Virus record (IMG/VR): IMGVR_UViG_2878651225_000003
Source of the DNA: a virus
DNA: 64,000 nt
Strand: one strand, 5' to 3'
The notes beneath the pieces were generated by a model. That model worked only from the letters and a program-made list of their open reading frames with translations. It had not been told where the DNA came from and made no database searches. The position numbers and the translations under genes were made by a program. Each line of letters begins with the position of its first letter. Within the stretch, counting starts at the first letter, position 1. This document shows positions 1 through 64,000 of this stretch, in pieces.

Positions 1-945
1 TTACGCATAAACCACCCCCTGAACGTCAGCAGAAAGGGCAATAGGCGCATGTGTGGCGGTGTTTGGTTGGGTTTTCATGATGGTTTTTTCCGTTAGTTTT
101 TTTAGTAAAGACTTACCGCCCTTAGTGGGGTGCGATAAGGGATCAACTACAACTACTAACGGTAGGTTGCCCGCCTTATTCGTGCGGATAAAATCCGCCT
201 TATTTCGACGTGTCTCCCTTACCGCAAATTCGGTATTTTCAGATAGGCTTAACGCCTCATTGAAATGAATTTGAGGTAAAAAAATACCGCATGAGTTACG
301 GCTGCGGTTTCCGCCGTGTGTAGTTGTAGTGCTGGAAATACTAACGGCATTCTTGGCGGCTGTCAATCCACCAGCGGTTAAAGTGCGGTTTGGGTTAATC
401 TGTCCGGCGAAGAACAAGACATAATCACGGGCTAATTTGGCGCGTGCCTGCTGTTCACTGGTGGCGGATAGGCGTAAACGGTGAAGTTGATTTGTGGTGT
501 CGGTGCGATTAATACCGATAAATAAATAGATCATGGCTGTAACTCCTTGTGTAAATTTAGAAGTTACCGCTGAAGTTCTCAGGCTTGGGCGGTAACGTGC
601 GACGGGCTGAGAAACTGCGACACAAGGAAAGCAGCAAAGGGCGAAACCTTTCCCATCGCACGCTACCATAGAGAATAAATCACAAGACGGATCTATTTTG
701 GGTGTGCGACTTTCACGCATAAAAAAACACGCATTATTAGGCGTGTCATGCGCCTTGTATCTATTCGAGTTCTCAGGCTCGGCAGCCGATTTTGCGACTG
801 CGGGAACAAAATACCCTAAAGTGCGGTGGGTTGTAAAGTGATTTGGGTCACGTTTTTGAATATTGGTAGGGTGTCCGCCGTTGGCTGATACTGCCGCCAA
901 CGTTTGGGCGCTAATGGTTTTTCGGGTATAATTTGGCTTAGCCAT
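1..945 (-). CDS. hypothetical Cys-rich protein. RBS-supported ATG at 943-945; an alternative internal start at 537 would give a 178-aa product with a GGKS P-loop-like motif near the C-terminus.
   Basis: The ORF ends at a TAA at 1-3 and GAGGATAAG precedes the ATG at 945. The central ~130 codons are low-complexity and may be non-coding. The track ORF 1..1422 extends further upstream only because no stop intervenes. Confidence 0.3.
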   Translation of the reverse strand: MAKPNYTRKTISAQTLAAVSANGGHPTNIQKRDPNHFTTHRTLGYFVPAVAKSAAEPENSNRYKAHDTPNNACFFMRESRTPKIDPSCDLFSMVACDGKGFALCCFPCVAVSQPVARYRPSLRTSAVTSKFTQGVTAMIYLFIGINRTDTTNQLHRLRLSATSEQQARAKLARDYVLFFAGQINPNRTLTAGGLTAAKNAVSISSTTTTHGGNRSRNSCGIFLPQIHFNEALSLSENTEFAVRETRRNKADFIRTNKAGNLPLVVVVDPLSHPTKGGKSLLKKLTEKTIMKTQPNTATHAPIALSADVQGVVYA

Positions 946-1078
946 AGTCTTATCCTCGGTAAGATGGTTGGTTAGAGGCTCTTTTAGTGCTGAGAACACT
1001 ATCGGAGCCTTGTTTGTTTTAGCAATTATCGTTATACTGTAATTACATTGAATATCATCATAATTCGGAGTAATTACA

Positions 1079-1252
1079 ATGTCAACCAAAAAAGAAAATA
1101 AATCACAACAGTACCAAATACGGCTTACTGATGAATTTCGCCAGCAATTGGAAGAACAAGCTAAAAGTGATGGCGATACCGCTTTAGCAACGTGGATTAA
1201 ACGAATTTTGCGCAAAGAACTCTCCGCGCGCGGCATTGAGCCGAAAGGGTAA
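1079..1252 (+). CDS. ribbon-helix-helix (CopG/Arc/MobC-like) DNA-binding protein
   Basis: 57-aa product containing IRLTDEFRQQLEEQAKSDGDTALATWIKRIL, a typical RHH beta-strand followed by two helices. Confidence 0.5.
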   Translation: MSTKKENKSQQYQIRLTDEFRQQLEEQAKSDGDTALATWIKRILRKELSARGIEPKG

Positions 1253-1554
1253 GGGGTTGATTTTAAAGCAAAGCCGAAAATTCGGCTCTGTACAGTGATT
1301 TCCTGATATTTCAGGAGATTCCAACGGCTCAAGGGAGTATGCCCAAATTTGGACACCCCCACCAAAAGAAAACTATTGCAATAATTTTCATATTGATTAA
1401 AATATTTATGACTTAAATTCATGTTTGGTTTTCTCTAAATTTTTCTAAATGTGGGTTTAAGTATCAGTAGGGTACTGAGTGCGTTACTGTGATCTTGCTC
1501 GTAGTTGTGAATATGATTATAAGTTTAGGCATATGCTTATAGTCATCTAGATTA

Positions 1555-1580
1555 GGCTGGAATGATTCCAGCCTTTTTTA
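1555..1580 (+). terminator. rho-independent terminator candidate
   Basis: ggctggaatgattccagcc hairpin followed by tttttt. Confidence 0.4.
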
Positions 1581-2303
1581 TTATAGGCAGACGAAGACTG
1601 CCTATAAAAACCATACGCTATGCGTATGGAATCAAAGAGCTTAAGCGATGAAAAGAAAAAATCCTCCGATATAATGAATAAGGCTGATAACCAAAATTCA
1701 AAATATAGGAGGATATGCCAATGGCAAATAAATCCAATGACGATTCGAGTTTATCACACACAAGATGGAACTGTAAGTATCACATAGTCTTTACCCCTAA
1801 ATTCAGACGAAAAGCGATTTATGGGAAATTACGAATGGATATAGGCAGCATATTAAGGCAGTTATGTCATTACAAAAATGTCGAAATAATAGAAGCCCAT
1901 GTAATGAAAGATCATATCCATATGTTATTAAAAATCCCGCCAAAGCTGGCAGTATCAAGTTTCATGGGATATTTAAAAGGGAAATCATCGCTCATGATTT
2001 TTGAAAGACATGCAAACTTAAAATATAAGTATGGAAACCGACATTTTTGGGCAAAGGGTTATTATGTAAGTACAGTGGGTTTAAATACAAAAGTGGTAGA
2101 GGAATATATCAGGAATCAGGAAAAAGAAGACATGATTCAAGATAATTTATCGAAGAAAGAATATGTGGACCCCTTTAAGGGGTAAGCCACAGAGTTATTG
2201 TGCAGTTGTCAGTCTTTTCACATGCCTCTTGAGGGGCATGTGAAGTACTAGGCCCTTATAGGGTAGCCGAAAAACCGCACGTTTCACGTGCGGATTGTTA
2301 TTT
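1581..2303 (+). mobile_element. IS200/IS605-family IS, copy 1 (tnpA only)
   Basis: The left end carries a taggcagacgaagactgcctata hairpin. The right end carries cacatgcc(c/t)cttgaggggcatgtg and ccgcacgtttcacgtgcgg hairpins. The 156-aa TnpA ORF lies between them. Confidence 0.85.
1715..2185 (+). CDS. tnpA: IS200/IS605 family Y1 (HUH) transposase TnpA
   Basis: 156-aa product with HIHML and YHIVF motifs. GGAGG RBS. Confidence 0.9.
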   Translation: MPMANKSNDDSSLSHTRWNCKYHIVFTPKFRRKAIYGKLRMDIGSILRQLCHYKNVEIIEAHVMKDHIHMLLKIPPKLAVSSFMGYLKGKSSLMIFERHANLKYKYGNRHFWAKGYYVSTVGLNTKVVEEYIRNQEKEDMIQDNLSKKEYVDPFKG

Positions 2304-3029
2304 ATAGGCAGACGAAGACTGCCTATAAAAACCATACGCTATGCGTATGGAATCAAAGAGCTTAAGCGATGAAAAGAAAAAATCCTCCGATATAATGAAT
2401 AAGGCTGACAACCAAAATTCAAAATATAGGAGGATATGCCAATGGCAAATAAATCCAATGACGATTCGAGTTTATCACACACAAGATGGAACTGTAAGTA
2501 TCATATAGTCTTTACTCCTAAATTCAGACGAAAAGCGATTTATGGGAAATTACGAATGGATATAGGCAGCATATTAAGGCAGTTATGTCATTACAAAAAT
2601 GTCGAAATAATAGAAGCCCATGCAATGAAAGATCATATCCATATGTTATTAAAAATCCCGCCAAAGCTGGCGGTATCAAGTTTCATGGGATATTTAAAAG
2701 GAAAATCATCGCTCATGATTTTCGAAAGGCATGCAAACCTAAAATATAAGTATGGAAATCGACATTTTTGGGCAAAGGGTTATTATGTAAGTACAGTGGG
2801 TTTAAATACAAAAGTTGTAGAGGAATATATCAGGAATCAGGAAAAAGAAGACATGATTCAAGATAATTTATCGAAGAAAGAATATGTGGACCCCTTTAAG
2901 GGGTAAGCCACAGAGTTATTGTGCAGTTGTCAGTCTTTTCACATGCCCCTTGAGGGGCATGTGAAGTACTAGGCCCTTATAGGGCAGCCGAAAAACCGCA
3001 CGTTTCACGTGCGGATTGTTATTTGGTTA
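2304..3029 (+). mobile_element. IS200/IS605-family IS, copy 2, in direct tandem with copy 1
   Basis: Same terminal hairpins as copy 1. Its left end abuts the right end of copy 1. Confidence 0.85.
2436..2906 (+). CDS. tnpA: IS200/IS605 family transposase TnpA
   Basis: Identical to copy 1 except for one aa (V63A). Confidence 0.9.
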   Translation: MPMANKSNDDSSLSHTRWNCKYHIVFTPKFRRKAIYGKLRMDIGSILRQLCHYKNVEIIEAHAMKDHIHMLLKIPPKLAVSSFMGYLKGKSSLMIFERHANLKYKYGNRHFWAKGYYVSTVGLNTKVVEEYIRNQEKEDMIQDNLSKKEYVDPFKG

Positions 3030-3377
3030 ATGGAAAACGTCACAAAGTGGTTTTTTCTGCTTCGGTTTTGGGGTAGGGCGGTAAATAGTTTTTAGTGTCC
3101 GATTAAATACGGTTAATAAATTCACCTCCATGAAGTCCACCAGCAATGGAATATTACTTGTGGATTGCTGTACGGCGATAATATCCACCAGCTCCTCAAA
3201 CGTGTCTACTTGTGAAGTAACTATGAAAAATTTTCGGTTACCCAAATGCACCGCATGGAAAAAGCCAAGCTCTTCATCATAATTAAAAGTAAAATACGGA
3301 TATTGATTCTTATAGCGTGTAATCAATATCGGCAGTGCGCGAATTTCTTCGGCTTCGGTTAATTCTTGGTTCATCAT
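3027..3377 (-). CDS. hypothetical protein
   Basis: 116-aa ORF. Its stop codon directly abuts the right end of IS copy 2. Confidence 0.4.
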   Translation of the reverse strand: MMNQELTEAEEIRALPILITRYKNQYPYFTFNYDEELGFFHAVHLGNRKFFIVTSQVDTFEELVDIIAVQQSTSNIPLLVDFMEVNLLTVFNRTLKTIYRPTPKPKQKKPLCDVFH

Positions 3378-3721
3378 TTTTTTGCTCCTAGTAAATTAAT
3401 GGCGTGTTGAATTTCGTTGCCGGTGATTGGCACCAGCTCCAAATATTTTTTGTTGTGTTGCTGTTGATATTTCAATTTTGCGTTATAAAGCTCGGCCACT
3501 TTATGAATTTGTTCAGCACTTCCCAATAAATAACGGGTGTAATACCGCCCGGCTTCGCTTTTCTCTTTAACTCGCTCAATCTCAATATCTAAGGTTCTCT
3601 CAATTTCGTTCACCTCATTGCGGGCATTGAGAAAATGGCAATTGAAATAGGATTCCTTTTCGCTAATACCGATATGCGGATTAACAATTAAGGCTCTGGC
3701 CACGGTCATTAATCGGGTCAT
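3374..3721 (-). CDS. hypothetical protein
   Basis: Start at MTRLMTVARA, immediately after the alpA stop. Overlaps the downstream ORF by 4 nt. Confidence 0.4.
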   Translation of the reverse strand: MTRLMTVARALIVNPHIGISEKESYFNCHFLNARNEVNEIERTLDIEIERVKEKSEAGRYYTRYLLGSAEQIHKVAELYNAKLKYQQQHNKKYLELVPITGNEIQHAINLLGAKK

Positions 3722-3939
3722 TGGATTACTCCTCGGTTGGCTTTTTGTTGCTCGATCCATTCGTTGACTTCGGCTAAATCCCAACGGATAAAGTTGCTGG
3801 TCAAGCGGATAGGCTGCGGAAATTGATTTGTTTTGACTAACTCATTGAGTTTAGTACGCCCAAAGGACAGCATTGTCATTAGCTCGGCAGTGCTGATCCA
3901 TACTTGGTTTTTTTGGGGGAATTGTGGTTGTACATTCAT
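3718..3939 (-). CDS. alpA: AlpA-family phage/satellite transcriptional regulator (HTH)
   Basis: 73-aa product, ...TAELMTMLSFGRTKLNELVKTNQFPQPIRL..., characteristic of the AlpA/excisionase-like family found in P4-like and PICI elements. Confidence 0.7.
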   Translation of the reverse strand: MNVQPQFPQKNQVWISTAELMTMLSFGRTKLNELVKTNQFPQPIRLTSNFIRWDLAEVNEWIEQQKANRGVIQ

Positions 3940-4035
3940 TGAATAACCTCTCGTTCGTTTTGTTTCGTGGTGCTGCGTAAAGCTACGAGGGTTATTAAAG
4001 CATTAGGGATATATTCAGGTGTTATATGGGGGATA

Positions 4036-4061
4036 CAAAAAAATATCCCGCTCATATAGGC
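4036..4061 (-). terminator. rho-independent terminator
   Basis: atatcccgc/gcgggatat 9-bp stem followed on the minus strand by TTTTTTTGTAT, 30 nt downstream of the 329-aa gene. Confidence 0.6.
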
Positions 4062-4090
4062 GGGATATAGAATTATGGGTTGATATGAAG

Positions 4091-5080
4091 TTAGTTTTTC
4101 TTGCGATCAATAGGACAGGCAACAACCTCTATATATTCGGCGCGTGTTTTGCTGGTTATACCATAATAACGCATGATGTAATCTCTTATTTGAGCATTAC
4201 TTTTCACATTCTCAGGATAGCTTGACCAGTATTTATTCCGCACTTCTATGGCAATCTTAAGCGGGTCATCATCTCGGTAAACGCCTAGTAGTTGAGGGAT
4301 ATTTTTATCATCAAGTGCGGTTTGTAATTGGGCTATTTCGGTTTCTTTTTCTAGAATGATTTGTTCTTGTTTTTTGATCTTGGCTTTTAGTTGGGTTATA
4401 TCTTCGATTTGATCATAGGTTTTATCAATTACAGAAAAAAGCTCTAAAAATGAAATTAAATCTTTGTGTAAAATACAAAGATCATCTAAATATAGTTTTG
4501 TTCTGTTTTCTTCAACGGTTATTAAGCAATGAAAGCTATTTCCAATGAATGAAATGTCTGGAAACTCTTCAATAAATCCAATTTTAATTAATTCATCAAT
4601 ATTATATTGCTCGATGAACTGACTATGAATAGGCATATAACCACTAAAATAAATGTGTTTAAATTTATCCATTCCAGCACTACATAAAATAATTTCCTCA
4701 GCATTGGCTAGTTCTTCATAAATGTAATATTCAGCATTTAAATAAATGCCAAATTTAAAATAAATATTTTCAAAATATATTTCAATTGTTGAGAATTCCT
4801 CTCTTTTTAAAACCTTCGCTTTTGTTTCTGTTTTATCAAATTTAAAGAATAACCCCTCATTTCTAATAAATAATTTATTTTTCTTGTCTACTTCTTTTCT
4901 ATTAATCTCTGTTATTTTACTGTGTGAACAATGTAAATGAATGGAAGACTTTAAAGCTCCACTCTGAATATATTCTAATATGTCTTTTTCTGAGATATTT
5001 ATATTATAGTTGCCTGAGATATATTTTACAGTGTCACTAATCGAGTAGGACTTTTTAGGCAATACTTTAAGAGTGGTCAT
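4091..5080 (-). CDS. hypothetical AT-rich protein with a central coiled coil. Candidate accessory or defence cargo.
   Basis: 329 aa. It is visibly more AT-rich than the surrounding genes and has no recognisable motif. Confidence 0.5.
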   Translation of the reverse strand: MTTLKVLPKKSYSISDTVKYISGNYNINISEKDILEYIQSGALKSSIHLHCSHSKITEINRKEVDKKNKLFIRNEGLFFKFDKTETKAKVLKREEFSTIEIYFENIYFKFGIYLNAEYYIYEELANAEEIILCSAGMDKFKHIYFSGYMPIHSQFIEQYNIDELIKIGFIEEFPDISFIGNSFHCLITVEENRTKLYLDDLCILHKDLISFLELFSVIDKTYDQIEDITQLKAKIKKQEQIILEKETEIAQLQTALDDKNIPQLLGVYRDDDPLKIAIEVRNKYWSSYPENVKSNAQIRDYIMRYYGITSKTRAEYIEVVACPIDRKKN

Positions 5081-5217
5081 AACGCCCCTTTCGCATTTAT
5101 CCTTAAGAGTGGAAACACGCCAACAAGATAAGGTGTCTTGCTTTCGGGGATCGGCCTAGGCGTGTTTGATACTTTGATTTTATACTGTTTATTTGTCGGT
5201 CTCAAGGCTGAATAACG

Positions 5218-5942
5218 CCCAAATAACAATCCGCACGTGAAACGTGCGGTTTTTCGGCTACCCTATAAGGGCCTAGTACTTCACATGCCCCTCAAGAGGC
5301 ATGTGAAAAGACTGACAACTGCACAATAACTCTGTGGCTTACCCCTTAAAGGGGTCCACATATTCTTTCTTCGATAAATTATCTTGAATCATGTCTTCTT
5401 TTTCCTGATTCCTGATATATTCCTCTACCACTTTTGTATTTAAACCCACTGTACTTACATAATAACCCTTTGCCCAAAAATGTCGGTTTCCATACTTATA
5501 TTTTAAGTTTGCATGTCTTTCAAAAATCATGAGCGATGATTTCCCTTTTAAATATCCCATGAAACTTGATACTGCCAGCTTTGGCGGGATTTTTAATAAC
5601 ATATGGATATGATCTTTCATTACATGGGCTTCTATTATTTCGACATTTTTGTAATGACATAACTGCCTTAATATGCTGCCTATATCCATTCGTAATTTCC
5701 CATAAATCGCTTTTCGTCTGAATTTAGGGGTAAAGACTATGTGATACTTACAGTTCCATCTTGTGTGTGATAAACTCGAATCGTCATTGGATTTATTTGC
5801 CATTGGCATATCCTCCTATATTTTGAATTTTGGTTGTCAGCCTTATTCATTATATCGGAGGATTTTTTCTTTTCATCGCTTAAGCTCTTTGATTCCATAC
5901 GCATAGCGTATGGTTTTTATAGGCAGTCTTCGTCTGCCTATA
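5218..5942 (-). mobile_element. IS200/IS605-family IS, copy 3, inverted relative to copies 1 and 2
   Basis: Reverse complement of the same hairpin ends. Confidence 0.85.
5339..5809 (-). CDS. tnpA: IS200/IS605 family transposase TnpA
   Basis: Identical in aa sequence to copy 1. Confidence 0.9.
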   Translation of the reverse strand: MPMANKSNDDSSLSHTRWNCKYHIVFTPKFRRKAIYGKLRMDIGSILRQLCHYKNVEIIEAHVMKDHIHMLLKIPPKLAVSSFMGYLKGKSSLMIFERHANLKYKYGNRHFWAKGYYVSTVGLNTKVVEEYIRNQEKEDMIQDNLSKKEYVDPFKG

Positions 5943-5989
5943 AATAAAAAAGCACTACTTTAGTAGTGCTTTCTCAATGCTATTATTGC

Positions 5990-6160
5990 TTAAGCAGCGT
6001 TTTTATTTTTATGAATCTTTTTTCTACCATGCGCTTCTTGTCCTTTACACAAAAAGCGATCATCATTAAGCATTTTAGGGGCGGCATTTATTAGCAGTTC
6101 CATTGCCTTTCCGGTGCGCTCATAAACTTCTTTAGCTGAAAATTCTATTGATTTTTTCAT
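5990..6160 (-). CDS. small basic protein (56 aa) co-transcribed downstream of the GNAT gene
   Basis: AAGGTGGA RBS. Starts 10 nt after the GNAT stop codon. Lys/His-rich C-terminus. Confidence 0.4.
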   Translation of the reverse strand: MKKSIEFSAKEVYERTGKAMELLINAAPKMLNDDRFLCKGQEAHGRKKIHKNKNAA

Positions 6161-6170
6161 ATTATCCACC

Positions 6171-6707
6171 TTAATTACTTTTGATACTATCTTCAATAAG
6201 ATTTTGTAATTTATCCATTCCTAAAATAAAATCTTCTTCGCCATCTTCTACAAAACCAAATTGCTTATAATAGCTTCGTAGAATTTCATTACCTTTTTCA
6301 ACATCAATTAGCTTAATATATTGCCCCTGAATCTTTGACATGAATATAAAAGTGGCAAACATAGAAAATAAAAACATTTTCCCATCTAGATGGACACTAT
6401 TGCCAAATTTCTCAATGCCATAAATTTCTAATGTTTCAGCTTCAATTTTATAAGAGGCTAAAAAAACACCTATTGGCGCATCAATTCCTTTGCGTGTTGC
6501 GTCTTTTAATTTAAGACAAAAGTCAAAACTACTATCTGTACTATAATAACAAGTAATAATGTAATCCCAATTTAGGTCCCCATAACCACGTTGGAGTAGT
6601 ATAAAGTCATTATCGTTTATGCTGCCTACCGCGATAGGTAAATCAAATTGCTCAAGGAGTAACTGAAAATCACATAGAGTTGCACTAACTAGGTGTTCAA
6701 ACTTCAT
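6171..6707 (-). CDS. GNAT-family N-acetyltransferase-like protein
   Basis: The C-terminus, GQYIKLIDVEKGNEILRSYYKQFGFVE, resembles the GNAT acetyl-CoA binding and motif B region. AT-rich. Confidence 0.45.
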   Translation of the reverse strand: MKFEHLVSATLCDFQLLLEQFDLPIAVGSINDNDFILLQRGYGDLNWDYIITCYYSTDSSFDFCLKLKDATRKGIDAPIGVFLASYKIEAETLEIYGIEKFGNSVHLDGKMFLFSMFATFIFMSKIQGQYIKLIDVEKGNEILRSYYKQFGFVEDGEEDFILGMDKLQNLIEDSIKSN

Positions 6708-6849
6708 CTTGTAACTTGCCGTCTTTGCTTGTAGTTTGCCGTTGCTTGTCTAGTCATTCTAGCCGCTCTACTTAAAAATATCAACTATCGCTAGTTCGCC
6801 AATTTTTAAACCCGTTTCCAAAATCCTCAATAGAGGTTTTGACGCTAGG

Positions 6850-8517
6850 TTATAAATCTATGCCGTTGAAGTTATCAAGGGCGGTTTTGTGCGATTCGCT
6901 CATTTCAAAGGCAATATCGCCATATTCCAGTTGATACGTGCCGAACGCCATTAAGAACGCAATTGCCGGATCTATTTTGTTGGCGGCTTTCTTCTTGTTG
7001 GGCTTGATATTGGCGTTGGCGTCGGTTTCCATAACCACATTAGACAGCGCCCACGCTAAAACCGGATCGCCGTTGTGTTCGATGACCTGCCGATTAATCA
7101 GCACTTCCGCCGATTTCGCTACCGGGCTGAAACGCTGATAGGTTTGGGGGAACGGTTCTACTTCAAGCCCTGCGCCTTGTAATTGGGTTCTTAGGTGTGT
7201 GGCGTTCCATACGTCAAAGCCGATTGTTTTCAGCTCAAATCGTTCTGCGTCCTTTAGAATATCGTCGCGGATTTTGTCATAATCGATACAATCGCCCTCG
7301 GTGGTGATCAGCCAACCTTGCCGCACCCATTGCCGATAGATTGCCCGATTCTTGTTGGCCACGTTGTTAAGCTGAAATTCGGGGATATAGTGCCGGGCAT
7401 ACAACCGCACTTTGTTACCATGCGGAAAGGCATAACATACGCTGGTTAAATCGTTGGTGCTGGATAAATCCAAGCCCATATAGCATTCTTTCAGGTGTAA
7501 ATCGGCTTCACTGTAAACCCGTTGGCACGCCGCCCAATTGCCATCCCCCAGCCACGGCGTAGAACCTTGGCACCACACATTAAAGCGCTTAGTCAGCATT
7601 TCCACCCACTCCGACGGTATGCCGCGCGCTTTCTTGATGGTATTTTCAAAATCTAAGTGCGGTATCGATTTGCCGATATTCGGATTAGCCTTGATCCAAT
7701 TGTCGGGGTTGTCTATTTCGCTCTCTTCGTCCAGCTCAAAAATCAGCACGAATAATGAATCGTTCTGCTCGTTGCCGTCTAAAATTTGACAACAATAATC
7801 ATAATGCTGTTTACAGGCAGAAATAACGTTACTGCCGGCAGTGGTGATCGCAAATAGCAATCCCTCAGGGCGTGCGCCTTGTCCTAATTCCAGTGCGCTG
7901 TACACGCTGTTATCACTGTGTAAGTGGTACTCGTCGACAATCGCTAGGCTGGGATTGGTTCCCTCTATTGTGCTGGATTTCGCCGCCAGCGGCCGCATAA
8001 GGCTGTTGTTTTTCGGGTAGATCATTTTATGCTGCAGTATGCTGACCCGTTTTTTAAGCGGCTTCGATAGCAAGCACATTTGGCGTGCGTCATCAAACAC
8101 GATTCGAGCTTGGTCTCGGCTGACGGCGGCAGTGTAAATATCCTGTTGCCCCGGCTCCATAATCAGAAACCAGTTAGCCAGCACGGCGGCAATGGTAGAT
8201 TTAGCGTTTTTGCGCGCCACCTGAACATAAGCAGAACGGTATTTTCTTAATCCAGTCTCTTTATGCTTGAAGCCGAACAGGTTGGCAAATAAAAATTGTT
8301 GCCAGTCTGAAAGCTCAATCGGCTGGCCGCGCAAGTGGCCTTTAACGTGCGGGCATAACTTGGCAAACGCCATAAATCTGTTAACGGTGCTTTCGTCAAA
8401 GGTGTAACGAGGGTTTTCCAAGTCCGAAAAATAGCGTGCCACCGCCTGTTTTATGCGCTTACAGGCAATGATTTGCCCGTCTTTAACCGCCGTTGCGTAG
8501 TTATGCCATTCGCTCAT
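6850..8517 (-). CDS. phage terminase large subunit
   Basis: 555 aa with an N-terminal ATPase and a C-terminal nuclease (...IVDEYH...; ...TTEGDCIDYD...). Lies directly downstream of TerS. Confidence 0.85.
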   Translation of the reverse strand: MSEWHNYATAVKDGQIIACKRIKQAVARYFSDLENPRYTFDESTVNRFMAFAKLCPHVKGHLRGQPIELSDWQQFLFANLFGFKHKETGLRKYRSAYVQVARKNAKSTIAAVLANWFLIMEPGQQDIYTAAVSRDQARIVFDDARQMCLLSKPLKKRVSILQHKMIYPKNNSLMRPLAAKSSTIEGTNPSLAIVDEYHLHSDNSVYSALELGQGARPEGLLFAITTAGSNVISACKQHYDYCCQILDGNEQNDSLFVLIFELDEESEIDNPDNWIKANPNIGKSIPHLDFENTIKKARGIPSEWVEMLTKRFNVWCQGSTPWLGDGNWAACQRVYSEADLHLKECYMGLDLSSTNDLTSVCYAFPHGNKVRLYARHYIPEFQLNNVANKNRAIYRQWVRQGWLITTEGDCIDYDKIRDDILKDAERFELKTIGFDVWNATHLRTQLQGAGLEVEPFPQTYQRFSPVAKSAEVLINRQVIEHNGDPVLAWALSNVVMETDANANIKPNKKKAANKIDPAIAFLMAFGTYQLEYGDIAFEMSESHKTALDNFNGIDL

Positions 8518-8883
8518 TTACGCCCCTAGCTGGTCTAACTCGTCAATATCTTCGGTTTCCACAGGCGTTTTACGGCGGCTGACCGGATCGAAACCCAGCA
8601 AAGACGACATTTTAATCATGATTTTTTCGGCGTCCGCTTTCGCAGTCAGTGCCGGATTGCGGGCTTCCGTGCCTTGTGAGTTGGTGATCGAAAAGCCACG
8701 CTGTGCCAAGTCCTGAACCGCCCGGCGATAAAGCGAGTAGTTCAAGCAGTACATTTCAAGGTGAACTAAATCCGCGTCTTGAATATCGCCACGCTCCAAG
8801 AGTTGTTTAATTCGGGCTTTCCATTGCTGTGTTGCGATCTCGTCTAAGTAGTCCGGTACTTTCGGGGTTCTGCGTCTCGTCAT
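8518..8883 (-). CDS. phage terminase small subunit (P27-family-like)
   Basis: 121-aa product that overlaps or abuts TerL. Typical P27 TerS layout with an acidic C-terminus. Confidence 0.7.
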   Translation of the reverse strand: MTRRRTPKVPDYLDEIATQQWKARIKQLLERGDIQDADLVHLEMYCLNYSLYRRAVQDLAQRGFSITNSQGTEARNPALTAKADAEKIMIKMSSLLGFDPVSRRKTPVETEDIDELDQLGA

Positions 8884-8939
8884 TGTGTGTCCTATATTTT
8901 CAAAAAAATCATCGTGCGTAAAAATTAGAGGGGGCGGGC

Positions 8940-8975
8940 GGTTCTTAGGGGAAGCGCTTTTGTTTTTAAAACTCC
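8940..8975. other. GC-rich imperfect inverted repeat. Candidate cos site.
   Basis: agagggggcgggcggttcttaggggaagcg ... ctccccccacccc lies immediately upstream of TerS in otherwise AT-rich DNA. Similar in character to lambda cosN (GGGCGGCGACCT). Confidence 0.3.
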
Positions 8976-8997
8976 CCCCACCCCATGTCAGTTCTAA

Positions 8998-11709
8998 TTA
9001 AGTAAAAGCTCCGCCAGCACGTAAGTTATTCATTATTCGCCGATCTGCTGCGCTCTCTGCTATCTTATTCATTGTCTCGATCAGCTCTACAGTCAGCTTC
9101 ACTTGCCCATTTTCTTCTGATTGGGTCACTTTTGCTTTCATTGGCTGCCCATAGTTATTTACTTCTACCTTGATAGGCTTGTTTTGTGTGGTGGTGTGGA
9201 CTGTTGGCAGGCTCATACCACCACCGCCGGAGAATCCTCTTGAGCGTTTTTGGTAGTTCAACATATCCAAATAATCAACACCTAAGCGACTTGTGGCTTC
9301 TTTCGTCAGTACATATTCGCCCTTATGAACTATTCCTGCGGGTTGATATTTGCCACCGTAGCCGGTAAAACCGCCATCATCAAAGCCTGCCAAACCGCCA
9401 TGCGCAAAAACAAACCCGCCATCAGATTTCCCACCCATCCATGACATATCAAAACCAAGGGCTTTACCGCCAGCTTTAAGAGCATTAAATATCATCATCT
9501 TGATAATCATATTAGATATGTCTTTAATGATAGATTTTGCCAATCCTCGGAAGTCCGCTTTCCCCGTCATTACCAAATCAGTTAAGGCACCACTCATACC
9601 GCCCAATGCTTGTTGTGTGATTTGTGACACATTACCCATAACATCCATTGCGGAATCACCAAACTTAGCAAAGCCATCTTTAAGCCCTGCTATTGGATCG
9701 GCTTGCGTCAGCTCCTTGAGCTTAAATAGCTTTTCTTGTTGCTTTTTGACCAGCTCGTATTGCTTAGTTAATTCAGATTGATATTGCGGAGATAGCTGGA
9801 TCATCAGCTTTTGATATTCCATCTCTAGCTGATTGGCAGCGGTTAGCTTTTCTCTTTCGCTGGCAAGTAAGCCAATCATGCTTATTTCATCAGTCTGAGC
9901 TTGGATTTTCTGCTTCTGAGCGGTGATAAAATCACGAATCTGATCTACTTCGGATTTGCCGCGTCCTTTTTTCTTTTCGCTGCTAAGATTAGATAAAGCG
10001 GAAGATACACCCCCTTGAGATAAGTCAACCGGATCATCTTGAGCATTTGCTTCTTTGCCTCTTAATCCAGCTTGAGCGAGGTATTCATTCAGACCTTGAC
10101 CCAATCCGCCTAAGTAGTCTTTGCTATTGGCGATGTTATAAATCTTGTCTAATTCTTTTTTAAATGATTTCTCTGCTTCTGTTGGTGGCAAAATAAAATC
10201 ATCTAGCCTTACTTGCCAGCCTGACGTATCTACCAACCCGCCATCTTTACCAAATGATTTAGCAATATAATTTAGTAGCTCTATTGGTGCTTTAAGAAAA
10301 TCAATGATCTTGTTAACGCCCATTTCCACAAGTTTAACCAATCCATTAATCGCCGCTTTTCCAAAACTTCTCATTGCCACCGGGAAATTACTCCAGATTA
10401 ATTTGATCGATTGATAGCTAAAATCAAAGATACCAATAAACCGATTCCCAATATGTTTTCCAGCGGCTAAAAGCTCATTAAGGGATTGTGAAACAGTGGG
10501 CACTATATCGCCGAAATATTTGCCTACCTCTTGGGTAGCTGTATCAAAGGTGCTTTTTAACCAACTTCCAGCATCCGAAATGGCATCTTTGAAATCCATC
10601 CAAACGCCTGTAGCCACATCGCCCCATGTTGTTTGTAGTACATCAGAACCAAACTGGAGATCCGATATAAACTGATCGAACACATACGCCGCACCAATTA
10701 CACCGGCAACAAATAACCCTAACGGATTTTTAAATAATGCGGTTGTCGTACCATTTATAGCTACGGTCAACCTATTAAAGCCCGTTGCCATTAATCCCAC
10801 ACCTTGAAGATTTGCCCTAAATTTTGTTGCGGATGAAATTAGATTAAAAGAAGTGTAAGCGGATGCTGCGTACAATGTCGCTTTAGCCAGCGTATCAAAG
10901 TTTAATGCTAGCGTGGATATAAGCCCGGCAAGTCCTCCCATGACCCCGGTAGATGATTCAATCCCGCCAACCCATGACATAACACTATCTTTCATTTGTG
11001 TCATGGCTTTGCCGAATGTAATAGGCAATTCATTAAACTCAGCTTCAATCTTTTCCCTTGCGGATCTCATGGACTCAACAATAATTTGAGAAGTAATAAC
11101 TCCCTCGCTTGATAATTTTCTAACCTCGGCAGCACTTTTCCCCATATATTCGGCAACTACTTCAAGAATAATCGGGGCATTTTCAGAAATAGAGCGGAAC
11201 TCATCACCTTGTAACCGCCCAGAACCTAATGCCTGTGAGAGTTGATAAAGCGCTGCCGATTGTTCTTGTGCGCTTCGTCCACCCAGTGCCATTGCTTTAT
11301 TTAAAGTTTCGGTGAAATCTAAAACTCGCTGTTGACTATAGCCATACTCTTTTAATGCCCTTGTCGAACGTGTATATAAAGAGATTGTTTCATTCATTCC
11401 GGCGTAGGTATGCTGTGAAATATTAAATAATTCACGTTGCACTTGTTTATATTCTTGGGTTGAGGTTGTTACTAACCTAATTTGAGAATTTAAACTCTTC
11501 ATGGTGTCAGACATTTGAATTAGTGAGTTAATTCCACCAATCCCCATTCCTACTGCCATCAATGATTTTAAATCTCTAACCATTTTCAATAATGAATTAA
11601 CAGATTTCTCCGTTTTTCCCGCTTGAAGTTCGATCGTTTTTAATTCATCAGTGACCTTTACCGCGCCAGTTGATGAAATTTGAATACTTAATTTTGCGAA
11701 GTCTGCCAT
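8998..11709 (-). CDS. phage tail tape measure protein
   Basis: 903 aa with a helical N-terminal half, a GxxxG-rich hydrophobic core, and a C-terminal region paralogous to the TMP at 56794. Confidence 0.8.
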   Translation of the reverse strand: MADFAKLSIQISSTGAVKVTDELKTIELQAGKTEKSVNSLLKMVRDLKSLMAVGMGIGGINSLIQMSDTMKSLNSQIRLVTTSTQEYKQVQRELFNISQHTYAGMNETISLYTRSTRALKEYGYSQQRVLDFTETLNKAMALGGRSAQEQSAALYQLSQALGSGRLQGDEFRSISENAPIILEVVAEYMGKSAAEVRKLSSEGVITSQIIVESMRSAREKIEAEFNELPITFGKAMTQMKDSVMSWVGGIESSTGVMGGLAGLISTLALNFDTLAKATLYAASAYTSFNLISSATKFRANLQGVGLMATGFNRLTVAINGTTTALFKNPLGLFVAGVIGAAYVFDQFISDLQFGSDVLQTTWGDVATGVWMDFKDAISDAGSWLKSTFDTATQEVGKYFGDIVPTVSQSLNELLAAGKHIGNRFIGIFDFSYQSIKLIWSNFPVAMRSFGKAAINGLVKLVEMGVNKIIDFLKAPIELLNYIAKSFGKDGGLVDTSGWQVRLDDFILPPTEAEKSFKKELDKIYNIANSKDYLGGLGQGLNEYLAQAGLRGKEANAQDDPVDLSQGGVSSALSNLSSEKKKGRGKSEVDQIRDFITAQKQKIQAQTDEISMIGLLASEREKLTAANQLEMEYQKLMIQLSPQYQSELTKQYELVKKQQEKLFKLKELTQADPIAGLKDGFAKFGDSAMDVMGNVSQITQQALGGMSGALTDLVMTGKADFRGLAKSIIKDISNMIIKMMIFNALKAGGKALGFDMSWMGGKSDGGFVFAHGGLAGFDDGGFTGYGGKYQPAGIVHKGEYVLTKEATSRLGVDYLDMLNYQKRSRGFSGGGGMSLPTVHTTTQNKPIKVEVNNYGQPMKAKVTQSEENGQVKLTVELIETMNKIAESAADRRIMNNLRAGGAFT

Positions 11710-11711
11710 GA

Positions 11712-12092
11712 TTAATTCTCCTTGGTTTTACTCTTAACCGCACCAAATCCACGATTATCTATCACCCTTGTCTTGTAGCTGTGACAGTCACGGCATAAGG
11801 CTTGATGATTGTCAGCCGCCCAAAACAGCGGATCGGCTTGACCGTTCTCAATTGGCTTAATGTGGTCTATCACCGTTGCCGGCGTGTATTTGCCTTTGGT
11901 TAAGCACATCACACATAGCGGGTGCGCCTTGAGGTATTGCGCCCGGTATTTGCTCCAACGGCTATCGTAGCCACGCTGTGCGGCGGATGGGCGGTTATCC
12001 TTGGGCTTGTGTTCGTCACACCGTCCGAACCGCACTTTGTTACGGCAACCGGGATAGGTGCAACGCCGTAATGGCTGAAAGGGCATAAGCAA
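11712..12092 (-). CDS. phage-associated HNH endonuclease
   Basis: C...C ... VIDHIKPIENGQADPLFWAADNHQALCRDCH: Cys/His HNH zinc motif. Confidence 0.8.
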   Translation of the reverse strand: MLMPFQPLRRCTYPGCRNKVRFGRCDEHKPKDNRPSAAQRGYDSRWSKYRAQYLKAHPLCVMCLTKGKYTPATVIDHIKPIENGQADPLFWAADNHQALCRDCHSYKTRVIDNRGFGAVKSKTKEN

Positions 12093-12097
12093 TCACC

Positions 12098-12409
12098 TCA
12101 ATATAAACCGGGTTCACGGTACACATTCCATAACGCGCTAATCGACATTGGCACGGCATGCAGTGGGGTATCGGTAGTGATTTCCCGATTGGCGTACAAA
12201 TGCCCGACATACATCAAACAGCCAATCTTGATAGACTGATTAAAGGGTACCGTCTTATCGGTCAGACTATCGCCAAAAGTTTTACCGATATGTGTCTGTG
12301 CCACCTCAAGGGCGGCCGCGATATAACCCTGAATCAAATTGTTGTCCATATCGTGATCGACAATTAACTGCGCTTTAGCTTCGTCTAAGCTGATTAAACT
12401 ACCGGGCAT
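12098..12409 (-). CDS. gp6-like head-tail connector protein
   Basis: ISLDEAKAQLIVDHDMDNNLIQGYIAAALEVAQTHIG is typical of the Phage_connect_1 N-terminus. Confidence 0.65.
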   Translation of the reverse strand: MPGSLISLDEAKAQLIVDHDMDNNLIQGYIAAALEVAQTHIGKTFGDSLTDKTVPFNQSIKIGCLMYVGHLYANREITTDTPLHAVPMSISALWNVYREPGLY

Positions 12410-12740
12410 AGGCTTCCCCCTCTTTACACATCAATTGAATTTCTCGGTGACTTTCTCGGCTGTCTATCACCGAATAAATCGCCAATAGGCGATCACCGTA
12501 TTTCAACCGCATTTTATTGGTGATGTTCGGCAGATAGCGAATGCGCACCCGGATAATGTTTTCTCCCAATTGATAAGGCCCGCTAAAGTATTCCCGTCCT
12601 TGTAAGGGTTCGATAGCGGCGTGAACGGTAGTCACGTCTTCCCATGTGGTCGTATGGTGTCCGTAATTGTTCGGTGTGCTAATCGGGCGTTGGATTGTGA
12701 CCTGCTTGTTATAGCGTCCTGCCTTAATCATTCTTGCCAT
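12399..12740 (-). CDS. phage head closure / head-tail adaptor protein
   Basis: 113 aa, Phage_H_T_join-like (…TTWEDVTTVHAAIEPLQGREYF…RVRIRY…). Confidence 0.6.
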   Translation of the reverse strand: MARMIKAGRYNKQVTIQRPISTPNNYGHHTTTWEDVTTVHAAIEPLQGREYFSGPYQLGENIIRVRIRYLPNITNKMRLKYGDRLLAIYSVIDSRESHREIQLMCKEGEAYAR

Positions 12741-13955
12741 CGTTCGCCCCTTTCTTGCTATCGCCTTTTTTCACTTCGACGGTCTGCTTCCATGCTTGAC
12801 TAAATTCATCACCACCGGCATACGGGGTTAACCCCTCTTTACGGCGAACTTCATTCGGGCACATCACGCCGGATTTAATCGCCACATCGTAACTATCGAA
12901 GCGGTCGTTCTGACTGGTACGCAATAAATCGCTGGTGTCAAATTCGATTAAATAGCGCGGTGAAGTGCGGTTCAAATCCACCATTAACGCGTCTTTTAAC
13001 TGCTGCTCGAAGTTGGTTAACCACGGGCGCAAGGTTTGCGATAAAAAGGCTCTGCTGGCTTCGCTGAAATTGCTGTAGCTGCTGTTGGAATAGTCTTGTA
13101 AAAAATCGGACTGATATTGAAAATTCGGGCAATATCGCTAATCGTGAAAGTACGGCTCTGTAGCCATTCCGCATCTTGGTTTGTCATGCCAAGCTGTTTA
13201 TACTCCATTGAGCCTTCCAGCACTGGGGTTTTCCCAGCATTGGCGGCACCACGATAACGATCAAGCGATTTTAACGTTTTTTCACCCTTAACGCCGTCTA
13301 ACCATTCCGCTGTCGTAATAATCCCACTGGGCATTAAGCCGTTTTTCATCACCGCCGATCCATGGCGTTGCTGTGCTAATCCCAGCCCAATGGTTTCCCG
13401 GCAAATCGTAATCGGCGAACGCCCGATAAAGCCGTCATCGGACGAGTGGCGCAAGTGTAAAATCTCGTCCTGTAGATAGGTTTTGACCTTGCCACTTAAA
13501 TCAGTGATTTGATAAATATAGCTGCCGTCGGCCTTACGCTGAATATTAACCGCACTTGGGGGGTATGGCGTTAACGATAACGGCTCACCGCTTTTATCCC
13601 ACTCAATCACCGCATAGGCATTACCATTTAACAAACAGTGCCTCATCATCGTGTATTTGAACTGGTACGGCGTTTGATTGCGGTTCGGCATTTCATTCAG
13701 CAAGAAATCCACCGCACTGTTAAATACCCGTTCCCGTCCGTCTTTTTCCAAGCGATACAGATAACAGGGCATAGCAGCCACCGCTTCACTGATCACCGTG
13801 ACCGCATTCAATACCGCAGGCAAGGCTTCGGCCGTGGACGGGCTGACAAATTCCCCCGCGCCGGTATTGCTTGCCCCGAGATAAGATAAATACTCGTCAA
13901 CGGTGAACGCATTGCGTTGTTCCGTTTTGCGTTTAAATAAACCAAACATGATCAC
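12724..13955 (-). pseudogene. HK97-family portal gene interrupted by a -1 frameshift in an A6/T6 run (~13101-13106)
   Basis: The N-terminal 312 aa (13017..13955) end ...DIARIFNISPIF. The conserved portal C-terminus, YSNSSYSNFSEASRAFLSQTLRPWLTNFEQQ..., continues in another frame (12724..13032). Adding one T would restore a single reading frame. Confidence 0.75.
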
Positions 13956-14500
13956 ACCTCAGCCAAATCCGCCCACCGCTGATAAAGTGCGGTAGGGTTC
14001 TGTTGTTTTCGGGCTTCTGCCATTGAGCGCTGGGCGATTTGAACACTGTTTTCCGGATAGGCGGGAATGCTGGTTATAGTGATTTCTACCAGCTCGGCAC
14101 GATTGACGGTGCGCAACATCGGCTCCTGTTCAAAATCCCACGAATCGGACAGGGTACGGAAACCGAACGACATACCGGAAATATCGCCACGTTCAACCGA
14201 TACCAGCAAATCACGCCCTAATGTGGTGTCTGGCGGTACTAACTCAAAACGTAAGCCGGTGTTATCTTCCACCAGCGATAACGTACCTGCCGCAGTTCTG
14301 CCCAGTAATTTAGTGTGATCGTGTTCAAACAACGCCCGCACGTCTTGCCCCTCGGCCAGTGATTCCGCAAACGCATTGGGCGCGAACTGCTCGACAAAAT
14401 CCCATAGCGGTTTAGATTGGCTGTTCCAACGCACCACATAGCCGATTAATTTTTGATTATCACAACTGATTTCTGATGACCGGGTTTCAAATTCTTTCAT
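13952..14500 (-). CDS. HK97-family prohead protease
   Basis: ...RALFEHDHTKLLGRTAAGTLSLVEDNTGLRFE... is a conserved prohead protease (S78) motif. Confidence 0.85.
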   Translation of the reverse strand: MKEFETRSSEISCDNQKLIGYVVRWNSQSKPLWDFVEQFAPNAFAESLAEGQDVRALFEHDHTKLLGRTAAGTLSLVEDNTGLRFELVPPDTTLGRDLLVSVERGDISGMSFGFRTLSDSWDFEQEPMLRTVNRAELVEITITSIPAYPENSVQIAQRSMAEARKQQNPTALYQRWADLAEV

Positions 14501-14551
14501 ACTGTCCCCACTGATAAAAAAGGGGACTTGCCGCCCCCTGATTCCCTCGGC

Positions 14552-15733
14552 TTATGCCTTGGTTTCAATAAATTTGATGGCGTTGGAATCCACCACGCCA
14601 CCGCCTAAATATTTATCGGTGTGGACTTTATAAAAGCCCGGTGAGGTGATGCTATCCGGACGCGTACGGACGCCGGTTTCATGATCCACAATGTAATAAC
14701 CGCGCTTGAAGTCACCCAAGGCGATCACCGCTTTACCTGCGCCGCCTGTCGGCATGGTTTCCAAATAGTGAACCGGTAAGCCTAACAGGGTGGCGGGCGC
14801 ACCGGCAGATAACCCATCACGCCAGATATAATCACCGTTACCGTTTTTCAGTTTTTGAAGTTGAGCGGCAATCGCTGAACTCATCACCCACACCGCATTT
14901 TTACGATATTTACTGTGTAACGTATAAAGCAGATCAATCAAGCTATCGGCGGTAATCCCTGCGGCGTTCGCCACTTCCAATTTTTGAAGTGTGCCAAAAG
15001 CACGCGTTTTATCGGCGGTGGTCGCACGGGTATTGGTTAATAAACCTTTCGCTTTTTTATCGCCGTCACCGTCGGTTAAATCGGTTTCTTCGGTTTCGGT
15101 AAAGGTTTCGCTGATTTCTTCCGTCAGCCAGCCCAGCACATCAATTGAGCTGAAATCCAAGATTTCTTGGGTGGTTTTCGGATAGGCATAAATCGCATTT
15201 AAGGCGATAGTGACTTCATTCAGTTTCGGCGTATTGGTTTCCGTGCGTGCTGTGCCTTCCGTTCCGTGTTGAACCGTGGCACCACCGGCAGAAACCAATT
15301 TTTTATACTCTTTTGCCCCCATCGGCAAACGCACCACATGACAAATTTGACGCATAACGCTGTCATCGGTCAAACGGGTCATGACTTGCTTATCCAACTG
15401 CGGAATAACCGAATAGCCGCCGTCATCTTTGGCGGTGGTGGACAGTGAACGCAATTCGCCCGTTTTGATGTAGTGGCGCAAATCGTCATTGTTTAATGGT
15501 GCCTGCTTGGTTTCTACCGGCTGCCCCTGCTTACTGCGCTCTTCATCGGCTAACGATTCATAGCGCGCAATATCGGTATTCAGTGCGGTCACTTGGTTAC
15601 GCAATTCGTCAAAGGTTTTTGCTTCCTCATCGCTTAAACTGCGGTTTTCGGTATCGGCTTGGGTCAGCATATTGCGCATATCCTCAGCCAGTTTTGCCTT
15701 TTGTTGGCGTAATTCGAGTAATTTTTTAAACAT
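14552..15733 (-). CDS. HK97-family major capsid protein
   Basis: N-terminal coiled-coil delta domain, GGYSVIPQ, LTDGDGDKKAKGLL, and C-terminal FIETKA. This is the HK97 gp5 architecture. Confidence 0.9.
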   Translation of the reverse strand: MFKKLLELRQQKAKLAEDMRNMLTQADTENRSLSDEEAKTFDELRNQVTALNTDIARYESLADEERSKQGQPVETKQAPLNNDDLRHYIKTGELRSLSTTAKDDGGYSVIPQLDKQVMTRLTDDSVMRQICHVVRLPMGAKEYKKLVSAGGATVQHGTEGTARTETNTPKLNEVTIALNAIYAYPKTTQEILDFSSIDVLGWLTEEISETFTETEETDLTDGDGDKKAKGLLTNTRATTADKTRAFGTLQKLEVANAAGITADSLIDLLYTLHSKYRKNAVWVMSSAIAAQLQKLKNGNGDYIWRDGLSAGAPATLLGLPVHYLETMPTGGAGKAVIALGDFKRGYYIVDHETGVRTRPDSITSPGFYKVHTDKYLGGGVVDSNAIKFIETKA

Positions 15734-15959
15734 GGTGATTAATCCCTTGAAAGTTATCTTAATTAAGACGGCTACAAGTAGCCCATATCATAAGATAAAC
15801 ACTTCTAAGATGTTGTAAATAGAGGGTTTTTAAAGCGATAGGGTGCGAAAGAGTACGAACAAGGAATTTACAAAACTATTTAAGGGTAACTGGCTTTTTT
15901 CACAAATTGATCGTGTTTTTCGATCTTACTTTTGCCAAGGAATGAAATTGATAAATCTA

Positions 15960-16080
15960 TTTTTACCCCCTTATCTATTCTTTATCTATTTATTCATCTA
16001 CTTCTATTTTTTCTTTAGAAATCAAAAAAATAAATATATATAAGAGTAAATAAATAGATAAGTAGATAAGAATCTAAAAG
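15960..16080. repeat. AT-rich imperfect inverted repeat built from TTATCTA(T/C) motifs
   Basis: ttatctattctttatctatttattcatctac ... gtagataagtagataagaatcta, located between the int terminator and the capsid gene start. Confidence 0.5.
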
Positions 16081-16099
16081 TTTCAAAAAAATATATGAG

Positions 16100-16131
16100 C
16101 ATATAAAAAAGCCAACCTTAAAGGCTGGCTA
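16100..16131 (-). terminator. rho-independent terminator downstream of island integrase
   Basis: agccagcctttaaggttggct hairpin followed by ttttttat on the minus strand. Confidence 0.55.
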
Positions 16132-16145
16132 GTGCTTCTCTTGGC

Positions 16146-17420
16146 TTAAGCATTGACAACTTGAAGATGAAACTTTGGTATAACGTTTTGTGCTGATTGT
16201 TCGACATAATCGCCCCACCACTGAAGCATATCAAAACGATGTGGCAGATATTCAGCTCTCAAGTAAGCCATGCGGACATCATCGTTATTAATATGTGATA
16301 AGGCTACCTCGATTAAATCTTTATCAAATCGGCGTAAACCGTCTGGCGTTCTGGCTTCGTTCAAGACTGTGCTGGCAATTGCGCGCATACCGTGCGCCAC
16401 CAGCTTGCCTTGGTACCCAATTCTTTTAATGGCGGCGTTTGCCGTCTGCGTGTTTATGTGGGTTGCTGGGTTTTTAATGCTTGGGAATAAATACGTTTTG
16501 CCACCACTGATTTTTTTGATTTCACGAAGAACTGCGATAGCTTGCTTTGATAGCGTAACTTTATGTTCTCGCCCCTCGTCGGTAGTTTTTAAGCCTTTTT
16601 GAATGTAGATAGTCCATATTCTTTCTTTCTCGTTTATATCGCTGTAGCGCGCTGTGGCGGCTTCTGCTGGGCGTGTCATTGTCAGCAGTTGCCATTGAAT
16701 TAAAAGCCGCGTAGTGAGCGTTAAATTAGCGTTTGCGAGGGCTGTCAAAAATTCGCCCAATTGTTCCGGCTTGATTGCTTTCATGTGGGTAACGGTTGGA
16801 CTGTCAAATTCTTTTCCAATGTTGGCAATTGGATTGTTTTCAATAATTCCCCGGTGTAAGGCGTAAGTCATGATTTCATTCATTTTCTGAATTGCGCGTT
16901 TTAAGGTTTCCAGTGTTCCACGGATTTGTAGCGGCTTAAACGCATTGATAGCCATAAGTGCGGTAATTTGTGTTATTGGCAATTCGCCAAAGTGGGGCAG
17001 TATATGGCGCTCGATCATGCTCCAAGTATCGGCGGCGGTTTTTGCTGAAAAGTGGGCGCGAGTTCTGCGTTCTTCAAACCATGCGGCGGCAATTTTGGCA
17101 AACGTATTGTTATCTGCCTGTTGTTGCCGTTCTATTTCTTGTTGTTGGTGGAGTTGCGGATCGATATTTTGAGCTAGCAATGCTTTAAATTCCTCCCGCT
17201 TGGATCTTGCTTGAGCAAGAGAAAGATCAGGATAATTATTTAGGCTGATATAAGTGCGGTTTTTAGTTATCGGCTTGTAATAATTAAATTGCCATGTTTT
17301 CACCCCGTTGGGTTTCACCAACAAATACAAGCCGCCACCATCGGCAAGATGATACGGCTTTTCTAATGGTTTTGCTTTATCAACTTGTGTATTGGTTAAC
17401 CTCTTAACAATCCTAGCCAT
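16146..17420 (-). CDS. int: tyrosine recombinase / integrase (P4-type)
   Basis: 424 aa with an N-terminal arm-binding domain (GGGLYLLVKPNG.KTWQFNY) and C-terminal catalytic residues (…HGMRAIAST…RAEYL). Confidence 0.9.
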   Translation of the reverse strand: MARIVKRLTNTQVDKAKPLEKPYHLADGGGLYLLVKPNGVKTWQFNYYKPITKNRTYISLNNYPDLSLAQARSKREEFKALLAQNIDPQLHQQQEIERQQQADNNTFAKIAAAWFEERRTRAHFSAKTAADTWSMIERHILPHFGELPITQITALMAINAFKPLQIRGTLETLKRAIQKMNEIMTYALHRGIIENNPIANIGKEFDSPTVTHMKAIKPEQLGEFLTALANANLTLTTRLLIQWQLLTMTRPAEAATARYSDINEKERIWTIYIQKGLKTTDEGREHKVTLSKQAIAVLREIKKISGGKTYLFPSIKNPATHINTQTANAAIKRIGYQGKLVAHGMRAIASTVLNEARTPDGLRRFDKDLIEVALSHINNDDVRMAYLRAEYLPHRFDMLQWWGDYVEQSAQNVIPKFHLQVVNA

Positions 17421-17436
17421 ATCAAGCCTCCGGGCG

Positions 17437-17495
17437 TTTTTAGTAATACGGTTTTTAGTAATACGATCGGCATATTACTAAACGTATTACTAAAA
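17437..17495. promoter_or_regulatory. four copies of a TAGTAATACG motif (two direct, two inverted). Candidate integrase arm-type or operator sites.
   Basis: tttttagtaatacggtttttagtaatacga…catattactaaacgtattactaaaac lies immediately upstream of the int start. Confidence 0.45.
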
Positions 17496-17603
17496 CTCTA
17501 GTTTTAAGACGAAAAGAAACGGTAAGCTACGAACAAGAAAAAAGCCTAGAGGCTTGTATTCTCTAGGCTTTCCGATAAGTTACGAACAGTAACGATATAT
17601 TTT

Positions 17604-17630
17604 TGGTGGAGCTGGCGGGAGTTGAACCCG
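17604..17630 (-). other. ssrA: 3'-terminal fragment of ssrA (tmRNA): attachment-site core
   Basis: The minus strand reads CGGGTTCAACTCCCGCCAGCTCCACCA, matching the tmRNA T-arm/acceptor/CCA 3' end. The rest of ssrA is absent. A hairpin plus T-run terminator lies just downstream on the minus strand (17535-17575). Confidence 0.7.
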
Positions 17631-17681
17631 TGAGCTGAAAGGCGGTATCTTATTGATATTTAAATTGAATTTTTAATAGGC

Positions 17682-18848
17682 TTATCCTTGCGGATCATAT
17701 ACGGCTCTTTCTACATTACCCTGATACTCTTTGAGATAAGATCCATAGGTGCGGAAAAGCATTTCAGGTCCTTTATGTCCCATTTGTCTTGATAACCAAA
17801 ACAGATTAATTCCCCTGCTAATGTGCATTGTAGCAAAGGTGTGGCGAGTTTGATAGGGATTGCGGTAACGAATACCTGCCTTCTTTAGCGTTGGCACCCA
17901 CGCTTTTTTGCGGATAGCGTCTGCGCCCGCCCATGGTTTTTTGGTTTTTGGATCGCTGAAAACATGATCGTGTTTGTTTGTGAAATCTTTTTGATCTAAC
18001 AGGGCAGAAAGAGCGAGGGTATCAAGTTCTATTATTCGATTGCCAGCTTTCGTTTTAGTGCCTTTGATTACGCCGACAACCTTTGCTTTTTGTATGTGGG
18101 CGGTTTTTGCGTTGAAATCAATATCTACCCAACGCAATGCACAGAGTTCAGAGCTACGCAAGCCGGTTCTGAGTGCAAATAAGAATAGATTTCGCCATTG
18201 TTGGTAGCGGCAATTGTCTAAAATTAATTGCACTTCTTCAGGTGTAAATGGATCAACTTCGTATTCATCATCTGAATTGCCGTCCTGTTTTTTAGCTTTA
18301 TAGCGATCAACAGTAACAGTGGCAACCGGATTAATTTGAATTACACCATCCATGACCGCTTCATCGACTGCTGAACGTAATACAGATAGCTTATTACGGA
18401 TTGTTTTAGATGTTGTATTTTGCTGCTTGATCCAATTTTTCACCATTGCAGGGGTGAGTTGGGACACGACTACTGAATGGAAATGCGCTAGACCGTTGAT
18501 AACTTTTAAATATCCATCAAGAGTAGAGGGGGATAAATTACGTTTTCTGCATGTTTCAACATACTCATTGAGATAATGTAATACAGTTACTCCTTCGATC
18601 ATTTTACCAAACAGTTTTAGCTTTGGAGATGTAGGAAAGTAGTCAGCGTAGTGAAAAGTATTCCGTTCTATCTTGTTTTGAATTTCACCCAATAATCGGG
18701 CGGCATAATTAATATTTGATTGAGTAACGGGTAAATTTAACGGCTCTCGGCAGCGTACACCACGAAATGTAAATGTAATATTAATGGTTTCTCTACTTTT
18801 ATGTTTGCGAATAGTTATGCCGCGTGGATTTTGTTTTTTCTCGCCCAT
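17682..18848 (-). CDS. int: tyrosine integrase of lambdoid prophage
   Basis: 388 aa with an N-terminal arm-binding domain and C-terminal ...RHTFATMHISRGINLFWLSRQMGH...Y catalytic region. Confidence 0.9.
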   Translation of the reverse strand: MGEKKQNPRGITIRKHKSRETINITFTFRGVRCREPLNLPVTQSNINYAARLLGEIQNKIERNTFHYADYFPTSPKLKLFGKMIEGVTVLHYLNEYVETCRKRNLSPSTLDGYLKVINGLAHFHSVVVSQLTPAMVKNWIKQQNTTSKTIRNKLSVLRSAVDEAVMDGVIQINPVATVTVDRYKAKKQDGNSDDEYEVDPFTPEEVQLILDNCRYQQWRNLFLFALRTGLRSSELCALRWVDIDFNAKTAHIQKAKVVGVIKGTKTKAGNRIIELDTLALSALLDQKDFTNKHDHVFSDPKTKKPWAGADAIRKKAWVPTLKKAGIRYRNPYQTRHTFATMHISRGINLFWLSRQMGHKGPEMLFRTYGSYLKEYQGNVERAVYDPQG

Positions 18849-19042
18849 TTGTCCACCTCTTCTAGATCGATTATTCTTTCTTTACACCCATCTACTTTTA
18901 AAACTTGGATATTTTCCTGCCAAATACCGCGTTGTAAGCGGCGGTTAATTTGTTCCAGTGTTAGTCCAAAAACCTCACAATATTTTGTAATAGGCATTGT
19001 TTTTGATGGAATAACTACCACTGATTTCTCTATGTTTGTCAT
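18815..19042 (-). CDS. xis: excisionase (Xis, HTH_17/DUF1233-like)
   Basis: 75 aa, ITKYCEVFGLTLEQINRRLQRG.., overlapping the int start. Confidence 0.65.
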   Translation of the reverse strand: MTNIEKSVVVIPSKTMPITKYCEVFGLTLEQINRRLQRGIWQENIQVLKVDGCKERIIDLEEVDKWARKNKIHAA

Positions 19043-19081
19043 ACTTTCCTCTCTCTGTTTCGTAGATTATTTGGCTTTCGC

Positions 19082-19288
19082 TCACTTCAGTACCTTGCAT
19101 ACTATTTCTAATATATTGATATTTTTTAGAGTTACACTATCTAAATAGCTCTCAATCATAGAGCTTATATTTTCATCTCTGTCTACTCGCTGTCCCGGAA
19201 AAAAATCCTCAATGGCTATCACATAAAAGATAGACACAGCTGCCGCTCCGGCAATTTCAACTATCTGCTCTAATGTTATTTCTATCAT
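19082..19288 (-). CDS. hypothetical protein
   Basis: 68-aa ORF in the early-left operon. Confidence 0.35.
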   Translation of the reverse strand: MIEITLEQIVEIAGAAAVSIFYVIAIEDFFPGQRVDRDENISSMIESYLDSVTLKNINILEIVCKVLK

Positions 19289-19334
19289 CAGCTAGTCTCT
19301 TGGAATAAAAAGCCCTGACGAGCAGGGCATTTGG

Positions 19335-19625
19335 TTAATTGAATAAATCAAGAATGGTTTTTTCTTTTTCTTTTATTTCCTCGGTATGGCTATTTTTGAT
19401 AATTTTTCTTGCCTCTTTCCAAATTTTAATTTTCCAGAAGAGTGAGAATGTAAAACGGATAAAAGTGTAATTTACCCTAATCATTTTAAGAAATAAAAAT
19501 CCATCACCAACGAATAACTCAATGCCGTTTTTATTCCTTAGCCAGTGATTTTCAAGCTGCCAATTTCTAGGCTCGCTTTTAAGACTATTTAAAACAGCCT
19601 TACAGATTTTATCAGTTGCTTTCAT
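19335..19625 (-). CDS. hypothetical protein
   Basis: 96 aa. Its ATG overlaps the stop codon of the upstream 32-aa peptide (TAATG). Confidence 0.4.
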   Translation of the reverse strand: MKATDKICKAVLNSLKSEPRNWQLENHWLRNKNGIELFVGDGFLFLKMIRVNYTFIRFTFSLFWKIKIWKEARKIIKNSHTEEIKEKEKTILDLFN

Positions 19626-19723
19626 TATTTATCCTTATCTCGATCAACCAGTTTGTATTGTCGAAAAAAGGCTTGTGCGGCAAATCCAATAGCAAGCCCA
19701 ACGATAATGCCAAGAATAAACAT
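19625..19723 (-). CDS. 32-aa single-TM peptide translationally coupled to the SPFH gene
   Basis: MFILGIIVGLAIGFAAQAFFRQYKLVDRDKDK. The ATG overlaps the SPFH stop codon (TAATG). Confidence 0.4.
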   Translation of the reverse strand: MFILGIIVGLAIGFAAQAFFRQYKLVDRDKDK

Positions 19724-20592
19724 TATTTACCCCCTACTTGAACAAACGGAAGTGAGCCGCTTGGGGTCATTGTCGTCGGCAATACGCCATTCCATTTTTC
19801 GGCTGCTGTCAGTTCAACCAACTGCCGATTTTCTTTCAATGCTTCACCTTTGGCGCGAATTGCGGCCGCTTCGGCCTCACCCGCTAACCGCACTTTTTCG
19901 GCATCAGCTTTAGCACGAATGATTTCTGCGTCCGCTTCGGCTTGCGCTTTGACTAAGCGGCTTTCGGCTTCTTTGCGGTCAATTGCGACTTGGCGCTCGG
20001 CGGTTTGAATTGCAACATTTTTCTGTACGGATTCCTCAACTCGTTTTTCATATTCCTTGTTGAACTGGATAATCGATTGCACGGCAGTAATCTCGATCGG
20101 GTAGTTTTTCACTGCCTCACGAACGGCTTGCGTAATATCAGTTGTTAATTTTGCGCGGTTTTCTAACGCTTGTTGCGCCGAATATTGGCTAAAAACAATT
20201 TCAATTGCTTGTCGCGTGCGGGGTTCAACGAGTTGATTTACCATATTTTCGGTGGTTCGGTATAGTTTATATGCTTTAACTGGGTCAGTCAGTTTATACG
20301 TCACTGTTAAACCAGTTGTGACGGTTTGGGTGTCACGAGTGTATGCCGCAAATCCGCCGACAACATCACCGTTTTCATCGAACTTACCGAAGACTTGTTT
20401 CTGTTCACGAATAGAAAAATGCGTGACATCTTCAAGCATACTTGACCAGCCTAAGCCTGATGTTTTGGTTTCGATAATTTCGCCGTATTTGGTCACTAGC
20501 GCAACCTCACCCTCGTCAACGGTGTAGGGGAAGCAGCCGGTTAACAAAGCCGATAAACCAATTGCGGTTGTAGTCATTTTGAGTTTTTTCAT
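19723..20592 (-). CDS. SPFH/band-7 (stomatin/prohibitin-like) lipoprotein
   Basis: Lipobox LLTGC. The SPFH core is followed by an Ala/Glu-rich coiled coil. Confidence 0.75.
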   Translation of the reverse strand: MKKLKMTTTAIGLSALLTGCFPYTVDEGEVALVTKYGEIIETKTSGLGWSSMLEDVTHFSIREQKQVFGKFDENGDVVGGFAAYTRDTQTVTTGLTVTYKLTDPVKAYKLYRTTENMVNQLVEPRTRQAIEIVFSQYSAQQALENRAKLTTDITQAVREAVKNYPIEITAVQSIIQFNKEYEKRVEESVQKNVAIQTAERQVAIDRKEAESRLVKAQAEADAEIIRAKADAEKVRLAGEAEAAAIRAKGEALKENRQLVELTAAEKWNGVLPTTMTPSGSLPFVQVGGK

Positions 20593-20664
20593 TTTATTTC
20601 CTTATTTTAGATAATAAAAAACCACCCCGAAGAGTGGCGATTTGTGTAGATATTTGTGGTTTAG

Positions 20665-21195
20665 TTATTTGGGTGGTTCGGACAGTGGCTGCCAGTGAGT
20701 GACATCTTCAATATCAAAACTAATACGCGGAGTAACTGCGAAATACTGCCGAAGATCGCCATCGTCATCAACCCAGCTTTCAAAAACAGCGGTTGATGTA
20801 AGAGTTTCGAATTGTTGTCCGCATTCTTCTTGCAGTTCTTTTTTTGAACTATAAATCTCAACACGCTGCTCTGGTTCTGGCAGCCGCTCATCAACGCTAA
20901 TCCAGCCGTTATGCTCAATAAGCTCAGGCAGATCGATGATATAATCATACTGCGATTCGCGAGTATCGTCCTTGTCCGGCGAACGTTTTTTAGATTCACA
21001 ATGTCCTAAAATTTTGCCATAGACTGCCTCACTAATTTTGTCCTCAAATTCATCAATAATGCTGTCTATTTCAACTGCATATTCGTATTGATTTAGCGCA
21101 TTTTCTAAGCAAGCCTGTTTCGCTTGCTCTAATGTTTCGTGAAATAAAATTGGATCATTGTCATTTACTATATCTACCGAAAAATATTTACTCAT
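20665..21195 (-). CDS. DUF551-like phage protein
   Basis: The C-terminus, WISVDERLPE…THWQPLSEPP, is the DUF551 signature. Confidence 0.6.
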   Translation of the reverse strand: MSKYFSVDIVNDNDPILFHETLEQAKQACLENALNQYEYAVEIDSIIDEFEDKISEAVYGKILGHCESKKRSPDKDDTRESQYDYIIDLPELIEHNGWISVDERLPEPEQRVEIYSSKKELQEECGQQFETLTSTAVFESWVDDDGDLRQYFAVTPRISFDIEDVTHWQPLSEPPK

Positions 21196-21204
21196 ATCTA
21201 CTCC

Positions 21205-21483
21205 TTAATTAAGCGTTTCAAGCCTAAAATAATTACAATTAACGCCGTCCATCGGGTGTGATTTTAAATGCGTAAATCGCTCGCCAAATAATTCGCGCAT
21301 AACTTTAGTGGATTTAACGATATTAGGTTTTCGATTAAATGATACCGATACAACTTGGTTGATATTTTCGAAAGTGTAAACTAAATATGTGTCGCCTCTT
21401 GTCGACCAGATCATAAAACCTATATTTCGGTATATGTCGAATTTGTGTTTTTTTAACACTGATAAGACTTCATCTTTAGTCAT
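21205..21483 (-). CDS. hypothetical protein
   Basis: Likely start at MTKDEVL. The longer 120-aa ORF overlaps its upstream neighbour. Confidence 0.3.
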   Translation of the reverse strand: MTKDEVLSVLKKHKFDIYRNIGFMIWSTRGDTYLVYTFENINQVVSVSFNRKPNIVKSTKVMRELFGERFTHLKSHPMDGVNCNYFRLETLN

Positions 21484-21682
21484 CTTCAAACTCCACCATT
21501 GCATCATCAATTGTGACCCAAATATTCTCTCTTTCCACGAACAAGCCGATATTTTCGGCGGCCGCAAGGCATTTATTCCCGAAATAGATAATGCTTACTC
21601 TATTTTTCTGAATAAAACGCAACCGCTTTCTATCTGCTAAAAGCTCGTCATATTTGTTTTTATCGATAGTTATTTTACTCAT
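21476..21682 (-). CDS. small hypothetical protein, paralog A
   Basis: Shares a YDELL.D..RL.FIQ motif with the next gene. Confidence 0.35.
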   Translation of the reverse strand: MSKITIDKNKYDELLADRKRLRFIQKNRVSIIYFGNKCLAAAENIGLFVERENIWVTIDDAMVEFEDD

Positions 21683-21875
21683 CGTTCATCTCCTTAATTG
21701 CGTTATCAATTGCCCTTCTGACACAATACGATATAGTAAAGGAGCATATGTCCGGCAATTGAAATTCCTTAACCTTAAAATAATCTCCATCAGTTGTAAT
21801 ATCCAATTTTAGGCTCTGGATAAAATCCAACCGCTCTTTATCTTTCAAAAGCTCGTCATATGTTAAAAAACTCAA
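21675..21875 (-). CDS. small hypothetical protein, paralog B
   Basis: Tandem paralog of 21476..21682. Confidence 0.35.
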   Translation of the reverse strand: MSFLTYDELLKDKERLDFIQSLKLDITTDGDYFKVKEFQLPDICSFTISYCVRRAIDNAIKEMNDE

Positions 21876-21890
21876 CGGCAGCGCAGATGA

Positions 21891-22811
21891 TTAATTCTTG
21901 TTTACTATTTCCCATTCTATTTCTTTCTCCACACCAAATTCATTACTCAATAAGTCAAATAATTGAGATAACTCAGATGTCATCAAAATAAAATCCGCGT
22001 CAAATCTCTGCGAATAATCCTCTTTCAAAATGTCGTCATTTTGTTCACGGATATTGTCGGCAAATTTCAAGCGTTTTAGCGCACAGTCTTGAGTGAGTAC
22101 AAAGTTCAAATGGTCTTCCCAATACAGCGCTAATTTAGTAATAGACTTTCCGGCGCCGTAGTGCTGTTCCATCTCTTCGCTTTCTAGGTCTTGCCGCTTG
22201 CAGCGGATAACGGCGTCATCGGTGGTTGATGTTAATTCCGCTTCATCAAGCAGCGTTAGCCAATCCGGCATGCTGTCGTTTTTAACCCAATCGGTCATTA
22301 GTGCCGACGGATTATTAGCGAACGCCAGCGGCACAACCGGAAGCGAGCCTAGGGTTTTTCGCAGTAACGACAGGACATCTTCGGCTTGTTTGGTTGAGGC
22401 TGCGTCGACGTAAATCAGTCTTTGCTTGGTGTCGATTAAAAGTGCGGTCTGCTTGAACTTGCTGAATGCACGCTGCAAGAGCATTGCTACAACATCATCT
22501 TTAATTGACTGCTTTTCGACTTTACTCAGTTTGCGTTGCTCTTTTTCTTCCAAGCTATCAACACGCTGCTTTAGCTCTTTATTGATGACGTGTGCCGGCA
22601 GGATTTTTTCTTCTCGTTGCGCAACAAGCAGAATAAAGCCGTTAGCAGAGTGGTGTAGTGATTCGCTATCCAGCGGCTCAATCCAGCCGAATTTACTTGC
22701 GTCAAAGCTGGCGCACGGTGTAAATGCTTCTTGCGCTAACCGAGGCTGTAAATTGCTCCAGTCCAGCTCTTTTTTAATGCGATAAATAATTGCGTTTTTA
22801 AACCAGTACAT
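21891..22811 (-). CDS. rdgC: recombination-associated protein RdgC
   Basis: Starts MYWFKNAIIYR… (RdgC N-terminal signature), about 305 aa. Confidence 0.75.
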   Translation of the reverse strand: MYWFKNAIIYRIKKELDWSNLQPRLAQEAFTPCASFDASKFGWIEPLDSESLHHSANGFILLVAQREEKILPAHVINKELKQRVDSLEEKEQRKLSKVEKQSIKDDVVAMLLQRAFSKFKQTALLIDTKQRLIYVDAASTKQAEDVLSLLRKTLGSLPVVPLAFANNPSALMTDWVKNDSMPDWLTLLDEAELTSTTDDAVIRCKRQDLESEEMEQHYGAGKSITKLALYWEDHLNFVLTQDCALKRLKFADNIREQNDDILKEDYSQRFDADFILMTSELSQLFDLLSNEFGVEKEIEWEIVNKN

Positions 22812-22813
22812 AG

Positions 22814-23074
22814 TTAGTCCTCGTGCTTGTTGCCGCAAAAAGGGCAGTATTGATGAATGATTTTTGTTTTACGGTTAACCTCTTTAATATTGCCGTTTCT
22901 ACCGTTTGTATAGATTTTATATGAAACGCCGGAAGAAGTTCTTTTTCTGCCTACTTTCCAACCTTTTAATGGAAAACAAGTCTCAATATTAACGTCTCCT
23001 ATAATATTGATTCCGTTGTTAATTAAATCTTCTTTAATTTTTTGTTCATATATCGCAATACAGTTGCAGCTCAT
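22814..23074 (-). CDS. small Zn-ribbon protein
   Basis: CNC…CPFCGN Cys pairs. Confidence 0.35.
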   Translation of the reverse strand: MSCNCIAIYEQKIKEDLINNGINIIGDVNIETCFPLKGWKVGRKRTSSGVSYKIYTNGRNGNIKEVNRKTKIIHQYCPFCGNKHED

Positions 23075-23149
23075 TTTTATACCTCGCTATTAAATTTTGG
23101 GTGCGGCAACCGCACTTGCATTAATCAAGTGAAAGTGCGGTCGATCGGG

Positions 23150-24433
23150 TTAATTTAAGCTGTTGACTTCGCCACGGCGCAGTTCTGGCAGAACGTTATT
23201 CCAGCCATTGCGGTTGAGCTTGTCAATTTCGATATCTTGAGTGGCACGCACAAGGATTTTTCGGGCGCTTTCGAAGGTACGCTCATATTCGGTTGAACAA
23301 CCACATACAGACGGTGCGAAACTGGAACCGAGCTTAATCAGTGCAGGGTAGAGCATGCCGAGAATGCCACTCATGCGGACTGCGGCTTTCCAAAGCCAAG
23401 ATAAGGTTTTTAGTTCGTCTTCGGTGAGTTGCAGATTGAAGACTTTTTCAGGTTCCGGCAATGCCAGTTGTTGCGGTTTGTTTTGTCCGATTAGAATATT
23501 TTCAATTTGTTCATCACACCAGATAGCAAAGTCAACATTTAGCCATCGGGCGAAAGCAACTGCTAATCGACGGTGTAGCCAAGTTCCACCATTAACACCT
23601 CGGGTTGTTTTTAAAATACGGGATTTTTCCGTATTTAGTTTTTTACACAGTAATTCAATGTATTCTTGCGTGCTGTCTAAGCGTAACCATTCATTTGGTA
23701 GCTTGTTAAAATGCTTTGCAATCGCAGTTGCATTAAGAAAAGCATCGTTTTGGAAGAAAACTTCAGTGCCGTTGTAGTGGGCTGTGATGATATTAGCCAT
23801 AGCTAACTCCTTTGTATTTTTTGAGAGATTAGCCACATTTGGTTGAGGGTGGCGGGACTCACTCTCAGGCATACAAAGAAACCTGTTGCTAGGTATTCCC
23901 ATTAAGGTATTGTATTTCCCAGCTATCGACCCGCCATTGTCTTTTAGGCATAAAAAAACCGCAAGGTCTGTCGGGTGCGGAAGCCGCTTTGTATTTTTTG
24001 AGAGGGCTCCAGTATATTGTGGTTGATTTTCATTGTCAATCTTCTTTTCAGGTTCCGGCAATGCAAGTTGTTGAGGTTGGCCTTTGTGCATCGCCAAGAA
24101 CGCACGCAGTACGATTAAATGGAATTTTGGGCTTATCCAAGTAGCGTAGGCAAGTACTAATTCTTCGCAAGCCCATGTGCCTTTATTGATACCAGTGCGT
24201 AAGGATTTATGTGATACACAGATCTGTGTATCAGAGTTTTTTGATGTGCAGATCTGCACATCAGAATTTTCATTCTCAATTTCAGTGATTAAATCTTTTG
24301 TTGTATCAAGACGAATAAAAAAAGTTGGACGGTGTTTATCTTCACCACCACTTGCAATATGTAGATCGTTCAGCGAATAAAGATTTTCAAAAGTACGGAT
24401 CGGCGTATTTAAAATTGATAATTGAGTTGTCAT
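23150..24433 (-). CDS. tandem KilA-N domain ORF. May be two adjacent KilA-N genes read as one frame.
   Basis: Two paralogous KilA-N cores (…NKGTWACEELVLAYATWISPKF… and …NGGTWLHRRLAVAFARWLNVDF…), each followed by QQLALPEPEK. An AAGGAG RBS plus ATG lies at 23797. A hairpin plus T-run lies at ~23940-23975 inside the ORF. No in-frame stop separates the two halves. Confidence 0.55.
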   Translation of the reverse strand: MTTQLSILNTPIRTFENLYSLNDLHIASGGEDKHRPTFFIRLDTTKDLITEIENENSDVQICTSKNSDTQICVSHKSLRTGINKGTWACEELVLAYATWISPKFHLIVLRAFLAMHKGQPQQLALPEPEKKIDNENQPQYTGALSKNTKRLPHPTDLAVFLCLKDNGGSIAGKYNTLMGIPSNRFLCMPESESRHPQPNVANLSKNTKELAMANIITAHYNGTEVFFQNDAFLNATAIAKHFNKLPNEWLRLDSTQEYIELLCKKLNTEKSRILKTTRGVNGGTWLHRRLAVAFARWLNVDFAIWCDEQIENILIGQNKPQQLALPEPEKVFNLQLTEDELKTLSWLWKAAVRMSGILGMLYPALIKLGSSFAPSVCGCSTEYERTFESARKILVRATQDIEIDKLNRNGWNNVLPELRRGEVNSLN

Positions 24434-24569
24434 AATTTATATCCTTTGAGTGATTTTAATTGCCCTACTGTTGAGATAGGGTGATCGGGTGCTTCAACAC
24501 TGCTCAAAGTCAGCCTTTCGTTTTCCCTTGCGGTATTGTATGTACGAAACGCCACCCGATCATAAAATC

Positions 24570-24600
24570 AGGATATAAAAAAACCGCAAAAATGCGGTTG
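24570..24600 (-). terminator. rho-independent terminator
   Basis: aaccgcatttttgcggtt hairpin followed by TTTTTTAT on the minus strand, downstream of the MTase. Confidence 0.55.
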
Positions 24601-24691
24601 CTTTCCGCTTTGAGTCGAGGTGTGTTGAGCACCGTTAGCGGGATAGTAATACATGACTTTAACATTGTCAAATATCAAGCGGTATCAAAAG

Positions 24692-26581
24692 TTATTTACT
24701 GATATAGCTGGATATGCGATCGCCAATCCAGCGCATAACAGGCACAGCCATACTGTTTCCTATCGCCTTATATCGCGGTGAATCAGGGCAATCTTCGGCA
24801 GGTTTCTTGCGATACGGAATGCGTGTGTAATCACAATGTTTTATTATTTGCGCTATTCTTGATTTACTTATTGCATATTTATTAGCTAACTCTCTCATTG
24901 TTATACCTGTGCTATTGTATTCTGCGCAAATAATCGGGTGATAAATAGGATTTAGCTTAGATTTGATTTTATAGCACCCATCTTTAAATGCCTTGGTACT
25001 ATTTTCTTGTGGGGATAACAGTTGTAAATTTTCAATTCTGTTATCTTGCTTGTTGTTATTTATATGATCAATAACTTTACCTCGTGGAATTATGCCGTTT
25101 TGTGCTATCCATATAATTCTATGAATTCTGCACTGTCTTTTTACGACACCAATTTTTATTGATACAACCAAATATCCATTTAACACTGAGCCCTTGAGTG
25201 CTTTAGGTGTTTTTAAGGGTATTCCGCCTGGCCCTTTAGTTGTGTAAACAACTCCTTTCTCAGTATTAACAATAATTTTCCCAATATGTATGTTATAAGC
25301 TATAAATTCATCTTTAGTCATCGCTGTTAAATTTGCCATTGTTACTCCATAAAAACCCTGCAATCTCTCGCACTCAGTTACGGTTAATTTTCTCACCGCG
25401 GTATTGGTTGAAACAGCGTGAATATCAGTGCTTGTTAGCGTGTACATAACACCGCTATCATCTGCGCCCACGCCGTTTCCGCCTGCATTATCAGCACGAT
25501 TAATGATGTTTCCAGCAATGGCAACGCAAGGAATGTTACCGCCACCAGTTCCCATTCTTGCCTTAAGTGTCGGTGAAATGCCATTATGATGTAATCTAAC
25601 AGATTCCAATCCTTTCATCTCAAACAACACATTTTCTTGGCCGTTATTTCTCCCCAAGCAATGTGCTTTATTGGAAGCAATGGGATCTTGCGTACCGTGT
25701 ACAATAAAAAAATCGCCCGAGAATGCCTCTTGATTGCCTAACCACTGCTTATCACCACAATTTGCCAAAATGGTGCCGGCAACAGATTTTTGCGATGATA
25801 AAACAAGGCTTTCGCTGCCATTTCCACAACTGCCGCCACTTGCTCTTAGTGTGTCGGCGACGGGTTGCTCAGTGTATTTTCCAAAGCCTGTTTCAGCAAA
25901 GGCGGTAACGTTTTGTTGCGTTTCTGCGCTCGTTGTAATATTCCTTGGCAGGCTCTTTCGCTCAAAAAGTATTTCGCATGCACTTCTTTTTCTAGCACTT
26001 GCCACAACGAACACTCTTTTGCGTCGTTGGGGGACTCCGAAAAATTGAGCGTCGAGGGTGCGCCAGACGACTGTCCTTTGCGCATTGATATAACCAGCGT
26101 TACCCCATCGCTTGTTGTCTGGTGGTAAGAATGGCTCTCCGCCAGAAGCCAGTCCAGCCAAAAAACATCCGAAAGCATTGTCCTTTGTGGAAAGAACGCC
26201 GGGAACATTTTCCCAAACGATAATAAGGGGTGGTTTGTTGTCTGCGTGCCTGATGTGGTCAATTGCATTAGCTATCTCTATAAATTTTAGTGTTAAATTT
26301 CCGCGTTCGTCGTCAAGGCTTTCACGGTTGCCCGCCACGCTGAACGCTTGACAAGGTGTGCCTCCAACAAGCACATCAGGCGCGGGAATTTCGCGGTTAA
26401 GGATTTTGTCGGCAAGTGCGGTCATATCTCCAAGATTCGGCACATCGGGAAAATGGTGCGCTAATACCGCACTTGGAAAAGGCTCAATTTCAGAAAACCA
26501 AAGTGGAGTAGCGAATGAATGCCATGCGCAAGTCACCGCCTCAATGCCTGAACAGACTGAGCCGTAAGTAAAATTTTTCAT
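24692..26581 (-). CDS. DNA (cytosine-5)-methyltransferase with an in-frame HNH(AP2-type)/HTH module inserted between motifs IX and X
   Basis: Motifs I (GSVCSGIEA), IV (GGTPCQAFS), VI (ENV), VIII (QRRKRVF), IX (RKLTVTECERLQGF) and X (AIGNSMAVPV) are all present. About 170 aa between IX and X contain GYLVVSIKIG…HRIIW…VIDHINNNKQDNRIENLQLL (HNH_3-like) and a TMRELANKYAISKSRIAQII HTH. Confidence 0.8.
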   Translation of the reverse strand: MKNFTYGSVCSGIEAVTCAWHSFATPLWFSEIEPFPSAVLAHHFPDVPNLGDMTALADKILNREIPAPDVLVGGTPCQAFSVAGNRESLDDERGNLTLKFIEIANAIDHIRHADNKPPLIIVWENVPGVLSTKDNAFGCFLAGLASGGEPFLPPDNKRWGNAGYINAQRTVVWRTLDAQFFGVPQRRKRVFVVASARKRSACEILFERKSLPRNITTSAETQQNVTAFAETGFGKYTEQPVADTLRASGGSCGNGSESLVLSSQKSVAGTILANCGDKQWLGNQEAFSGDFFIVHGTQDPIASNKAHCLGRNNGQENVLFEMKGLESVRLHHNGISPTLKARMGTGGGNIPCVAIAGNIINRADNAGGNGVGADDSGVMYTLTSTDIHAVSTNTAVRKLTVTECERLQGFYGVTMANLTAMTKDEFIAYNIHIGKIIVNTEKGVVYTTKGPGGIPLKTPKALKGSVLNGYLVVSIKIGVVKRQCRIHRIIWIAQNGIIPRGKVIDHINNNKQDNRIENLQLLSPQENSTKAFKDGCYKIKSKLNPIYHPIICAEYNSTGITMRELANKYAISKSRIAQIIKHCDYTRIPYRKKPAEDCPDSPRYKAIGNSMAVPVMRWIGDRISSYISK

Positions 26582-26598
26582 GTTGATTTCTCGTGCGA

Positions 26599-27204
26599 TT
26601 AAGCTACTCGTTTCTGTTGTTCGATTTCGCTTGGCGAGAGGATTCTATTAAAAACCGCTTCGTAAGCACGGTGAAACGCTTGCTTTAATTCAGCTTCGGC
26701 AGTTTTGGGTGATAGCACTTTGAGCGGAATAGGGACGGTTGTCACACCTTCCAGTTGCGCCCAGTCGCTTTCATTGCTCAATAACGCTTCTTTTTCCATT
26801 TTCAGCGCAATCAAATCAACCCGCTTCACTAAATCTTTCTCGGTGTCGCTGATTTCCGGCAAGCCGTACCGCACTTCGATAGCTTGTTCAAAACGTGCCT
26901 CAATCGCCATAAAATCAGGTAGCAATCGTTTGAGCGGCGTCGGCACATCTTTGACGTAAGCTTCGGCGAAATCGTGCATTAGCACTCTCAAGCACAAATA
27001 CGGGGGGTAGCCCAAATGCTCGGCGATTGCTAAACAAAATAGCAGATGATTAGCAACGGAGTAGGGCGCTTCGGACTGCCCCATAAAGCGATTTTCAAGG
27101 CTTAAATGGTGCGCGATGTCGGTAATGCAGATTTGATTTGGGTCGGGTGCGGTGTAGTCGATGTGCTTGTGCGAGTAGGTTTTAATCCAGTTGTTAGATA
27201 CCAC
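26599..27204 (-). CDS. HD-domain phosphohydrolase (YfbR-like)
   Basis: H…HDFAEAYVKD (HD motif). Confidence 0.6.
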   Translation of the reverse strand: MVSNNWIKTYSHKHIDYTAPDPNQICITDIAHHLSLENRFMGQSEAPYSVANHLLFCLAIAEHLGYPPYLCLRVLMHDFAEAYVKDVPTPLKRLLPDFMAIEARFEQAIEVRYGLPEISDTEKDLVKRVDLIALKMEKEALLSNESDWAQLEGVTTVPIPLKVLSPKTAEAELKQAFHRAYEAVFNRILSPSEIEQQKRVA

Positions 27205-27834
27205 CTAAACCTCTCTTAAGCTGTCTGGCCAGTCGTCACAATAGTCACATTCCGCAATCAATTTTGATTTACTGTCAGAAAGTGTTAACCATTCACCATT
27301 GTCTAAATCCGGTTTCCCAGAATGAACATATATTGAACCACTCAGATCTATTGAAATCCACTTTGCCCATTTCGGCACGCTGTACACTTTGCCGAAATAC
27401 ATAACTAGCTTGGCGTTTTCGATGGGGCAGTATCTTTCGATGTTGAGTTTAATTGCTTCAAATTCTGCGGCTTCTCTTTTTGCGAAAATGGGTTTATTTT
27501 TGATTGTGTCCTTATCATATTCGTCTTCAGGGTCATAATCTAGCACGCACACTAGAAAACTTCTATTTGCGCAATCTGGAAAATACACATCATCACCTTT
27601 TATCGGCTCACTCAAATACCGTCCGTTTTCGTCGATTTGCGGTTTGTCTTGCCACATAAGGACATCATTTTTTGAGCAGATATAAGGTTTTGAATAACCA
27701 TGCGTCTCACCTGATTCAGTTTCAACAAGAACGCATTCTGAACTTCTTGGGCTTTGGACTATGTAGGCTTTTTCGCCGTTAAAATTTATCGGTTCACCCG
27801 CCAATGCCTTTTCTAAGTCAAATGGTTTACTCAT
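27205..27834 (-). CDS. hypothetical phage protein
   Basis: 209-aa ORF in operon context. Confidence 0.4.
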   Translation of the reverse strand: MSKPFDLEKALAGEPINFNGEKAYIVQSPRSSECVLVETESGETHGYSKPYICSKNDVLMWQDKPQIDENGRYLSEPIKGDDVYFPDCANRSFLVCVLDYDPEDEYDKDTIKNKPIFAKREAAEFEAIKLNIERYCPIENAKLVMYFGKVYSVPKWAKWISIDLSGSIYVHSGKPDLDNGEWLTLSDSKSKLIAECDYCDDWPDSLREV

Positions 27835-28237
27835 TGTTAGCTTCCTCCCAGTAACCGACGATGTCGTCAGTCTGGTCGGCTGAGTAGCCGGTTCTGCCTT
27901 TTATCGAATATGATGTAGTTATGAGCCACCCACTATTATTTATAATTACACCGTTTAGTGGAAATTCACTATTGTTATCCTTTGATAATATTAATGCTTT
28001 TAATCCGTCACGAGTGCGTAATAGTGTACGGTCACGGATAATCGTGTCCCAGTCAAATGTTATTTCTTTGACGGTTTCGTTTTCCTTGATTTCTTTGTCT
28101 TGTGGAATATCTGGGAACTTCGACCAACCCTGTTCAAAAATACCGATTTGCCATACTGTTCCGTCATTGCATAATGCTGTAGTCAGGTCAATATCTTGAT
28201 ATTCACCGCCGCAGGCAATCTGAATAATTTTTCTCAT
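27827..28237 (-). CDS. hypothetical phage protein
   Basis: Likely start at MRKIIQIACGG. Confidence 0.35.
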   Translation of the reverse strand: MRKIIQIACGGEYQDIDLTTALCNDGTVWQIGIFEQGWSKFPDIPQDKEIKENETVKEITFDWDTIIRDRTLLRTRDGLKALILSKDNNSEFPLNGVIINNSGWLITTSYSIKGRTGYSADQTDDIVGYWEEANNE

Positions 28238-28425
28238 TTTGTTTCCCCTGTTAAATGTTGTTCTTCTGCCGCACGGCGTAGCGCAATTTGATAATCTTCG
28301 TAAGCGTAAAACTTTCTTGATTTCCAGACACAAGAGCATTCGAGCTGCTGAAAACTCAACTCTTCTTTGCCGCCATATACTATTTTTATTTTATGCTCCA
28401 TTTTCTTTCTACAATAAAAAACCGC

Positions 28426-28611
28426 TTATTCAGCGGCTCGGATTAGTTCTAAAATCTGTTCGGGTGTTTCTTTAACGATATAATAAGTTTCATCACAACC
28501 TGTAGTAGTCACGCAAGCACCTGAATCATTATCTAAAATTGCAGAAATATGATCGATATTGAAGTGTATTGAATCCATATCTTTTTGTGTTAATTTAATA
28601 AATTTAGGCAT
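28426..28611 (-). CDS. hypothetical protein
   Basis: 61-aa ORF. Confidence 0.3.
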   Translation of the reverse strand: MPKFIKLTQKDMDSIHFNIDHISAILDNDSGACVTTTGCDETYYIVKETPEQILELIRAAE

Positions 28612-28643
28612 TTTTGTTTCCTCTCATGTGATAAAAATATGAT

Positions 28644-29078
28644 CTATCCGCCCATCAAAGGGTGCGGACATTCCCAATCGTAATCATTAAATCCAATTAT
28701 GCGATTTAGAGTTAATTCTCCTTTGAGAATTTCAAATTCACAGTTGAATTTCCCCCCTCTTTCGAAACCATAGAATCTAAAATCAACATTGAATTCCCGA
28801 CTTAACACTTGAAACTCTTGAAGGTATGGTCCCCATGCATGTTCAGTCGGGATAACAACGATAATTTGATGATTATCATCTTCGTAAAAGCATTCTGTAT
28901 ATTCAGAATCGATAAAGCAGCGACGAGTGCCATTAATATGTCCACTGACATTGTCCAATTCCAATTCATCGCCGTTTTTAGTTATAGAACCACCTTGATA
29001 GATTGATTCATCAAGGAATTTTTTCACGTCATCAATATGACCTCTGATTTTCAGGTCACCGCAGCACCAATTAGGCAT
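28644..29078 (-). CDS. hypothetical protein
   Basis: 144 aa. Its ATG overlaps the end of the ssb remnant. Confidence 0.4.
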
Positions 29079-29235
29079 TTTTGTTTCCTTGCAAAAAAGC
29101 CGCCCATTGCTTGTCAGTCCAAGATTCGCTAGTTGCTACGCTGATATTGGCAACTTGGTCGCCGTTCGGCATGGTTCTAACTTCGGGATCGTTGCCCAAA
29201 TTTCCTAAGATGATTACTTTATTTACGCCTGCCAT
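29071..29235 (-). pseudogene. ssb: N-terminal remnant of single-stranded DNA-binding protein (ssb)
   Basis: [42 protein letters not shown] matches the SSB OB-fold N-terminus. It then diverges and stops after 54 aa. Confidence 0.65.
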
Positions 29236-29237
29236 AA

Positions 29238-29852
29238 TTATCCTTTTAATGCATTAAGTGAGGTAATAAACTGCGGAATATGCTCATCAAACGCTTTCAT
29301 CAGGTTTTTATCACGCGCTACAGTGATAAGAAAAAGCGTCTGTTTTTGGTACTCAGGGCAGTAGCTGACAAAATCCCATGTATCGTAGCCAGTTACCCAC
29401 AAATTGGCTTGCACCTGAATGATGTACTCCGACGGCAAACCGCCCTCAAGAATGTAACAAATGTGCGTACTCATTTTGGGACATTTGATTTCAAGCCCTT
29501 TGCGTAGTTCAGGAATTAAGCCGTCTGGGCTGACCATGACTGTGCGATTTTCATCACGATACACACCGCCGACTTGTTGCACGCTGTAGCCTGTTTCAAA
29601 TTCATACGCCATGCGCGCGAGCGGTTCAAGCTCATTGCCTCGCTCCATTGCTGCCGATTTAAAGGATTTTTCGGGCAGGCCTAAAATGCTTTCTTCGATC
29701 AGCTCCGCCATATACTTTTTTTGCGAACTGGATTTTTCACCGCTGGCGGTAACGATGTTTTTAATCCCCGTGGCGGTAGGAATGCCTAGCCGTGCAGTTA
29801 GCCATTCCTCCGTGCCTTGTTCGCAATCGAGTGTTATTAGATTGTCTGTCAT
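29238..29852 (-). CDS. YqaJ-type phage recombination exonuclease
   Basis: [20 protein letters not shown] (YqaJ signature). Confidence 0.75.
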
Positions 29853-30637
29853 ATCTTAATTTCGTCCCCTAGATTGTCATCGTCCGGTGCTTCGGCGGCT
29901 TGTGCGTCAAGTGTTGTATGTAACTTGTTGATGACCTTGACTGCGTGCGCCGCCGTAATTTGCTCAATTGTGCTTACACCGCAAATCGCCAACACTTTTT
30001 CCGCTTCCGTTCCAGTGGCTTCAAGCAGTTGTTTAACTTGCTCAACTTGTTCAGCGCTGATCAGTTCAACCGCTTGCGCTTCGATCACGTTCGGTTTTGG
30101 GGTGACGTTAATCGGCTCTTTTTGTGTTTCGACAATGCGCTCTGCTTCGTCTTGGTCGTAAATACCAGTAAAACCAAAGGCAAGACGTGCGCACTGGATC
30201 ATGGTTTTGTGCCGCAGCATTCGTTTCGGGTGCGATTTCCATGGTTGCGTGTTGCGTTGGCATTCACCCATATATTCGGTGACGATAATTGGGCGCGAGC
30301 GATCTTTGCGGTATATCGTGCAAGTGCAGCTGTTTTCTTCGCTGTTAAAGCTGAAATCCATACCGTCATATTCTGGGTGTTCGTTCATGATGCGCGACCA
30401 ACCGTCCACGCCGACAATCGGCACGATTCCGCCGTTATTCGGAAATGCGTAAATCTCGTTCGTCCACGGGTTTAAGCCGTGCTGATTGGCAACAACAAGT
30501 AATGCTGTCATTTGCTCATTGCTTACTTTTTGCCCCCGAAATGCGGTGGCTGTAAGCACGTTGGTTAAGCCTGCGCTGTCGCCCATATCAAAACGATCAG
30601 CCAGTTTTTGGGTGAGGGTAGCGAGTGCGCTTGTCAT
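29849..30637 (-). CDS. recT: RecT-family single-strand annealing recombinase
   Basis: 262 aa, RecT-like, immediately upstream of the YqaJ exonuclease. Confidence 0.7.
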   Translation of the reverse strand: MTSALATLTQKLADRFDMGDSAGLTNVLTATAFRGQKVSNEQMTALLVVANQHGLNPWTNEIYAFPNNGGIVPIVGVDGWSRIMNEHPEYDGMDFSFNSEENSCTCTIYRKDRSRPIIVTEYMGECQRNTQPWKSHPKRMLRHKTMIQCARLAFGFTGIYDQDEAERIVETQKEPINVTPKPNVIEAQAVELISAEQVEQVKQLLEATGTEAEKVLAICGVSTIEQITAAHAVKVINKLHTTLDAQAAEAPDDDNLGDEIKI

Positions 30638-30649
30638 GATTTTCCTACC

Positions 30650-30889
30650 TTATTTATCGGTTAATAGTTCCATAAAAGTTGTTAAAAAATCCCTTAATTC
30701 ATCTAATTCATTTAGACTTAATTTGGCGTGAATTTTTGCGTGATTATTTGATAACAATAGGGTGACGGTTTTTTTATCGCGATCGAACCCCTCTAAAGCC
30801 ACAACACCTGAAGTTTTGATATGTAATTTTTCAAACCCATCCCATTTTCCTGGTTGAATAAATCCTGATAGTAACTCGTGAACTGTCAT
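30650..30889 (-). CDS. hypothetical protein
   Basis: 79-aa ORF. Confidence 0.3.
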   Translation of the reverse strand: MTVHELLSGFIQPGKWDGFEKLHIKTSGVVALEGFDRDKKTVTLLLSNNHAKIHAKLSLNELDELRDFLTTFMELLTDK

Positions 30890-31860
30890 AATTTTTCCTC
30901 TTTGGCTTTATTAAGGGAAACACAATCTCCAAAACGGGTTTTTAGGCTTTGAGCTGTATCAATAGCTTGGGTTCTGGTTGTGTTGTTTAAGCGAATAGTG
31001 ATCACAAAATTTTCAACTGGTTCAGTCGGTGTCAGTTGTGATTTTTGCGTTTTAGCAACGGTTGCCGCTTGCGCTTGCGTTTTTGCTCTTTCTTCCGCTT
31101 CCTGCTTGGCTTTTTCGGCTGCCGCCTGTTCTGCTTGTGCTTTTGCTAACGCTTCTTGTTCAGCTTTGGCTTTTAGCTCCGCTTCTCGTTGTTTTTCAGC
31201 TTCGATACGTTCGGCTATAATCGGTTCAAGTTCATCTGTTCCGGCGATCAATTTCACTGAATCGTTGAATAAGTAACTTGAGCCAAGCGGAATGAGCTTT
31301 AAACGTGATTTAAGACGTGCCGTTTCTTGCATGATTTCGGCAAGAATCAATCCCCGTTCGGCGTTGACTGCCGCTGTTAATGTATGGATAGTAGATTTTC
31401 TTTTTATTGATTCCCAAATACGCTGATTGATTTTATTTTTTGGCATCGTTATTTCAAGTGCAAGAGATATTGTGCTTTCGTCACAATTGCTGTGACGCAC
31501 TTTCATAATTTCATCAAATGCGGCTGTCACGATTCGTTCTTTAATTTCTACTTCTTTATTTTTTACTAATTTATCGCGTGATAGACGCTCTTGTCTGAAA
31601 CGCTCTGCGATGGCTTCCGCCTGTTCAATCAGTTGATTAATGTCGCCTTGCTGTGCATTTTTAATTGCTGAACGGGTTTTATCTTCCAGTTCTTTCAGTA
31701 GCTTCACTTCTTCCTTGGCGGCCGCAAAGTCATCATCGGTTTCAAAATTCTGCGTGAGTGTTGAAAGAAATTGATTCGCTTGTTTCTCAAAGTCGGCGAT
31801 ATTGCACGCCAGAACTTTGCTTTCGGTGCTGATAATCAGCTCAAGTTTTGGTTCAGTCAT
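30886..31860 (-). CDS. DUF1351-like phage protein with an Ala/Glu/Lys coiled coil
   Basis: 324 aa. Commonly found adjacent to recT in siphophages. Confidence 0.45.
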   Translation of the reverse strand: MTEPKLELIISTESKVLACNIADFEKQANQFLSTLTQNFETDDDFAAAKEEVKLLKELEDKTRSAIKNAQQGDINQLIEQAEAIAERFRQERLSRDKLVKNKEVEIKERIVTAAFDEIMKVRHSNCDESTISLALEITMPKNKINQRIWESIKRKSTIHTLTAAVNAERGLILAEIMQETARLKSRLKLIPLGSSYLFNDSVKLIAGTDELEPIIAERIEAEKQREAELKAKAEQEALAKAQAEQAAAEKAKQEAEERAKTQAQAATVAKTQKSQLTPTEPVENFVITIRLNNTTRTQAIDTAQSLKTRFGDCVSLNKAKEEKL

Positions 31861-31872
31861 TTTGTTTCCCCT

Positions 31873-32163
31873 TTAATATTGCTCATCTTCCCAATGCTTT
31901 TCAGCCAGTAATTCGATAACCTCTTTTTTGATTTCTTCGAGCTTTACCCAATTACTATCCTGTATAGATTCCCAAAAATCATCGCGTTCGCATAACGCAC
32001 ATTCAACCGAACCAACAAGCCATGGGTATGGGTTGAGAACTGCTCGGCTGGAGTATGTTTCGTAAAGCTTTTCCGCCCATTTTTTGATTGCTTCGTCTTC
32101 CGCCGCCGCCCAACATTGTTGTCGATCATGAGCGGCAAAATCACTTTCTACTGCGCATTGCAT
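31873..32163 (-). CDS. hypothetical protein
   Basis: 96-aa ORF. Confidence 0.3.
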   Translation of the reverse strand: MQCAVESDFAAHDRQQCWAAAEDEAIKKWAEKLYETYSSRAVLNPYPWLVGSVECALCERDDFWESIQDSNWVKLEEIKKEVIELLAEKHWEDEQY

Positions 32164-32435
32164 AATTCATACTCCATAAACAGTGGCTTTATGCCCCAGA
32201 TTAGATTTTCCTTGACGGGCATTCCGTTAATTTGTCTGCGACGGATTTTCCGCTTTTTTATTTCAACCCTCACCAGCTCTTTGCTGAGATGATTGTTACT
32301 GCGCCAGCCTGTTTTGCATTTGTCGTTGCCGGCTAAATGCTCATAAGCGTAAAATCCGAAGCCCTCTTTTTCATGCGGAACGATTTTGTATTGATGTTCA
32401 ACAAATTTCGGGCTGATAATCTTGGGTCTCGCCAT
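32148..32435 (-). CDS. hypothetical protein
   Basis: 95-aa ORF. Confidence 0.3.
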   Translation of the reverse strand: MARPKIISPKFVEHQYKIVPHEKEGFGFYAYEHLAGNDKCKTGWRSNNHLSKELVRVEIKKRKIRRRQINGMPVKENLIWGIKPLFMEYELCNAQ

Positions 32436-32710
32436 TACTGAGCCTCTTTCATTTTCTCAACCAAGGTTAAAATTTCCGCTTGCTGTTCGGCGGTCAAATC
32501 TGGTTGTAAATCGCCGTTTTCGGCAATCCAATCCGCTTTAGCCTGTGCAATATCGGCTGTTAAATCAGCGGTATGGTTGTAGTGTACCGTGTTCGGTTCA
32601 AGTTGAGCGGTGACAGTGACAGGGGGACAGCTAACGCCAAGCATAATCGCTAACAATAAAGCTCCGATAATGTAAGTTGCTTTAAAGTCAAAAGGGTTTT
32701 TTAGTCTCAT
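32435..32710 (-). CDS. small lipoprotein
   Basis: MRLKNPFDFKATYIIGALLLAIMLGVSC signal peptide and lipobox. Confidence 0.45.
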   Translation of the reverse strand: MRLKNPFDFKATYIIGALLLAIMLGVSCPPVTVTAQLEPNTVHYNHTADLTADIAQAKADWIAENGDLQPDLTAEQQAEILTLVEKMKEAQ

Positions 32711-32723
32711 GTTTAAATCTCCT

Positions 32724-33791
32724 TTAATCAACTTCAATAAAATTTCCGTCTTCATCTAGCGTGTACCAAGTGTCGGGCTTAATGCCGTTATCGCCGATTT
32801 TTGAAGCTCGAATATGGATAAGTTCTCCATCGTCATTGTGATATACGCAAACGATAGCCCCCATTTCCGATGCTTTAGCTTTTGAGCTTTCGCCAAATGC
32901 AGCTGCAACGCTATGCTTTCCAGAAACTTCTGCTACTGACTTATAGCCAGTGTTTGTCGCTGCTGACTTATCGCCGGTATTTGTCGCTGCTGACCGTTCG
33001 CCGGTATTTGTCGCTGCTGACTTATCGCCGGTATTTGTCGCTGCTGACCAATCGCCAGTATTTGTCGCTACTGACTGATAGCCGGTATTTGTCGCTACTG
33101 ACTTATAGCCAGTGTTTGTCGCTGCTGACCGTTCGCCGGTATTTGTCGCTGCTGACCAATGGCCAGTATTTGTCGCTACTGACTGATAGCTGGAGTTTGT
33201 CGCTACTGACTTATAGCCAGTGTTTGTCGCTGCTGACTGATAGCCGGTATTTGTCGCTGCTGACCGTTCGCCGGTATTTGTCGCTGCTGACCAATCGCCA
33301 GTATTTGTCGCTACTGACTGATAGCCGGTGTTTGTCGCTGCTGACTTATAGCCGGCATTTGTCGCTACTGACTGATAGCCAGTGTTTGTCGCTGCTGACT
33401 TATCGCCGGTATTTGTCGCTGCTGACTTATCGCCGGTGCTTGTTTCTTTTTTGTCACCCCAATCAACCTTATCCATGATCCATTCAACAGCCTTTTCAAC
33501 TAGCGTTGGGATTTTGATTTCCGCCTCAATTTCAAGCGTGCCACAAGCAATTTTGGTATCGCCATCTTCTTCTTTCGATATTTTTCCGCTCGCTTTCACT
33601 CGCGCGAATCGGTTATCTGCTGGTGGGTAATAATTAAAAACATCAAGAGGGTATTCGCATGCGTGGAAACCCGATTCGCAAGCCTCAACCTTACCTTTAT
33701 GTTTAAAAGTTTTGCCGATTTCATATTGGTAATCTCGACATTGCAAATCCTTGTTAAATCCTTTGTATGCGATAATTTCATTCTTGCTCAT
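32724..33791 (-). CDS. tandem-repeat protein. About 25 copies of a nonapeptide S-A-A-T-N-T-G-[DYE]-[KQRW] lie between N- and C-terminal globular domains.
   Basis: ATG at 33791 (MSKNEII…). 27-nt repeats span ~32930-33440. The track ORF extends to a non-ATG codon at 33851. Confidence 0.6.
   Translation of the reverse strand: MSKNEIIAYKGFNKDLQCRDYQYEIGKTFKHKGKVEACESGFHACEYPLDVFNYYPPADNRFARVKASGKISKEEDGDTKIACGTLEIEAEIKIPTLVEKAVEWIMDKVDWGDKKETSTGDKSAATNTGDKSAATNTGYQSVATNAGYKSAATNTGYQSVATNTGDWSAATNTGERSAATNTGYQSAATNTGYKSVATNSSYQSVATNTGHWSAATNTGERSAATNTGYKSVATNTGYQSVATNTGDWSAATNTGDKSAATNTGERSAATNTGDKSAATNTGYKSVAEVSGKHSVAAAFGESSKAKASEMGAIVCVYHNDDGELIHIRASKIGDNGIKPDTWYTLDEDGNFIEVD
32930..33440. repeat. 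27-nt imperfect tandem repeat array (~19-25 units) in coding sequence
   Basis: ccggtatttgtcgctgctgac(t/c)(t/g)(a/t)t(c/a)g units. This produces long open frames on both strands. Confidence 0.9.
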
Positions 33792-33821
33792 GATATTTGT
33801 CTCTAATTTCGTGTAAAAAAA

Positions 33822-33848
33822 GCCCTCTTTCGAGGGCAAATAGCTCAA
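33822..33848 (-). terminator. rho-independent terminator between the tRNA and the repeat-protein gene
   Basis: gccctcgaaagagggc hairpin followed by TTTTTTT on the minus strand. Confidence 0.55.
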
Positions 33849-34004
33849 CAAAAGGAATCCGATTTAGCCACTCGGCAGGTGGTTTCTCTCTACCATCACA
33901 AACCGCACTTTTCACATTTCCCTTAATTCGCACTGAATCGGGTCTTTGCTTTCGCATTCGTCTCTTGAGATTGAAAATCGGTTCTTTGTAAATACGGTTT
34001 GCGA

Positions 34005-34081
34005 TGGTGGCCGCCACAGGATTTGAACCTGCTATCCTACGATTATGAATCGTCCGCTTTTACCAATTAAGCTAAACGGCC
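34005..34081 (-). tRNA. tRNA with CAU anticodon (Met or Ile2), prophage-borne
   Basis: 77 nt: GGCCGTT-TA-GCTT-AATTGGTAA-AAGC-G-GACGA-TTCATAA-TCGTA-GGATA-GCAGG-TTCAAAT-CCTGT-GGCGGCC-A-CCA. The cloverleaf is satisfied apart from a G27·A43 mismatch and G·U pairs in the acceptor stem. Confidence 0.6.
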
Positions 34082-34555
34082 AAAAGTGCCTGCATGCCCC
34101 CGCAGGCTAGGGCTGATGTCATCTTTGCTTGTCATTCGCATGTCATAACATCAGACTCTTGCTGAATTTGCGGTATGCCAATCCGCTAGTTGAAATTCCT
34201 TGAGCTGACTAACTCAGGATTCCCCTCTATTGGCTAGATAGAGGCTTTAGTATTAGCCAAGACATCAAAGATAAGTACGTCTATCTCGTCTTGCGTTGGC
34301 TAAGGTTTTTTATTACAAGTCCGTGGGGCGTTCGCCTTGCCCCCGACAGGTCTCAATCCGCATACTTCGGGATTTCCTTGGGATATAAGCAGCGCTGCCC
34401 TTGATCGTAGTAGCGCCTCTTTTCGCTACAATACGCACAGTTTTCTGCTTGGGGGTTACTCGACTTAAATCAGCCGATAACTTATATCTCGCATGAGTCC
34501 AGCAATGTTAAAGAGCGGTGAGATGTTGCGTTTCGCTGTATCTCGTTGGTATGGG

Positions 34556-34640
34556 TTGATTATCACAAATTGTGATTTTATTGTCAACACAATATGTGAT
34601 TTTTTTATTAAATAAAAATCACATATTGTGATAATTTTAT
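34556..34640 (-). promoter_or_regulatory. OL/PL: three ATCACA…TGTGAT operators overlapping a leftward sigma70 promoter
   Basis: atcacaaattgtgat (34562-76), aacacaatatgtgat (~34586-600) and atcacatattgtgat (34618-32). On the minus strand, TTGACA-17 nt-GATAAT. Confidence 0.55.
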
Positions 34641-34964
34641 GATTTCAAAAGAAAAATAGTTTGAAAAAATTTTGCTTGATCGCTGGTTTTGTGAGCTGTG
34701 TCACAGAGAAAGTTCGGCTGAGCTATTTTTTTTGGGGGGCATGACGATTTTTGATCACTGCACATTTCACTCCTTTCGATGTTATTTTTGGGGTTTATAG
34801 GATCGTGGTGCCTATTTAATAAAATCAATGGCTTATATTGATTTTTATTCAATTTAAGATCCACCTGAGCCCCACGGTTCCCAGTATCAAAAGGAGTGAT
34901 ATTGGACTTTTTAGCCGGCGCTTTTGTGGTTTTTGATCAAGGGTGGTTGGTGTGAATCTTGGGC

Positions 34965-34992
34965 AAGAAAAAGCCCCTGTATGAGGGGCTTG
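34965..34992 (-). terminator. rho-independent terminator of the cI transcript
   Basis: gcccctcatacaggggc hairpin followed by TTTTTC on the minus strand, about 70 nt downstream of cI. Confidence 0.6.
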
Positions 34993-35062
34993 GCGTTTTA
35001 TTAGGTTAAAAGCGGTTTATCCTTAAGCTGCTCAAGTGCTTTATTGCAATAGCACGTCCTAC

Positions 35063-35731
35063 TCACCGCTTCCGGCGATAGCTGCGGTGTTCAACCATCG
35101 TGCCAACTATCCGAATTTCTTCATTTAGTGATGATTTAACTGGATAATCTGAGTTAAGAGGCACTAATTCAAACTGTTCACGCCACAGATCGTCTGTACC
35201 GACAACACGATATTTTTTAAATGTGGCCTCATATTCACCATTTACTGCGACAACAAATTCACCGGCGATTGGTTTTATATTTGGATCAACGATAACAATA
35301 TCACCCTCATAAAATTCAGGCTCCATTGAATCTCCTTTGATTGTCAAGGCAAACGAATCCTCGGAAACTTCTAGGCCTGTCAGGATATATTCATAATCCC
35401 CGATGGTATCTTTAAGATCATTTATCCCCGTCCATGTTCCTGCCTGTACATGGCTGATCAGAGGAACACTGTGTGAACCTAATGTAGCAGGAATTACATT
35501 ATCCCCGCCAAATGCTAATTCAGCAGGATCTACCTTTAGCGCTTTTGCAATAACAGCTATATCGTCTAAATCCGGTGTTCTTGCGTCCGTTTCGTAGTTT
35601 GCAATTCTAGACTGCCCCCACTTTGTGCGATTTTCTCTATCATCTATTTTTTCACATAATTCTGCTAATTCTTTCTGTTTGAGACTTAACGTATTTCTAA
35701 ATAATTTAATTCTTTCGGATAGCAAACTCAT
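35063..35731 (-). CDS. cI: CI-type repressor (XRE HTH + S24 LexA-like peptidase)
   Basis: N-terminal HTH (LKQKELAELCEKIDD…), C-terminal S24 (…GDSMEP…GDIVIVD…K…). Confidence 0.85.
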   Translation of the reverse strand: MSLLSERIKLFRNTLSLKQKELAELCEKIDDRENRTKWGQSRIANYETDARTPDLDDIAVIAKALKVDPAELAFGGDNVIPATLGSHSVPLISHVQAGTWTGINDLKDTIGDYEYILTGLEVSEDSFALTIKGDSMEPEFYEGDIVIVDPNIKPIAGEFVVAVNGEYEATFKKYRVVGTDDLWREQFELVPLNSDYPVKSSLNEEIRIVGTMVEHRSYRRKR

Positions 35732-35764
35732 GACAAATCCCTCAATTAAGCGCTTATTAAAATA

Positions 35765-35860
35765 ATATCACGCAATGAAATAAATCAAAATCACATAATA
35801 GGATTGCCTAAAATCACAAAAAGTGATTTAATGGCGTTTATGTAAATCACAAAAAAGGAT
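35765..35860. promoter_or_regulatory. OR/PR/PRM operator cluster
   Basis: atcacaaaaagtgat (35813-27) lies in the spacer of TTGCCT-17 nt-TTTAAT upstream of cro. Additional ATCACA half-sites lie at 35766, 35789 and 35846. Confidence 0.5.
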
Positions 35861-35862
35861 AT

Positions 35863-36075
35863 TTGATGAATAATATTGCAAAAATTAGAGGCGATATTGG
35901 TGTAACTCAAATTCAGCTCGCTAACGAGTTAGGATTTGGACAACCGCGTGTTGCTAACTATGAGAATGGATTACGAGTGCCTTCATTGCGCGATTGCCGG
36001 AAAATTGTTGCGGCATTAAACAAATTAGGGGCAACGGTCACCATCGATCGTGTATTTCCGCCGTCTGGTAATTAA
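35863..36075 (+). CDS. cro: Cro-like HTH regulator
   Basis: 70 aa, ..VTQIQLANELGFGQPRVANYENG.., divergent from cI. Confidence 0.7.
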   Translation: MMNNIAKIRGDIGVTQIQLANELGFGQPRVANYENGLRVPSLRDCRKIVAALNKLGATVTIDRVFPPSGN

Positions 36076-36123
36076 TTTACCAACGACAGCAGAAAAAATA
36101 TTCAAGAAAAACAAGGATTTTTC

Positions 36124-36570
36124 ATGAAGCACATACAGCAAATTTTGCACTTGGATTGCAAGAATAGTAGCGGCGGCATAACGGCGTTGGCGTTAGATCT
36201 TGGCAAGTCTGAGCGGATTTTATCAAACGAGCTGAACGTGAATATCGAGCAAAACAAACTCGGCTTTACGGACGCCGTAACATTGATTGGTATGACGCAG
36301 AGCAAGAAGACCGTTTCCGCAATCGCGCGGCAAATCGATCACGTTATCGTACCCACACCGAATTGTGACGGCAGTTGTGCCGATGTGGTGCAGCACTTTT
36401 TAGACATTTCAGCAAAGTGTGGCCAAGTCGGCGAGCGGATTAAAAACGCAGTACAGCCGGAATCGGATTTCGGGCGTGATTTGTCAAGGAAAGAGCGCTT
36501 GGAAATCTCGGAAGCGGTGGAATTGCTGATCGAAAAAGCGATCTGCTTGAAGCTGGAATTAGGGCAATAA
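36124..36570 (+). CDS. CII-like phage regulatory protein
   Basis: Sits in the cII position. 148 aa. Confidence 0.4.
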   Translation: MKHIQQILHLDCKNSSGGITALALDLGKSERILSNELNVNIEQNKLGFTDAVTLIGMTQSKKTVSAIARQIDHVIVPTPNCDGSCADVVQHFLDISAKCGQVGERIKNAVQPESDFGRDLSRKERLEISEAVELLIEKAICLKLELGQ

Positions 36571-36571
36571 A

Positions 36572-36600
36572 AAACCACCGTTGGAGCGGTGGTTAATCAC
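36572..36600 (+). terminator. tR1-like terminator
   Basis: ccaccgttggagcggtgg hairpin followed by a T-rich tail. Confidence 0.4.
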
Positions 36601-36633
36601 TGTTTTTAAAAAAACTATATAAGCGAGGTAATT

Positions 36634-37320
36634 ATGAACAATATTGCAGTAATAAGCAACAACAATTTAACGATGAGCAGTCGTGAGATTGCGGAATTGT
36701 GTGAAAAACGTCATGACAATGTTTTAAAACTCATTCGTGAATTGATTGCAGGGGGTGTCCTAAAAAATACGAGACCCCAGAACTATGTTCATTCACAAAA
36801 CAATCAGGAATATACCGAATTTTTATCAGACAAGCGAGACAGCTTAGTGATTGTTGCTCGACTGTCACCTGAATTTACGGCGGCGGTGGTGGATCGTTGG
36901 CAAGAACTAGAAAACTACCGACAACAATCAACCGCACTTACCCCATCTCGCAAAGAGCTGGCATTAATGGTGATTCAGGCGGAGGAAGAAAAGGAACGCT
37001 TGCAGTTGGAAAATTTACAGATGAAGCCAAAGGCGGATTTTGTTGATCAATATGTTGATGTCGGGACCAGTAAATCATTGCGTGAAACTGCGAAGATTTT
37101 AAGAATGTCAGAAAAGGCGATGATCGCCAAACTAATTGATAATAAGGCCTTATTTAGACAGTCAGATAATCTTTTGCCATATGCGGATAAGTTATCAAAA
37201 GGGCTGTTTACAGTAAAAACGGGGACTACTGATCACGGACATAATTTCACTCAAACTCGCGTAACCGGAAAGGGTATCCAATGGATTGCATCGCGTTACG
37301 CTTCGGAGTTGATGGCATGA
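36634..37320 (+). CDS. Rha-family regulator / antirepressor (Rha N-terminus + KilAC/Ant C-terminus)
   Basis: MSSREIAELCEKRHDNVLKLIRE (Rha). C-terminal …ADFVDQYVDVGTSKSLRETAKIL… (Ant C-like). Confidence 0.6.
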   Translation: MNNIAVISNNNLTMSSREIAELCEKRHDNVLKLIRELIAGGVLKNTRPQNYVHSQNNQEYTEFLSDKRDSLVIVARLSPEFTAAVVDRWQELENYRQQSTALTPSRKELALMVIQAEEEKERLQLENLQMKPKADFVDQYVDVGTSKSLRETAKILRMSEKAMIAKLIDNKALFRQSDNLLPYADKLSKGLFTVKTGTTDHGHNFTQTRVTGKGIQWIASRYASELMA

Positions 37321-46274: not shown

Positions 46275-47721
46275 TAAAGATCTAACTCAAGCAACAAAAT
46301 TAGAATGTGAGCTTGATGGTCTTTACTTCGCCCGCTATTTTTTTAAGCAGCGAACAGGTGGCAAGATGATCATCAACGGTCATCATAAAATAATCAACGA
46401 AACCCTACAGAGAGTGATCGATGGTGAGATTCAGCGGCTTATTATTAACATTCCGCCGGGCTACACAAAAACGGAACTTGCTTCTATAAGCTTTATCGCA
46501 AGAGGTTTGGCGCTAAATCCGAAATCAAGATTCTTACATCTGTCATACTCACACAACCTTGCGTTGCTTAACTCGTCCGTTGCGCGTGGAATTATCAAAT
46601 CATCAGCTTATCAGTCCATGTGGCCGCTGACACTAAAAGATGATTCCGACAGTAAAGCGATGTGGTGGACTACACAGGGCGGCGGTGTATACGCCTCATC
46701 AGCGGCAGGTCAGGTAACGGGTTTTCGTGCTGGGCATATGGAATCTGGCTTTACTGGCGCATTACTTATAGATGACCCAGTTAAGCCCGATGACGCTTAT
46801 TCTGACGTGGTGCGTGACGGCGTAAACAACCGATTCAACGAAACAATCAAGTCACGGCTTGCGATTGAGACTGTGCCGATTATCGTCATCATGCAGCGCA
46901 TACATTATCACGATCTGAGCGGATATTTGTTGCGAGGAGGCAGCGGTGAGCAATGGCACCACTTAAATTTACCGGTGCTTATCGACAAGTCATTGCCTTA
47001 CCCCGAAGAAAATACACACGGCATACCGATCAATCATAACTTACCGGACGGCTGGCTGTGGGAAGCGAAGCATAATGAATCACACCGCATAGCATTGTTT
47101 TCACACCGCAGAACAGCGGAAGCGCAGTATATGCAAGCACCTAAGCGGTTTAATGCGGAGGGTGCGCTATGGAGTGAGGTGATGATTAATTTTGCTAAGT
47201 CGCTAAAAATCATTATTGATAAAGTCCGCACGGTGGTGGCTGTTGATCCGCAAGCGACAAATTCTGAAGAAAGTGACGAATCAGGCGTAGCTGTAGCGAG
47301 TTGTTATGGTTACGGTGATCAACGCATGTATTCAGTAGACGGCGACTATTCCGGACGCTACAGCCCGAAAGGTTGGGCAGATAAAGCAATCAAGGCTTAT
47401 CACGATCATGATGCTGACGCAATTGTGATTGAGACGAATCAGGGTGGCGATATGGCAGTCGATACGCTACGCAATGCGGGCTTTAAGGGGCGCATTATCC
47501 GCATACACGCTAATAAGAGCAAGTATGCACGAGCAGAGCCAATTTCGGCGTTATATGAGCTTGGCAAAGTGGCGCACAACGGAAATCTTTACTCGCTGGA
47601 AAATCAGATGATGGAATATGTCCCGGCAATTTCTAAAAAATCGCCCGACAGGCTGGACGCAGCCGTTTACGCATTAACCGAGCTATATCAGCCAGTAGCA
47701 GAGGGTATTTTCTTTTCATAA
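46264..47721 (+). CDS. terminase large subunit
   Basis: 485 aa with an N-terminal ATPase (…IINIPPGYTKTE…LLIDDP…) and a C-terminal nuclease. Confidence 0.85.
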   Translation: MIADKDLTQATKLECELDGLYFARYFFKQRTGGKMIINGHHKIINETLQRVIDGEIQRLIINIPPGYTKTELASISFIARGLALNPKSRFLHLSYSHNLALLNSSVARGIIKSSAYQSMWPLTLKDDSDSKAMWWTTQGGGVYASSAAGQVTGFRAGHMESGFTGALLIDDPVKPDDAYSDVVRDGVNNRFNETIKSRLAIETVPIIVIMQRIHYHDLSGYLLRGGSGEQWHHLNLPVLIDKSLPYPEENTHGIPINHNLPDGWLWEAKHNESHRIALFSHRRTAEAQYMQAPKRFNAEGALWSEVMINFAKSLKIIIDKVRTVVAVDPQATNSEESDESGVAVASCYGYGDQRMYSVDGDYSGRYSPKGWADKAIKAYHDHDADAIVIETNQGGDMAVDTLRNAGFKGRIIRIHANKSKYARAEPISALYELGKVAHNGNLYSLENQMMEYVPAISKKSPDRLDAAVYALTELYQPVAEGIFFS

Positions 47722-47730
47722 GGCAGAAAA

Positions 47731-49170
47731 ATGGAACAGACAATCGAAATAAATCAACTTGCTGAAATTATGGTAAATAGCGCAATGGGTGATAATCGGG
47801 CTAAATATTTATCCGGCTTGGGGGTAATTGACGGCAATACAAAACGGGTCAAACTGTATGACGAGTTTGGCTATCCTAAAGACTTGGCGTTCGATCATTA
47901 CTACAAAGCCTATAATCGCATTGCGCCCGCTTATGCCGCCGTGCATAGGGTGCTTGATAAATGCTGGTCGGACCTACCCGTAATTATTGACGGCGAAAAG
48001 GACGAGGAGGCAAAAACGACATCGCAATGGGAGCAGTCAGTAACTAAGCTGCTTAAAAAGCATATCGGCAAAATCAAGGACGCGGATCGGCGTAATCTGA
48101 TAGGAAACTATAGCGCACTCATTTTACAGTTGAGAGACGGCAAGCAATGGCAAGAGCCTGTCGATGACCTGTCGCTAAAAACCCTAAAGGAAAACGGATT
48201 AGTTAAGCTGATTCCGGCATGGCAAAAGCAATTAATCCCGATTGAGTGGCAAACGGACGAAACGGCGGAGGATTATGGCGAGCCGATATTTTATCAGTTT
48301 AATGAATCGGAAGTCGGCAACGACAATAAGCAGCGTAGCGTTAAAATCCATAAAAGCAGAATCATTATTTTTAGCGAGGGGACGGAAGACAGTGATCCGA
48401 ATAGTGGCGTGTCATTACTCAATTCGGGCTATAACAAGTTGCTTGACCTCGAAAAAGTGTCTGGCGGCAGCGCCGAGGGTTTCTTGAAAAATGCCAGTCG
48501 TCAGCTTGGAATCAATTTTTCCAAGGAAACCAATATCCAGCATATCATTGACGCAGCCAAAGAAAAGGGTTATAGCGGTTTGGCTGAGGCGCTTAATGCA
48601 CAGCTTAAAAAGCTCAATTCCGGTACCGATTCAGCGTTAGTCATGCAAGAGGGACAGGCGAGCGTATTGTCAGTAGCGCCTGCCGATCCTGTTCCCAGTT
48701 GGACGGTGGCAGCAAATGAGTTTGCGGCATCGGTACAAATTCCATTTACGATTTTATTCGGGCAGCAAACAGGGCGATTAGCCAGTGACGAGGACAAGGC
48801 AGACTGGGCTAACCGTTGTAATGCTCGGCGCAATGGCTTTTTATCCGATGTTATCGTTGAGCTTTTAAATCGACTGGTGCAATTCGGTATTGTCGATAAG
48901 CCGCAATCAAGCGAAATTACAGTGATGTGGTCGGATTTGTTAGCGCCGAGCGAAAAAGAAAAGATTGCGAATGCTAAGGAGTTGGCAACGGTAGCAGAAT
49001 CAACTTTGCGCGCCTATGGTGTTGCGGCGGTTGAGCCAAACGAAATCAGGGCAGCAATGGAGCTTGAACCGCTATCAGAACAGGATTTAGTACCGCCTGA
49101 AATCGGCGAAAAAGAGGCGGAAGACGATGAAGAAGAAAGCAAATCGAAATCCGATATTACCGCGCAATAA
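47731..49170 (+). CDS. portal protein
   Basis: 479 aa with an acidic C-terminus. Lies between TerL and the head-morphogenesis gene. Confidence 0.7.
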   Translation: MEQTIEINQLAEIMVNSAMGDNRAKYLSGLGVIDGNTKRVKLYDEFGYPKDLAFDHYYKAYNRIAPAYAAVHRVLDKCWSDLPVIIDGEKDEEAKTTSQWEQSVTKLLKKHIGKIKDADRRNLIGNYSALILQLRDGKQWQEPVDDLSLKTLKENGLVKLIPAWQKQLIPIEWQTDETAEDYGEPIFYQFNESEVGNDNKQRSVKIHKSRIIIFSEGTEDSDPNSGVSLLNSGYNKLLDLEKVSGGSAEGFLKNASRQLGINFSKETNIQHIIDAAKEKGYSGLAEALNAQLKKLNSGTDSALVMQEGQASVLSVAPADPVPSWTVAANEFAASVQIPFTILFGQQTGRLASDEDKADWANRCNARRNGFLSDVIVELLNRLVQFGIVDKPQSSEITVMWSDLLAPSEKEKIANAKELATVAESTLRAYGVAAVEPNEIRAAMELEPLSEQDLVPPEIGEKEAEDDEEESKSKSDITAQ

Positions 49171-50119
49171 AGCCGATCCGGTAGGTATGGGGCGGCAGGT
49201 CAAAAAGCTGTTTGATGATATTGAGCGGCGGTATCAAGGGATTTATGCCGCACTTAAAAAGTTGATCAGCTCTAAATTGCGCGAAAAAACGGTAAACGCA
49301 GAAAGTCAGCGATCGGCGATAGTCTGCCGTGAATTTACGCCCGAACCGATGATTTACTTTGTGAATGCCGGTGCCGCTGATTACGATATGACACCGGAAG
49401 AGTTTGCGCACTTTACCGACGAAGTGCAAACCATACTCGAAGATTGGCTACTTGACGAGGATTCATCGAGTGCATTCTGGGCTGATGTTTATCTTGATGA
49501 GGCGCAAAAGCAAGCAACGGTATCAGTGCAGTCGTCATTGGCGCAGCAGTCAGAGCTTTACGCTTTAAACCGTCCTTTGCATACGGTTATCTTTAGCGAG
49601 GCTTATATGGGGCGGCTAGCAATTGCACAGCAGCTTTTTTATGAATCGTGGCGAGGGCTGACAGCGCAAACCAAAGCGGATTTAGTTCACACCATCAGCG
49701 AGGCGGTGGCGCGCGGCACAAATATACGAGAGACGGCAGAGATAATCAGCAAGCGGTTAGATGTATCCATGGCAAGAGCGAAAAGCATGGCGCAAACTGA
49801 GCAGCTGTCAGTTTATCGCCGGGCGGAATGGGCGGAAGCGCGTGAGATTAAAGATGAACTCGGACTTGATGCCCGAATCTTGCATATCTCAGCACTGAAA
49901 AATACTACAAGGCGACACCACGCAAGCCGACATGGACGGATTTTCACGGTCGATGAACAAGAGGCATGGTATCGGCAAGGCGGCAACCGTTTTAACTGTT
50001 ACTGTAAATCACAAGTCGTTATTCATGGCGATACACCGCAATCTACTTTAGACACCTACGCCAAAGAGCGTAAAAAATGGCTTAACATCACTAAGAGGAA
50101 ATCACAGCATGAAGCGTAA
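49127..50119 (+). CDS. head morphogenesis protein (SPP1 gp7 / Mu F-like)
   Basis: …RRAEWAEAREIKDELGLDARILHISALKNTTRRHHASRHGRIF… (Mu_F motif). Confidence 0.65.
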   Translation: MKKKANRNPILPRNKADPVGMGRQVKKLFDDIERRYQGIYAALKKLISSKLREKTVNAESQRSAIVCREFTPEPMIYFVNAGAADYDMTPEEFAHFTDEVQTILEDWLLDEDSSSAFWADVYLDEAQKQATVSVQSSLAQQSELYALNRPLHTVIFSEAYMGRLAIAQQLFYESWRGLTAQTKADLVHTISEAVARGTNIRETAEIISKRLDVSMARAKSMAQTEQLSVYRRAEWAEAREIKDELGLDARILHISALKNTTRRHHASRHGRIFTVDEQEAWYRQGGNRFNCYCKSQVVIHGDTPQSTLDTYAKERKKWLNITKRKSQHEA

Positions 50120-51461
50120 TAGCGTGAACGTGCTGTCGGTTATCAACTCCAAAAACATCACAACCGAAACGATAGACGGCGATGAACACATTGTCGTGCG
50201 CGATATTGTGCCCGTCGTTGACGACATTGTGATGAACAAAGGGTTATATCCGGCAGATGAGATCGATAAGGGCTACAACACACTGGACGGCAAGTTAATG
50301 CCGTTCGGACATCCGAAGATTGACGGCAAATATATTTCAGCCAATGAAGCAGTGGCGGTCAATAAATTTTATGTCGGCGCATGGTGCGTTAATGCCCGAA
50401 AAGAGGGCGATAAGGTGCTGATCGACATGAAAGTGAACAAGCGTATTGCAAACAGCAGCGAAAGCGGTCAGCGCTTGATTGAGCGGCTAGACGGACTTGT
50501 TACGAATCAAAGCGCAGAGCCTATCCATATTTCAACGGGGCTTAACTTGCAGCGCGAATATAAAACCGGACATTCAAAAGGCAAAAAATACGATTGGATC
50601 GCTACGAACATGCAGTTCGATCACGTTGCTATTTTGCTTGATGAACAAGGTGCCGCAACTCCTGATGACGGGGTGGGGATTTTTGTCAATAAGCAAGGCG
50701 AAGAATTGGCGGTTGAAACCGTTAATTTGGCAGAGGCGGCAGACTGCACGAAAGAGACGCTATTAGACAAAGTGCGGTTTTTCTTTTCTGCGAACTCAAA
50801 GCTGTCATTTAGCGAAATACACGATCGGCTTTATACCGCGTTGGGCGGTGGTGAGCCGTACAAGTGGATCGAATCTGTTTACCCTGACGAATTTATCTAC
50901 GAGGAGTCAGGCAAGCGATACAAGCAGAAGTACCTAATCGATGATAACGGGCAAGCAGTTTTTGCTGGTGTGCGCGTTGAAGTCGTTAAGAAAGTCGATT
51001 ATGACGAAATCAAAACCAATGGAGAAAACAACGTAATGAAAAACAAAATCTTATCAGCATTAAATGCCGCCGGTGTTACGGTCGAGGGTTTAGATGATGA
51101 TCAACTTTTAACGGCTTACAACGAGTTACAGGCGAAGCCGAAGAAAGAAGACAAAAAGCCCGAAGATGAACAAGACGACAAAAAACTTGATGAGAAGATC
51201 AAGAAAGCCGTCAACGAAGCATTAAAGCCAATTGCCGAACAGCTGCAAGCCAACGCAAATGCGGAACAAGCACAAATGCGTGAAGCGGTAAAAGCAAAAT
51301 TCGGCATGTCTGAAAGTGCGGTCAATGCACTGAACGGCGAGGCGCTAACTGAGCTTTATGCCAAAACACAAAGTACCGCACAGCTAAATCCTGCATTCAA
51401 AGGTAATACGGACGACGGCGAATGGAACGGTTACACACTGAACACAGAGGAGAATCAATAA
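50109..51461 (+). CDS. DUF2213-like phage protein (candidate scaffold or prohead protease)
   Basis: 450 aa with a Lys/Glu-rich coiled-coil C-terminus. Precedes the capsid gene. Confidence 0.4.
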   Translation: MKRNSVNVLSVINSKNITTETIDGDEHIVVRDIVPVVDDIVMNKGLYPADEIDKGYNTLDGKLMPFGHPKIDGKYISANEAVAVNKFYVGAWCVNARKEGDKVLIDMKVNKRIANSSESGQRLIERLDGLVTNQSAEPIHISTGLNLQREYKTGHSKGKKYDWIATNMQFDHVAILLDEQGAATPDDGVGIFVNKQGEELAVETVNLAEAADCTKETLLDKVRFFFSANSKLSFSEIHDRLYTALGGGEPYKWIESVYPDEFIYEESGKRYKQKYLIDDNGQAVFAGVRVEVVKKVDYDEIKTNGENNVMKNKILSALNAAGVTVEGLDDDQLLTAYNELQAKPKKEDKKPEDEQDDKKLDEKIKKAVNEALKPIAEQLQANANAEQAQMREAVKAKFGMSESAVNALNGEALTELYAKTQSTAQLNPAFKGNTDDGEWNGYTLNTEENQ

Positions 51462-51913
51462 TGTCAAATGTTATTTATCGCGGACCGGTAGAGCGTGAGC
51501 CGAAGACAATCAACTTACCGATTAAAGAGGCGTTGAAGCCCGGTACGGTTGTAAAAATTGTTGACGGCAAATTTGAGAAAGCAACTGACGCAAAAGGTCG
51601 CCGCTTTGTCTTGCAAAATAGCCGTTATTTGGGGCAAACAATCCATGACGCGTATAAGGCCGGTGAAACGGCAATTGCTTTCCGCCTTGAGCCAGAACAT
51701 GAGTATTTCTTGCAATTGAAAGATGGCGCTTACACGCACGGCCAAGAACTGACTATTGACACCGACGGCAAGTTAGCTCCGGCAACTGCCGAGGGTGATG
51801 TTGTGATGTTCTTCTTTGACGAAGCAAAAGGGCGCACTGTTACCGAAGCCTCTAGTAAGCATAAGGCGTTCGGCGATGTCGTTGTGGCGAATTTTTACAG
51901 CAAAAAAGCATAA
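51461..51913 (+). CDS. capsid-associated / decoration-like protein
   Basis: 150 aa. AGAGGAG RBS. The ATG overlaps the upstream stop codon. Confidence 0.35.
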   Translation: MSNVIYRGPVEREPKTINLPIKEALKPGTVVKIVDGKFEKATDAKGRRFVLQNSRYLGQTIHDAYKAGETAIAFRLEPEHEYFLQLKDGAYTHGQELTIDTDGKLAPATAEGDVVMFFFDEAKGRTVTEASSKHKAFGDVVVANFYSKKA

Positions 51914-51925
51914 GGAAGCTGAACA

Positions 51926-52918
51926 ATGTTGAAATTTACGAAAGAACAAGAAGCGTTCATCATCAATGAGCGTAAAAATTACGATCGCAAGCATGCGATT
52001 ATGGCGGCAAATACCGCAGGGCTGTTGGAGGGTAACGCGCTCACATTACCTAAGGATATTTGGGCAACATGGGATCGCGAAGCCGTGGCATTACAGCGTG
52101 AAGATTTGGTTATCTTTAATGATTTAGCCTCAATCTCAAAACCAATGCCGATCGGTAAGTTGGTTCACCACTTCATGACCGTAAGCGATAGTGGATCGGT
52201 CAACATCTCACTGGACGGACGCAGTTCGGCGAAAACCGATAATGTCGTTTACGACTACCACGGTACGCCATTGCCGATCATTGATTCGACTTTCTCCTAC
52301 GGCTGGCGCGATATGCACACTGCGCAAACCGAAGGATTTTCACCTGACGCGGCCGCACGCAATAACAGCTTGCGTCGTGTGGTTGAAAAAGTCGAAGATT
52401 TGGCACTGAACGGTGATAGCTCGATTGTTGTCGGTGATTCCAAACTGTACGGCTTGCGTACTGCGCCGCAGCGTATGACCGGCACGCATAGTTATACGCT
52501 AAAAACCGCGACACCGAAGCAGGTCTATGATGTGTTCCGTGACATCATCGAAAAATTCATTGCGAAGAAATTCACCGGTGCGGTTACGTTCTACGTTAAC
52601 TACTATGACTGGTTTCGCTGGAGTACTACCGATTTTTCAGAGCAAAAATCTGAGGGTAGTATTTTGACTAAAGTCATGGGCATTCCGGGCGTTGGCGCAA
52701 TCAAACCGTCTATGGCGGTTCCCGCTGATGAAATCTTAGGGATCATCAAGCGTTCAGATGTTTACCAAGTGCTAAACGGTATGCCGATTGTGACCCGTCC
52801 GATTGTGCGTCATAACGAAACTGATGATTACAGTTTCCGCATTATGACCGCTACTGCGATCGAGTTTAAATTCGATCACGAGGGTAACGCCGGTTATATC
52901 CAATACACCAAATCATAG
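51926..52918 (+). CDS. putative major capsid protein
   Basis: 330 aa. Based on position after the scaffold and decoration genes and before the connector. Confidence 0.5.
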
Positions 52919-52926
52919 GGGGCAGT

Positions 52927-53640
<714 letters not shown>

Positions 53641-53644
<4 letters not shown>

Positions 53645-53994
53645 TTATGTCAGATATGGCTAATTGGTCTTATACCGCCAAGGCGACTATTTGGCATACG
53701 CAAGGCGAGAATGACGAAACCGGAAAGGTTGAATTTTCCGCGCCAATCGTTATCACTTGTGATTATGGCGGCAGCAGTCGGATTGCGGCGGGTGATATAG
53801 GGCGTGAATTTGTCCGCAAAGATACTGTCTGGACGGAGTACGCCGAAGCCAAAAAAGGGGATTATCTCTTAATTGGCGAATCGACAGAAACTGATCCGCA
53901 TATTGCCGGCGCCGATGAGATTAAGCAAATTCTACGCTATGCCGATACTTTTAATCGGCAAGCAGATGATTATGCATTAATTACGGGGGCTTAA
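53641..53994 (+). CDS. head closure / adaptor candidate
   Basis: 117 aa. Position-based call. Confidence 0.35.
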
Positions 53995-54366
53995 ATGGCG
54001 ATCAAGGTATCCGGCATTAAAGAAACCAAACAGCGGTTATCGGCGCTTATCGGCGAGATTCAGGCGACAAGATCGGTTAGGGCAATCACAAGAGCAATAA
54101 CCATTGGCGCAATCAAAGCGGCTGAATATACGCCGATTGATACCAGTACGCTGATCAACAGCCAATATAAACAGGTCAGCAATAGAGGCACATTAGTTGT
54201 TGGGCATGTGGGGTACTCCGCTGAATACGCTATGGCTGTACACGATCCACGCATTAAGCAGACGTTTAGGCGTGCAACGGCTAAAAAAGAGTTCTTGAAA
54301 AAAGGCTTTGAGGATACGAAAGATGAGATGCAGGCAGCAATCAAAGAGGAGTTAGGCAAGCGATGA
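53995..54366 (+). CDS. HK97 gp10-family tail component
   Basis: MAIKVSGIKETKQRLSALIGEI… (gp10-like N-terminus). Confidence 0.55.
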   Translation: MAIKVSGIKETKQRLSALIGEIQATRSVRAITRAITIGAIKAAEYTPIDTSTLINSQYKQVSNRGTLVVGHVGYSAEYAMAVHDPRIKQTFRRATAKKEFLKKGFEDTKDEMQAAIKEELGKR

Positions 54367-54734
54367 ATTTGTTAACTGAGTTCAAAAACTGGTTATCCGC
54401 CTCAAAATTGCTGACCGGTTATCAAATCCAGCTCTATCAATGGCGCGATCGCGGTGAGAAAGTAAAAGCCTATGCGGTATTTATGCCTGACGGCGGCACA
54501 CCGATTCGGCAGGATTTAGGCGGAGAATCGTACATTACTTTAAACCTGATCGGCTCAGTGCAAACGGGTTATGACGCAATGCCGAAAGCACAAGAAATAA
54601 TTGATCACATTAAAGCCAATTCAAGCGCTGAATTTGGTTATGTAGAGAACATGGGGGCAATTCCGCGTCCAGTGTTCACGGAAGACAACAGAATCGTAGT
54701 GCCTTTGCAATTCCGCATTGTGCATGATAATTAA
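54363..54734 (+). CDS. tail completion / terminator candidate
   Basis: 123 aa. Position-based call. Confidence 0.35.
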   Translation: MNLLTEFKNWLSASKLLTGYQIQLYQWRDRGEKVKAYAVFMPDGGTPIRQDLGGESYITLNLIGSVQTGYDAMPKAQEIIDHIKANSSAEFGYVENMGAIPRPVFTEDNRIVVPLQFRIVHDN

Positions 54735-54748
54735 CAAGAGGGTAAATT

Positions 54749-55237
54749 ATGGCAGGTAAAGAAGATTTTGCTAAATTTGTCGGTCGTGCAACGGTGCTGC
54801 AATATGCAAAGACAGTAACCGGAGATGGTCCGACACCACAAGAAACAGACTGGAAAGCGGCGGGCGCAATCCGATCCAAAGGATTTGACTTTAGCCCAAA
54901 CACAGTAACATCGGAAGCAGATGACGCAGGCGGTTTTCCTGAATCGCTCGTCACCAATTCTGATTTTAGCATCAGCGTAGAGGGTGAGTCGCGCAAAAAA
55001 GATAAAACAGATGAATACGGCATTAACGCCCTGATCGATCTCTACGTCAAGGCAATCAATGAGCGTAAGCAGCCGACTATTTGGGTGCGATTAAAATATG
55101 GTGCTGTTACATTTGTCGGCTTTATGACAATCACCGCATTAAGCAGTGAAGCGGCAACGAATGACCTAGTGACGTTCTCAGCCGAGTTTAAAGTGGCTGA
55201 TTCAGAGAGTGTGACGATTACTACAACAGGCGCGTAG
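54749..55237 (+). CDS. major tail protein
   Basis: 162 aa. Lies immediately before the chaperone and tape measure. Confidence 0.55.
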   Translation: MAGKEDFAKFVGRATVLQYAKTVTGDGPTPQETDWKAAGAIRSKGFDFSPNTVTSEADDAGGFPESLVTNSDFSISVEGESRKKDKTDEYGINALIDLYVKAINERKQPTIWVRLKYGAVTFVGFMTITALSSEAATNDLVTFSAEFKVADSESVTITTTGA

Positions 55238-55289
55238 TAATTCCGAATAGCCCCGATCGTTTGGTTGGGGCTTTATTAATGGGGGAGCA

Positions 55290-55970
55290 ATGCAAGCGAA
55301 TCTGGCAATTGGTGAGTTTTCTATCACGCATGGCGGCAAAGATTACCTCTTTAGGCCATCATTAAAAAACATTTCTGCTATCGGCACTCCGCAAGAAATT
55401 GTCATAGCTTACTCGGTATTGAATGGCGGCGAGATCGCTAAGTTATTGCGTGATGTCGTTGAATTAAACCAGTGGGCGAAGCAGTATGCCGCTAAAACAG
55501 CACTTAGCCCAGTGTTTGGGCGCAATATATTAATGACCGCGGTCACGATTTTAACCTGTTGCTGTAGTGATGATGTAACCGCAATTACAGGCTATTACAA
55601 GCCGGGCGGCAAAGGTTTATTGTACTGTCCCGGCAAGCTGTCTATTAAAGATATTATCACGCTGGCTAGGCATTTAATCGATCACGGCATAATCGGTACG
55701 GTTGATTTAAGGCGTGATCAAAAAGATTCGGCAAAAGCAACGTACACGGCTGAATTTAACGCCGAAGAATACATCAGCGCCGCCCGTTGTCATTTCGGAT
55801 TGCCACGCATGGAGGCTGAAAACCTAACGATGACCGAATTTCAAATGCTGATCAAGGCAATGTACAAAGATAGTGATAAAAAAACCAATGGGGCAATCTT
55901 TACCGAAGACGAGTACGACCGAATCATGGCTGAATTTGAAGAAAGTCAAAATAAAATTTCGGATTTGTGA
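55290..55970 (+). CDS. tail assembly chaperone (gpG/GT-like) candidate
   Basis: 226 aa. Position-based call. Confidence 0.45.
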   Translation: MQANLAIGEFSITHGGKDYLFRPSLKNISAIGTPQEIVIAYSVLNGGEIAKLLRDVVELNQWAKQYAAKTALSPVFGRNILMTAVTILTCCCSDDVTAITGYYKPGGKGLLYCPGKLSIKDIITLARHLIDHGIIGTVDLRRDQKDSAKATYTAEFNAEEYISAARCHFGLPRMEAENLTMTEFQMLIKAMYKDSDKKTNGAIFTEDEYDRIMAEFEESQNKISDL

Positions 55971-56035
55971 TCTATATTGTTGAAAGTCAACCTGTTAGTT
56001 TGTAGCATTAGATCTTTTACAATATAAGGAATATT

Positions 56036-56503
56036 ATGAAAAAACTAATGTTAGTTAGCGTTTGCTTATTTTCTTTGAGCGCTTGTGTGCAATCTCCGTA
56101 CCAATCTGGAGTATGGCAAGATATTCAAAAATCAGCGGTGAATGTGCATAAAAATGAATTTGGTAATGATTTTGATGAATCTTTAGTTAAGAAAATTGTT
56201 AAAGGGAAGACAACGGAATCTCAATTAGTGTCAATGTTCGGTGAGCCTAATTTTAAAATGGTGATCAATGAAAAAGATACAAAATGGCAGTATTCACATA
56301 ATGTTATTTCAGTAGAATCACCAGCATATATCACAGGAAGTATACAGGATTATCAAAATAGCATTAAACAAAACTCAACATCTAAAACGCTGGATATTTT
56401 AGTTAGAAATGGAAAGGTTTTGAATTTTGCATTACAGAAATCAGACCCATCAATAAAAACAAAAGTTGAGAGTAAAATAGATATTGAAAAATTACAAAAA
56501 TAA
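56036..56503 (+). CDS. BamE/SmpA-OmlA-like outer-membrane lipoprotein (moron)
   Basis: MKKLMLVSVCLFSLSAC lipobox. …GKTTESQLVSMFGEP… (BamE motif). AT-rich. Followed by two plus-strand terminators at 56527-56558 and 56588-56625. Confidence 0.55.
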   Translation: MKKLMLVSVCLFSLSACVQSPYQSGVWQDIQKSAVNVHKNEFGNDFDESLVKKIVKGKTTESQLVSMFGEPNFKMVINEKDTKWQYSHNVISVESPAYITGSIQDYQNSIKQNSTSKTLDILVRNGKVLNFALQKSDPSIKTKVESKIDIEKLQK

Positions 56504-56539
56504 ATCCATTTGCTAGATGATAGTAAGTCTGCTATTTAA

Positions 56540-56698
56540 AAGCAGCCTTTTTCATATTCAATCCACAAATCAAGTATAAATTTTTGCTCGGCTAGGCTGC
56601 ATTGCTCTAGCCGATTTTCTTTTATCACACCCCACGCTGATTTAGCCATTTCGGTGGGAATGGTTGCGTATAAAAATCGTTCGAATGTCATAAATAAT
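56540..56698 (-). CDS. 52-aa hypothetical protein, convergent with the lipoprotein gene
   Basis: AAGGAG RBS followed by ATG. MTFERFLYATIPTEMAKSAWGVIKENRLEQCSLAEQKFILDLWIEYEKGCF. Confidence 0.35.
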
Positions 56699-56793
56699 CT
56701 CCTTTGTTGTGGTGCGCACTATAACGAAGTTGAGGCTATTTGTATTTTTGGCGGAATTATTTTTGGAATACAGATCGCAAAAAAGGAAATATT

Positions 56794-59283
56794 ATGTCTG
56801 AAACGTTCAGTGATCTTTACATCGAAGTTAGTATGGAAACCGCTCAACTACTTCAAGGCGCAACAAGTGCTGATATTGCCCTAAATAAAATTAACGAATC
56901 AGCAAAATCCGCAAGCGCAGGAATTCATGCTGCTGAAAAACAAGCTCAAAAACTAAGCGCTGAATTAACGAAAGTTGCAGCAACAACAAAGAATACTGGT
57001 CGTGCATTTGGTTCAATGCGCGGAGTAATACAGGGTGTTGGTTATCAAATTCAAGACGTAGCAGTCCAAGCACAAATGGGAACTAATGCCTTTGTAATTA
57101 TGGGGCAGCAAGGATCGCAAATGCTATCGCTATTTGGTCCAATGGGAGCTATTGCGGGTATGTTATTGGCAATCGGTGGCGCCATGGGAACAGCTTTATT
57201 GCCAAATCTATTTGATTCAACAAGTGCTACTGATAAATTAAAAGATGCGCAGAAAAAACTAGGTGAGGTGATAACTGAAAATGATGGCGGTATTTTATCG
57301 TTATCGGACAAAATGGTAAAACTCGCACAGCGAAGTGAGCAGGCCGCAAAAGCAAAAATTGCAGCGACAATGGCAGAATCAAAACAAGCTATCGATGCAG
57401 CGGGGCAAGCGATAAGTGAGGCTATGGACGACTTTGACAGCTTCTTTAGCTTCTTGGGCGGTAATAGTGTCGCGAGCGTAAGTAATGCGATCGCAGAGCT
57501 TGAAAAATATGAGAAGACAGGAAGAAATGCAGCTGAGGCAGTCAGGGATTTAGGTGGCACTTACGCTGGATCTATTGCGGAAATCAATAATCTGACTGAT
57601 GTAACAAGCAAAATGTCTGAACAGTTAGGAATCACAACAACAGAAGCTATAGGATTATTAAAGCAACTTTCAGAATTTGAGAAAAATAAATCACCTGAAA
57701 CTATGCACTCGCTGGCGGCGGCATTGAGCGTTTTAAGCGAAAGGTATGATAATGCCAATCCGAAATTAAACGAACTGACAGGCACCGTAAATAGTAATGC
57801 GTTTGCAGCAATGGAAGCAAAAGACGCATTAGATTTAATGAGAAAGGCGCTTGCAGATTTAGCAGGTATTGCCGTCGAATCTGAGGCGGCGCTATCTGGC
57901 AATTTGGCTAAGATAGAAAAAATTACCGAGGCGGCAAGAGAGCAAGCTGTAACTATAGGTATGACTGCTAGGGAAAAGGCTAAATATGCGGCTGTAACTC
58001 TAGGTGCGACAAAAGCTGACTTGGAATCTATTGATGCGTCATTCGACAAAATAGAGGCATATAAAGCTGAAGAAGAGGCAGCTAAACAAAAGCGCGAAGC
58101 CGACAAAAAGGCAGCAAGAGAGGCAGAATCTGCCGCCAAAAAAGCGGCGGCTGAGGCAAAAGCGGCAGCTAAAAGAGACGCTCAGGCTAAACAGCAAGTC
58201 ATCGATCAAATTAACAAGTTATCAGATCAATACGAAGTTGCAGTGTTGCGCCAAGAGGGATTTCATCGTCAAGCAACTATTTTAGCAGCCAAGCAAAATG
58301 CAGGTGCAGCAGCTACACAAGCGCAGGTAAATGCAATCGGCGATCTAGCGGCTAAGATGTATGATTTAACCAACACGACCCGCAACTTTAATGCGCTACA
58401 AGCGGAAATTAGCCCTACGGTTGCGCTTGATCAACAACATCAAGTCAGAATGCAGCAGCTTGATGAGTATGTTATTGCTTACCCTGCAAAAATAGAGGAG
58501 GCCGAAGCTGTCAGAGCCGCTATCGAAGAGCAATATCGCCAGCAGCGGTTAGAGGCTCAATGGGACGAATGGAAGCAATCTAGCGCAGGTGCGGAAATGT
58601 TCGGCAATGCTTTAGAAGCAGTACAAAGCACCGCCTCAAATCAAATTACCGGATTGCTTGCCGGAACAACTACGCTTAGAGATGCGTTTAAGTCCTTATC
58701 AATGACACTGCTTAACAGCGTTGTCAGCAGTTTGATTGAGGTTGGTATGGCTCAAGTCAAAAGCATGATCATTGGTCGAGCTGCGGCAAGTGCGGCTACC
58801 GCTGCACAGATGGCACAGGCAGCAGCGTTGTCTGCGGCATTCGCTCCGGCGGCCGCGATGGTCTCGCTTGCAACTCAGGGGGCAAACGCAATACCAGCCC
58901 AAGCCGGTATGGCTTCGACAACCGCACTTGCTCAAACAATGTCAATAACTGGACGTAAAAACGGTGGACCTATATCTGCCAACGCGATGTACCGTGTCGG
59001 CGAAAATAACCAGCCCGAAATCTTCAAAGCCAGCAACGGATCGCAATACATGATTCCGGGCAACTCAGGACGGGTATTTAGCAACAAAGATGTCACGAGC
59101 AATCGAGGCGGTAACGGCGGCGGTAGCGTAACGGTAATTGTCAATCAAACAAACCATTTCGGCGATCAAGATTCGCGCGGCGGTGATCAGCAATTGGCAG
59201 CGAAAATAACCGATATGATTAAAGGCGAGGTGACAAATCAAATAGCCGATCAAATGCGTGACGGCGGAATGTTAGCGAGGTAA
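56794..59283 (+). CDS. tail tape measure protein (lambda H-like)
   Basis: 830 aa from MSETFSDLY. Coiled-coil N-terminal half, GxxxG core, and a C-terminus paralogous to the island TMP. Confidence 0.85.
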   Translation: MSETFSDLYIEVSMETAQLLQGATSADIALNKINESAKSASAGIHAAEKQAQKLSAELTKVAATTKNTGRAFGSMRGVIQGVGYQIQDVAVQAQMGTNAFVIMGQQGSQMLSLFGPMGAIAGMLLAIGGAMGTALLPNLFDSTSATDKLKDAQKKLGEVITENDGGILSLSDKMVKLAQRSEQAAKAKIAATMAESKQAIDAAGQAISEAMDDFDSFFSFLGGNSVASVSNAIAELEKYEKTGRNAAEAVRDLGGTYAGSIAEINNLTDVTSKMSEQLGITTTEAIGLLKQLSEFEKNKSPETMHSLAAALSVLSERYDNANPKLNELTGTVNSNAFAAMEAKDALDLMRKALADLAGIAVESEAALSGNLAKIEKITEAAREQAVTIGMTAREKAKYAAVTLGATKADLESIDASFDKIEAYKAEEEAAKQKREADKKAAREAESAAKKAAAEAKAAAKRDAQAKQQVIDQINKLSDQYEVAVLRQEGFHRQATILAAKQNAGAAATQAQVNAIGDLAAKMYDLTNTTRNFNALQAEISPTVALDQQHQVRMQQLDEYVIAYPAKIEEAEAVRAAIEEQYRQQRLEAQWDEWKQSSAGAEMFGNALEAVQSTASNQITGLLAGTTTLRDAFKSLSMTLLNSVVSSLIEVGMAQVKSMIIGRAAASAATAAQMAQAAALSAAFAPAAAMVSLATQGANAIPAQAGMASTTALAQTMSITGRKNGGPISANAMYRVGENNQPEIFKASNGSQYMIPGNSGRVFSNKDVTSNRGGNGGGSVTVIVNQTNHFGDQDSRGGDQQLAAKITDMIKGEVTNQIADQMRDGGMLAR

Positions 59284-59286
59284 TAG

Positions 59287-59613
59287 ATGGAGCGGTTTAA
59301 TTTTCCAGTGCAGCGAGGTTACACGGTCGAGCATGCGCCCGAAAAATACGAAGTAAAGTTCGGTGATGGCTATGTTATGCGTGCGCCGAAAGGGCTAAAT
59401 TCCGATCTGCGCAAGATGAACGTTAGCGTAATAGTCAAAACCGTTGAGCAGGTAAAGGCGCTTAAAGATTTCCTCAGCCGTCACAAGGGCGTTACGCCGT
59501 TTATTTTTCGTGATAGTCAAGGTGATGACATTATCGTTATCTGCTCTCGCTGGAGCTATCAACGCCATTATCTGCATACTACATTTTCACTCAGTCTTGA
59601 AGAAACACTATAA
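59287..59613 (+). CDS. minor tail protein M (lambda gpM-like)
   Basis: 108 aa. Collinear with gpM and directly after the TMP. Confidence 0.7.
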   Translation: MERFNFPVQRGYTVEHAPEKYEVKFGDGYVMRAPKGLNSDLRKMNVSVIVKTVEQVKALKDFLSRHKGVTPFIFRDSQGDDIIVICSRWSYQRHYLHTTFSLSLEETL

Positions 59614-59622
59614 GGGGGCTAA

Positions 59623-60348
59623 ATGCCTTTAGAAATGAAGCCGGAGTTAGCTTTGGCATTATCCGATCTGCGACAGGATACACTAATCGAGTTATGGGAA
59701 GTTGATTTACGCGGAATCAAAAATGCTGCCGGCAATGTAGGATCGTTATACCGATTTCACAACGGCTTAAACGGTGTGCGCCAAAATATTATTTGGCAGG
59801 GTAATGAGTATCAAGCAATCGCAATGCAAGTAACCGGATTTGCTCGCAAAAGCAAGGGACAAAGTACTAGACCGTCTTTATCTATTGCTAATTTTGCAGG
59901 GTTAGTTACGGGGATTGCGAGAGATTTTGATGGTGCCGCAGGTGCGAAAGTTACCCGTGTTCAAGTTTACGCAAAATATTTAGATGCGGTCAATTTCAAA
60001 GACGGAAATAAGTTTGCTGATCCGACAGCAGCTTTTCCGCCGGAATACTTTATTGTTGAGCAATTAGCTAAATTAAGTCATGACGTAGCGACATTTACCT
60101 TAGCAACTCCAGCAGAAACTGACGGTGCAATGATTCCGGTGCGCATGATTACGGCTGATACTTGTTATTTCCAATATCGAGGCTACGGCTGCGGTTATAC
60201 CGGAAAGCCTGTGTGTGACGATCAGGGAAACCCAACAACCGATCCAGCTAAAGACGGCTGCCCGCACAATGAACACGGATGTAAATTGCATTTCGGTGCC
60301 AAGGCAGTACTGCCTTACGGTGGTTTTCCATCAGTGAGTAAAGTATGA
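59623..60348 (+). CDS. minor tail protein L (lambda gpL-like)
   Basis: 241 aa. C-terminal Cys cluster (CDDQGNPTTDPAKDGCPHNEHGCK). Confidence 0.7.
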   Translation: MPLEMKPELALALSDLRQDTLIELWEVDLRGIKNAAGNVGSLYRFHNGLNGVRQNIIWQGNEYQAIAMQVTGFARKSKGQSTRPSLSIANFAGLVTGIARDFDGAAGAKVTRVQVYAKYLDAVNFKDGNKFADPTAAFPPEYFIVEQLAKLSHDVATFTLATPAETDGAMIPVRMITADTCYFQYRGYGCGYTGKPVCDDQGNPTTDPAKDGCPHNEHGCKLHFGAKAVLPYGGFPSVSKV

Positions 60349-61073
60349 CGATAGAACAGCAGATTATTGAGTATGCCAAACAGCAAGAGCCGCGCGAAAT
60401 GTGCGGCTTTGTCGTTTTTAAGGGCAAGAAAAAACAGTTTATCCCGTGCGAAAACATTGCGTCTGATCCGATTAGCTATTTTGAAGTTGCCGCTGATGAC
60501 TGGATCAAGGTACAGGAATATGACGGAGTTATAGCTCTAGTGCATTCACATCCTAACGGTGAGCGCGCATTATCAACTGCCGATCGACAAATGCAGATTC
60601 AGTCTAATCTTGACTGGTGGCTTGTAACACGTGGTGAGATTCGTAAATTTCGTAATGTGCCGCCGTTACTGGGGCGTGATTTTAAGCACCGAGAAAGCGA
60701 TTGTTACACCATAATTTGCGATGCTTACATGCTTGCCGGCACTGAACTTCCTCAAGTTGAATATGACGAGGATTGGTATGAGCAGGGTAAAGATTTATAT
60801 ATCGAGACGCTCAAAAATAGTGGATTTGAACAAGTCACCGAGCCGCAGTTAGGAGATGTGATTTTAATGCAAGTCATTTCACCAGTTGCAAATCACTCAG
60901 CTATTTATCTCGGTGATAACCTGATGTTGCAGCAGTGCAATAATCGATTGTCAAAACGGGATTATTATAACGGATACTGGGAGCGACATACGCATAGCAT
61001 TTGGAGATTTAAACAATGGCAACAGTTAGATTTTACGGCGATTTACAACGATTTGGCACTGAGTTTAAGCTAA
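60345..61073 (+). CDS. tail assembly protein K (MPN/JAMM + NlpC/P60)
   Basis: …MCGFVV…HSHPNG… (JAMM) plus a C-terminal NlpC/P60-like region. Confidence 0.75.
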   Translation: MTIEQQIIEYAKQQEPREMCGFVVFKGKKKQFIPCENIASDPISYFEVAADDWIKVQEYDGVIALVHSHPNGERALSTADRQMQIQSNLDWWLVTRGEIRKFRNVPPLLGRDFKHRESDCYTIICDAYMLAGTELPQVEYDEDWYEQGKDLYIETLKNSGFEQVTEPQLGDVILMQVISPVANHSAIYLGDNLMLQQCNNRLSKRDYYNGYWERHTHSIWRFKQWQQLDFTAIYNDLALSLS

Positions 61074-61567
61074 ACGTAGATACTGCCCAAGAAGCACTGC
61101 AAGGGCTTTACGTCCAGGTAAAAGGGCTAAAAGCAAAAATTAATAAAGGGTATTACCGAATAAAAATAGCCGGCAAAGAATATGGAATGAATGACATTCG
61201 TATCGGGCTGACAACAAGGCTTAAGACGAACTCCGTTATTAATCTAATTCCAGTCATAGCTGGCGCAAGCGCCGCATTCAGATTTGTTGCTGGTGCGATT
61301 TTAGCTGTAGTTGGCGCAATAATGGTTAACCCTTACATGATTGCGATTGGTGCAGCGTTGGCGATCGGCGGAGCGGTTGAGCTGCTGACTAAGCCGCCAG
61401 GCATGAACATAAAAACCGATGATGCCGAAAAGAAAACGAATACCTCATTTTCGAGCATTAAAAATTTAACGCCGCAGGGGCGACCGGTGCCGTTGCTATA
61501 CGGTGAAATAATGCATTCAATTGTTTTGATTTCACAGGGTTTAGAGGTATTTACGCCAGAGGATTGA
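61016..61567 (+). CDS. tail assembly protein I (lambda gpI-like)
   Basis: 183 aa with a ubiquitin-like N-terminus and a hydrophobic Ala/Gly-rich segment. Confidence 0.65.
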   Translation: MATVRFYGDLQRFGTEFKLNVDTAQEALQGLYVQVKGLKAKINKGYYRIKIAGKEYGMNDIRIGLTTRLKTNSVINLIPVIAGASAAFRFVAGAILAVVGAIMVNPYMIAIGAALAIGGAVELLTKPPGMNIKTDDAEKKTNTSFSSIKNLTPQGRPVPLLYGEIMHSIVLISQGLEVFTPED

Positions 61568-61570
61568 TAA

Positions 61571-64000
61571 ATGAGTTTCGGAAAAAAGAAAAAACAGCAT
61601 ACGCCAAGAGAGGCAAAAGACACGCTAAGATCGGCGCAGTATTTGCGTATGATCGGACTTGTGGCGCACGGTGAAATTGTCGGCGTTGAAAACGGCTGGA
61701 AAGACGTTTACTTTAATAAAACGCCAGTGCAGAACAGCGATAATTCTTATAATTTTAACGACGCTGAAGTGGAATATGTTTTAGGAACTCAGGAGCAAGA
61801 TCCGCTCAAGGGTTTTGATTTTTCCGAAAAGGAAATAAGCGTTAGTGCCGAAGTTAAAAAAAATATTGCGATTACGCGTACCGTATCAGATCAAAAAGTC
61901 ACGCGTTTGCGTATTACGGTAGCCGTGGGGGCATTATTTAAGCAAGAAGATAACGGCGACACCAACGGTTCGAGAGTTGATTTGCTTGTGCAGTACGGCA
62001 GTAAAAGTAAGCCAATCACTATCAATGGCAAAACCTCATCACGTTACTTAAAACACGTTATTTTAGATGATCTGCCCGCAGTGCCGTTCAATGTTACGGT
62101 TTCGCGAATTACTGATGACAGCAAAACCCAAAAGTTGCAAAATACTACTTTTTGGCAATCCTACACCGAAATTATTGATACTAAATTTAGTTACCCTAAC
62201 TGCGCCCTGCTTGGTATCCGCTTAGATTCTCGTCAAATGTCATCGGTGCCGGATATTACTGCGTTGAGCAAGGGGCGAGTGGTTAAAATACCTAATAATT
62301 ACGATCCAATTACCCGACAATATGACGGATTCTGGGACGGAACATTTAAATTAGGCTGGACGAATAATCCAGCCTTTATTTTTTATGATCTTGTCATGTC
62401 CGAAGAAGTCGGCATGGGTCAACGTATCGGCGCATATGGTTGTGATAAATTCAAGCTCTATGAAGTTGCCCGATGGTGCGATCAGCTTGTTGATGACGGT
62501 TTTGGTGGCAAAGAACCGCGCGTAACGACTAATCTGTGGCTAACCGATCAGCGTAAGGCTTATGATGTGCTTTACGATCTTGCTTCGGCGTTTTTTGCTA
62601 TTCCGGTTTGGAACGGCACACAGATGTCAGTCATCATGGATATTCCGTCCGATCCAGTGTGGACTTACACTCAAGCTAACGTTGTCGATGGTTTCGAGTA
62701 TAGCGAAACATCAGCTAAAACTCGCATTTCCGCCGTTGAAGTTGAATATAGCAATCCGAACAATATGTACGAGCGTGACAGTGTTTATGTATCTGATGAC
62801 AAGCTGATCAAGCGCTACGGTTATAATGTAAAAAAAATTGTGGCTTATGGCTGCACATCATGGGGGCAGGCATACCGCTACGGTCGTTATATGCTAGGCA
62901 CTAATTCGATCGAGACGGTGTTAGTGAGTTTTAAAGCGGGGCGCGAAATGTTGCGCACAATGCCCGGCGATATTTTCGCTGTTGCTGACAATGAGTATGC
63001 TGCAACAAATATCGGCGGACGTGTATTAGCAGTTAATGGGCTGACCGTTACGCTTGATCGAGAAATTAAGTTTAAAAAAGGTTGCGCGTTAACCTACGCA
63101 GCTATTATTGACGAGAAATTGTCATCAAGAACGATCGAAATCGTATCAGCAAACGGGGCGGAAGTTACATTAAAACAAGCCCCGATTGATCTTGATAAAA
63201 TGATGTTGTGGACACTGGTAAACGGTACGGTCAAAACCCGTTTATTCAGAGCCGTTGAAATCAAAGAGAATGCCGACGGCAGTTATTCCGTTAGTGGCTT
63301 GCAGCATGAGCCTAAAAAATGGGATTACATCGAAAAAGGCATTAAATTTGAAAAAGATCTAACAACGTTACATAAAGCTGTAGTGCCTCAGCCGACACAC
63401 GCTGAGATTACGGCCGCAGGCGGTAGTTTAGTTTTAACGTTTGATATGCCAACCGTCATCGGCACGGTCACTTACGAAGTTAAGCTCTACAAAGACGGTA
63501 AAGTGTACCGCACTTATACGGATTTGAAAGAACCAAAACTCACGTTTGATGGACTGCCGGACGGCAGCTATACCGCCGAAATTCGCGCTAAAAACCAGTT
63601 GGGGCAATACTCTAACCCTGTCACAAAATCGTTTGAAATTAATCTGACGATCACGGAGTTACGCACGACATCTGAGCTAATGGCGATCAACGTTGAATGG
63701 ACGTTACCAGTGTTGGCGACTACTGGTAATGCTACTGAGATTTGGCATGCTCGCGAACCGGATTTAAGCAAAGCGGTGAAGATCTCAACCTTGGCATATC
63801 CGGCGACAAGCTATCTAAAAAGCAATGTCGGCTTGTCTGAAAAGCACTATTTTTGGGCGCGCTTGACCGATAAAAACGGCAACAAAGGCAAATTTACCGA
63901 GGCTGTTTTTGGTGAAGCCGATCATAATGCGGATAATCTGGTTAATTATCTTAATGGACAAATCACCGAAACCGCACTGGGCAAAGACTTGATCGCACAG
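61571..64000 (+). CDS. host-specificity / central tail fibre protein J (lambda gpJ-like), truncated at the 3' end by the window edge
   Basis: MSFGKKKKQHTPREAKDTLRSAQYL… is collinear with lambda J (HTPREAKD, …LQNTTFWQSYTEIID…). No stop codon before 64000. Confidence 0.9.
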   Translation, partial: MSFGKKKKQHTPREAKDTLRSAQYLRMIGLVAHGEIVGVENGWKDVYFNKTPVQNSDNSYNFNDAEVEYVLGTQEQDPLKGFDFSEKEISVSAEVKKNIAITRTVSDQKVTRLRITVAVGALFKQEDNGDTNGSRVDLLVQYGSKSKPITINGKTSSRYLKHVILDDLPAVPFNVTVSRITDDSKTQKLQNTTFWQSYTEIIDTKFSYPNCALLGIRLDSRQMSSVPDITALSKGRVVKIPNNYDPITRQYDGFWDGTFKLGWTNNPAFIFYDLVMSEEVGMGQRIGAYGCDKFKLYEVARWCDQLVDDGFGGKEPRVTTNLWLTDQRKAYDVLYDLASAFFAIPVWNGTQMSVIMDIPSDPVWTYTQANVVDGFEYSETSAKTRISAVEVEYSNPNNMYERDSVYVSDDKLIKRYGYNVKKIVAYGCTSWGQAYRYGRYMLGTNSIETVLVSFKAGREMLRTMPGDIFAVADNEYAATNIGGRVLAVNGLTVTLDREIKFKKGCALTYAAIIDEKLSSRTIEIVSANGAEVTLKQAPIDLDKMMLWTLVNGTVKTRLFRAVEIKENADGSYSVSGLQHEPKKWDYIEKGIKFEKDLTTLHKAVVPQPTHAEITAAGGSLVLTFDMPTVIGTVTYEVKLYKDGKVYRTYTDLKEPKLTFDGLPDGSYTAEIRAKNQLGQYSNPVTKSFEINLTITELRTTSELMAINVEWTLPVLATTGNATEIWHAREPDLSKAVKISTLAYPATSYLKSNVGLSEKHYFWARLTDKNGNKGKFTEAVFGEADHNADNLVNYLNGQITETALGKDLIAQ

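Follow-up and report, generated by a model that had tools for sequence, protein, structure and literature searches.

Among the satellites described so far, the closest to the locus reported here are the capsid-forming PICIs (cf-PICIs) of Proteobacteria, in which a conserved gene order has been published, with capsid, protease, portal and connector genes followed by hnh, terS and terL. A role for a satellite-encoded tape-measure protein (TMP) has been shown experimentally in Vibrio cholerae, where the TMP of the PLE replaces that of the helper in chimeric tails (Mathur, Boyd et al., Nature 2026, PMC12987554). Putative tmp genes were also mapped in a sample of cf-PICIs in Extended Data Fig. 10b of that work; TMP genes in cf-PICIs are hence already on record, and not new with the present island. 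In the EPIP satellites of Mycolicibacterium, hijacking of tails via the TMP has been proposed by the authors who described them (PMC12822802).

Extent and gene content of the island

The window (the whole 64,000-nucleotide stretch that was analysed) comes from the type strain of Pasteurella testudinis. On the evidence of its sequence, the region at 6850-17420 is very probably the packaging half of a ~20.1-kb cf-PICI of a Pasteurellaceae lineage, integrated at the 3' end of ssrA, with a TMP gene captured in the slot between the HNH gene and a cos-like block. The element is a known kind of satellite, and its head-gene order is standard for the cf-PICI family. All cf-PICI gene components were indeed detected by Pfam and PHROGs profiles of the ORFs, the left extension being taken from L002 and L005. 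As is typical of cf-PICIs, the island has its own capsid genes (MCP, prohead protease, portal, adaptor and connector), its own HNH, TerS and TerL, an AlpA regulator together with its own primase/replicase, and an integrase at the island end adjoining a specific att site. By its gene content it is thus a satellite with its own capsid genes, in which tail and lysis modules are absent: searches of the island ORFs with Pfam and PHROGs gave no tail tube, chaperone, baseplate, holin or lysin, in line with an earlier note on this DNA, in which tail tube, baseplate and lysis genes had been reported missing. SatelliteFinder treats tail and holin profiles as "forbidden" for a cf-PICI, a strict rule that is broken by the one tail gene (TMP) within the island, whereas He et al. 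require that a complete tail module be absent, as it is here.

The island extends from attL (17604) to attR (about 13938 of L005), past the left edge of the window, and is twice as long as 6850-17420, the range that had been flagged as the island. attL is a fragment of the 3' end of ssrA (tmRNA) on the minus strand (17604-17655, ...GGGTTCAACTCCCGCCAGCTCCACCA), with a weak Rfam tmRNA match. Intact ssrA lies ~53 kb rightward of this fragment, past an interposed prophage (tmRNA at L137 19668-20033), and the homologous int of the relatives L006, L132 and L134 is directly preceded by an intact tmRNA whose downstream sequence is the same. Arm-type repeats of the integrase are found at 17436-17495 (minus strand), as two copies of TTAGTAATA(C/T)G and then two of the inverted GTATTACTAAAAAC. 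Two further direct copies lie at the far island end (L005 13846-13870), where both the junction and the arm repeats are conserved in L132 and L134 despite different chromosomal flanks; attR adjoins metF. The integrase (16146-17420, minus strand) is a P4-type tyrosine integrase of 424 aa (Arm-DNA-bind_3, Phage_int_M, Phage_integrase; PRK09692-like), with a terminator-like hairpin after the gene at 16110-16130. This integrase, the nearby AlpA and the ssrA fragment had all been recognised correctly in the earlier note.

The accessory/regulatory region (3027-6707, minus strand; Pfam, Rfam, PHROGs) comprises p178 (6171-6707), a small ORF (5990-6196), an IS200 insertion with tnpA at 5339-5809, an int-alpA RNA motif (5101-5166, Rfam), the low-GC p329 (4091-5080), AlpA (3718-3939) and two small ORFs (3374-3784 and 3027-3377). 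Its slot and order are shared with relatives, and no defence gene was matched in the island by PADLOC. Two more IS200 copies on the plus strand (1715-2906; tnpA at 1715-2185 and 2436-2906, PF01797 1e-39 each), which are missing from L134, sit between the small ORFs and ash. The latter encodes an Ash/Icd-like regulator of 473 aa (1-1422, minus strand), in which a C4 antisense RNA (585-673) and an isrK-like RNA (722-801) are embedded (Rfam). Past position 1, the extension by L002 and L005 contains two small ORFs, a 596-aa D5-type (D5_N/DUF5906) primase-helicase and attR; the apparent lack of replication genes was an artefact of the coordinates chosen and of the window edge.

At ~20.1 kb, the island exceeds the size criterion of cf-PICIs (about 10-18 kb, median 14 kb). 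It is ~4 kb longer than its intact relatives, L134 measuring 16.2 kb, and its surplus over L134 corresponds approximately to the 2.7-kb TMP gene and three IS200 copies.

Head and packaging genes and their order

Profile searches of the ORFs (Pfam, PHROGs, NCBIfam) agreed, for every gene listed in the earlier note, with a transcription order of int, MCP, protease, portal, Hc1, Ad1, HNH, TMP, TerS and TerL, all on the minus strand. The HK97-fold MCP (14552-15733, 393 aa; PF05065 1.6e-63) is 73-89% identical to those of 80 IMG/VR relatives, and is followed by a prohead serine protease (S78; 13952-14500; PF04586 1.1e-48). The portal gene is present at 12724-13955, as had been listed, but a 1-nt deletion near 13104, which had been missed, splits it into two ORFs (13017-13955 and 12724-13032) over which the Phage_portal profile is divided. 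Aligned to the intact portal of L006, it lacks one C ahead of a T run. The intact portals of relatives are 407-408 aa long, and the protein collection holds no entry for a frameshift-repaired portal protein. There follow the head closure or head completion protein Hc1 (12399-12740; PF05521 7.9e-29; phrog_25), the gp6-like head-tail adaptor Ad1 (12098-12409; PF05135; phrog_40) and the HNH endonuclease, partner of a cos terminase (11712-12092; PF01844; phrog_144), then, after the TMP gene, a small terminase of the P27/Terminase_4 type (TerS, 8518-8883; PF05119 3.5e-22) and the large terminase (TerL, 6850-8517; TerL_ATPase and TerL_nuclease; phrog_9 2e-171). Upstream of terS, a GC-rich block (8928-8984, minus strand; GGGGTGGGGGGAG ... 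CCGCCCGCCCCCTC), near-invariant across TMP-bearing and TMP-less relatives, is the putative cos region.

The order MCP-protease-portal-head closure-adaptor-HNH-TerS-TerL is also that of the EcCIEDL933-type island of E. coli O157, of the Pasteurella "phage" Pmp8 and of all the related IMG/VR loci compared (80/80). It had been claimed that cf-PICIs described so far keep the order HNH-TerS-TerL-portal-protease-MCP, which is false for Proteobacteria, as both the published text and the E. coli O157 island show. Since the same order recurs in the O157 island and the related loci, the supposed scrambling is not new; synteny with related genomes and cf-PICIs, proposed as a check, gave the island order as the family norm, not a rearrangement.

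This copy of the island is probably impaired, considering its frameshifted portal, its three IS200 insertions, its excess size and the lack of a matching helper TMP type nearby. The portal frameshift and the 20.1-kb size may even mean that it is not mobile at all.

The tape-measure gene and its possible role

The TMP gene (8998-11709, minus strand) is intact and encodes 903 aa (TMP_3 5.9e-63; Tape_meas_lam_C; phrog_339 1e-144). The protein scored 130.9 bits against TIGR01541 tape_meas_lam_C (cutoff 104.75) and also matched TIGR02675, in agreement with its first description as a 903-aa TMP between HNH and a cos-like site. The HNH stop codon ends 2 nt ahead of its start, the HNH 3' end contains AAGGAG as a ribosome-binding site, and there is no terminator-like site between the gene and its neighbours; its translation is coupled to that of the late operon. 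Full-length homologues closest to it (50-52% identity, 906-907 aa) belong to ordinary tube-chaperone-TMP-gpL-gpJ tail modules, which points to a gene of phage origin, siphophage-type and captured full-length. In the alignments, the stretch from HNH to the conserved cos-like block is a variable slot in which the TMP gene is cargo, the HNH-to-TerS gap being 108-530 nt in 62 of the 64 relatives and about 2965 nt in the other two. It is genuinely unusual cargo for a cf-PICI, and the protein is probably functional.

Both contigs of this assembly encode the identical TMP, which NCBI also lists under three separate accessions assigned to P. testudinis, one bearing the name DSM 23072. At 90% identity it forms a cluster of one, and no TMP is carried by the closest islands (L006; L132, of the same species; and L134). 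Among close relatives, the allele is thus confined to the type strain, which, together with the single-member cluster, makes a recent neutral capture possible. Beside TMP, the island yielded neither a tail assembly chaperone nor a baseplate hub or gpU-like gene (Pfam, PHROGs). The TMP of the adjacent prophage is unrelated, and no homologous phage TMP from this genome was among the best 120 matches, so that no compatible helper is evident.

TMPs of roughly 900 aa occupy the same HNH-to-cos slot in the P. multocida cf-PICIs L014, L016, L135 and L136, where they are intact (909 aa) within complete ~16-kb elements; one 90%-identity cluster of them comprises 24 sequences. Their interior blocks are 98-100% nucleotide-identical to the TMP genes of Pm86-like (resident) phages, and the proteins share up to 89% identity with a phage TMP. 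Their termini, by contrast, are satellite-specific (MADFATL.../...AGGMLAR in satellites, MTDFAKLH.../...RQGGVFA in phages), and from satellite to satellite only synonymous changes occur over the last 110 codons (dN = 0, dS = 0.03-0.04). In no other members of the family is the TerL-to-AlpA accessory region as short as in the TMP-bearing P. multocida elements. This Pm86-like allele is 49-54% identical to the island TMP over the first 550 aa, the C-terminal third being unrelated. As satellite TMPs (903-909 aa) are nearly equal in length to the phage homologues closest to them, which lie in ordinary tail modules (904-907 aa), the idea that the island might re-measure helper tails finds no support.

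By analogy with EcCIEDL933, induction by a helper phage would lead to excision of the island via int and AlpA and to its replication by its own primase-helicase; the late operon would then yield small HK97-type capsids, island DNA would be packed into them from the cos site by HNH, TerS and TerL, and helper-made tails would join the filled heads. The satellite TMP might replace that of the helper, or compete with it, during tail assembly, giving chimeric tails on satellite particles, a role which we consider plausible, if somewhat short of probable. With such tails, the satellite could be independent of the helper TMP, or resistant to TMP-targeting factors. More specifically, but with considerable doubt, we propose a Pasteurellaceae cf-PICI sub-lineage with a private TMP (and, in P. 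multocida, a gpU-like tail terminator), in which the termini are satellite-specific and the interior is kept phage-matched by gene conversion. Satellite capsids alone would receive the resulting chimeric tails, or else TMP-targeting exclusion or defence would not affect these tails; the island of P. testudinis would be an independent or allelically replaced instance. It should be noted that P. multocida small-capsid PICI particles have been observed on contractile Mu-like tails, which fit poorly with a siphophage-type TMP serving the satellite's own tails.

Alternatively, TMP may be a non-functional passenger that came in through illegitimate recombination with a co-replicating siphophage and that a decaying cf-PICI has yet to lose. 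This account, which is possible but which we do not favour, agrees with the type-strain-only allele, with the frameshifted portal, three IS200 copies and ~4 kb of excess length of the same island, and with the failure to find a chaperone or a matching helper TMP. However, the 2.7-kb ORF is undisrupted in an island with a disrupted portal, and is tightly coupled to HNH with a ribosome-binding site of its own; moreover, in P. multocida, intact TMPs are kept in the same slot of ~16-kb elements with the shortest accessory region, and their satellite-specific ends vary only synonymously.

An interference or counter-defence function, whereby the satellite TMP would be dominant-negative against tail assembly of competing siphophages, or a decoy titrating TMP-targeting defences of the Tab/Rta type, seems improbable. 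The tail-assembly-blocking systems Tab and Rta do target TMPs (the related Tai block, carried by PICIs and prophages, apparently targets the J protein, not TMP), and both the phage-identical interiors with differing termini and the myovirus tails of the P. multocida small-capsid particles, with a siphophage-like TMP, would suit such a function. Yet the island has no recognised defence gene, and a neutral account explains the divergent termini equally well, gene conversion being unable to reach the ends of homologous segments.

A heavily rearranged HK97-like prophage remnant, deprived of its tail, lysis and replication genes, had also been suggested, and the phage-like head genes, the one tail gene, the IS elements and the frameshift do give it superficial support. 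It was rejected as highly improbable. The compact ~16-kb architecture, with its own int, AlpA, Ash/Icd, a D5 primase and att arms, is found again in several genomes and 80 IMG/VR loci, and matches the published cf-PICI organisation; Testudinibacter and a second P. testudinis strain have islands of this architecture, with the same att arms, at ssrA, and TMP-less versions occupy that same site. The island also departs from the layout of HK97-like phages, where terS-terL-portal-protease-MCP-adaptors are followed by tail and lysis modules. The same islands elsewhere argue against a new satellite type apart from cf-PICIs, for which only the reversed head-gene order, unlike that of HK97-like phages, could speak and which was discarded as scarcely credible, since this order defines proteobacterial cf-PICIs and the packaging proteins share 48-71% identity with their counterparts in the E. 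coli O157 island (row L004; Hc1, 27%); a satellite building its own capsid had been rightly suspected, but it is a known cf-PICI.

Comparison with described satellites

As a Pasteurellaceae cf-PICI with a captured TMP gene, the island shares its gene set (int, AlpA, primase, MCP, S78 protease, portal, head closure, adaptor, HNH, P27-type TerS and TerL) with EcCIEDL933 and other proteobacterial cf-PICIs (Alqurainy et al. 2022/2023; He et al. 2025). The EcCIEDL933-type elements have the same packaging-operon order and likewise carry no tail tube or lysis genes. It differs from them in module order, which is int-packaging-AlpA-primase in the island, as in most Pasteurellaceae relatives, and int-AlpA-primase-packaging in E. 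coli; in its D5-type replicase, where EcCIEDL933-type elements have DUF927; in its TMP gene between HNH and terS, which EcCIEDL933 lacks; and in size (20.1 kb versus 15.4 kb). Pmp8 (OR544139) and the P. multocida cf-PICIs L135, L136, L014 and L016 belong to the island's own lineage, with packaging proteins 66-84% identical and the stretch from MCP through TerL ordered alike, followed by AlpA, Ash and D5 primase. In these elements, however, int is inverted at the far end, beside tRNA-Val and not at ssrA, and a gpU-like tail terminator, absent from the island, lies upstream of MCP; they are intact and about 16 kb long, whereas the island has a frameshifted portal and ~20.1 kb.

With regard to the TMP, the PLEs, especially PLE11, resemble the island in encoding one. 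They are nevertheless an unrelated satellite family without a capsid of their own, and their helper is a myovirus, whereas the island TMP is siphophage-type; they encode their own chaperone and sometimes a baseplate hub, neither of which was found in the island (Pfam, PHROGs). The PLE TMP and that of its helper share only about 20% identity, compared with up to 89% identity to a phage TMP in the P. multocida satellites. The EPIP satellites of Mycolicibacterium (bioRxiv 2025, PMC12822802) are small and carry head-tail adaptor genes and a TMP gene, like the island, but have an actinobacterial host, a serine integrase and a different gene set. Finally, EPIP particles bear longer tails of variable length, while the length of the island TMP equals that of related phages.

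Gene order and content of the packaging genes

The element found here in the Pasteurella testudinis type strain (assembly GCA_900454705.1) is, with high confidence, a capsid-forming phage-inducible chromosomal island (cf-PICI) displaying the canonical gene order of that family. An exact protein look-up assigned the window to this assembly; its proteins bear the name Pasteurella testudinis, and DSM 23072 is named in one accession. ORF listing and profile searches bore out the gene calls of the earlier note and its all-minus-strand layout: a P4-type integrase (16146-17420), an HK97-fold major capsid protein (MCP, 14552-15733), an S78 protease (13952-14500), a frameshift-split portal whose profile is spread across two ORFs (12724-13955), a head closure protein (12399-12740), a gp6-like adaptor (12098-12409), an HNH protein (11712-12092), a 903-aa tail tape-measure protein (TMP, 8998-11709; TMP_3 5.9e-63, TIGR01541 above its curated cutoff), a P27-type TerS (8518-8883) and TerL (6850-8517). 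A misreading of the 903-aa ORF, which would really be a primase-helicase, was ruled out, as TMP profiles were strong and the true primase was located elsewhere.

This order had been regarded as scrambled, on the premise that the cf-PICIs described so far keep a different one. That premise was mistaken, because an EcCIEDL933-type island of E. coli O157:H7 presents, on one strand, MCP, protease, portal, head closure, connector, HNH, a small ORF, TerS and TerL, and because the same order was found in the Pasteurella "phage" Pmp8 (15.3-kb record) and in IMG/VR. An MCP-based scan of the latter yielded 501 relatives, and the packaging order of the window was present in all 80 retrieved loci, with an accessory gene and then AlpA, Ash and a D5 primase after it where the contig extended far enough. 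The cf-PICI search criteria of He et al. indeed include identical gene order, and the published description of cf-PICIs states that satellite and helper packaging modules are organised differently. The earlier note would have given way to the same order in ordinary complete phages; this holds in spirit, since the order proved to be the norm, that of the cf-PICI family. With such a textbook layout, the element is thus ordinary for its family, and the TMP is its sole non-standard feature.

Extent, attachment sites and condition of the island

The range flagged previously (6850-17420) covers just half of the island, the full length of which is about 20.1 kb. Leftward of TerL come two small conserved ORFs, an IS200, an int-alpA RNA motif and a low-GC 329-aa gene, then AlpA, two small ORFs, two further IS200 and an Ash/Icd-like regulator with a C4-type antisense RNA. 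Past window position 1, two small ORFs and a 596-aa D5_N/DUF5906 primase-helicase precede the chromosome with metF. The claim that replication genes were missing was therefore wrong, the primase-helicase sitting just outside the window, while the reported AlpA regulator and ssrA fragment beside the integrase end are both present. The ssrA 3' fragment (17604-17655) constitutes the right end; three relatives carry an intact tmRNA gene immediately ahead of the corresponding integrase, and share both the sequence downstream of that gene and the arm-type repeats. The far-end junction (...GTCGCCAGCAA..CAAAAAA, then a host terminator) is kept in genomes with other flanking genes. These two ends give the length of about 20.1 kb. 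No long direct repeat marks attL and attR; comparison of three genomes revealed a core that is short, and attP and attB resemble each other imperfectly.

The intact ssrA of the same genome lies about 53 kb rightward of the island, beyond a complete siphoprophage of about 50 kb and a small integrase remnant. The tandem array at ssrA spans 17604-64000 and onward, to a window-equivalent position of about 71.0 kb, in the order intact tmRNA (19668-20033 of L137, the region holding it), a remnant of about 2 kb (truncated integrase and NikA-like gene), siphoprophage, ssrA 3' fragment, cf-PICI and metF. The prophage comprises int (17682-18848), TerL, portal, Mu-F, tube, TMP (56740-59283) and gpL/K/I/J, together with an sRNA-Xcc1 family RNA (24475-24561, 69 bits), a 629-aa C5 cytosine methylase fused with an HNH_3 domain (24692-26581) and a tRNA-Met gene (34005-34081).

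Regarding regulation, a P1-type C4 antisense RNA (65.6 bits), isrK (60.7 bits) and a c4-a1b1 target were detected with Rfam at 585-814 (minus strand), within the Ash/Icd-like ORF (1-1422), and the island thus carries an ImmI-like antisense control module. The int-alpA RNA motif (5101-5166, minus strand; 43.3 bits, exceeding the gathering score) lies upstream of the 329-aa gene and AlpA. The integrase is 11 kb away from this motif, with the entire packaging operon between them, which suggests that int has changed place with respect to alpA within this lineage. The 329-aa gene (4091-5080, about 30% GC) had no match in Pfam, PHROG, NCBIfam or PADLOC; in many family members, homologues with 24-51% identity likewise lie between TerL and AlpA, and it is a conserved accessory gene. 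No defence-system match was found among the accessory ORFs. Many Pasteurellaceae cf-PICIs carry one or two gpU-like tail terminators (Phage_tail_U), encoded before MCP, after TerL or at both positions: 3764-4177 and 11689-12114 in L132 (another P. testudinis strain), 11691-12116 in L134 (Testudinibacter), 4481-4891 in L135 and L136 (P. multocida) and 14914-15321 in L001. This protein represents a second tail-related gene in a family described as devoid of them; neither gene nor remnant was found in the window island.

The present copy is probably crippled, because of the portal frameshift, three IS200 copies (1715-2185, 2436-2906, 5339-5809) and an attR spacer 4 nt shorter than in relatives, because it reaches 20.1 kb versus about 16 kb in intact relatives, which may exceed a packaging limit, and because gpU and chaperone genes are absent and no helper with a matching TMP is evident. 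Looking damaged, it is a poor model. One base near 13104 is missing when the portal is aligned with the intact one of the closest relative, and this may be a real mutation or a PacBio assembly error; the repaired portal had no exact match in the protein collection. The attR spacer, CGCCAGCAACAAAAAACC (13925-13950 of L005, the left extension), versus CGCCAGCAAATAACAAAAAACC in the other P. testudinis strain (comparison with the L132 and L134 junctions), could likewise reflect a sequencing error, or a lesion touching excision. On a 17-kb contig of the same assembly (UGSY01000002.1), the stretch from protease to IS200 is repeated with many frameshifts and followed, past the IS200, by unrelated chromosomal genes (aldolase, TRAP transporter); either this duplicate was misassembled or IS200 has generated a structural variant.

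The tape-measure gene: insertion slot and origin

The HNH-to-TerS gap was measured in 64 relatives having both genes. It was 108-530 nt in 62 of them and about 2965 nt, with an intact 909-aa TMP, in the other two; two more P. multocida genomes harbor a TMP in the same slot, within complete islands of about 16 kb adjoining tRNA-Val, and one TMP cluster contains 24 member sequences. The P. multocida assemblies GCA_054376535.1 and GCA_042436715.1 are examples with a TMP-positive cf-PICI. The putative cos region, a nearly invariant GC-rich stretch ahead of terS, lies downstream of the TMP in every TMP-bearing island, and the insertion thus sits in the variable portion of the intergenic region. The window TMP forms part of the late operon: its start codon is 2 nt past the HNH stop, an AAGGAG site lies within the HNH 3' end, and there is no terminator-like site between the TMP and the adjacent genes. 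The closest islands, L006, L132 (P. testudinis, same site) and L134, have an intact portal and no TMP. In L006, the closest relative, a 264-aa ORF (5339-6133) separates MCP from protease, and the HNH-to-TerS slot holds a 91-aa ORF (8949-9224), so that the late operon takes cargo at several intergenic positions.

The window TMP is real and phage-derived. A copy of the TMP of the adjacent prophage was ruled out, the two having no similarity. At full length, its nearest homologues are proteins of 906-907 aa with 50-52% identity, encoded in ordinary siphophage tail modules; a TMP-alignment scan of species-representative genomes returned phage contexts only, in Haemophilus and Rodentibacter, and peptide patterns revealed no close relative in IMG/VR. 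In P. multocida, satellite TMPs (4518-7247 in L014, 4707-7436 in L016, 9001-11730 in L135 and L136) are 76-89% identical to that of phage Pm86. Pmp12 was rejected as a further TMP-bearing satellite, being a Pm86-type prophage remnant. The L014 and L016 backbones are 93-100% nucleotide-identical, versus just 60-86% in places within their TMP interiors. Window-by-window comparison showed satellite interior blocks to be 98-100% nucleotide-identical to TMP genes of Pm86-like phages (L087, L096-L104), while the first 200 and last 300 nt are 96-98% identical among satellites and 66-86% versus phages. All four copies are intact, with the termini MADFATL.../...AGGMLAR, versus MTDFAKLH.../...RQGGVFA in the phage genes, and the last 110 codons show synonymous differences only between satellites. 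P. multocida satellite TMP genes are mosaics, which is evidence of repeated satellite-phage gene conversion, and we read the pattern in this lineage as a single old insertion with ongoing conversion from co-resident phages. Intact TMP ORFs and the kept 16-kb size are suggestive, but not proof, of selection.

The P. testudinis allele may stem from an independent capture or from allelic replacement. A 14-nt motif upstream of the TMP start, common to the window and L014/L016, might have marked one shared insertion event, but it is too short and AT-rich to carry weight either way.

Possible role of the tape-measure protein and comparison with known satellites

Satellite and phage TMPs are practically equal in length, at 909 versus 904 aa in P. 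multocida, and a change in tail length, as envisaged in the earlier note, is therefore not expected. Our leading, still tentative, proposal is that the window TMP takes part in chimeric tail assembly, by analogy with PLEs, the TMPs of which were shown by Mathur, Boyd et al. (Nature 2026, PMC12987554) to take the place of the ICP1 TMP in chimeric tails. This replacement enables PLE11 to use Rta, a TMP-targeting inhibitor. That the TMP is a neutral passenger is somewhat less likely, and a function as an interference factor less likely still. The tail-assembly-blocking defences Tab and Rta target the TMP, and a further one, Tai, is found on PICIs, prophages and P4-like satellites. Small-capsid PICI particles of P. 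multocida were seen on contractile Mu-like tails, which calls for caution regarding a Pm86-type siphophage as tail donor.

The slot common to two species with different TMP alleles, the satellite-specific termini and the phage-identical interiors all suggest that P. multocida would be a tractable setting in which to ask whether cf-PICIs make PLE-like chimeric tails. TMP-bearing cf-PICIs are probably under-counted: tail genes are forbidden in the cf-PICI model of SatelliteFinder, the principal tool for detecting satellites, which therefore tends to reject such islands. Satellite-encoded TMPs are nevertheless already known, and the TMP-bearing cf-PICI is a rare variant noted previously, a sample of cf-PICIs with putative tmp genes appearing in Extended Data Fig. 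10b of PMC12987554. A TMP gene is likewise present in the EPIP satellites of Mycolicibacterium (PMC12822802).

Follow-up and report, generated by a model that had tools for sequence, protein, structure and literature searches.

A C5 DNA methyltransferase gene of prophage origin in Pasteurella testudinis carries, in frame between the stretches coding for motifs IX and X, what is predicted to be a complete HNH endonuclease of the I-HmuI type. This insert is probably a homing endonuclease gene maintained, without splicing, as an extra domain in the hinge of the methyltransferase. The usual view is that such genes can last within essential or useful genes only where they are removed by an intron or an intein. 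The existence of non-spliced insertions has been suggested in two recent papers on mycobacteriophage methylases, on thin evidence and with an HNH that was out of frame.

The methyltransferase gene

The gene occupies positions 24692..26581 on the minus strand of the window, by which we mean the whole stretch of 64,000 nucleotides that was analysed (IMG/VR record IMGVR_UViG_2878651225_000003). Its product, a C5 DNA methyltransferase of 629 aa with an embedded HNH endonuclease, corresponds to the deposited protein WP_115306363.1 of P. testudinis DSM 23072, whose sole annotation is Dcm. The Pfam family DNA_methylase (PF00145) matches residues 6-410 (E 5.5e-34), and the motifs GSVCSGIE (I), GTPCQ (IV, containing the catalytic Cys, C77), ENVPG (VI), QRRKR (VIII), RKLTVTECERLQGF (IX) and GNSMAVPV (X) are legible in the one polypeptide. 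All are intact and line up with those of homologues and of M.HhaI. Motifs I-VIII, the target-recognition region (approximately residues 206-395) and motif IX are found in the N-terminal part (residues 1-410; 25352..26581, minus strand), and motif X lies in the C-terminal segment (residues 585-629 and the stop codon; 24692..24829, minus strand), which reads YTRIPYRKKPAEDCPDSPRYKAIGNSMAVPV... The catalytic domain was modelled by AlphaFold2 with good pLDDT and matched M.HhaI and DNMT1 in Foldseek. In the full-length model the HNH part has a pLDDT above 90 and the C-terminal motif X helices one of 82-88, so that both are folded confidently.

Judged from its sequence, the protein is a C5 DNA methyltransferase with a complete set of motifs, and the P. 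testudinis copy seems intact and potentially active. The first-pass annotation had described such a methyltransferase with all its motifs and, lying in frame from motif IX to motif X, a complete HNH_3/HTH module; Pfam and the alignment both agree with that description. Loss of the methyltransferase fold in a pseudogene, considered there as an objection, is contradicted by the intact motifs. It is likewise improbable that the insertion inactivated a dispensable prophage methyltransferase of which both parts are now decaying. Phage orphan methyltransferases are often dispensable, and frameshifts or stops occur in the host gene of some related loci, but in the window the 629-codon frame is open, the methyltransferase motifs and the HNH catalytic residues are all intact, and the relatives are under purifying selection. 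The prophage's own RecT/YqaJ genes are located about 3 kb from the methyltransferase gene.

Boundaries and composition of the insert

An alignment with insert-free methyltransferase homologues, as proposed at first pass, defined the insert as residues 411-584 (24830..25351, minus strand), that is 174 aa made up of a 10-aa linker and the complete I-HmuI-like HNH endonuclease. At this place the empty allele has 3 aa (QDN or PDD), as in the insert-free sequence ...GAATGCGAAAGGTTGCAAGGGTTTCAAGACAATTACACAAGAATACCC..., and the site maps to the segment P286-S288 of M.HhaI, between motifs IX and X. Examples of empty alleles are those of Pasteurellaceae USgator11 (VDGW01000069) and of phage Pm86. The initial estimate of approximately 170 aa was close, whereas the position given with it (roughly 24781-25291) was shifted by some 50-60 nt. 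A normal target-recognition domain misread as an insert, the other objection considered at first pass, was rejected, as the target-recognition region is located upstream and insert-free homologues align across the gap.

The insert is AT-rich, as had been noticed from the letters, with 32% GC where the gene on either side has 44% and 48%, and its GC was below that of the flanks in 17 of 17 compared loci. Across these loci insert GC ranges from 29 to 63% and follows that of the host. The insert opens with Y, where relatives have P, and closes with ...HCD, after which Y follows at +1; the reading GF|Y(P)... and ...HCD|Y(W)T is common to all copies. From the endonuclease into the motif X segment the frame is continuous, with no stop in between. 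No additional copy or remnant of the insert was found in the window.

These junctions bear on whether the insert could be removed. No Rfam intron was detected at E<=1 on positions 24000-27000, where the only match was sRNA-Xcc1, outside the gene, nor at the gathering score on the whole window and 16 related loci. Conservation of the protein stops only a few residues short of either junction, so that no space remains for a ribozyme core, and a group I or group II intron was therefore rejected. An intein was rejected as well: in the 629-aa protein Pfam reported only the DNA_methylase, HNH_3 and HTH matches and no Hint or intein domain, and there is neither a Cys, Ser or Thr at position 1 or +1 nor a terminal His-Asn, in line with the earlier remark that intein junction residues are absent. 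HNH genes of the I-HmuI family do usually reside in group I introns, as I-HmuI itself does, and the authors who described the ShiLan insertion were unable to exclude splicing fully in that case (PMC11855218). An unrecognised self-splicing element, either a degenerate group I intron filled by its ORF or an atypical intein, is nevertheless most improbable given these negative searches, the conservation up to the junctions and the missing splicing residues. With neither a Hint splicing domain nor splice-junction residues, the insert must remain in the mature protein.

The endonuclease module

The HNH_3 catalytic core is formed by residues 485-528 (24998..25129, minus strand; Pfam HNH_3, E 1.7e-17) and is followed by a C-terminal helix-turn-helix at residues 543-582 (24836..24955, minus strand), for which the Pfam Sigma70_r4 match is weak in the window protein and stronger in relatives. 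The helices 545-584 are present in both the full-length and the insert-alone models. Residues D505, H506, N518 and N527 align to D74, H75, N87 and N96 of I-HmuI, in which roles have been described for H75 and the Asn (PMC3384342), and the catalytic D-H...N...N residues are unchanged across 29 relatives. The AlphaFold2 model of the insert alone reached a pLDDT of 89.2, and its sole significant Foldseek match in the PDB was I-HmuI (1U3E; E 9.2e-6, 163 of 174 columns, TM 0.49). Sequence and model thus predict a complete HNH endonuclease of the I-HmuI type. In I-HmuI, an extended monomer, the two ends lie far apart on DNA (PMC3384342), a geometry that does not readily suit a domain placed within a hinge.

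The presence of a nuclease and a methyltransferase in one polypeptide, and of HNH genes beside phage methyltransferase genes, could also suggest a single-chain restriction-modification or anti-restriction enzyme, whose HNH cuts DNA left unmodified by the linked methyltransferase. The first-pass annotation had listed this reading; it found no support here, and we regard it as very unlikely. The module is built throughout like a long-site homing nickase of the I-HmuI type, with its own DNA-binding domains, rather than like a cleavage domain borrowing the target-recognition domain, and it is common to methyltransferases with quite different target-recognition domains. In type IIG and IIC enzymes the nuclease is fused at an end. 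Here it is internal, in the hinge, and self-contained rather than a terminal nuclease sharing the specificity of the methyltransferase and its target-recognition domain, and most members of the family function without it.

A possible internal start was also noted. A candidate ribosome-binding site, GGAG at 25345-25348, is separated by a 5-nt spacer from the ATG of M415 at 25337-25339 (together 25337..25348, minus strand). The ATG of M421 (25319..25321, minus strand), the Met of MT[KR]DE, is conserved in approximately 90% of embedded copies and corresponds to the start codon of free-standing relatives. The Shine-Dalgarno-like sequence preceding the conserved Met is strong in some loci and absent in others, and because of this inconsistency internal initiation is treated here as hypothetical. 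Promoter-like matches within the gene were no commoner than in shuffled sequence.

Distribution and evolution of the insert

The closest methyltransferase homologue, with 87% identity and the same prophage synteny, has no insert, and HNH_3 was found in 3 of the 120 best homologues, so that more than 97% of the listed homologues lack it. Where it does occur, in about 70 distinct C5 methyltransferase clusters, the insert occupies one site, which follows RLQGF(P) and precedes [W/Y]T...GNS. The 17 loci examined, which comprise canonical and circularly permuted methyltransferases on contigs associated with Proteobacteria, Firmicutes, Bacteroidota and Verrucomicrobiota, all have it between RLQGF(P) and [W/Y]T. 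Such recurrence in many independent assemblies is far beyond chance. Approximately 69 of the 116 full-coverage relatives are embedded; 45 representatives were found at E<1e-30, and all 10 embedded representatives that were tested are PF00145 proteins. Among the 16 loci with DNA, which are not phylogenetically independent, the frame is kept across the 5' junction in 15 and across the 3' junction in all 16, although synonymous sites are saturated between most pairs of loci. Megablast of the region against GenBank phages gave no match, and tblastn with the insert returned only free-standing or intron HNH genes at about 30-36% identity, which indicates that no cultured phage of that collection carries the insert.

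The trees of insert and host disagree. The window insert groups with the inserts of permuted 'type B' methyltransferases (bootstrap 100, 56-60% identity), whereas the window methyltransferase core shows 60-66% identity with 'type A' hosts and no more than 36-38% with type B. Some parts of the insert tree nevertheless track host type. The nearest insert is only 59-60% identical to the window copy, so the P. testudinis copy may be an old resident rather than a recent gain. The suggestion, made at first pass, of a mobile domain insertion tolerated by the methyltransferase gains support from the insert-free homologue and the free-standing relatives, and also from recurrence at the same site in divergent, even circularly permuted, methyltransferases together with the tree conflict.

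The dN/dS of the insert was 0.21 between loci L006 and L093 and 0.15 between L003 and L011, and codon comparison thus indicates that purifying selection acts on it. The host methyltransferase is broken in several insert-bearing loci (L003, L004/L005 and L093), which implies that the function of the host gene is not always maintained. At L003 the methyltransferase is divided, with an ATGA overlap, into an N-terminal part and a part containing HNH and motif X.

These values also bear on a domesticated (exapted) endonuclease domain, an ancient insertion that no longer moves and is kept because the phage profits from it; the advantage might lie in extra DNA binding by the methyltransferase or in nicking of competing phage genomes (marker exclusion). 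Several observations favour it: the dN/dS of 0.15-0.21, the nearly constant linker of 8-10 aa in embedded copies with both junctions in frame, an insert tree that partly follows host type, and a GC content that tracks that of the host. The last points to long co-residence, which is compatible with domestication and with slow turnover alike. We nevertheless consider domestication rather unlikely. The insert is missing from the 87%-identical homologue and from almost all listed homologues, the window copy falls within a group of inserts from permuted methyltransferases of a very different class, several loci combine a broken host methyltransferase with an intact HNH ORF, and the free-standing relatives are ordinary phage HNH genes. 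Domestication had also been put forward at first pass; purifying selection on the insert and its apparently long residence speak for it, but it is less well supported than mobile insertion.

The search for the HNH module in free-standing form, likewise suggested at first pass, yielded 17 proteins of 154-197 aa, whose first residue coincides with the conserved Met of the insert or lies only a few residues from it, and whose end coincides with that of the insert. They are ordinary phage HNH homing endonuclease genes. The closest, with 49% identity, is located between Dam-like and C5 methyltransferase genes and has its own GGAGG site. HNH genes also adjoin phage methyltransferase genes elsewhere. 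In Mannheimia phage 587AP2 an HNH gene lies directly downstream of a homologous methyltransferase gene; as a donor it was rejected, since its 27% identity places it in a different HNH_3 lineage. A match to a P1-like Dmt (H34), a large Dam-Dcm fusion, was set aside as irrelevant.

Comparison with known systems

For the exact architecture, an in-frame HNH in the hinge of a methyltransferase, the literature search returned only papers of the Gogarten group. These describe the ShiLan domain and the Pacc40 insertion in actinobacteriophage DNA methylases (Gosselin et al. 2023, PMC9957025; Arsenault et al. 2025, PMC11855218). As in P. testudinis, these are HNH-bearing and apparently non-spliced insertions that occupy a conserved site in a phage methylase, add no stop to the host frame and contain no detectable intron or intein; their distribution is disjunct, their tree is at odds with that of the host methylase, and related free-standing HNH genes are found beside methylase genes. 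In ShiLan, however, the HNH is encoded in another frame, and what the methylase frame yields is a low-confidence loop with no recognisable fold. In P. testudinis the HNH is in the methylase frame and confidently folded in the model, so that the fusion protein itself is predicted to hold a folded endonuclease. The hosts also differ, being C5 methyltransferases of Gram-negative and gut phages instead of mycobacteriophages, as does the insert family, I-HmuI-like HNH_3 with HTH instead of HNH with zinc fingers.

Taj gp79 and similar actinophage methylases contain a lone in-frame LAGLIDADG endonuclease (PMC9957025). Here too a complete homing endonuclease domain lies in the frame of a phage methylase, and neither an intron nor an intein splicing domain was detected. 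The endonuclease family and the insertion site are different, and the Taj gp79 insert is reportedly inherited vertically within one clan (PMC9957025), whereas the HNH_3 insert is spread over many methyltransferase lineages.

I-HmuI, I-HmuII, I-BasI and I-TwoI are intron-encoded HNH nicking homing endonucleases of Bacillus and Staphylococcus phages (PDB 1U3E). With this group the insert shares a size of 174 aa and, as predicted, an N-terminal beta-sheet DNA-binding domain, a beta-beta-alpha-metal HNH core (D/H/N/N) with a general-base His and metal-binding Asp/Asn, a helical linker and a C-terminal HTH. It is also phage-borne and would target a conserved site of a conserved gene, and its distribution is sporadic and site-specific, with an element phylogeny discordant with the host gene. 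Sequence identity to the group is only about 20-30%. The members of the group are separate ORFs inside self-splicing group I introns, whereas the P. testudinis insert is neither in an intron nor a free-standing gene and is translated within the host protein, fused in frame on both sides.

Free-standing homing endonucleases that adjoin or split host genes include Seg and Mob of T4 as well as mobE, which splits nrdA in Aeromonas phage Aeh1 (PMC2988022, PMC2790892). The embedded HNH_3 resembles these in being a homing endonuclease gene without intron or intein that is tied to a conserved phage gene, and the split methyltransferase of L003 recalls the split nrdA. Seg, Mob and mobE, however, are situated between genes or gene fragments and use start and stop codons of their own, whereas the embedded HNH_3 has no stop codon and is normally continuous with the host protein at either end. 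Inteins with HNH domains share with it an in-frame endonuclease at a conserved site of a conserved protein, and differ from it in having a Hint splicing domain and splice-junction residues.

Proposed mechanism and implications

We propose that a site-specific mobile homing endonuclease gene of the I-HmuI/HNH_3 type, descended from free-standing phage HNH genes, colonised one precise site in phage C5 methyltransferase genes, the stretch coding for the hinge from motif IX (RLQGFP) to motif X, and did so with neither an intron nor an intein as vehicle. As the insert has no stop codon of its own and is in frame at both junctions, translation would run from the N-terminal part of the methyltransferase through the endonuclease into motif X, giving a single polypeptide with the endonuclease as a looped-out domain. 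The methyltransferase would presumably still fold and work with the insert, because the hinge is a permissive surface site. The HNH module, whether within the fusion or in a 215-aa product from the internal GGAG-ATG, may nick or cut insert-free alleles in co-resident phages or prophages, and recombinational repair from the occupied allele would then copy the insert in, which amounts to homing.

A bolder version is possible, and we hold it tentatively: domain retention may be a widespread third way, beside introns and inteins, for a homing endonuclease to live within a coding gene. A complete I-HmuI-like enzyme would then be permanent in the hinge of a still-active C5 methyltransferase, and the bifunctional fusion would itself be the homing enzyme, the methyltransferase providing expression and perhaps DNA targeting or self-protection of the homing site.

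Compared with the mycobacteriophage methylases, the embedded HNH_3 is a cleaner and much larger example, with an in-frame endonuclease predicted to fold, one hinge site, about 70 clusters and several bacterial phyla. It also exposes a gap in annotation, the fusion protein having been deposited merely as 'Dcm'. Its occurrence in a cultured type strain, P. testudinis DSM 23072, makes tolerance by the methyltransferase, nicking of empty alleles and homing directly testable. The hinge appears to be a permissive insertion site in C5 methyltransferases, with a potential use in protein engineering. The finding also bears on a possible origin of inteins and intron-borne endonucleases, in which the endonuclease may have landed first in a permissive site.

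Host gene and prophage setting

The methyltransferase (MTase) ORF occupies 24692..26581 on the minus strand (629 codons). By exact look-up its product is the Pasteurella testudinis DSM 23072 protein WP_115306363.1, whose deposited name is just 'DNA cytosine methyltransferase (dcm)'. According to Pfam, residues 6-410 form a C5 DNA methylase domain (E 5.5e-34) and residues 485-528 an HNH_3 endonuclease domain (E 1.7e-17); residues 543-582 match a helix-turn-helix (HTH) weakly. The gene lies within a prophage early-left operon with every gene on the minus strand, ascending coordinates running from its downstream to its upstream end: the integrase (17682-18848), a DUF551 protein, RdgC, a KilA-N/P22 antirepressor (23150-24433), the MTase, four genes of unknown function, then the YqaJ exonuclease and RecT (29238-30637).

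A full-length sRNA-Xcc1 (RF02221, 69 bits) was found on the minus strand at 24475-24561, 130 nt downstream of the MTase stop codon. Upstream of it lie a sequence resembling a promoter (24671-24643) and a hairpin resembling a terminator (24582-24599). This sRNA is missing from the insert-free related locus L002, as it is from a further 15 related loci. C4 antisense RNA and isrK (P1/P7-type immunity RNAs), an int-alpA RNA and a tRNA lie elsewhere in the window (585-801, 5101-5166 and 34008-34081, all minus), which suggests that it holds more than one prophage or island.

Boundaries and nature of the insert

P0001, a 459-aa protein of Pasteurellaceae bacterium USgator11, is the closest homologue, with 87% identity and the same prophage synteny. 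It lacks window residues 411-584, so that RLQGF-[174 aa]-YTRIPY in the window aligns with RLQGF-QDN-YTRIPY. The insert is therefore placed at 24830..25351 (minus strand); the first-pass annotation had recognized it, with rough coordinates off by about 50-60 nt. At 32% GC it is poorer in GC than the parts of the gene on either side (44% and 48%). In an alignment to M.HhaI the insertion site falls at about P286-S288, between motifs IX and X, which we take to be the hinge returning the chain from the small domain, containing the target-recognition domain (TRD), to the large catalytic domain.

Using Rfam, no intron was found in 24000-27000 (E<=1), where the lone match was sRNA-Xcc1, outside the MTase gene, nor at gathering score in 16 related loci. 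Protein conservation extends to a few residues from either junction and thus leaves no space for a ribozyme core. The insert starts with P or Y after GF and ends with G or D before W or Y. These residues fit no class of intein, the lack of intein junction residues having been noticed from the sequence alone, and Pfam detected no Hint domain in the MTase protein.

AlphaFold2 modelled the insert alone with confidence (pLDDT 89.2), and the sole significant PDB match of this model was I-HmuI (1U3E; E 9.2e-6, 163/174 columns aligned), which has the same length of 174 aa. Insert residues D505, H506, N518 and N527, unchanged across 29 relatives, align with D74, H75, N87 and N96 of I-HmuI. In that enzyme H75 acts as general base, and the metal is bound by an Asn where the alpha-helix begins (PMC3384342). 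The full-length model gave good predictions for the catalytic domain, the HNH module (pLDDT >90) and the motif X helices at the C-terminus (82-88), but not for the TRD. The initial description, a complete module resembling an HNH homing endonuclease together with an HTH, is correct. Structurally the insert is an I-HmuI-like homing endonuclease, but it lies in neither of the usual contexts of such enzymes, an intron or a free-standing gene, and the extended monomer of I-HmuI sits uneasily with the proposed hinge insertion.

Distribution and hosts of the insert family

The insert alone, used as query, returned 41 proteins from a database clustered at 90%; identity was 59-60% at best, and none is a close relative. 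A 50%-representative library yielded 45 proteins at E<1e-30. Among 116 relatives covering the entire insert, about 69 are embedded, with upstream sequence in the same ORF, 67 of these also having the downstream motif X. In another 22 the gene call begins at the conserved Met and runs on into motif X, and 17 are free-standing (154-197 aa), starting at or a few residues from this Met and stopping at the insert end. Upstream of most embedded copies, though not of the most distant, motif IX can be made out (at least ..LQGFP), and PF00145 was present in all 10 embedded representatives scanned. In each of the 17 loci with DNA the insert is bounded by RLQGF(P) and [W/Y]T; its usual length is 177-180 aa, 10-aa linker included. 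The 5' junction is in frame in 15/16 loci and the 3' junction in all, counts that are not phylogenetically independent. The lone 5' exception, L003, has a 1-nt shift (1688), and the TGA of its N-part overlaps the ATG of MTKDE (ATGA).

The hosts are highly diverse, comprising canonical window-like MTases, MTases with long extra segments and many that, judged by motif order, look like circular permutations of C5 methyltransferases in which motif I, the AdoMet-binding one, is C-terminal (L008 1460-3592, L088 2822-4819, L094, and proteins P0163 and P0169). The latter are single ORFs ordered IV-VI-VIII-TRD-IX-[HNH]-X-I, starting 'M.HFGDIT..GGSPCQ' and ending after '..LGSLFDGIGGF..ASEIEEFPIAVTKKHFG'. 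In L003, L004/L005 and L093 the host MTase is broken and the HNH-motif X ORF intact: L004 (5764-5785; likewise L005) carries a TRD frameshift identical in two independent samples, and L093 (3124-3290) has in-frame stops. An insert match (92% coverage, 29% identity) was also seen in Phage DP SC_2_H4_2017 (GenBank MT121960.1, 34664-35173), within an annotated DNA polymerase 1 gene; this may be another host gene for an HNH from the same broad family, either embedded or carried by an intron.

Mobility versus residence

The nearest homologue has no insert, nor do 117 of the 120 top homologues. The window insert clusters with inserts of the permuted (type B) MTases (bootstrap 100, 56-60% identity), those of type A hosts being just 44-46% identical, whereas the window MTase core shares 60-66% identity with type A hosts and 36-38% with type B hosts; in these sequence comparisons the insert tree conflicts with the host tree. 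The closest free-standing relative, P0176 (49% identity), has its own GGAGG-GTG start and lies between Dam-like and C5 methyltransferase genes (L169 2569-4921). It overlaps the 3' end of the Dam-like methylase, itself called as two pieces, and the IX/X site of the C5 methyltransferase just downstream is empty (QGFSRDY). A more distant HNH_3 gene adjoins a homologous MTase in Mannheimia phage 587AP2.

Insert GC is below flank GC in 17/17 loci. It also tracks host GC across loci (29-63%), implying long residence and thus room for domestication of the endonuclease, the main rival explanation, which we regard as rather unlikely. Purifying selection acts on the insert (dN/dS 0.21 and 0.15 in the two close pairs permitting measurement). 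Sporadic presence, tree conflict, lower GC and free-standing relatives best support a mobile domain whose insertion the MTase tolerates, one of the readings first offered, and we consider it probable. A single-chain restriction-modification (R-M) role, also suggested then, is unsupported. The insert does not class as a type IIG-like R-M enzyme, nor as an intein, an intron or, by its frame, a ShiLan-type insertion.

Expression and proposed mechanism

A single open frame encodes the MTase N-part, the complete endonuclease and MTase motif X, a conserved layout, and the endonuclease could be expressed as a fusion protein. In the window GGAG (25345-25348) lies five nucleotides 5' of the M415 ATG (25337-25339); the M421 ATG (25319-25321) is the Met of MT[KR]DE, kept in about 90% of embedded copies. 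Shine-Dalgarno (SD)-like sequences 5' of this Met are strong in some loci and lacking in others, and because of this variation internal initiation is proposed only as a hypothesis.

The nearest published cases come from the Gogarten group. In mycobacteriophage methylases, the ShiLan domain and Pacc40 insertion have an open host frame, no intron or intein, an HNH encoded out of frame and a disjunct distribution (PMC11855218); in that methylase family a LAGLIDADG endonuclease also occurs alone and in frame (PMC9957025). An HNH_3 endonuclease embedded in a C5 methyltransferase hinge was not described in the literature searched. The present element would work like these insertions. Three features set it apart from them: its endonuclease is encoded in the host frame and predicted to fold as a fusion domain, it is an I-HmuI-type HNH_3 and HTH enzyme, and its site is the IX/X hinge of C5 methyltransferases of Gram-negative/gut-associated phages. 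In the proposed mechanism the hinge would accommodate the endonuclease domain with the methyltransferase still working, the endonuclease would nick MTase genes without the insert, and recombination would then copy the element in, a repair that the prophage RecT/YqaJ may assist.

Follow-up and report, generated by a model that had tools for sequence, protein, structure and literature searches.

Directly behind the early left promoter (PL) of a lambdoid prophage, we identified a structured RNA of about 190 nt that is shared with phages of the Aggregatibacter/Haemophilus type. This RNA is preceded by a boxA motif and is followed by a structured spacer and a tRNA gene. That the 190-nt RNA is a new, modular, structured RNA family, found in neither Rfam nor GenBank annotation, is well supported. 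We also propose, with moderate confidence, that the region is the boxA-protected, untranslated RNA-plus-tRNA head of the early left operon in a lambdoid phage with Q and no detectable N.

The window (the whole 64,000-nt stretch of viral DNA that was analyzed) has a lambdoid gene set: cI, Cro, CII, O/P-type replication genes, NinG, and Q. The cI-like S24 repressor is encoded at 35063-35731 (minus strand), with Cro and CII to its right, and Q is encoded at 41080-41592. This exact cI protein was found in one genome only. A preliminary description of this DNA, made from the sequence alone, had noted that Q is present and that N is not recognizable, and we agree: the first genes after the leader encode a DUF7666 protein and proteins of unknown function, and none of them has an N-like match in Pfam or PHROG. 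Lambdoid phages of the Pasteurellaceae have been annotated with Q and without N (PMC4553209).

The features of the leader and its surroundings are:

34562-34632: three operators, OL1 (34562-34576), OL2 (34586-34600), and OL3 (34618-34632), which are 15-bp palindromes with the consensus ATCACAnnTnTGTGAT, read from the sequence
34559-34587, minus strand: PL, a sigma-70 promoter with an extended -10 (TTGACA, 17-nt spacer, (TG)GATAAT), from a promoter scan (11/12 matches)
34520-34544, minus strand: promoter-proximal hairpin GAGAU..(GCG AAA CGC)..AUCUC, in a boxB-like position 5' of boxA, from folding
34506-34516, minus strand: boxA, GCTCTTTAACA, a perfect match to the gamma-proteobacterial consensus GYTCTTTAANA, from a pattern scan
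34311-34502, minus strand: conserved structured RNA of about 190 nt, directly behind boxA, from covariance model R1, nhmmer, and covariation
34082-34310, minus strand: structured spacer, specific to this window and without homologs, from folding
34005-34081, minus strand: tRNA with anticodon CAU and an encoded CCA end, from ARAGORN (tRNA-Met(cat)) and Rfam (RF00005, 58.1 bits versus a gathering score of 29)
33822-33837, minus strand: intrinsic terminator, GCCCTCGAAAGAGGGC and then T7, at a distance of 167 nt from the tRNA and immediately preceding the DUF7666 repeat gene, from a terminator scan

The 190-nt RNA

The 190-nt RNA starts about 3-5 nt 3' of boxA and has about eight helices: a closing stem (P1), a long stem (P2), inner hairpins (P3-P6), a hairpin (P7), and a 3' hairpin (P8). 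Our covariance model (R1), which has 193 positions, 55 pairs, and 5 branch points, matches the window once, with 156 bits and E = 1e-42. Using nhmmer, we found the RNA in 151 loci, with 70 distinct cores, on phage contigs of the Aggregatibacter/Haemophilus type. Every locus has a single copy, and no second copy was found near PR or elsewhere in the 64-kb window.

Across the 55 pairs, 98.3% of the cells in the alignment are paired. Compensatory changes are seen in 19 of the 55 pairs, versus 6.6 ± 1.5 in shuffled alignments and 0-6 in slid controls; these sequences come from few lineages (the effective sequence number is 1.04), so the counts do not represent independent events. In one divergent lineage, hairpin P3 is wholly replaced, and the pairing is kept by compensatory changes. 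The stems covary, the loops and junctions are invariant, and the RNA hardly differs between phages whose immunity regions are different. GUAACCCC and GUCGGGG, which are invariant single strands, could pair with each other as a pseudoknot. This would be a CCCC:GGGG pairing between J3/4 and the internal loop of P8, and because both strands are nearly invariant, covariation is uninformative about it.

The preliminary description had called the region a highly structured non-coding leader, and covariation bears this out for the 190-nt core. The four hairpins that it named are present where it placed them, including the one at 34114-34155 that encloses three TGTCAT repeats. But most of them lie in the window-specific spacer, and only the fourth, which is helix P8, falls within the conserved RNA. 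The earlier reading was right in kind and picked the wrong features: neither boxA nor the 190-nt RNA was recognized. The hairpins of the spacer are a long one at about 34255-34305 and others at 34224-34244, 34114-34155, and 34087-34106. We did not find a homolog of the spacer in GenBank phages, IMG/VR, or the loci that we fetched. Exact-pattern scans of IMG/VR for two of the spacer hairpins, and a metagenome scan for the window's variant of P5, returned nothing; and in a blastn comparison to all of the fetched loci, the tRNA was matched and the spacer was not.

Could the region be decayed coding sequence, or neutral spacer with chance hairpins? The lack of a homolog for about 230 nt of spacer, in the collections that we searched, would fit this explanation, as would the short unconserved ORFs in the region. 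For the core, it is refuted by the compensatory changes, and the near-identity across mosaic phages also speaks against it. Also, no reading frame is conserved, and the spacer folds better than all 200 of its shuffles (z = -3.77 for the 233 nt that were folded). For the whole leader of 471 nt, z = -2.6, and 1 of 100 shuffles folds as well. We consider decay or neutral spacer to be very improbable.

The claim that the leader has no ORF of over 20 codons did not survive a mechanical listing, which includes ORFs of 23-43 codons on both strands (such as 34313-34438 on the minus strand, with 41 amino acids). None of these is conserved: the frames of 41-43 codons differ or are truncated between lineages, and the small ORFs of the leader have no match in PHROG or Pfam. 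We also looked in the leader for a conserved small ORF encoding an N-like protein, whose presence the preliminary description had named as evidence against its reading, and found none. Another candidate was a 9-codon ORF, MRDI(N/S)YRLI, as a leader peptide with a rare AUA codon; its first codon is ATG in some sequences and GTG in others. We rejected it, because it lacks a Shine-Dalgarno sequence and because the A or G of this codon covaries with a base that lies 145 nt further on, which implies that the position marks a stem and not a start codon. As for a protein partner of the element, we clustered the ORFs within 5 kb downstream in 66 loci, and only one family co-occurs, a membrane/lipoprotein-like protein of about 110 amino acids and of unknown function (53 of the 66 loci).

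The 190-nt RNA does not correspond to any known RNA that we searched for. In Rfam 15, which includes tmRNA, 6S, RNase P, riboswitches, ribozymes, GOLLD, ROOL, and Y-RNA-like families, nothing scores above the gathering threshold within 34082-34560. When we searched 33700-35100 by E-value instead (E ≤ 10), the only results within 34082-34560 were a chance-level match (10.9 bits, E = 9.4), which overlaps only the edge of the promoter, and an opposite-strand echo of the tRNA. The counterparts from S1249 and Pm86 likewise had no family match. The preliminary description had considered a tmRNA and dismissed it, and this was correct: ARAGORN and Rfam, at either setting, yield only the tRNA. Full-text searches, and the papers on Aggregatibacter/Haemophilus and Mannheimia phages that we consulted, turned up no description of this RNA, nor of a boxA in such phages.

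The 190-nt RNA might also be a riboswitch or another sensor that sets the level of the early left transcript by a metabolite or by the state of the host. Its place in a 5' leader, its complex fold of many helices, its invariant junctions, and the pseudoknot that it may contain would fit this idea. However, there is no match to the riboswitch families of Rfam 15, and an expression platform is lacking: the stable hairpin at the 3' end of the element gives way to a tRNA, an ORF, or unrelated sequence, with no conserved terminator or sequestered ribosome-binding site. We view a sensor as quite improbable.

What follows the 190-nt RNA varies. Among 92 distinct downstream contexts, 44 have a tRNA (Met/Ile2-CAU, Arg-UCU, or Lys-UUU) that starts 1-57 nt after the element, and 29 have a strong intrinsic terminator within 1.5 kb. 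In relatives, such a tRNA, whose identity differs, comes within roughly 10 nt about half of the time. In S1249, Pm86, and Mannheimia phage 535AP2, the hairpin and boxA are the same, and other ORF-poor modules are found behind them. S1249-type phages have another module in front of the element, which there is about 600 nt away from the start. RNA-seq of S1249 found that the most abundant "gene" was D11S_2259 (PMC10087258). D11S_2259 maps inside the untranslated leader of S1249, between boxA and the element, and the 190-nt RNA appears to be in the most highly transcribed part of this phage. On the other hand, Aaphi23, which is a phage that has been propagated, retains only the first ~76 nt of the core. 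This truncation suggests that the 190-nt RNA may be dispensable.

The tRNA was correctly placed by the preliminary description, as ARAGORN and Rfam (58 bits) both find it at 34005-34081 (minus strand). The terminator (33837-33822) and then the DUF7666 repeat gene follow it, also as described. Initiator tRNAs are recognized by a C1:A72 mismatch and by an anticodon stem with three G-C pairs at its base. This tRNA pairs G1 with C72, and the Rfam alignment shows no such run of G-C pairs in its anticodon stem, which excludes an initiator. Its closest relatives in E. coli, at 78% identity, are annotated as tRNA-Ile, and related phage records say tRNA-Met. The assignment to Ile2 depends on the identity elements for TilS; we think that this is probably tRNA-Ile2 (with lysidine) rather than an elongator tRNA-Met.

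boxA and the start of the transcript

The preliminary description had also reported a promoter and operators upstream, and these are confirmed by the 11/12 sigma-70 match and the three palindromes, which overlap the -10 and the -35 of PL. The PL/operator region matches that of Pasteurella phage Pm86 at 78% identity. Relatives carry the same leader at a fixed distance behind at least six different promoter/operator types. From the promoter spacing, and from this fixed distance behind six other promoter types, we infer that transcription from PL starts at about 34552.

About 10 nt past this putative start, the promoter-proximal hairpin begins (ΔG = -6.0 kcal/mol, z = -3.5, and none of 200 shuffles is as stable). 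The relatives have a hairpin with another sequence at this position, and there are at least four types among the phage groups. Next is boxA, about 36 nt past the putative start, which matches the consensus from gamma-proteobacteria (PMC5725501). GYTCTTTAANA has just one match in the 64 kb, counting both strands, where 0.58 would be expected by chance. Because a single match to an 11-mer is near chance level, it is the recurrence in relatives that makes the case for boxA. Of 88 distinct contexts, 82 have a consensus boxA 5' of the element and on its strand, at a distance of 12 nt or less in 56 of them and of 600-825 nt in 26. In S1249, the promoter-proximal copy of boxA matches the consensus, while the sequence directly 5' of the element (GAATTTTAGACAA) no longer does, as we would expect if boxA were needed once per transcript. 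Since the transcribed strand matches the consensus here, close to where an untranslated RNA starts, we classify this motif, by its sequence, as a putative boxA. Other long untranslated RNAs are shielded from Rho by boxA (PMC7665894; PMC5725501). Of the roles that were first suggested for this leader, a nut-like site is supported, by the hairpin and the recurring boxA.

In the nutL arrangement of lambda, too, the PL operon opens with boxA next to a hairpin. An unrecognized N-like protein of the phage might bind to the variable hairpin, or to the 190-nt RNA, and, along with Nus factors, make the polymerase resistant to termination. N proteins are small, disordered, and hard to detect by homology, and the hairpin varies between phage groups as boxB does: boxB differs between lambda, P22, and phage 21. 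But the hairpin is 5' of boxA instead of 3', and it is the sole small hairpin there; a boxB of the lambda type, with a GNRA-like pentaloop a few nucleotides 3' of boxA, is not present. We found no second GYTCTTTAANA, or GCTCTTTAA, in the 64-kb window, including after cro, and hence no nutR. Also, the first genes after the leader vary among related phages and have no N-like matches, the type of hairpin is not tied to one set of downstream genes, and the only co-occurring protein family is the membrane/lipoprotein-like one. These observations make an N-dependent site unlikely.

A possible role for the leader

If the region is the boxA-protected head of the early left operon, then it would be transcribed from about 34552 once the cI-like repressor leaves the three operators. 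The first 45 nt of the transcript would be the hairpin and then the consensus boxA, and the region would be built like a small operon of the rRNA type. By analogy to rRNA operons and CRISPR arrays, boxA would load NusB/NusE (S10), along with NusA, NusG, and SuhB, onto RNA polymerase. The modified polymerase would resist Rho along the ~550 nt (or more) of untranslated RNA, and it may also pass the terminator behind the tRNA and continue into recombination genes. The 190-nt RNA would be a separate modular unit, a block that phages of the Aggregatibacter/Haemophilus type swap, like the tRNA genes that usually follow it. Most likely, a cut by RNase P at the 5' end of the tRNA would free it as a stable species, which would act on a conserved component of the host. 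The hairpin-rich spacer of about 230 nt, which is peculiar to this prophage, probably provides only structure for processing or stabilization. The tRNA(CAU), probably Ile2, would supply a decoding function early in lytic growth.

How the early operons of Pasteurellaceae lambdoid phages escape termination has so far not been addressed. A candidate answer for the left operon is that its long untranslated RNA is headed by a boxA of the rRNA type. Antitermination of the rRNA type is mainly directed against Rho, and it may not carry the polymerase past the strong intrinsic terminator at 33837-33822. The genes beyond this terminator have their own promoter-like site (TTTACA-16-TATCAT, at 33817-33790), immediately downstream of it. 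Also, if boxA alone gives resistance to Rho, then the strongly conserved 190-nt RNA is left without a role. This is the main gap in the boxA model.

We tentatively suggest that the 190-nt RNA might belong to a new class of phage RNAs, which need no phage protein to reprogram a host machine. It might be a large RNA-only processive antiterminator, which together with boxA and the Nus factors would stand in for N in the lambdoid phages of Pasteurellaceae. Or it might be a stable early RNA, freed beside the tRNAs, that binds the ribosome, RNA polymerase, or a defense nuclease of the host. In either form, if true, the lytic program would open with an "operon" that boxA leads and that consists of tRNAs and non-coding RNA modules, both exchangeable; so far, no such organization has been described. 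The 190-nt RNA is common in phages of the human mouth and airways. If it is trans-acting, then it joins the few known structured RNAs of phages that are linked to tRNA cargo.

A more specific alternative is that the 190-nt RNA modifies RNA polymerase in cis and without the help of a protein, like the put RNA of HK022, and replaces the missing N: it would fold as it emerges, stay on the polymerase, and suppress pausing and termination across the early left operon. Like putL, the element is right behind PL, in a phage with Q and without a detectable N. The invariant loops and junctions, the covarying stems, and the near-identity across immunity types all fit with binding to a conserved host machine. 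In favor, too, are the 29 of 92 contexts with a strong intrinsic terminator within 1.5 kb. Within a 7-kb HK022 locus, the best nhmmer match of our family profile is to putL (E = 0.022), and just 3 of 2,000 shuffles of the putL region score as high.

However, this weak resemblance covers HK022's own variable lower stem, and it is absent from HK639, S9-5, CobraSix, and PdC23. In the reciprocal comparison, a profile from 8 put sequences matches nothing in 11 leaders, even at E = 100, and the R1 covariance model matches nothing in 8 put loci. By these profile and covariance-model searches, the element has no significant sequence or structure in common with put, whose conserved pattern is GUCGAACGGCGCGAC..UAAACCAUGCGUCGG..GGCGGGUUCAGGAUGAACGGCAAU, and the element does not form a two-stem fold of ~70 nt at the start of the PL transcript. 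So we rejected homology to put: the 190-nt RNA is not a member of the HK022 put family. A put-like antiterminator was among the possibilities in the preliminary description. (A resemblance of UCUUUAAAC in HK022 to boxA is coincidental, as UCUUUAAAC is not conserved among put RNAs.) A put-like activity without homology also has to contend with the single copy per locus and the lack of one in the PR operon, where put comprises putL and putR; with the S1249-type element that is ~600 nt from the start; and with the truncated copy in Aaphi23. We consider a put-like role to be doubtful. If the 190-nt RNA does modify RNA polymerase, then it would be the second kind of RNA-only phage antiterminator, after put.

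Whatever its role, the leader motif marks PL in these phages, and it exposes spurious ORF calls such as D11S_2259.

Comparison with known systems

The closest parallels to the start of this transcript are the leaders of rRNA operons (boxB-boxA-boxC, with NusA/B/E/G, SuhB, and S4) and the boxA motifs that precede CRISPR arrays and suhB. As in those systems, a hairpin and then GYTCTTTAANA are found near the start of a long, untranslated, structured transcript with a tRNA. As in rRNA operons, CRISPR arrays, and suhB, the expected role of the phage boxA is resistance to Rho (PMC5725501, PMC7665894, PMC4807359). Unlike an rRNA operon, the phage leader is driven by an early promoter under the control of a repressor, and we identified no boxC in it. 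Also, the phage boxA precedes the 190-nt RNA and then protein-coding early genes, instead of rRNA, and would use the Nus factors by analogy.

Like nutL of lambda, which acts with N through boxA and boxB, the boxA of this leader belongs to the first element of the PL transcript of a lambdoid prophage. But here boxA is of the rRNA type, whereas lambda has a weaker type, CGCUCUUA; and the hairpin comes before boxA, no N gene follows, and a nutR partner was not found.

The putL and putR RNAs of HK022, which are also found in HK639, phiEt88, and others, are a parallel in that an RNA directly follows PL, and the lambdoid phage has no N. Some of the relatives of our leader even have HK022-like operator sequences. 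The put RNAs are ~70 nt, with two stems, need no Nus factors, and are present in both early operons (PMC9378689). In contrast, the element described here has 190 nt and about eight helices, occurs once per locus, and has a boxA upstream on the same transcript, which is adjacent in most relatives.

GOLLD and ROOL resemble the 190-nt RNA as conserved, ornate non-coding RNAs of prophages whose function is unknown, and they typically adjoin phage tRNA genes. Unlike the 190-nt RNA, they are 600-800 nt long, are from other groups of bacteria, and have models in Rfam, which have no match here. The 190-nt RNA also has a fixed place behind PL and boxA.

Finally, other lambdoid phages carry tRNAs for rare codons as exchangeable cargo, such as ileZ-argN-argO of the Stx phages, and the tRNAs that follow our element (CAU/Ile2, UCU/Arg, and UUU/Lys) are of the same kind. 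In Stx phages, the tRNA genes are located downstream of Q, whereas here, they are in the early left leader, behind PL.

The leftward promoter and the head of its transcript

The leader, the untranslated head of the PL transcript, runs leftward on the minus strand to tRNA(CAU). Features around it are:

34587-34559 (-): PL, a sigma-70 promoter (TTGACA, 17 nt, TG-GATAAT; promoter scan, 11/12 matches)
34562-34576, 34586-34600 and 34618-34632: three 15-bp palindromes of the form ATCACAnnTnTGTGAT, read from the sequence
34971-34991: bidirectional terminator, right of PL (terminator scan)
35063-35731 (-): cI-type repressor with HTH and S24 peptidase domains
35863-36075: Cro, divergent from the repressor
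36124-36570: CII, divergent from the repressor
41080-41592: Q
33837-33822 (-): strong intrinsic terminator, 3' of tRNA(CAU)
directly 5' of the DUF7666 repeat gene: promoter-like site (promoter scan)

Rightward beyond CII lie Rha/Ant, lambda-P, Dam, NinG, Q, holin, and lysozyme. Left of the leader are a DUF7666 repeat protein, small unknown proteins, a RecE-like protein, RecT, and a YqaJ exonuclease. Given these genes, this is a lambdoid prophage, and the promoter is PL/OL, as was previously noted. The first protein gene past the leader (32724-33791, -) encodes the DUF7666 N-terminal domain (phrog_4433) followed by over 20 tandem 8-residue repeats, SAATNTG[DYE][KQWR].

Along the transcript, whose start is inferred at ~34552, a hairpin comes first: GAGAU...AUCUC (34544-34520; z = -3.5 for folding versus shuffles). 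Next comes boxA, GCTCTTTAACA (34516-34506), a perfect match to GYTCTTTAANA, which is the consensus derived for gamma-proteobacteria (PMC5725501). This is the single match on either strand of the 64-kb window, and 0.58 are expected by chance, so the significance of boxA must come from relatives. Their leaders open with CAUCAAAA, followed by a group-variable hairpin, boxA, ~2-5 nt, and a conserved folded RNA ("the element"). At least six unrelated promoter/operator types, with different immunity specificities, each have the same leader at a fixed distance. Across 88 distinct upstream contexts, the consensus lies within 12 nt of the element in 56 and 600-825 nt upstream of it in 26; it was not found in the other 6, and for three of these less than 600 nt on the upstream side was available.

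The 600-825 nt class is typified by Aggregatibacter phage S1249: PL, the same hairpin, GCTCTTTAACAA, ~600 nt of ORF-poor RNA, and then the element. In this class, the sequence directly 5' of the element is GAAUUUUAGACAA, which is outside the consensus, so the consensus boxA sits at the transcript head. This arrangement fits a signal that is loaded once. The ~600-nt stretch contains D11S_2259, a 52-codon ORF called by Glimmer and reported, in an RNA-seq study, to be the most actively transcribed S1249 gene (PMC10087258). D11S_2259 overlaps a second conserved non-coding module between PL/boxA and the element (3440-3830, -, in the S1249 locus, L001), of which ~90 nt are common to Pasteurella phage Pm86 (89% identity; locus L003, 2466-2550) and about 18 other loci. 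The ORF is thus called a gene, but it is unlikely to be one.

The same design, minus the 190-nt element, is seen in Pm86 and Mannheimia phage 535AP2: PL, a small ORF, hairpins, boxA, ORF-poor RNA of several hundred to 1,250 nt, and tRNAs. Also, the OL/PL regions of L026, L051, L015, and similar loci (ATGAACCATAGGTACAT) resemble the PL operator region of HK022 (ATGAACTTTAAGTACAT; L152, 4340-4400), which suggests that some Pasteurellaceae phages have an HK022-like repressor specificity.

The group-variable hairpin invites the idea of a lambda-type nut site (boxA, boxB, and an N protein) with an undiscovered N analogue. But the elements are in the wrong order, nutR is missing, and no candidate protein accompanies them; Pfam and PHROG searches of the prophage's proteins and small ORFs found no N-like protein. 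We consider a lambda-type nut site with an N analogue improbable.

A conserved folded RNA

The element lies at 34502-34311 (-). Positions 34320-34501 are 78% identical to S1249, and a 66-nt piece of the leader is 95% identical to phage Aaphi23; both are unannotated there. Among 50,697 GenBank phage records, the element is found only in S1249 (complete) and Aaphi23 (the first ~76 nt of the core). Exact-pattern scans found it in 27 and then 67 IMG/VR contigs, in 78 metagenome contigs, and in prophages of the A. segnis and A. actinomycetemcomitans reference genomes. A profile search yielded 151 loci with one copy each and 70 distinct full-length sequences; among these loci, the version in the window is unique. 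A covariance model scores the window's copy at 156 bits and finds no second copy in the window, and no family in Rfam 15 matches the element.

RNAalifold predicts a closing stem (P1), a 13-bp P2 that encloses hairpins P3, P4, and P5 and a small P6, a hairpin P7, and a 3' hairpin P8. In 25 distinct sequences, including a divergent lineage, 98.3% of the cells at the 55 pairs form a standard pair, versus 30-39% if partners are slid by 1-3 columns. Both sides have changed at 19 of the 55 pairs (6.6 ± 1.5 in 500 shuffles, none of which reach 19, and 0-6 in slid controls), although these are not independent events, as there are few lineages (effective sequence number 1.04). In the divergent lineage, P3 is swapped from UCGGCU/AGUCGA to GCACCU/AGGUGC, and P2, P7, and P8 change in step. 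The window has its own compensatory changes in P2 and in P5 (AACCG/CGGUU to UAGCG/CGCUA). That the region is neutral or decayed sequence is scarcely credible; covariation excludes this for the core.

An A/G difference in "CUCAUG" might seem to be an ATG/GTG start codon, but it covaries with a U/C 145 nt downstream (11 A-U, 9 G-C), which rules this out. No reading frame is kept intact: the 41-43-codon ORFs lie in frames that differ between the window and its relatives, and they are cut short in three lineages. By these comparisons, the element is a folded RNA and not a gene.

The leader as a whole (471 nt) folds somewhat better than shuffles (z = -2.6; 1/100 as good), and the 233 nt adjoining the tRNA fold clearly better (z = -3.8; 0/200 as good). 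The preliminary description, of a structured leader before a tRNA, was largely right in its observations and right in kind in its interpretation. Its four hairpins are all present and fold as described, but most of these are lineage-specific, and the conserved parts were missed. Its statement that no ORF exceeds 20 codons was wrong: there are ORFs of 23-43 codons on both strands.

Downstream sequences and other RNAs

P8 ends at a mosaic boundary, beyond which there are 92 distinct downstream contexts. In 44 of these, a tRNA (Met/Ile2-CAU, Arg-UCU, or Lys-UUU) lies within 1.5 kb, nearly always starting 1-57 nt past the end of the model; other contexts lead into unrelated hairpins or ORFs. A strong intrinsic terminator is within 1.5 kb in 29/92. 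The element could conceivably be a riboswitch, but it has no expression platform, and we view this as very improbable.

The window is unusual in that a 230-nt spacer, with no homologs in GenBank phages, IMG/VR, or the fetched loci, separates the element from the tRNA. ARAGORN and Rfam confirm the tRNA(CAU) at 34005-34081 (-). It has an encoded CCA end and a G1-C72 pair, lacks the initiator's three anticodon-stem G-C pairs (Rfam alignment), and its closest E. coli relatives are annotated as tRNA-Ile. It is a probable tRNA-Ile2, which would decode AUA once lysidine-modified.

Two relatives have odd tRNA genes. In S1249 (L001 2857-2944, -), a tRNA-like gene directly 3' of the element has a ~21-nt anticodon loop, CUUAAGAUAAAGGCUCUUUAU (Rfam tRNA, 44.8 bits; no ARAGORN call); this may be a tRNA mimic, or else a tRNA carrying a small insertion. 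In Pm86 (L003 1249-1327, -), four bases, tttt, make up the "anticodon" of the cluster's third tRNA (tRNA-??? in ARAGORN), which resembles a frameshift-suppressor tRNA. One small hairpin motif, GUGCGUGAC(A)U/ACCGGAGAGACGGU, is conserved and recurs just 5' of tRNA-Met(CAU) genes and within other leader modules (L004, L009, L016, and similar loci; L001 ~2950-2990; L003 ~2470-2490). It may be a processing signal.

The sole protein family that accompanies the element is a ~110-aa membrane- or lipoprotein-like protein (53/66 loci). The window's counterpart (32435-32755, -; ~106 aa; phrog_27152/16199) has one hydrophobic segment and a lipobox-like LGVSC, and could be a lipoprotein for superinfection exclusion.

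At the far end of the early-left region, a match to sRNA-Xcc1 (RF02221; 69 bits; 24475-24561, -) adjoins a KilA-N/P22 AR_C protein (23150-24433). The equivalent region of S1249 has matches at L001 622-705 and 853-939 (-), with 68.6 and 47.3 bits, the latter below the gathering score of 53. A second structured-RNA family may thus be a recurrent feature of the left arm in such phages. At the window's left end, matches to C4 antisense RNA, isrK, and int-alpA RNA (585-673, 722-801, and 5101-5166, all -) exceed their gathering thresholds. These point to another mobile element that is unrelated to the prophage and has a P4/P1-type immunity RNA and an AlpA/integrase leader.

Possible working of the leader and comparison with known systems

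The established parts are a repressor-controlled promoter, a hairpin and consensus boxA at the transcript head, a conserved folded RNA, a tRNA cargo, and modular exchange. By analogy with rRNA operons, suhB, and CRISPR arrays (PMC4807359, PMC5725501, PMC7665894), boxA would recruit NusB/NusE and their partners to RNA polymerase. On the same analogy, the modified polymerase would be Rho-resistant along a long untranslated RNA that is otherwise an ideal Rho substrate. Antitermination of the rRNA type is known mainly as an anti-Rho device. The modified polymerase may or may not also pass the intrinsic terminator at 33837-33822; a promoter-like site of its own precedes the next gene.

The element might instead act in cis like put, the antiterminator RNA of HK022. 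Its location matches, N is absent, and a weak profile match falls exactly on HK022 putL (E = 0.022, 14 kb searched), with a score that only 3/2000 shuffles equal. But the resemblance involves HK022's own variable stem and is missing in the more divergent put members (HK639, S9-5, CobraSix, and PdC23). Because of this, and because a reciprocal put profile search and the covariance model (run on put loci) both find nothing, we do not place the element in the put family. Also, there is a single copy per phage, its distance from the transcript start varies, and the Aaphi23 copy is truncated. We think that put-like action is unlikely.

The element behaves as a module in its own right: its distance from boxA can vary, and the sequence 3' of it varies freely. 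Even so, phages with different immunity and different neighboring genes retain it almost unchanged, its loops and junctions invariant. Such a pattern points to a partner that is conserved in the host and not specific to the phage. Where a tRNA starts within ~10 nt of P8, cleavage by RNase P would set the element's 3' end. Given the modular behavior, the near-identity, and this predicted 3' end, we favor the view that the element is a stable early RNA freed by processing. That it is a new protein-independent modifier of host machinery is a tentative suggestion, and we lean against it.

There is precedent for antitermination by boxA, for nut sites, and for tRNAs in phages. Two things appear to be undescribed in the literature searched: a 190-nt RNA family that has good support and is included in neither Rfam nor GenBank annotation, and an rRNA-type boxA that heads an early operon, largely non-coding and under repressor control, in lambdoid phages of Pasteurellaceae that lack N.
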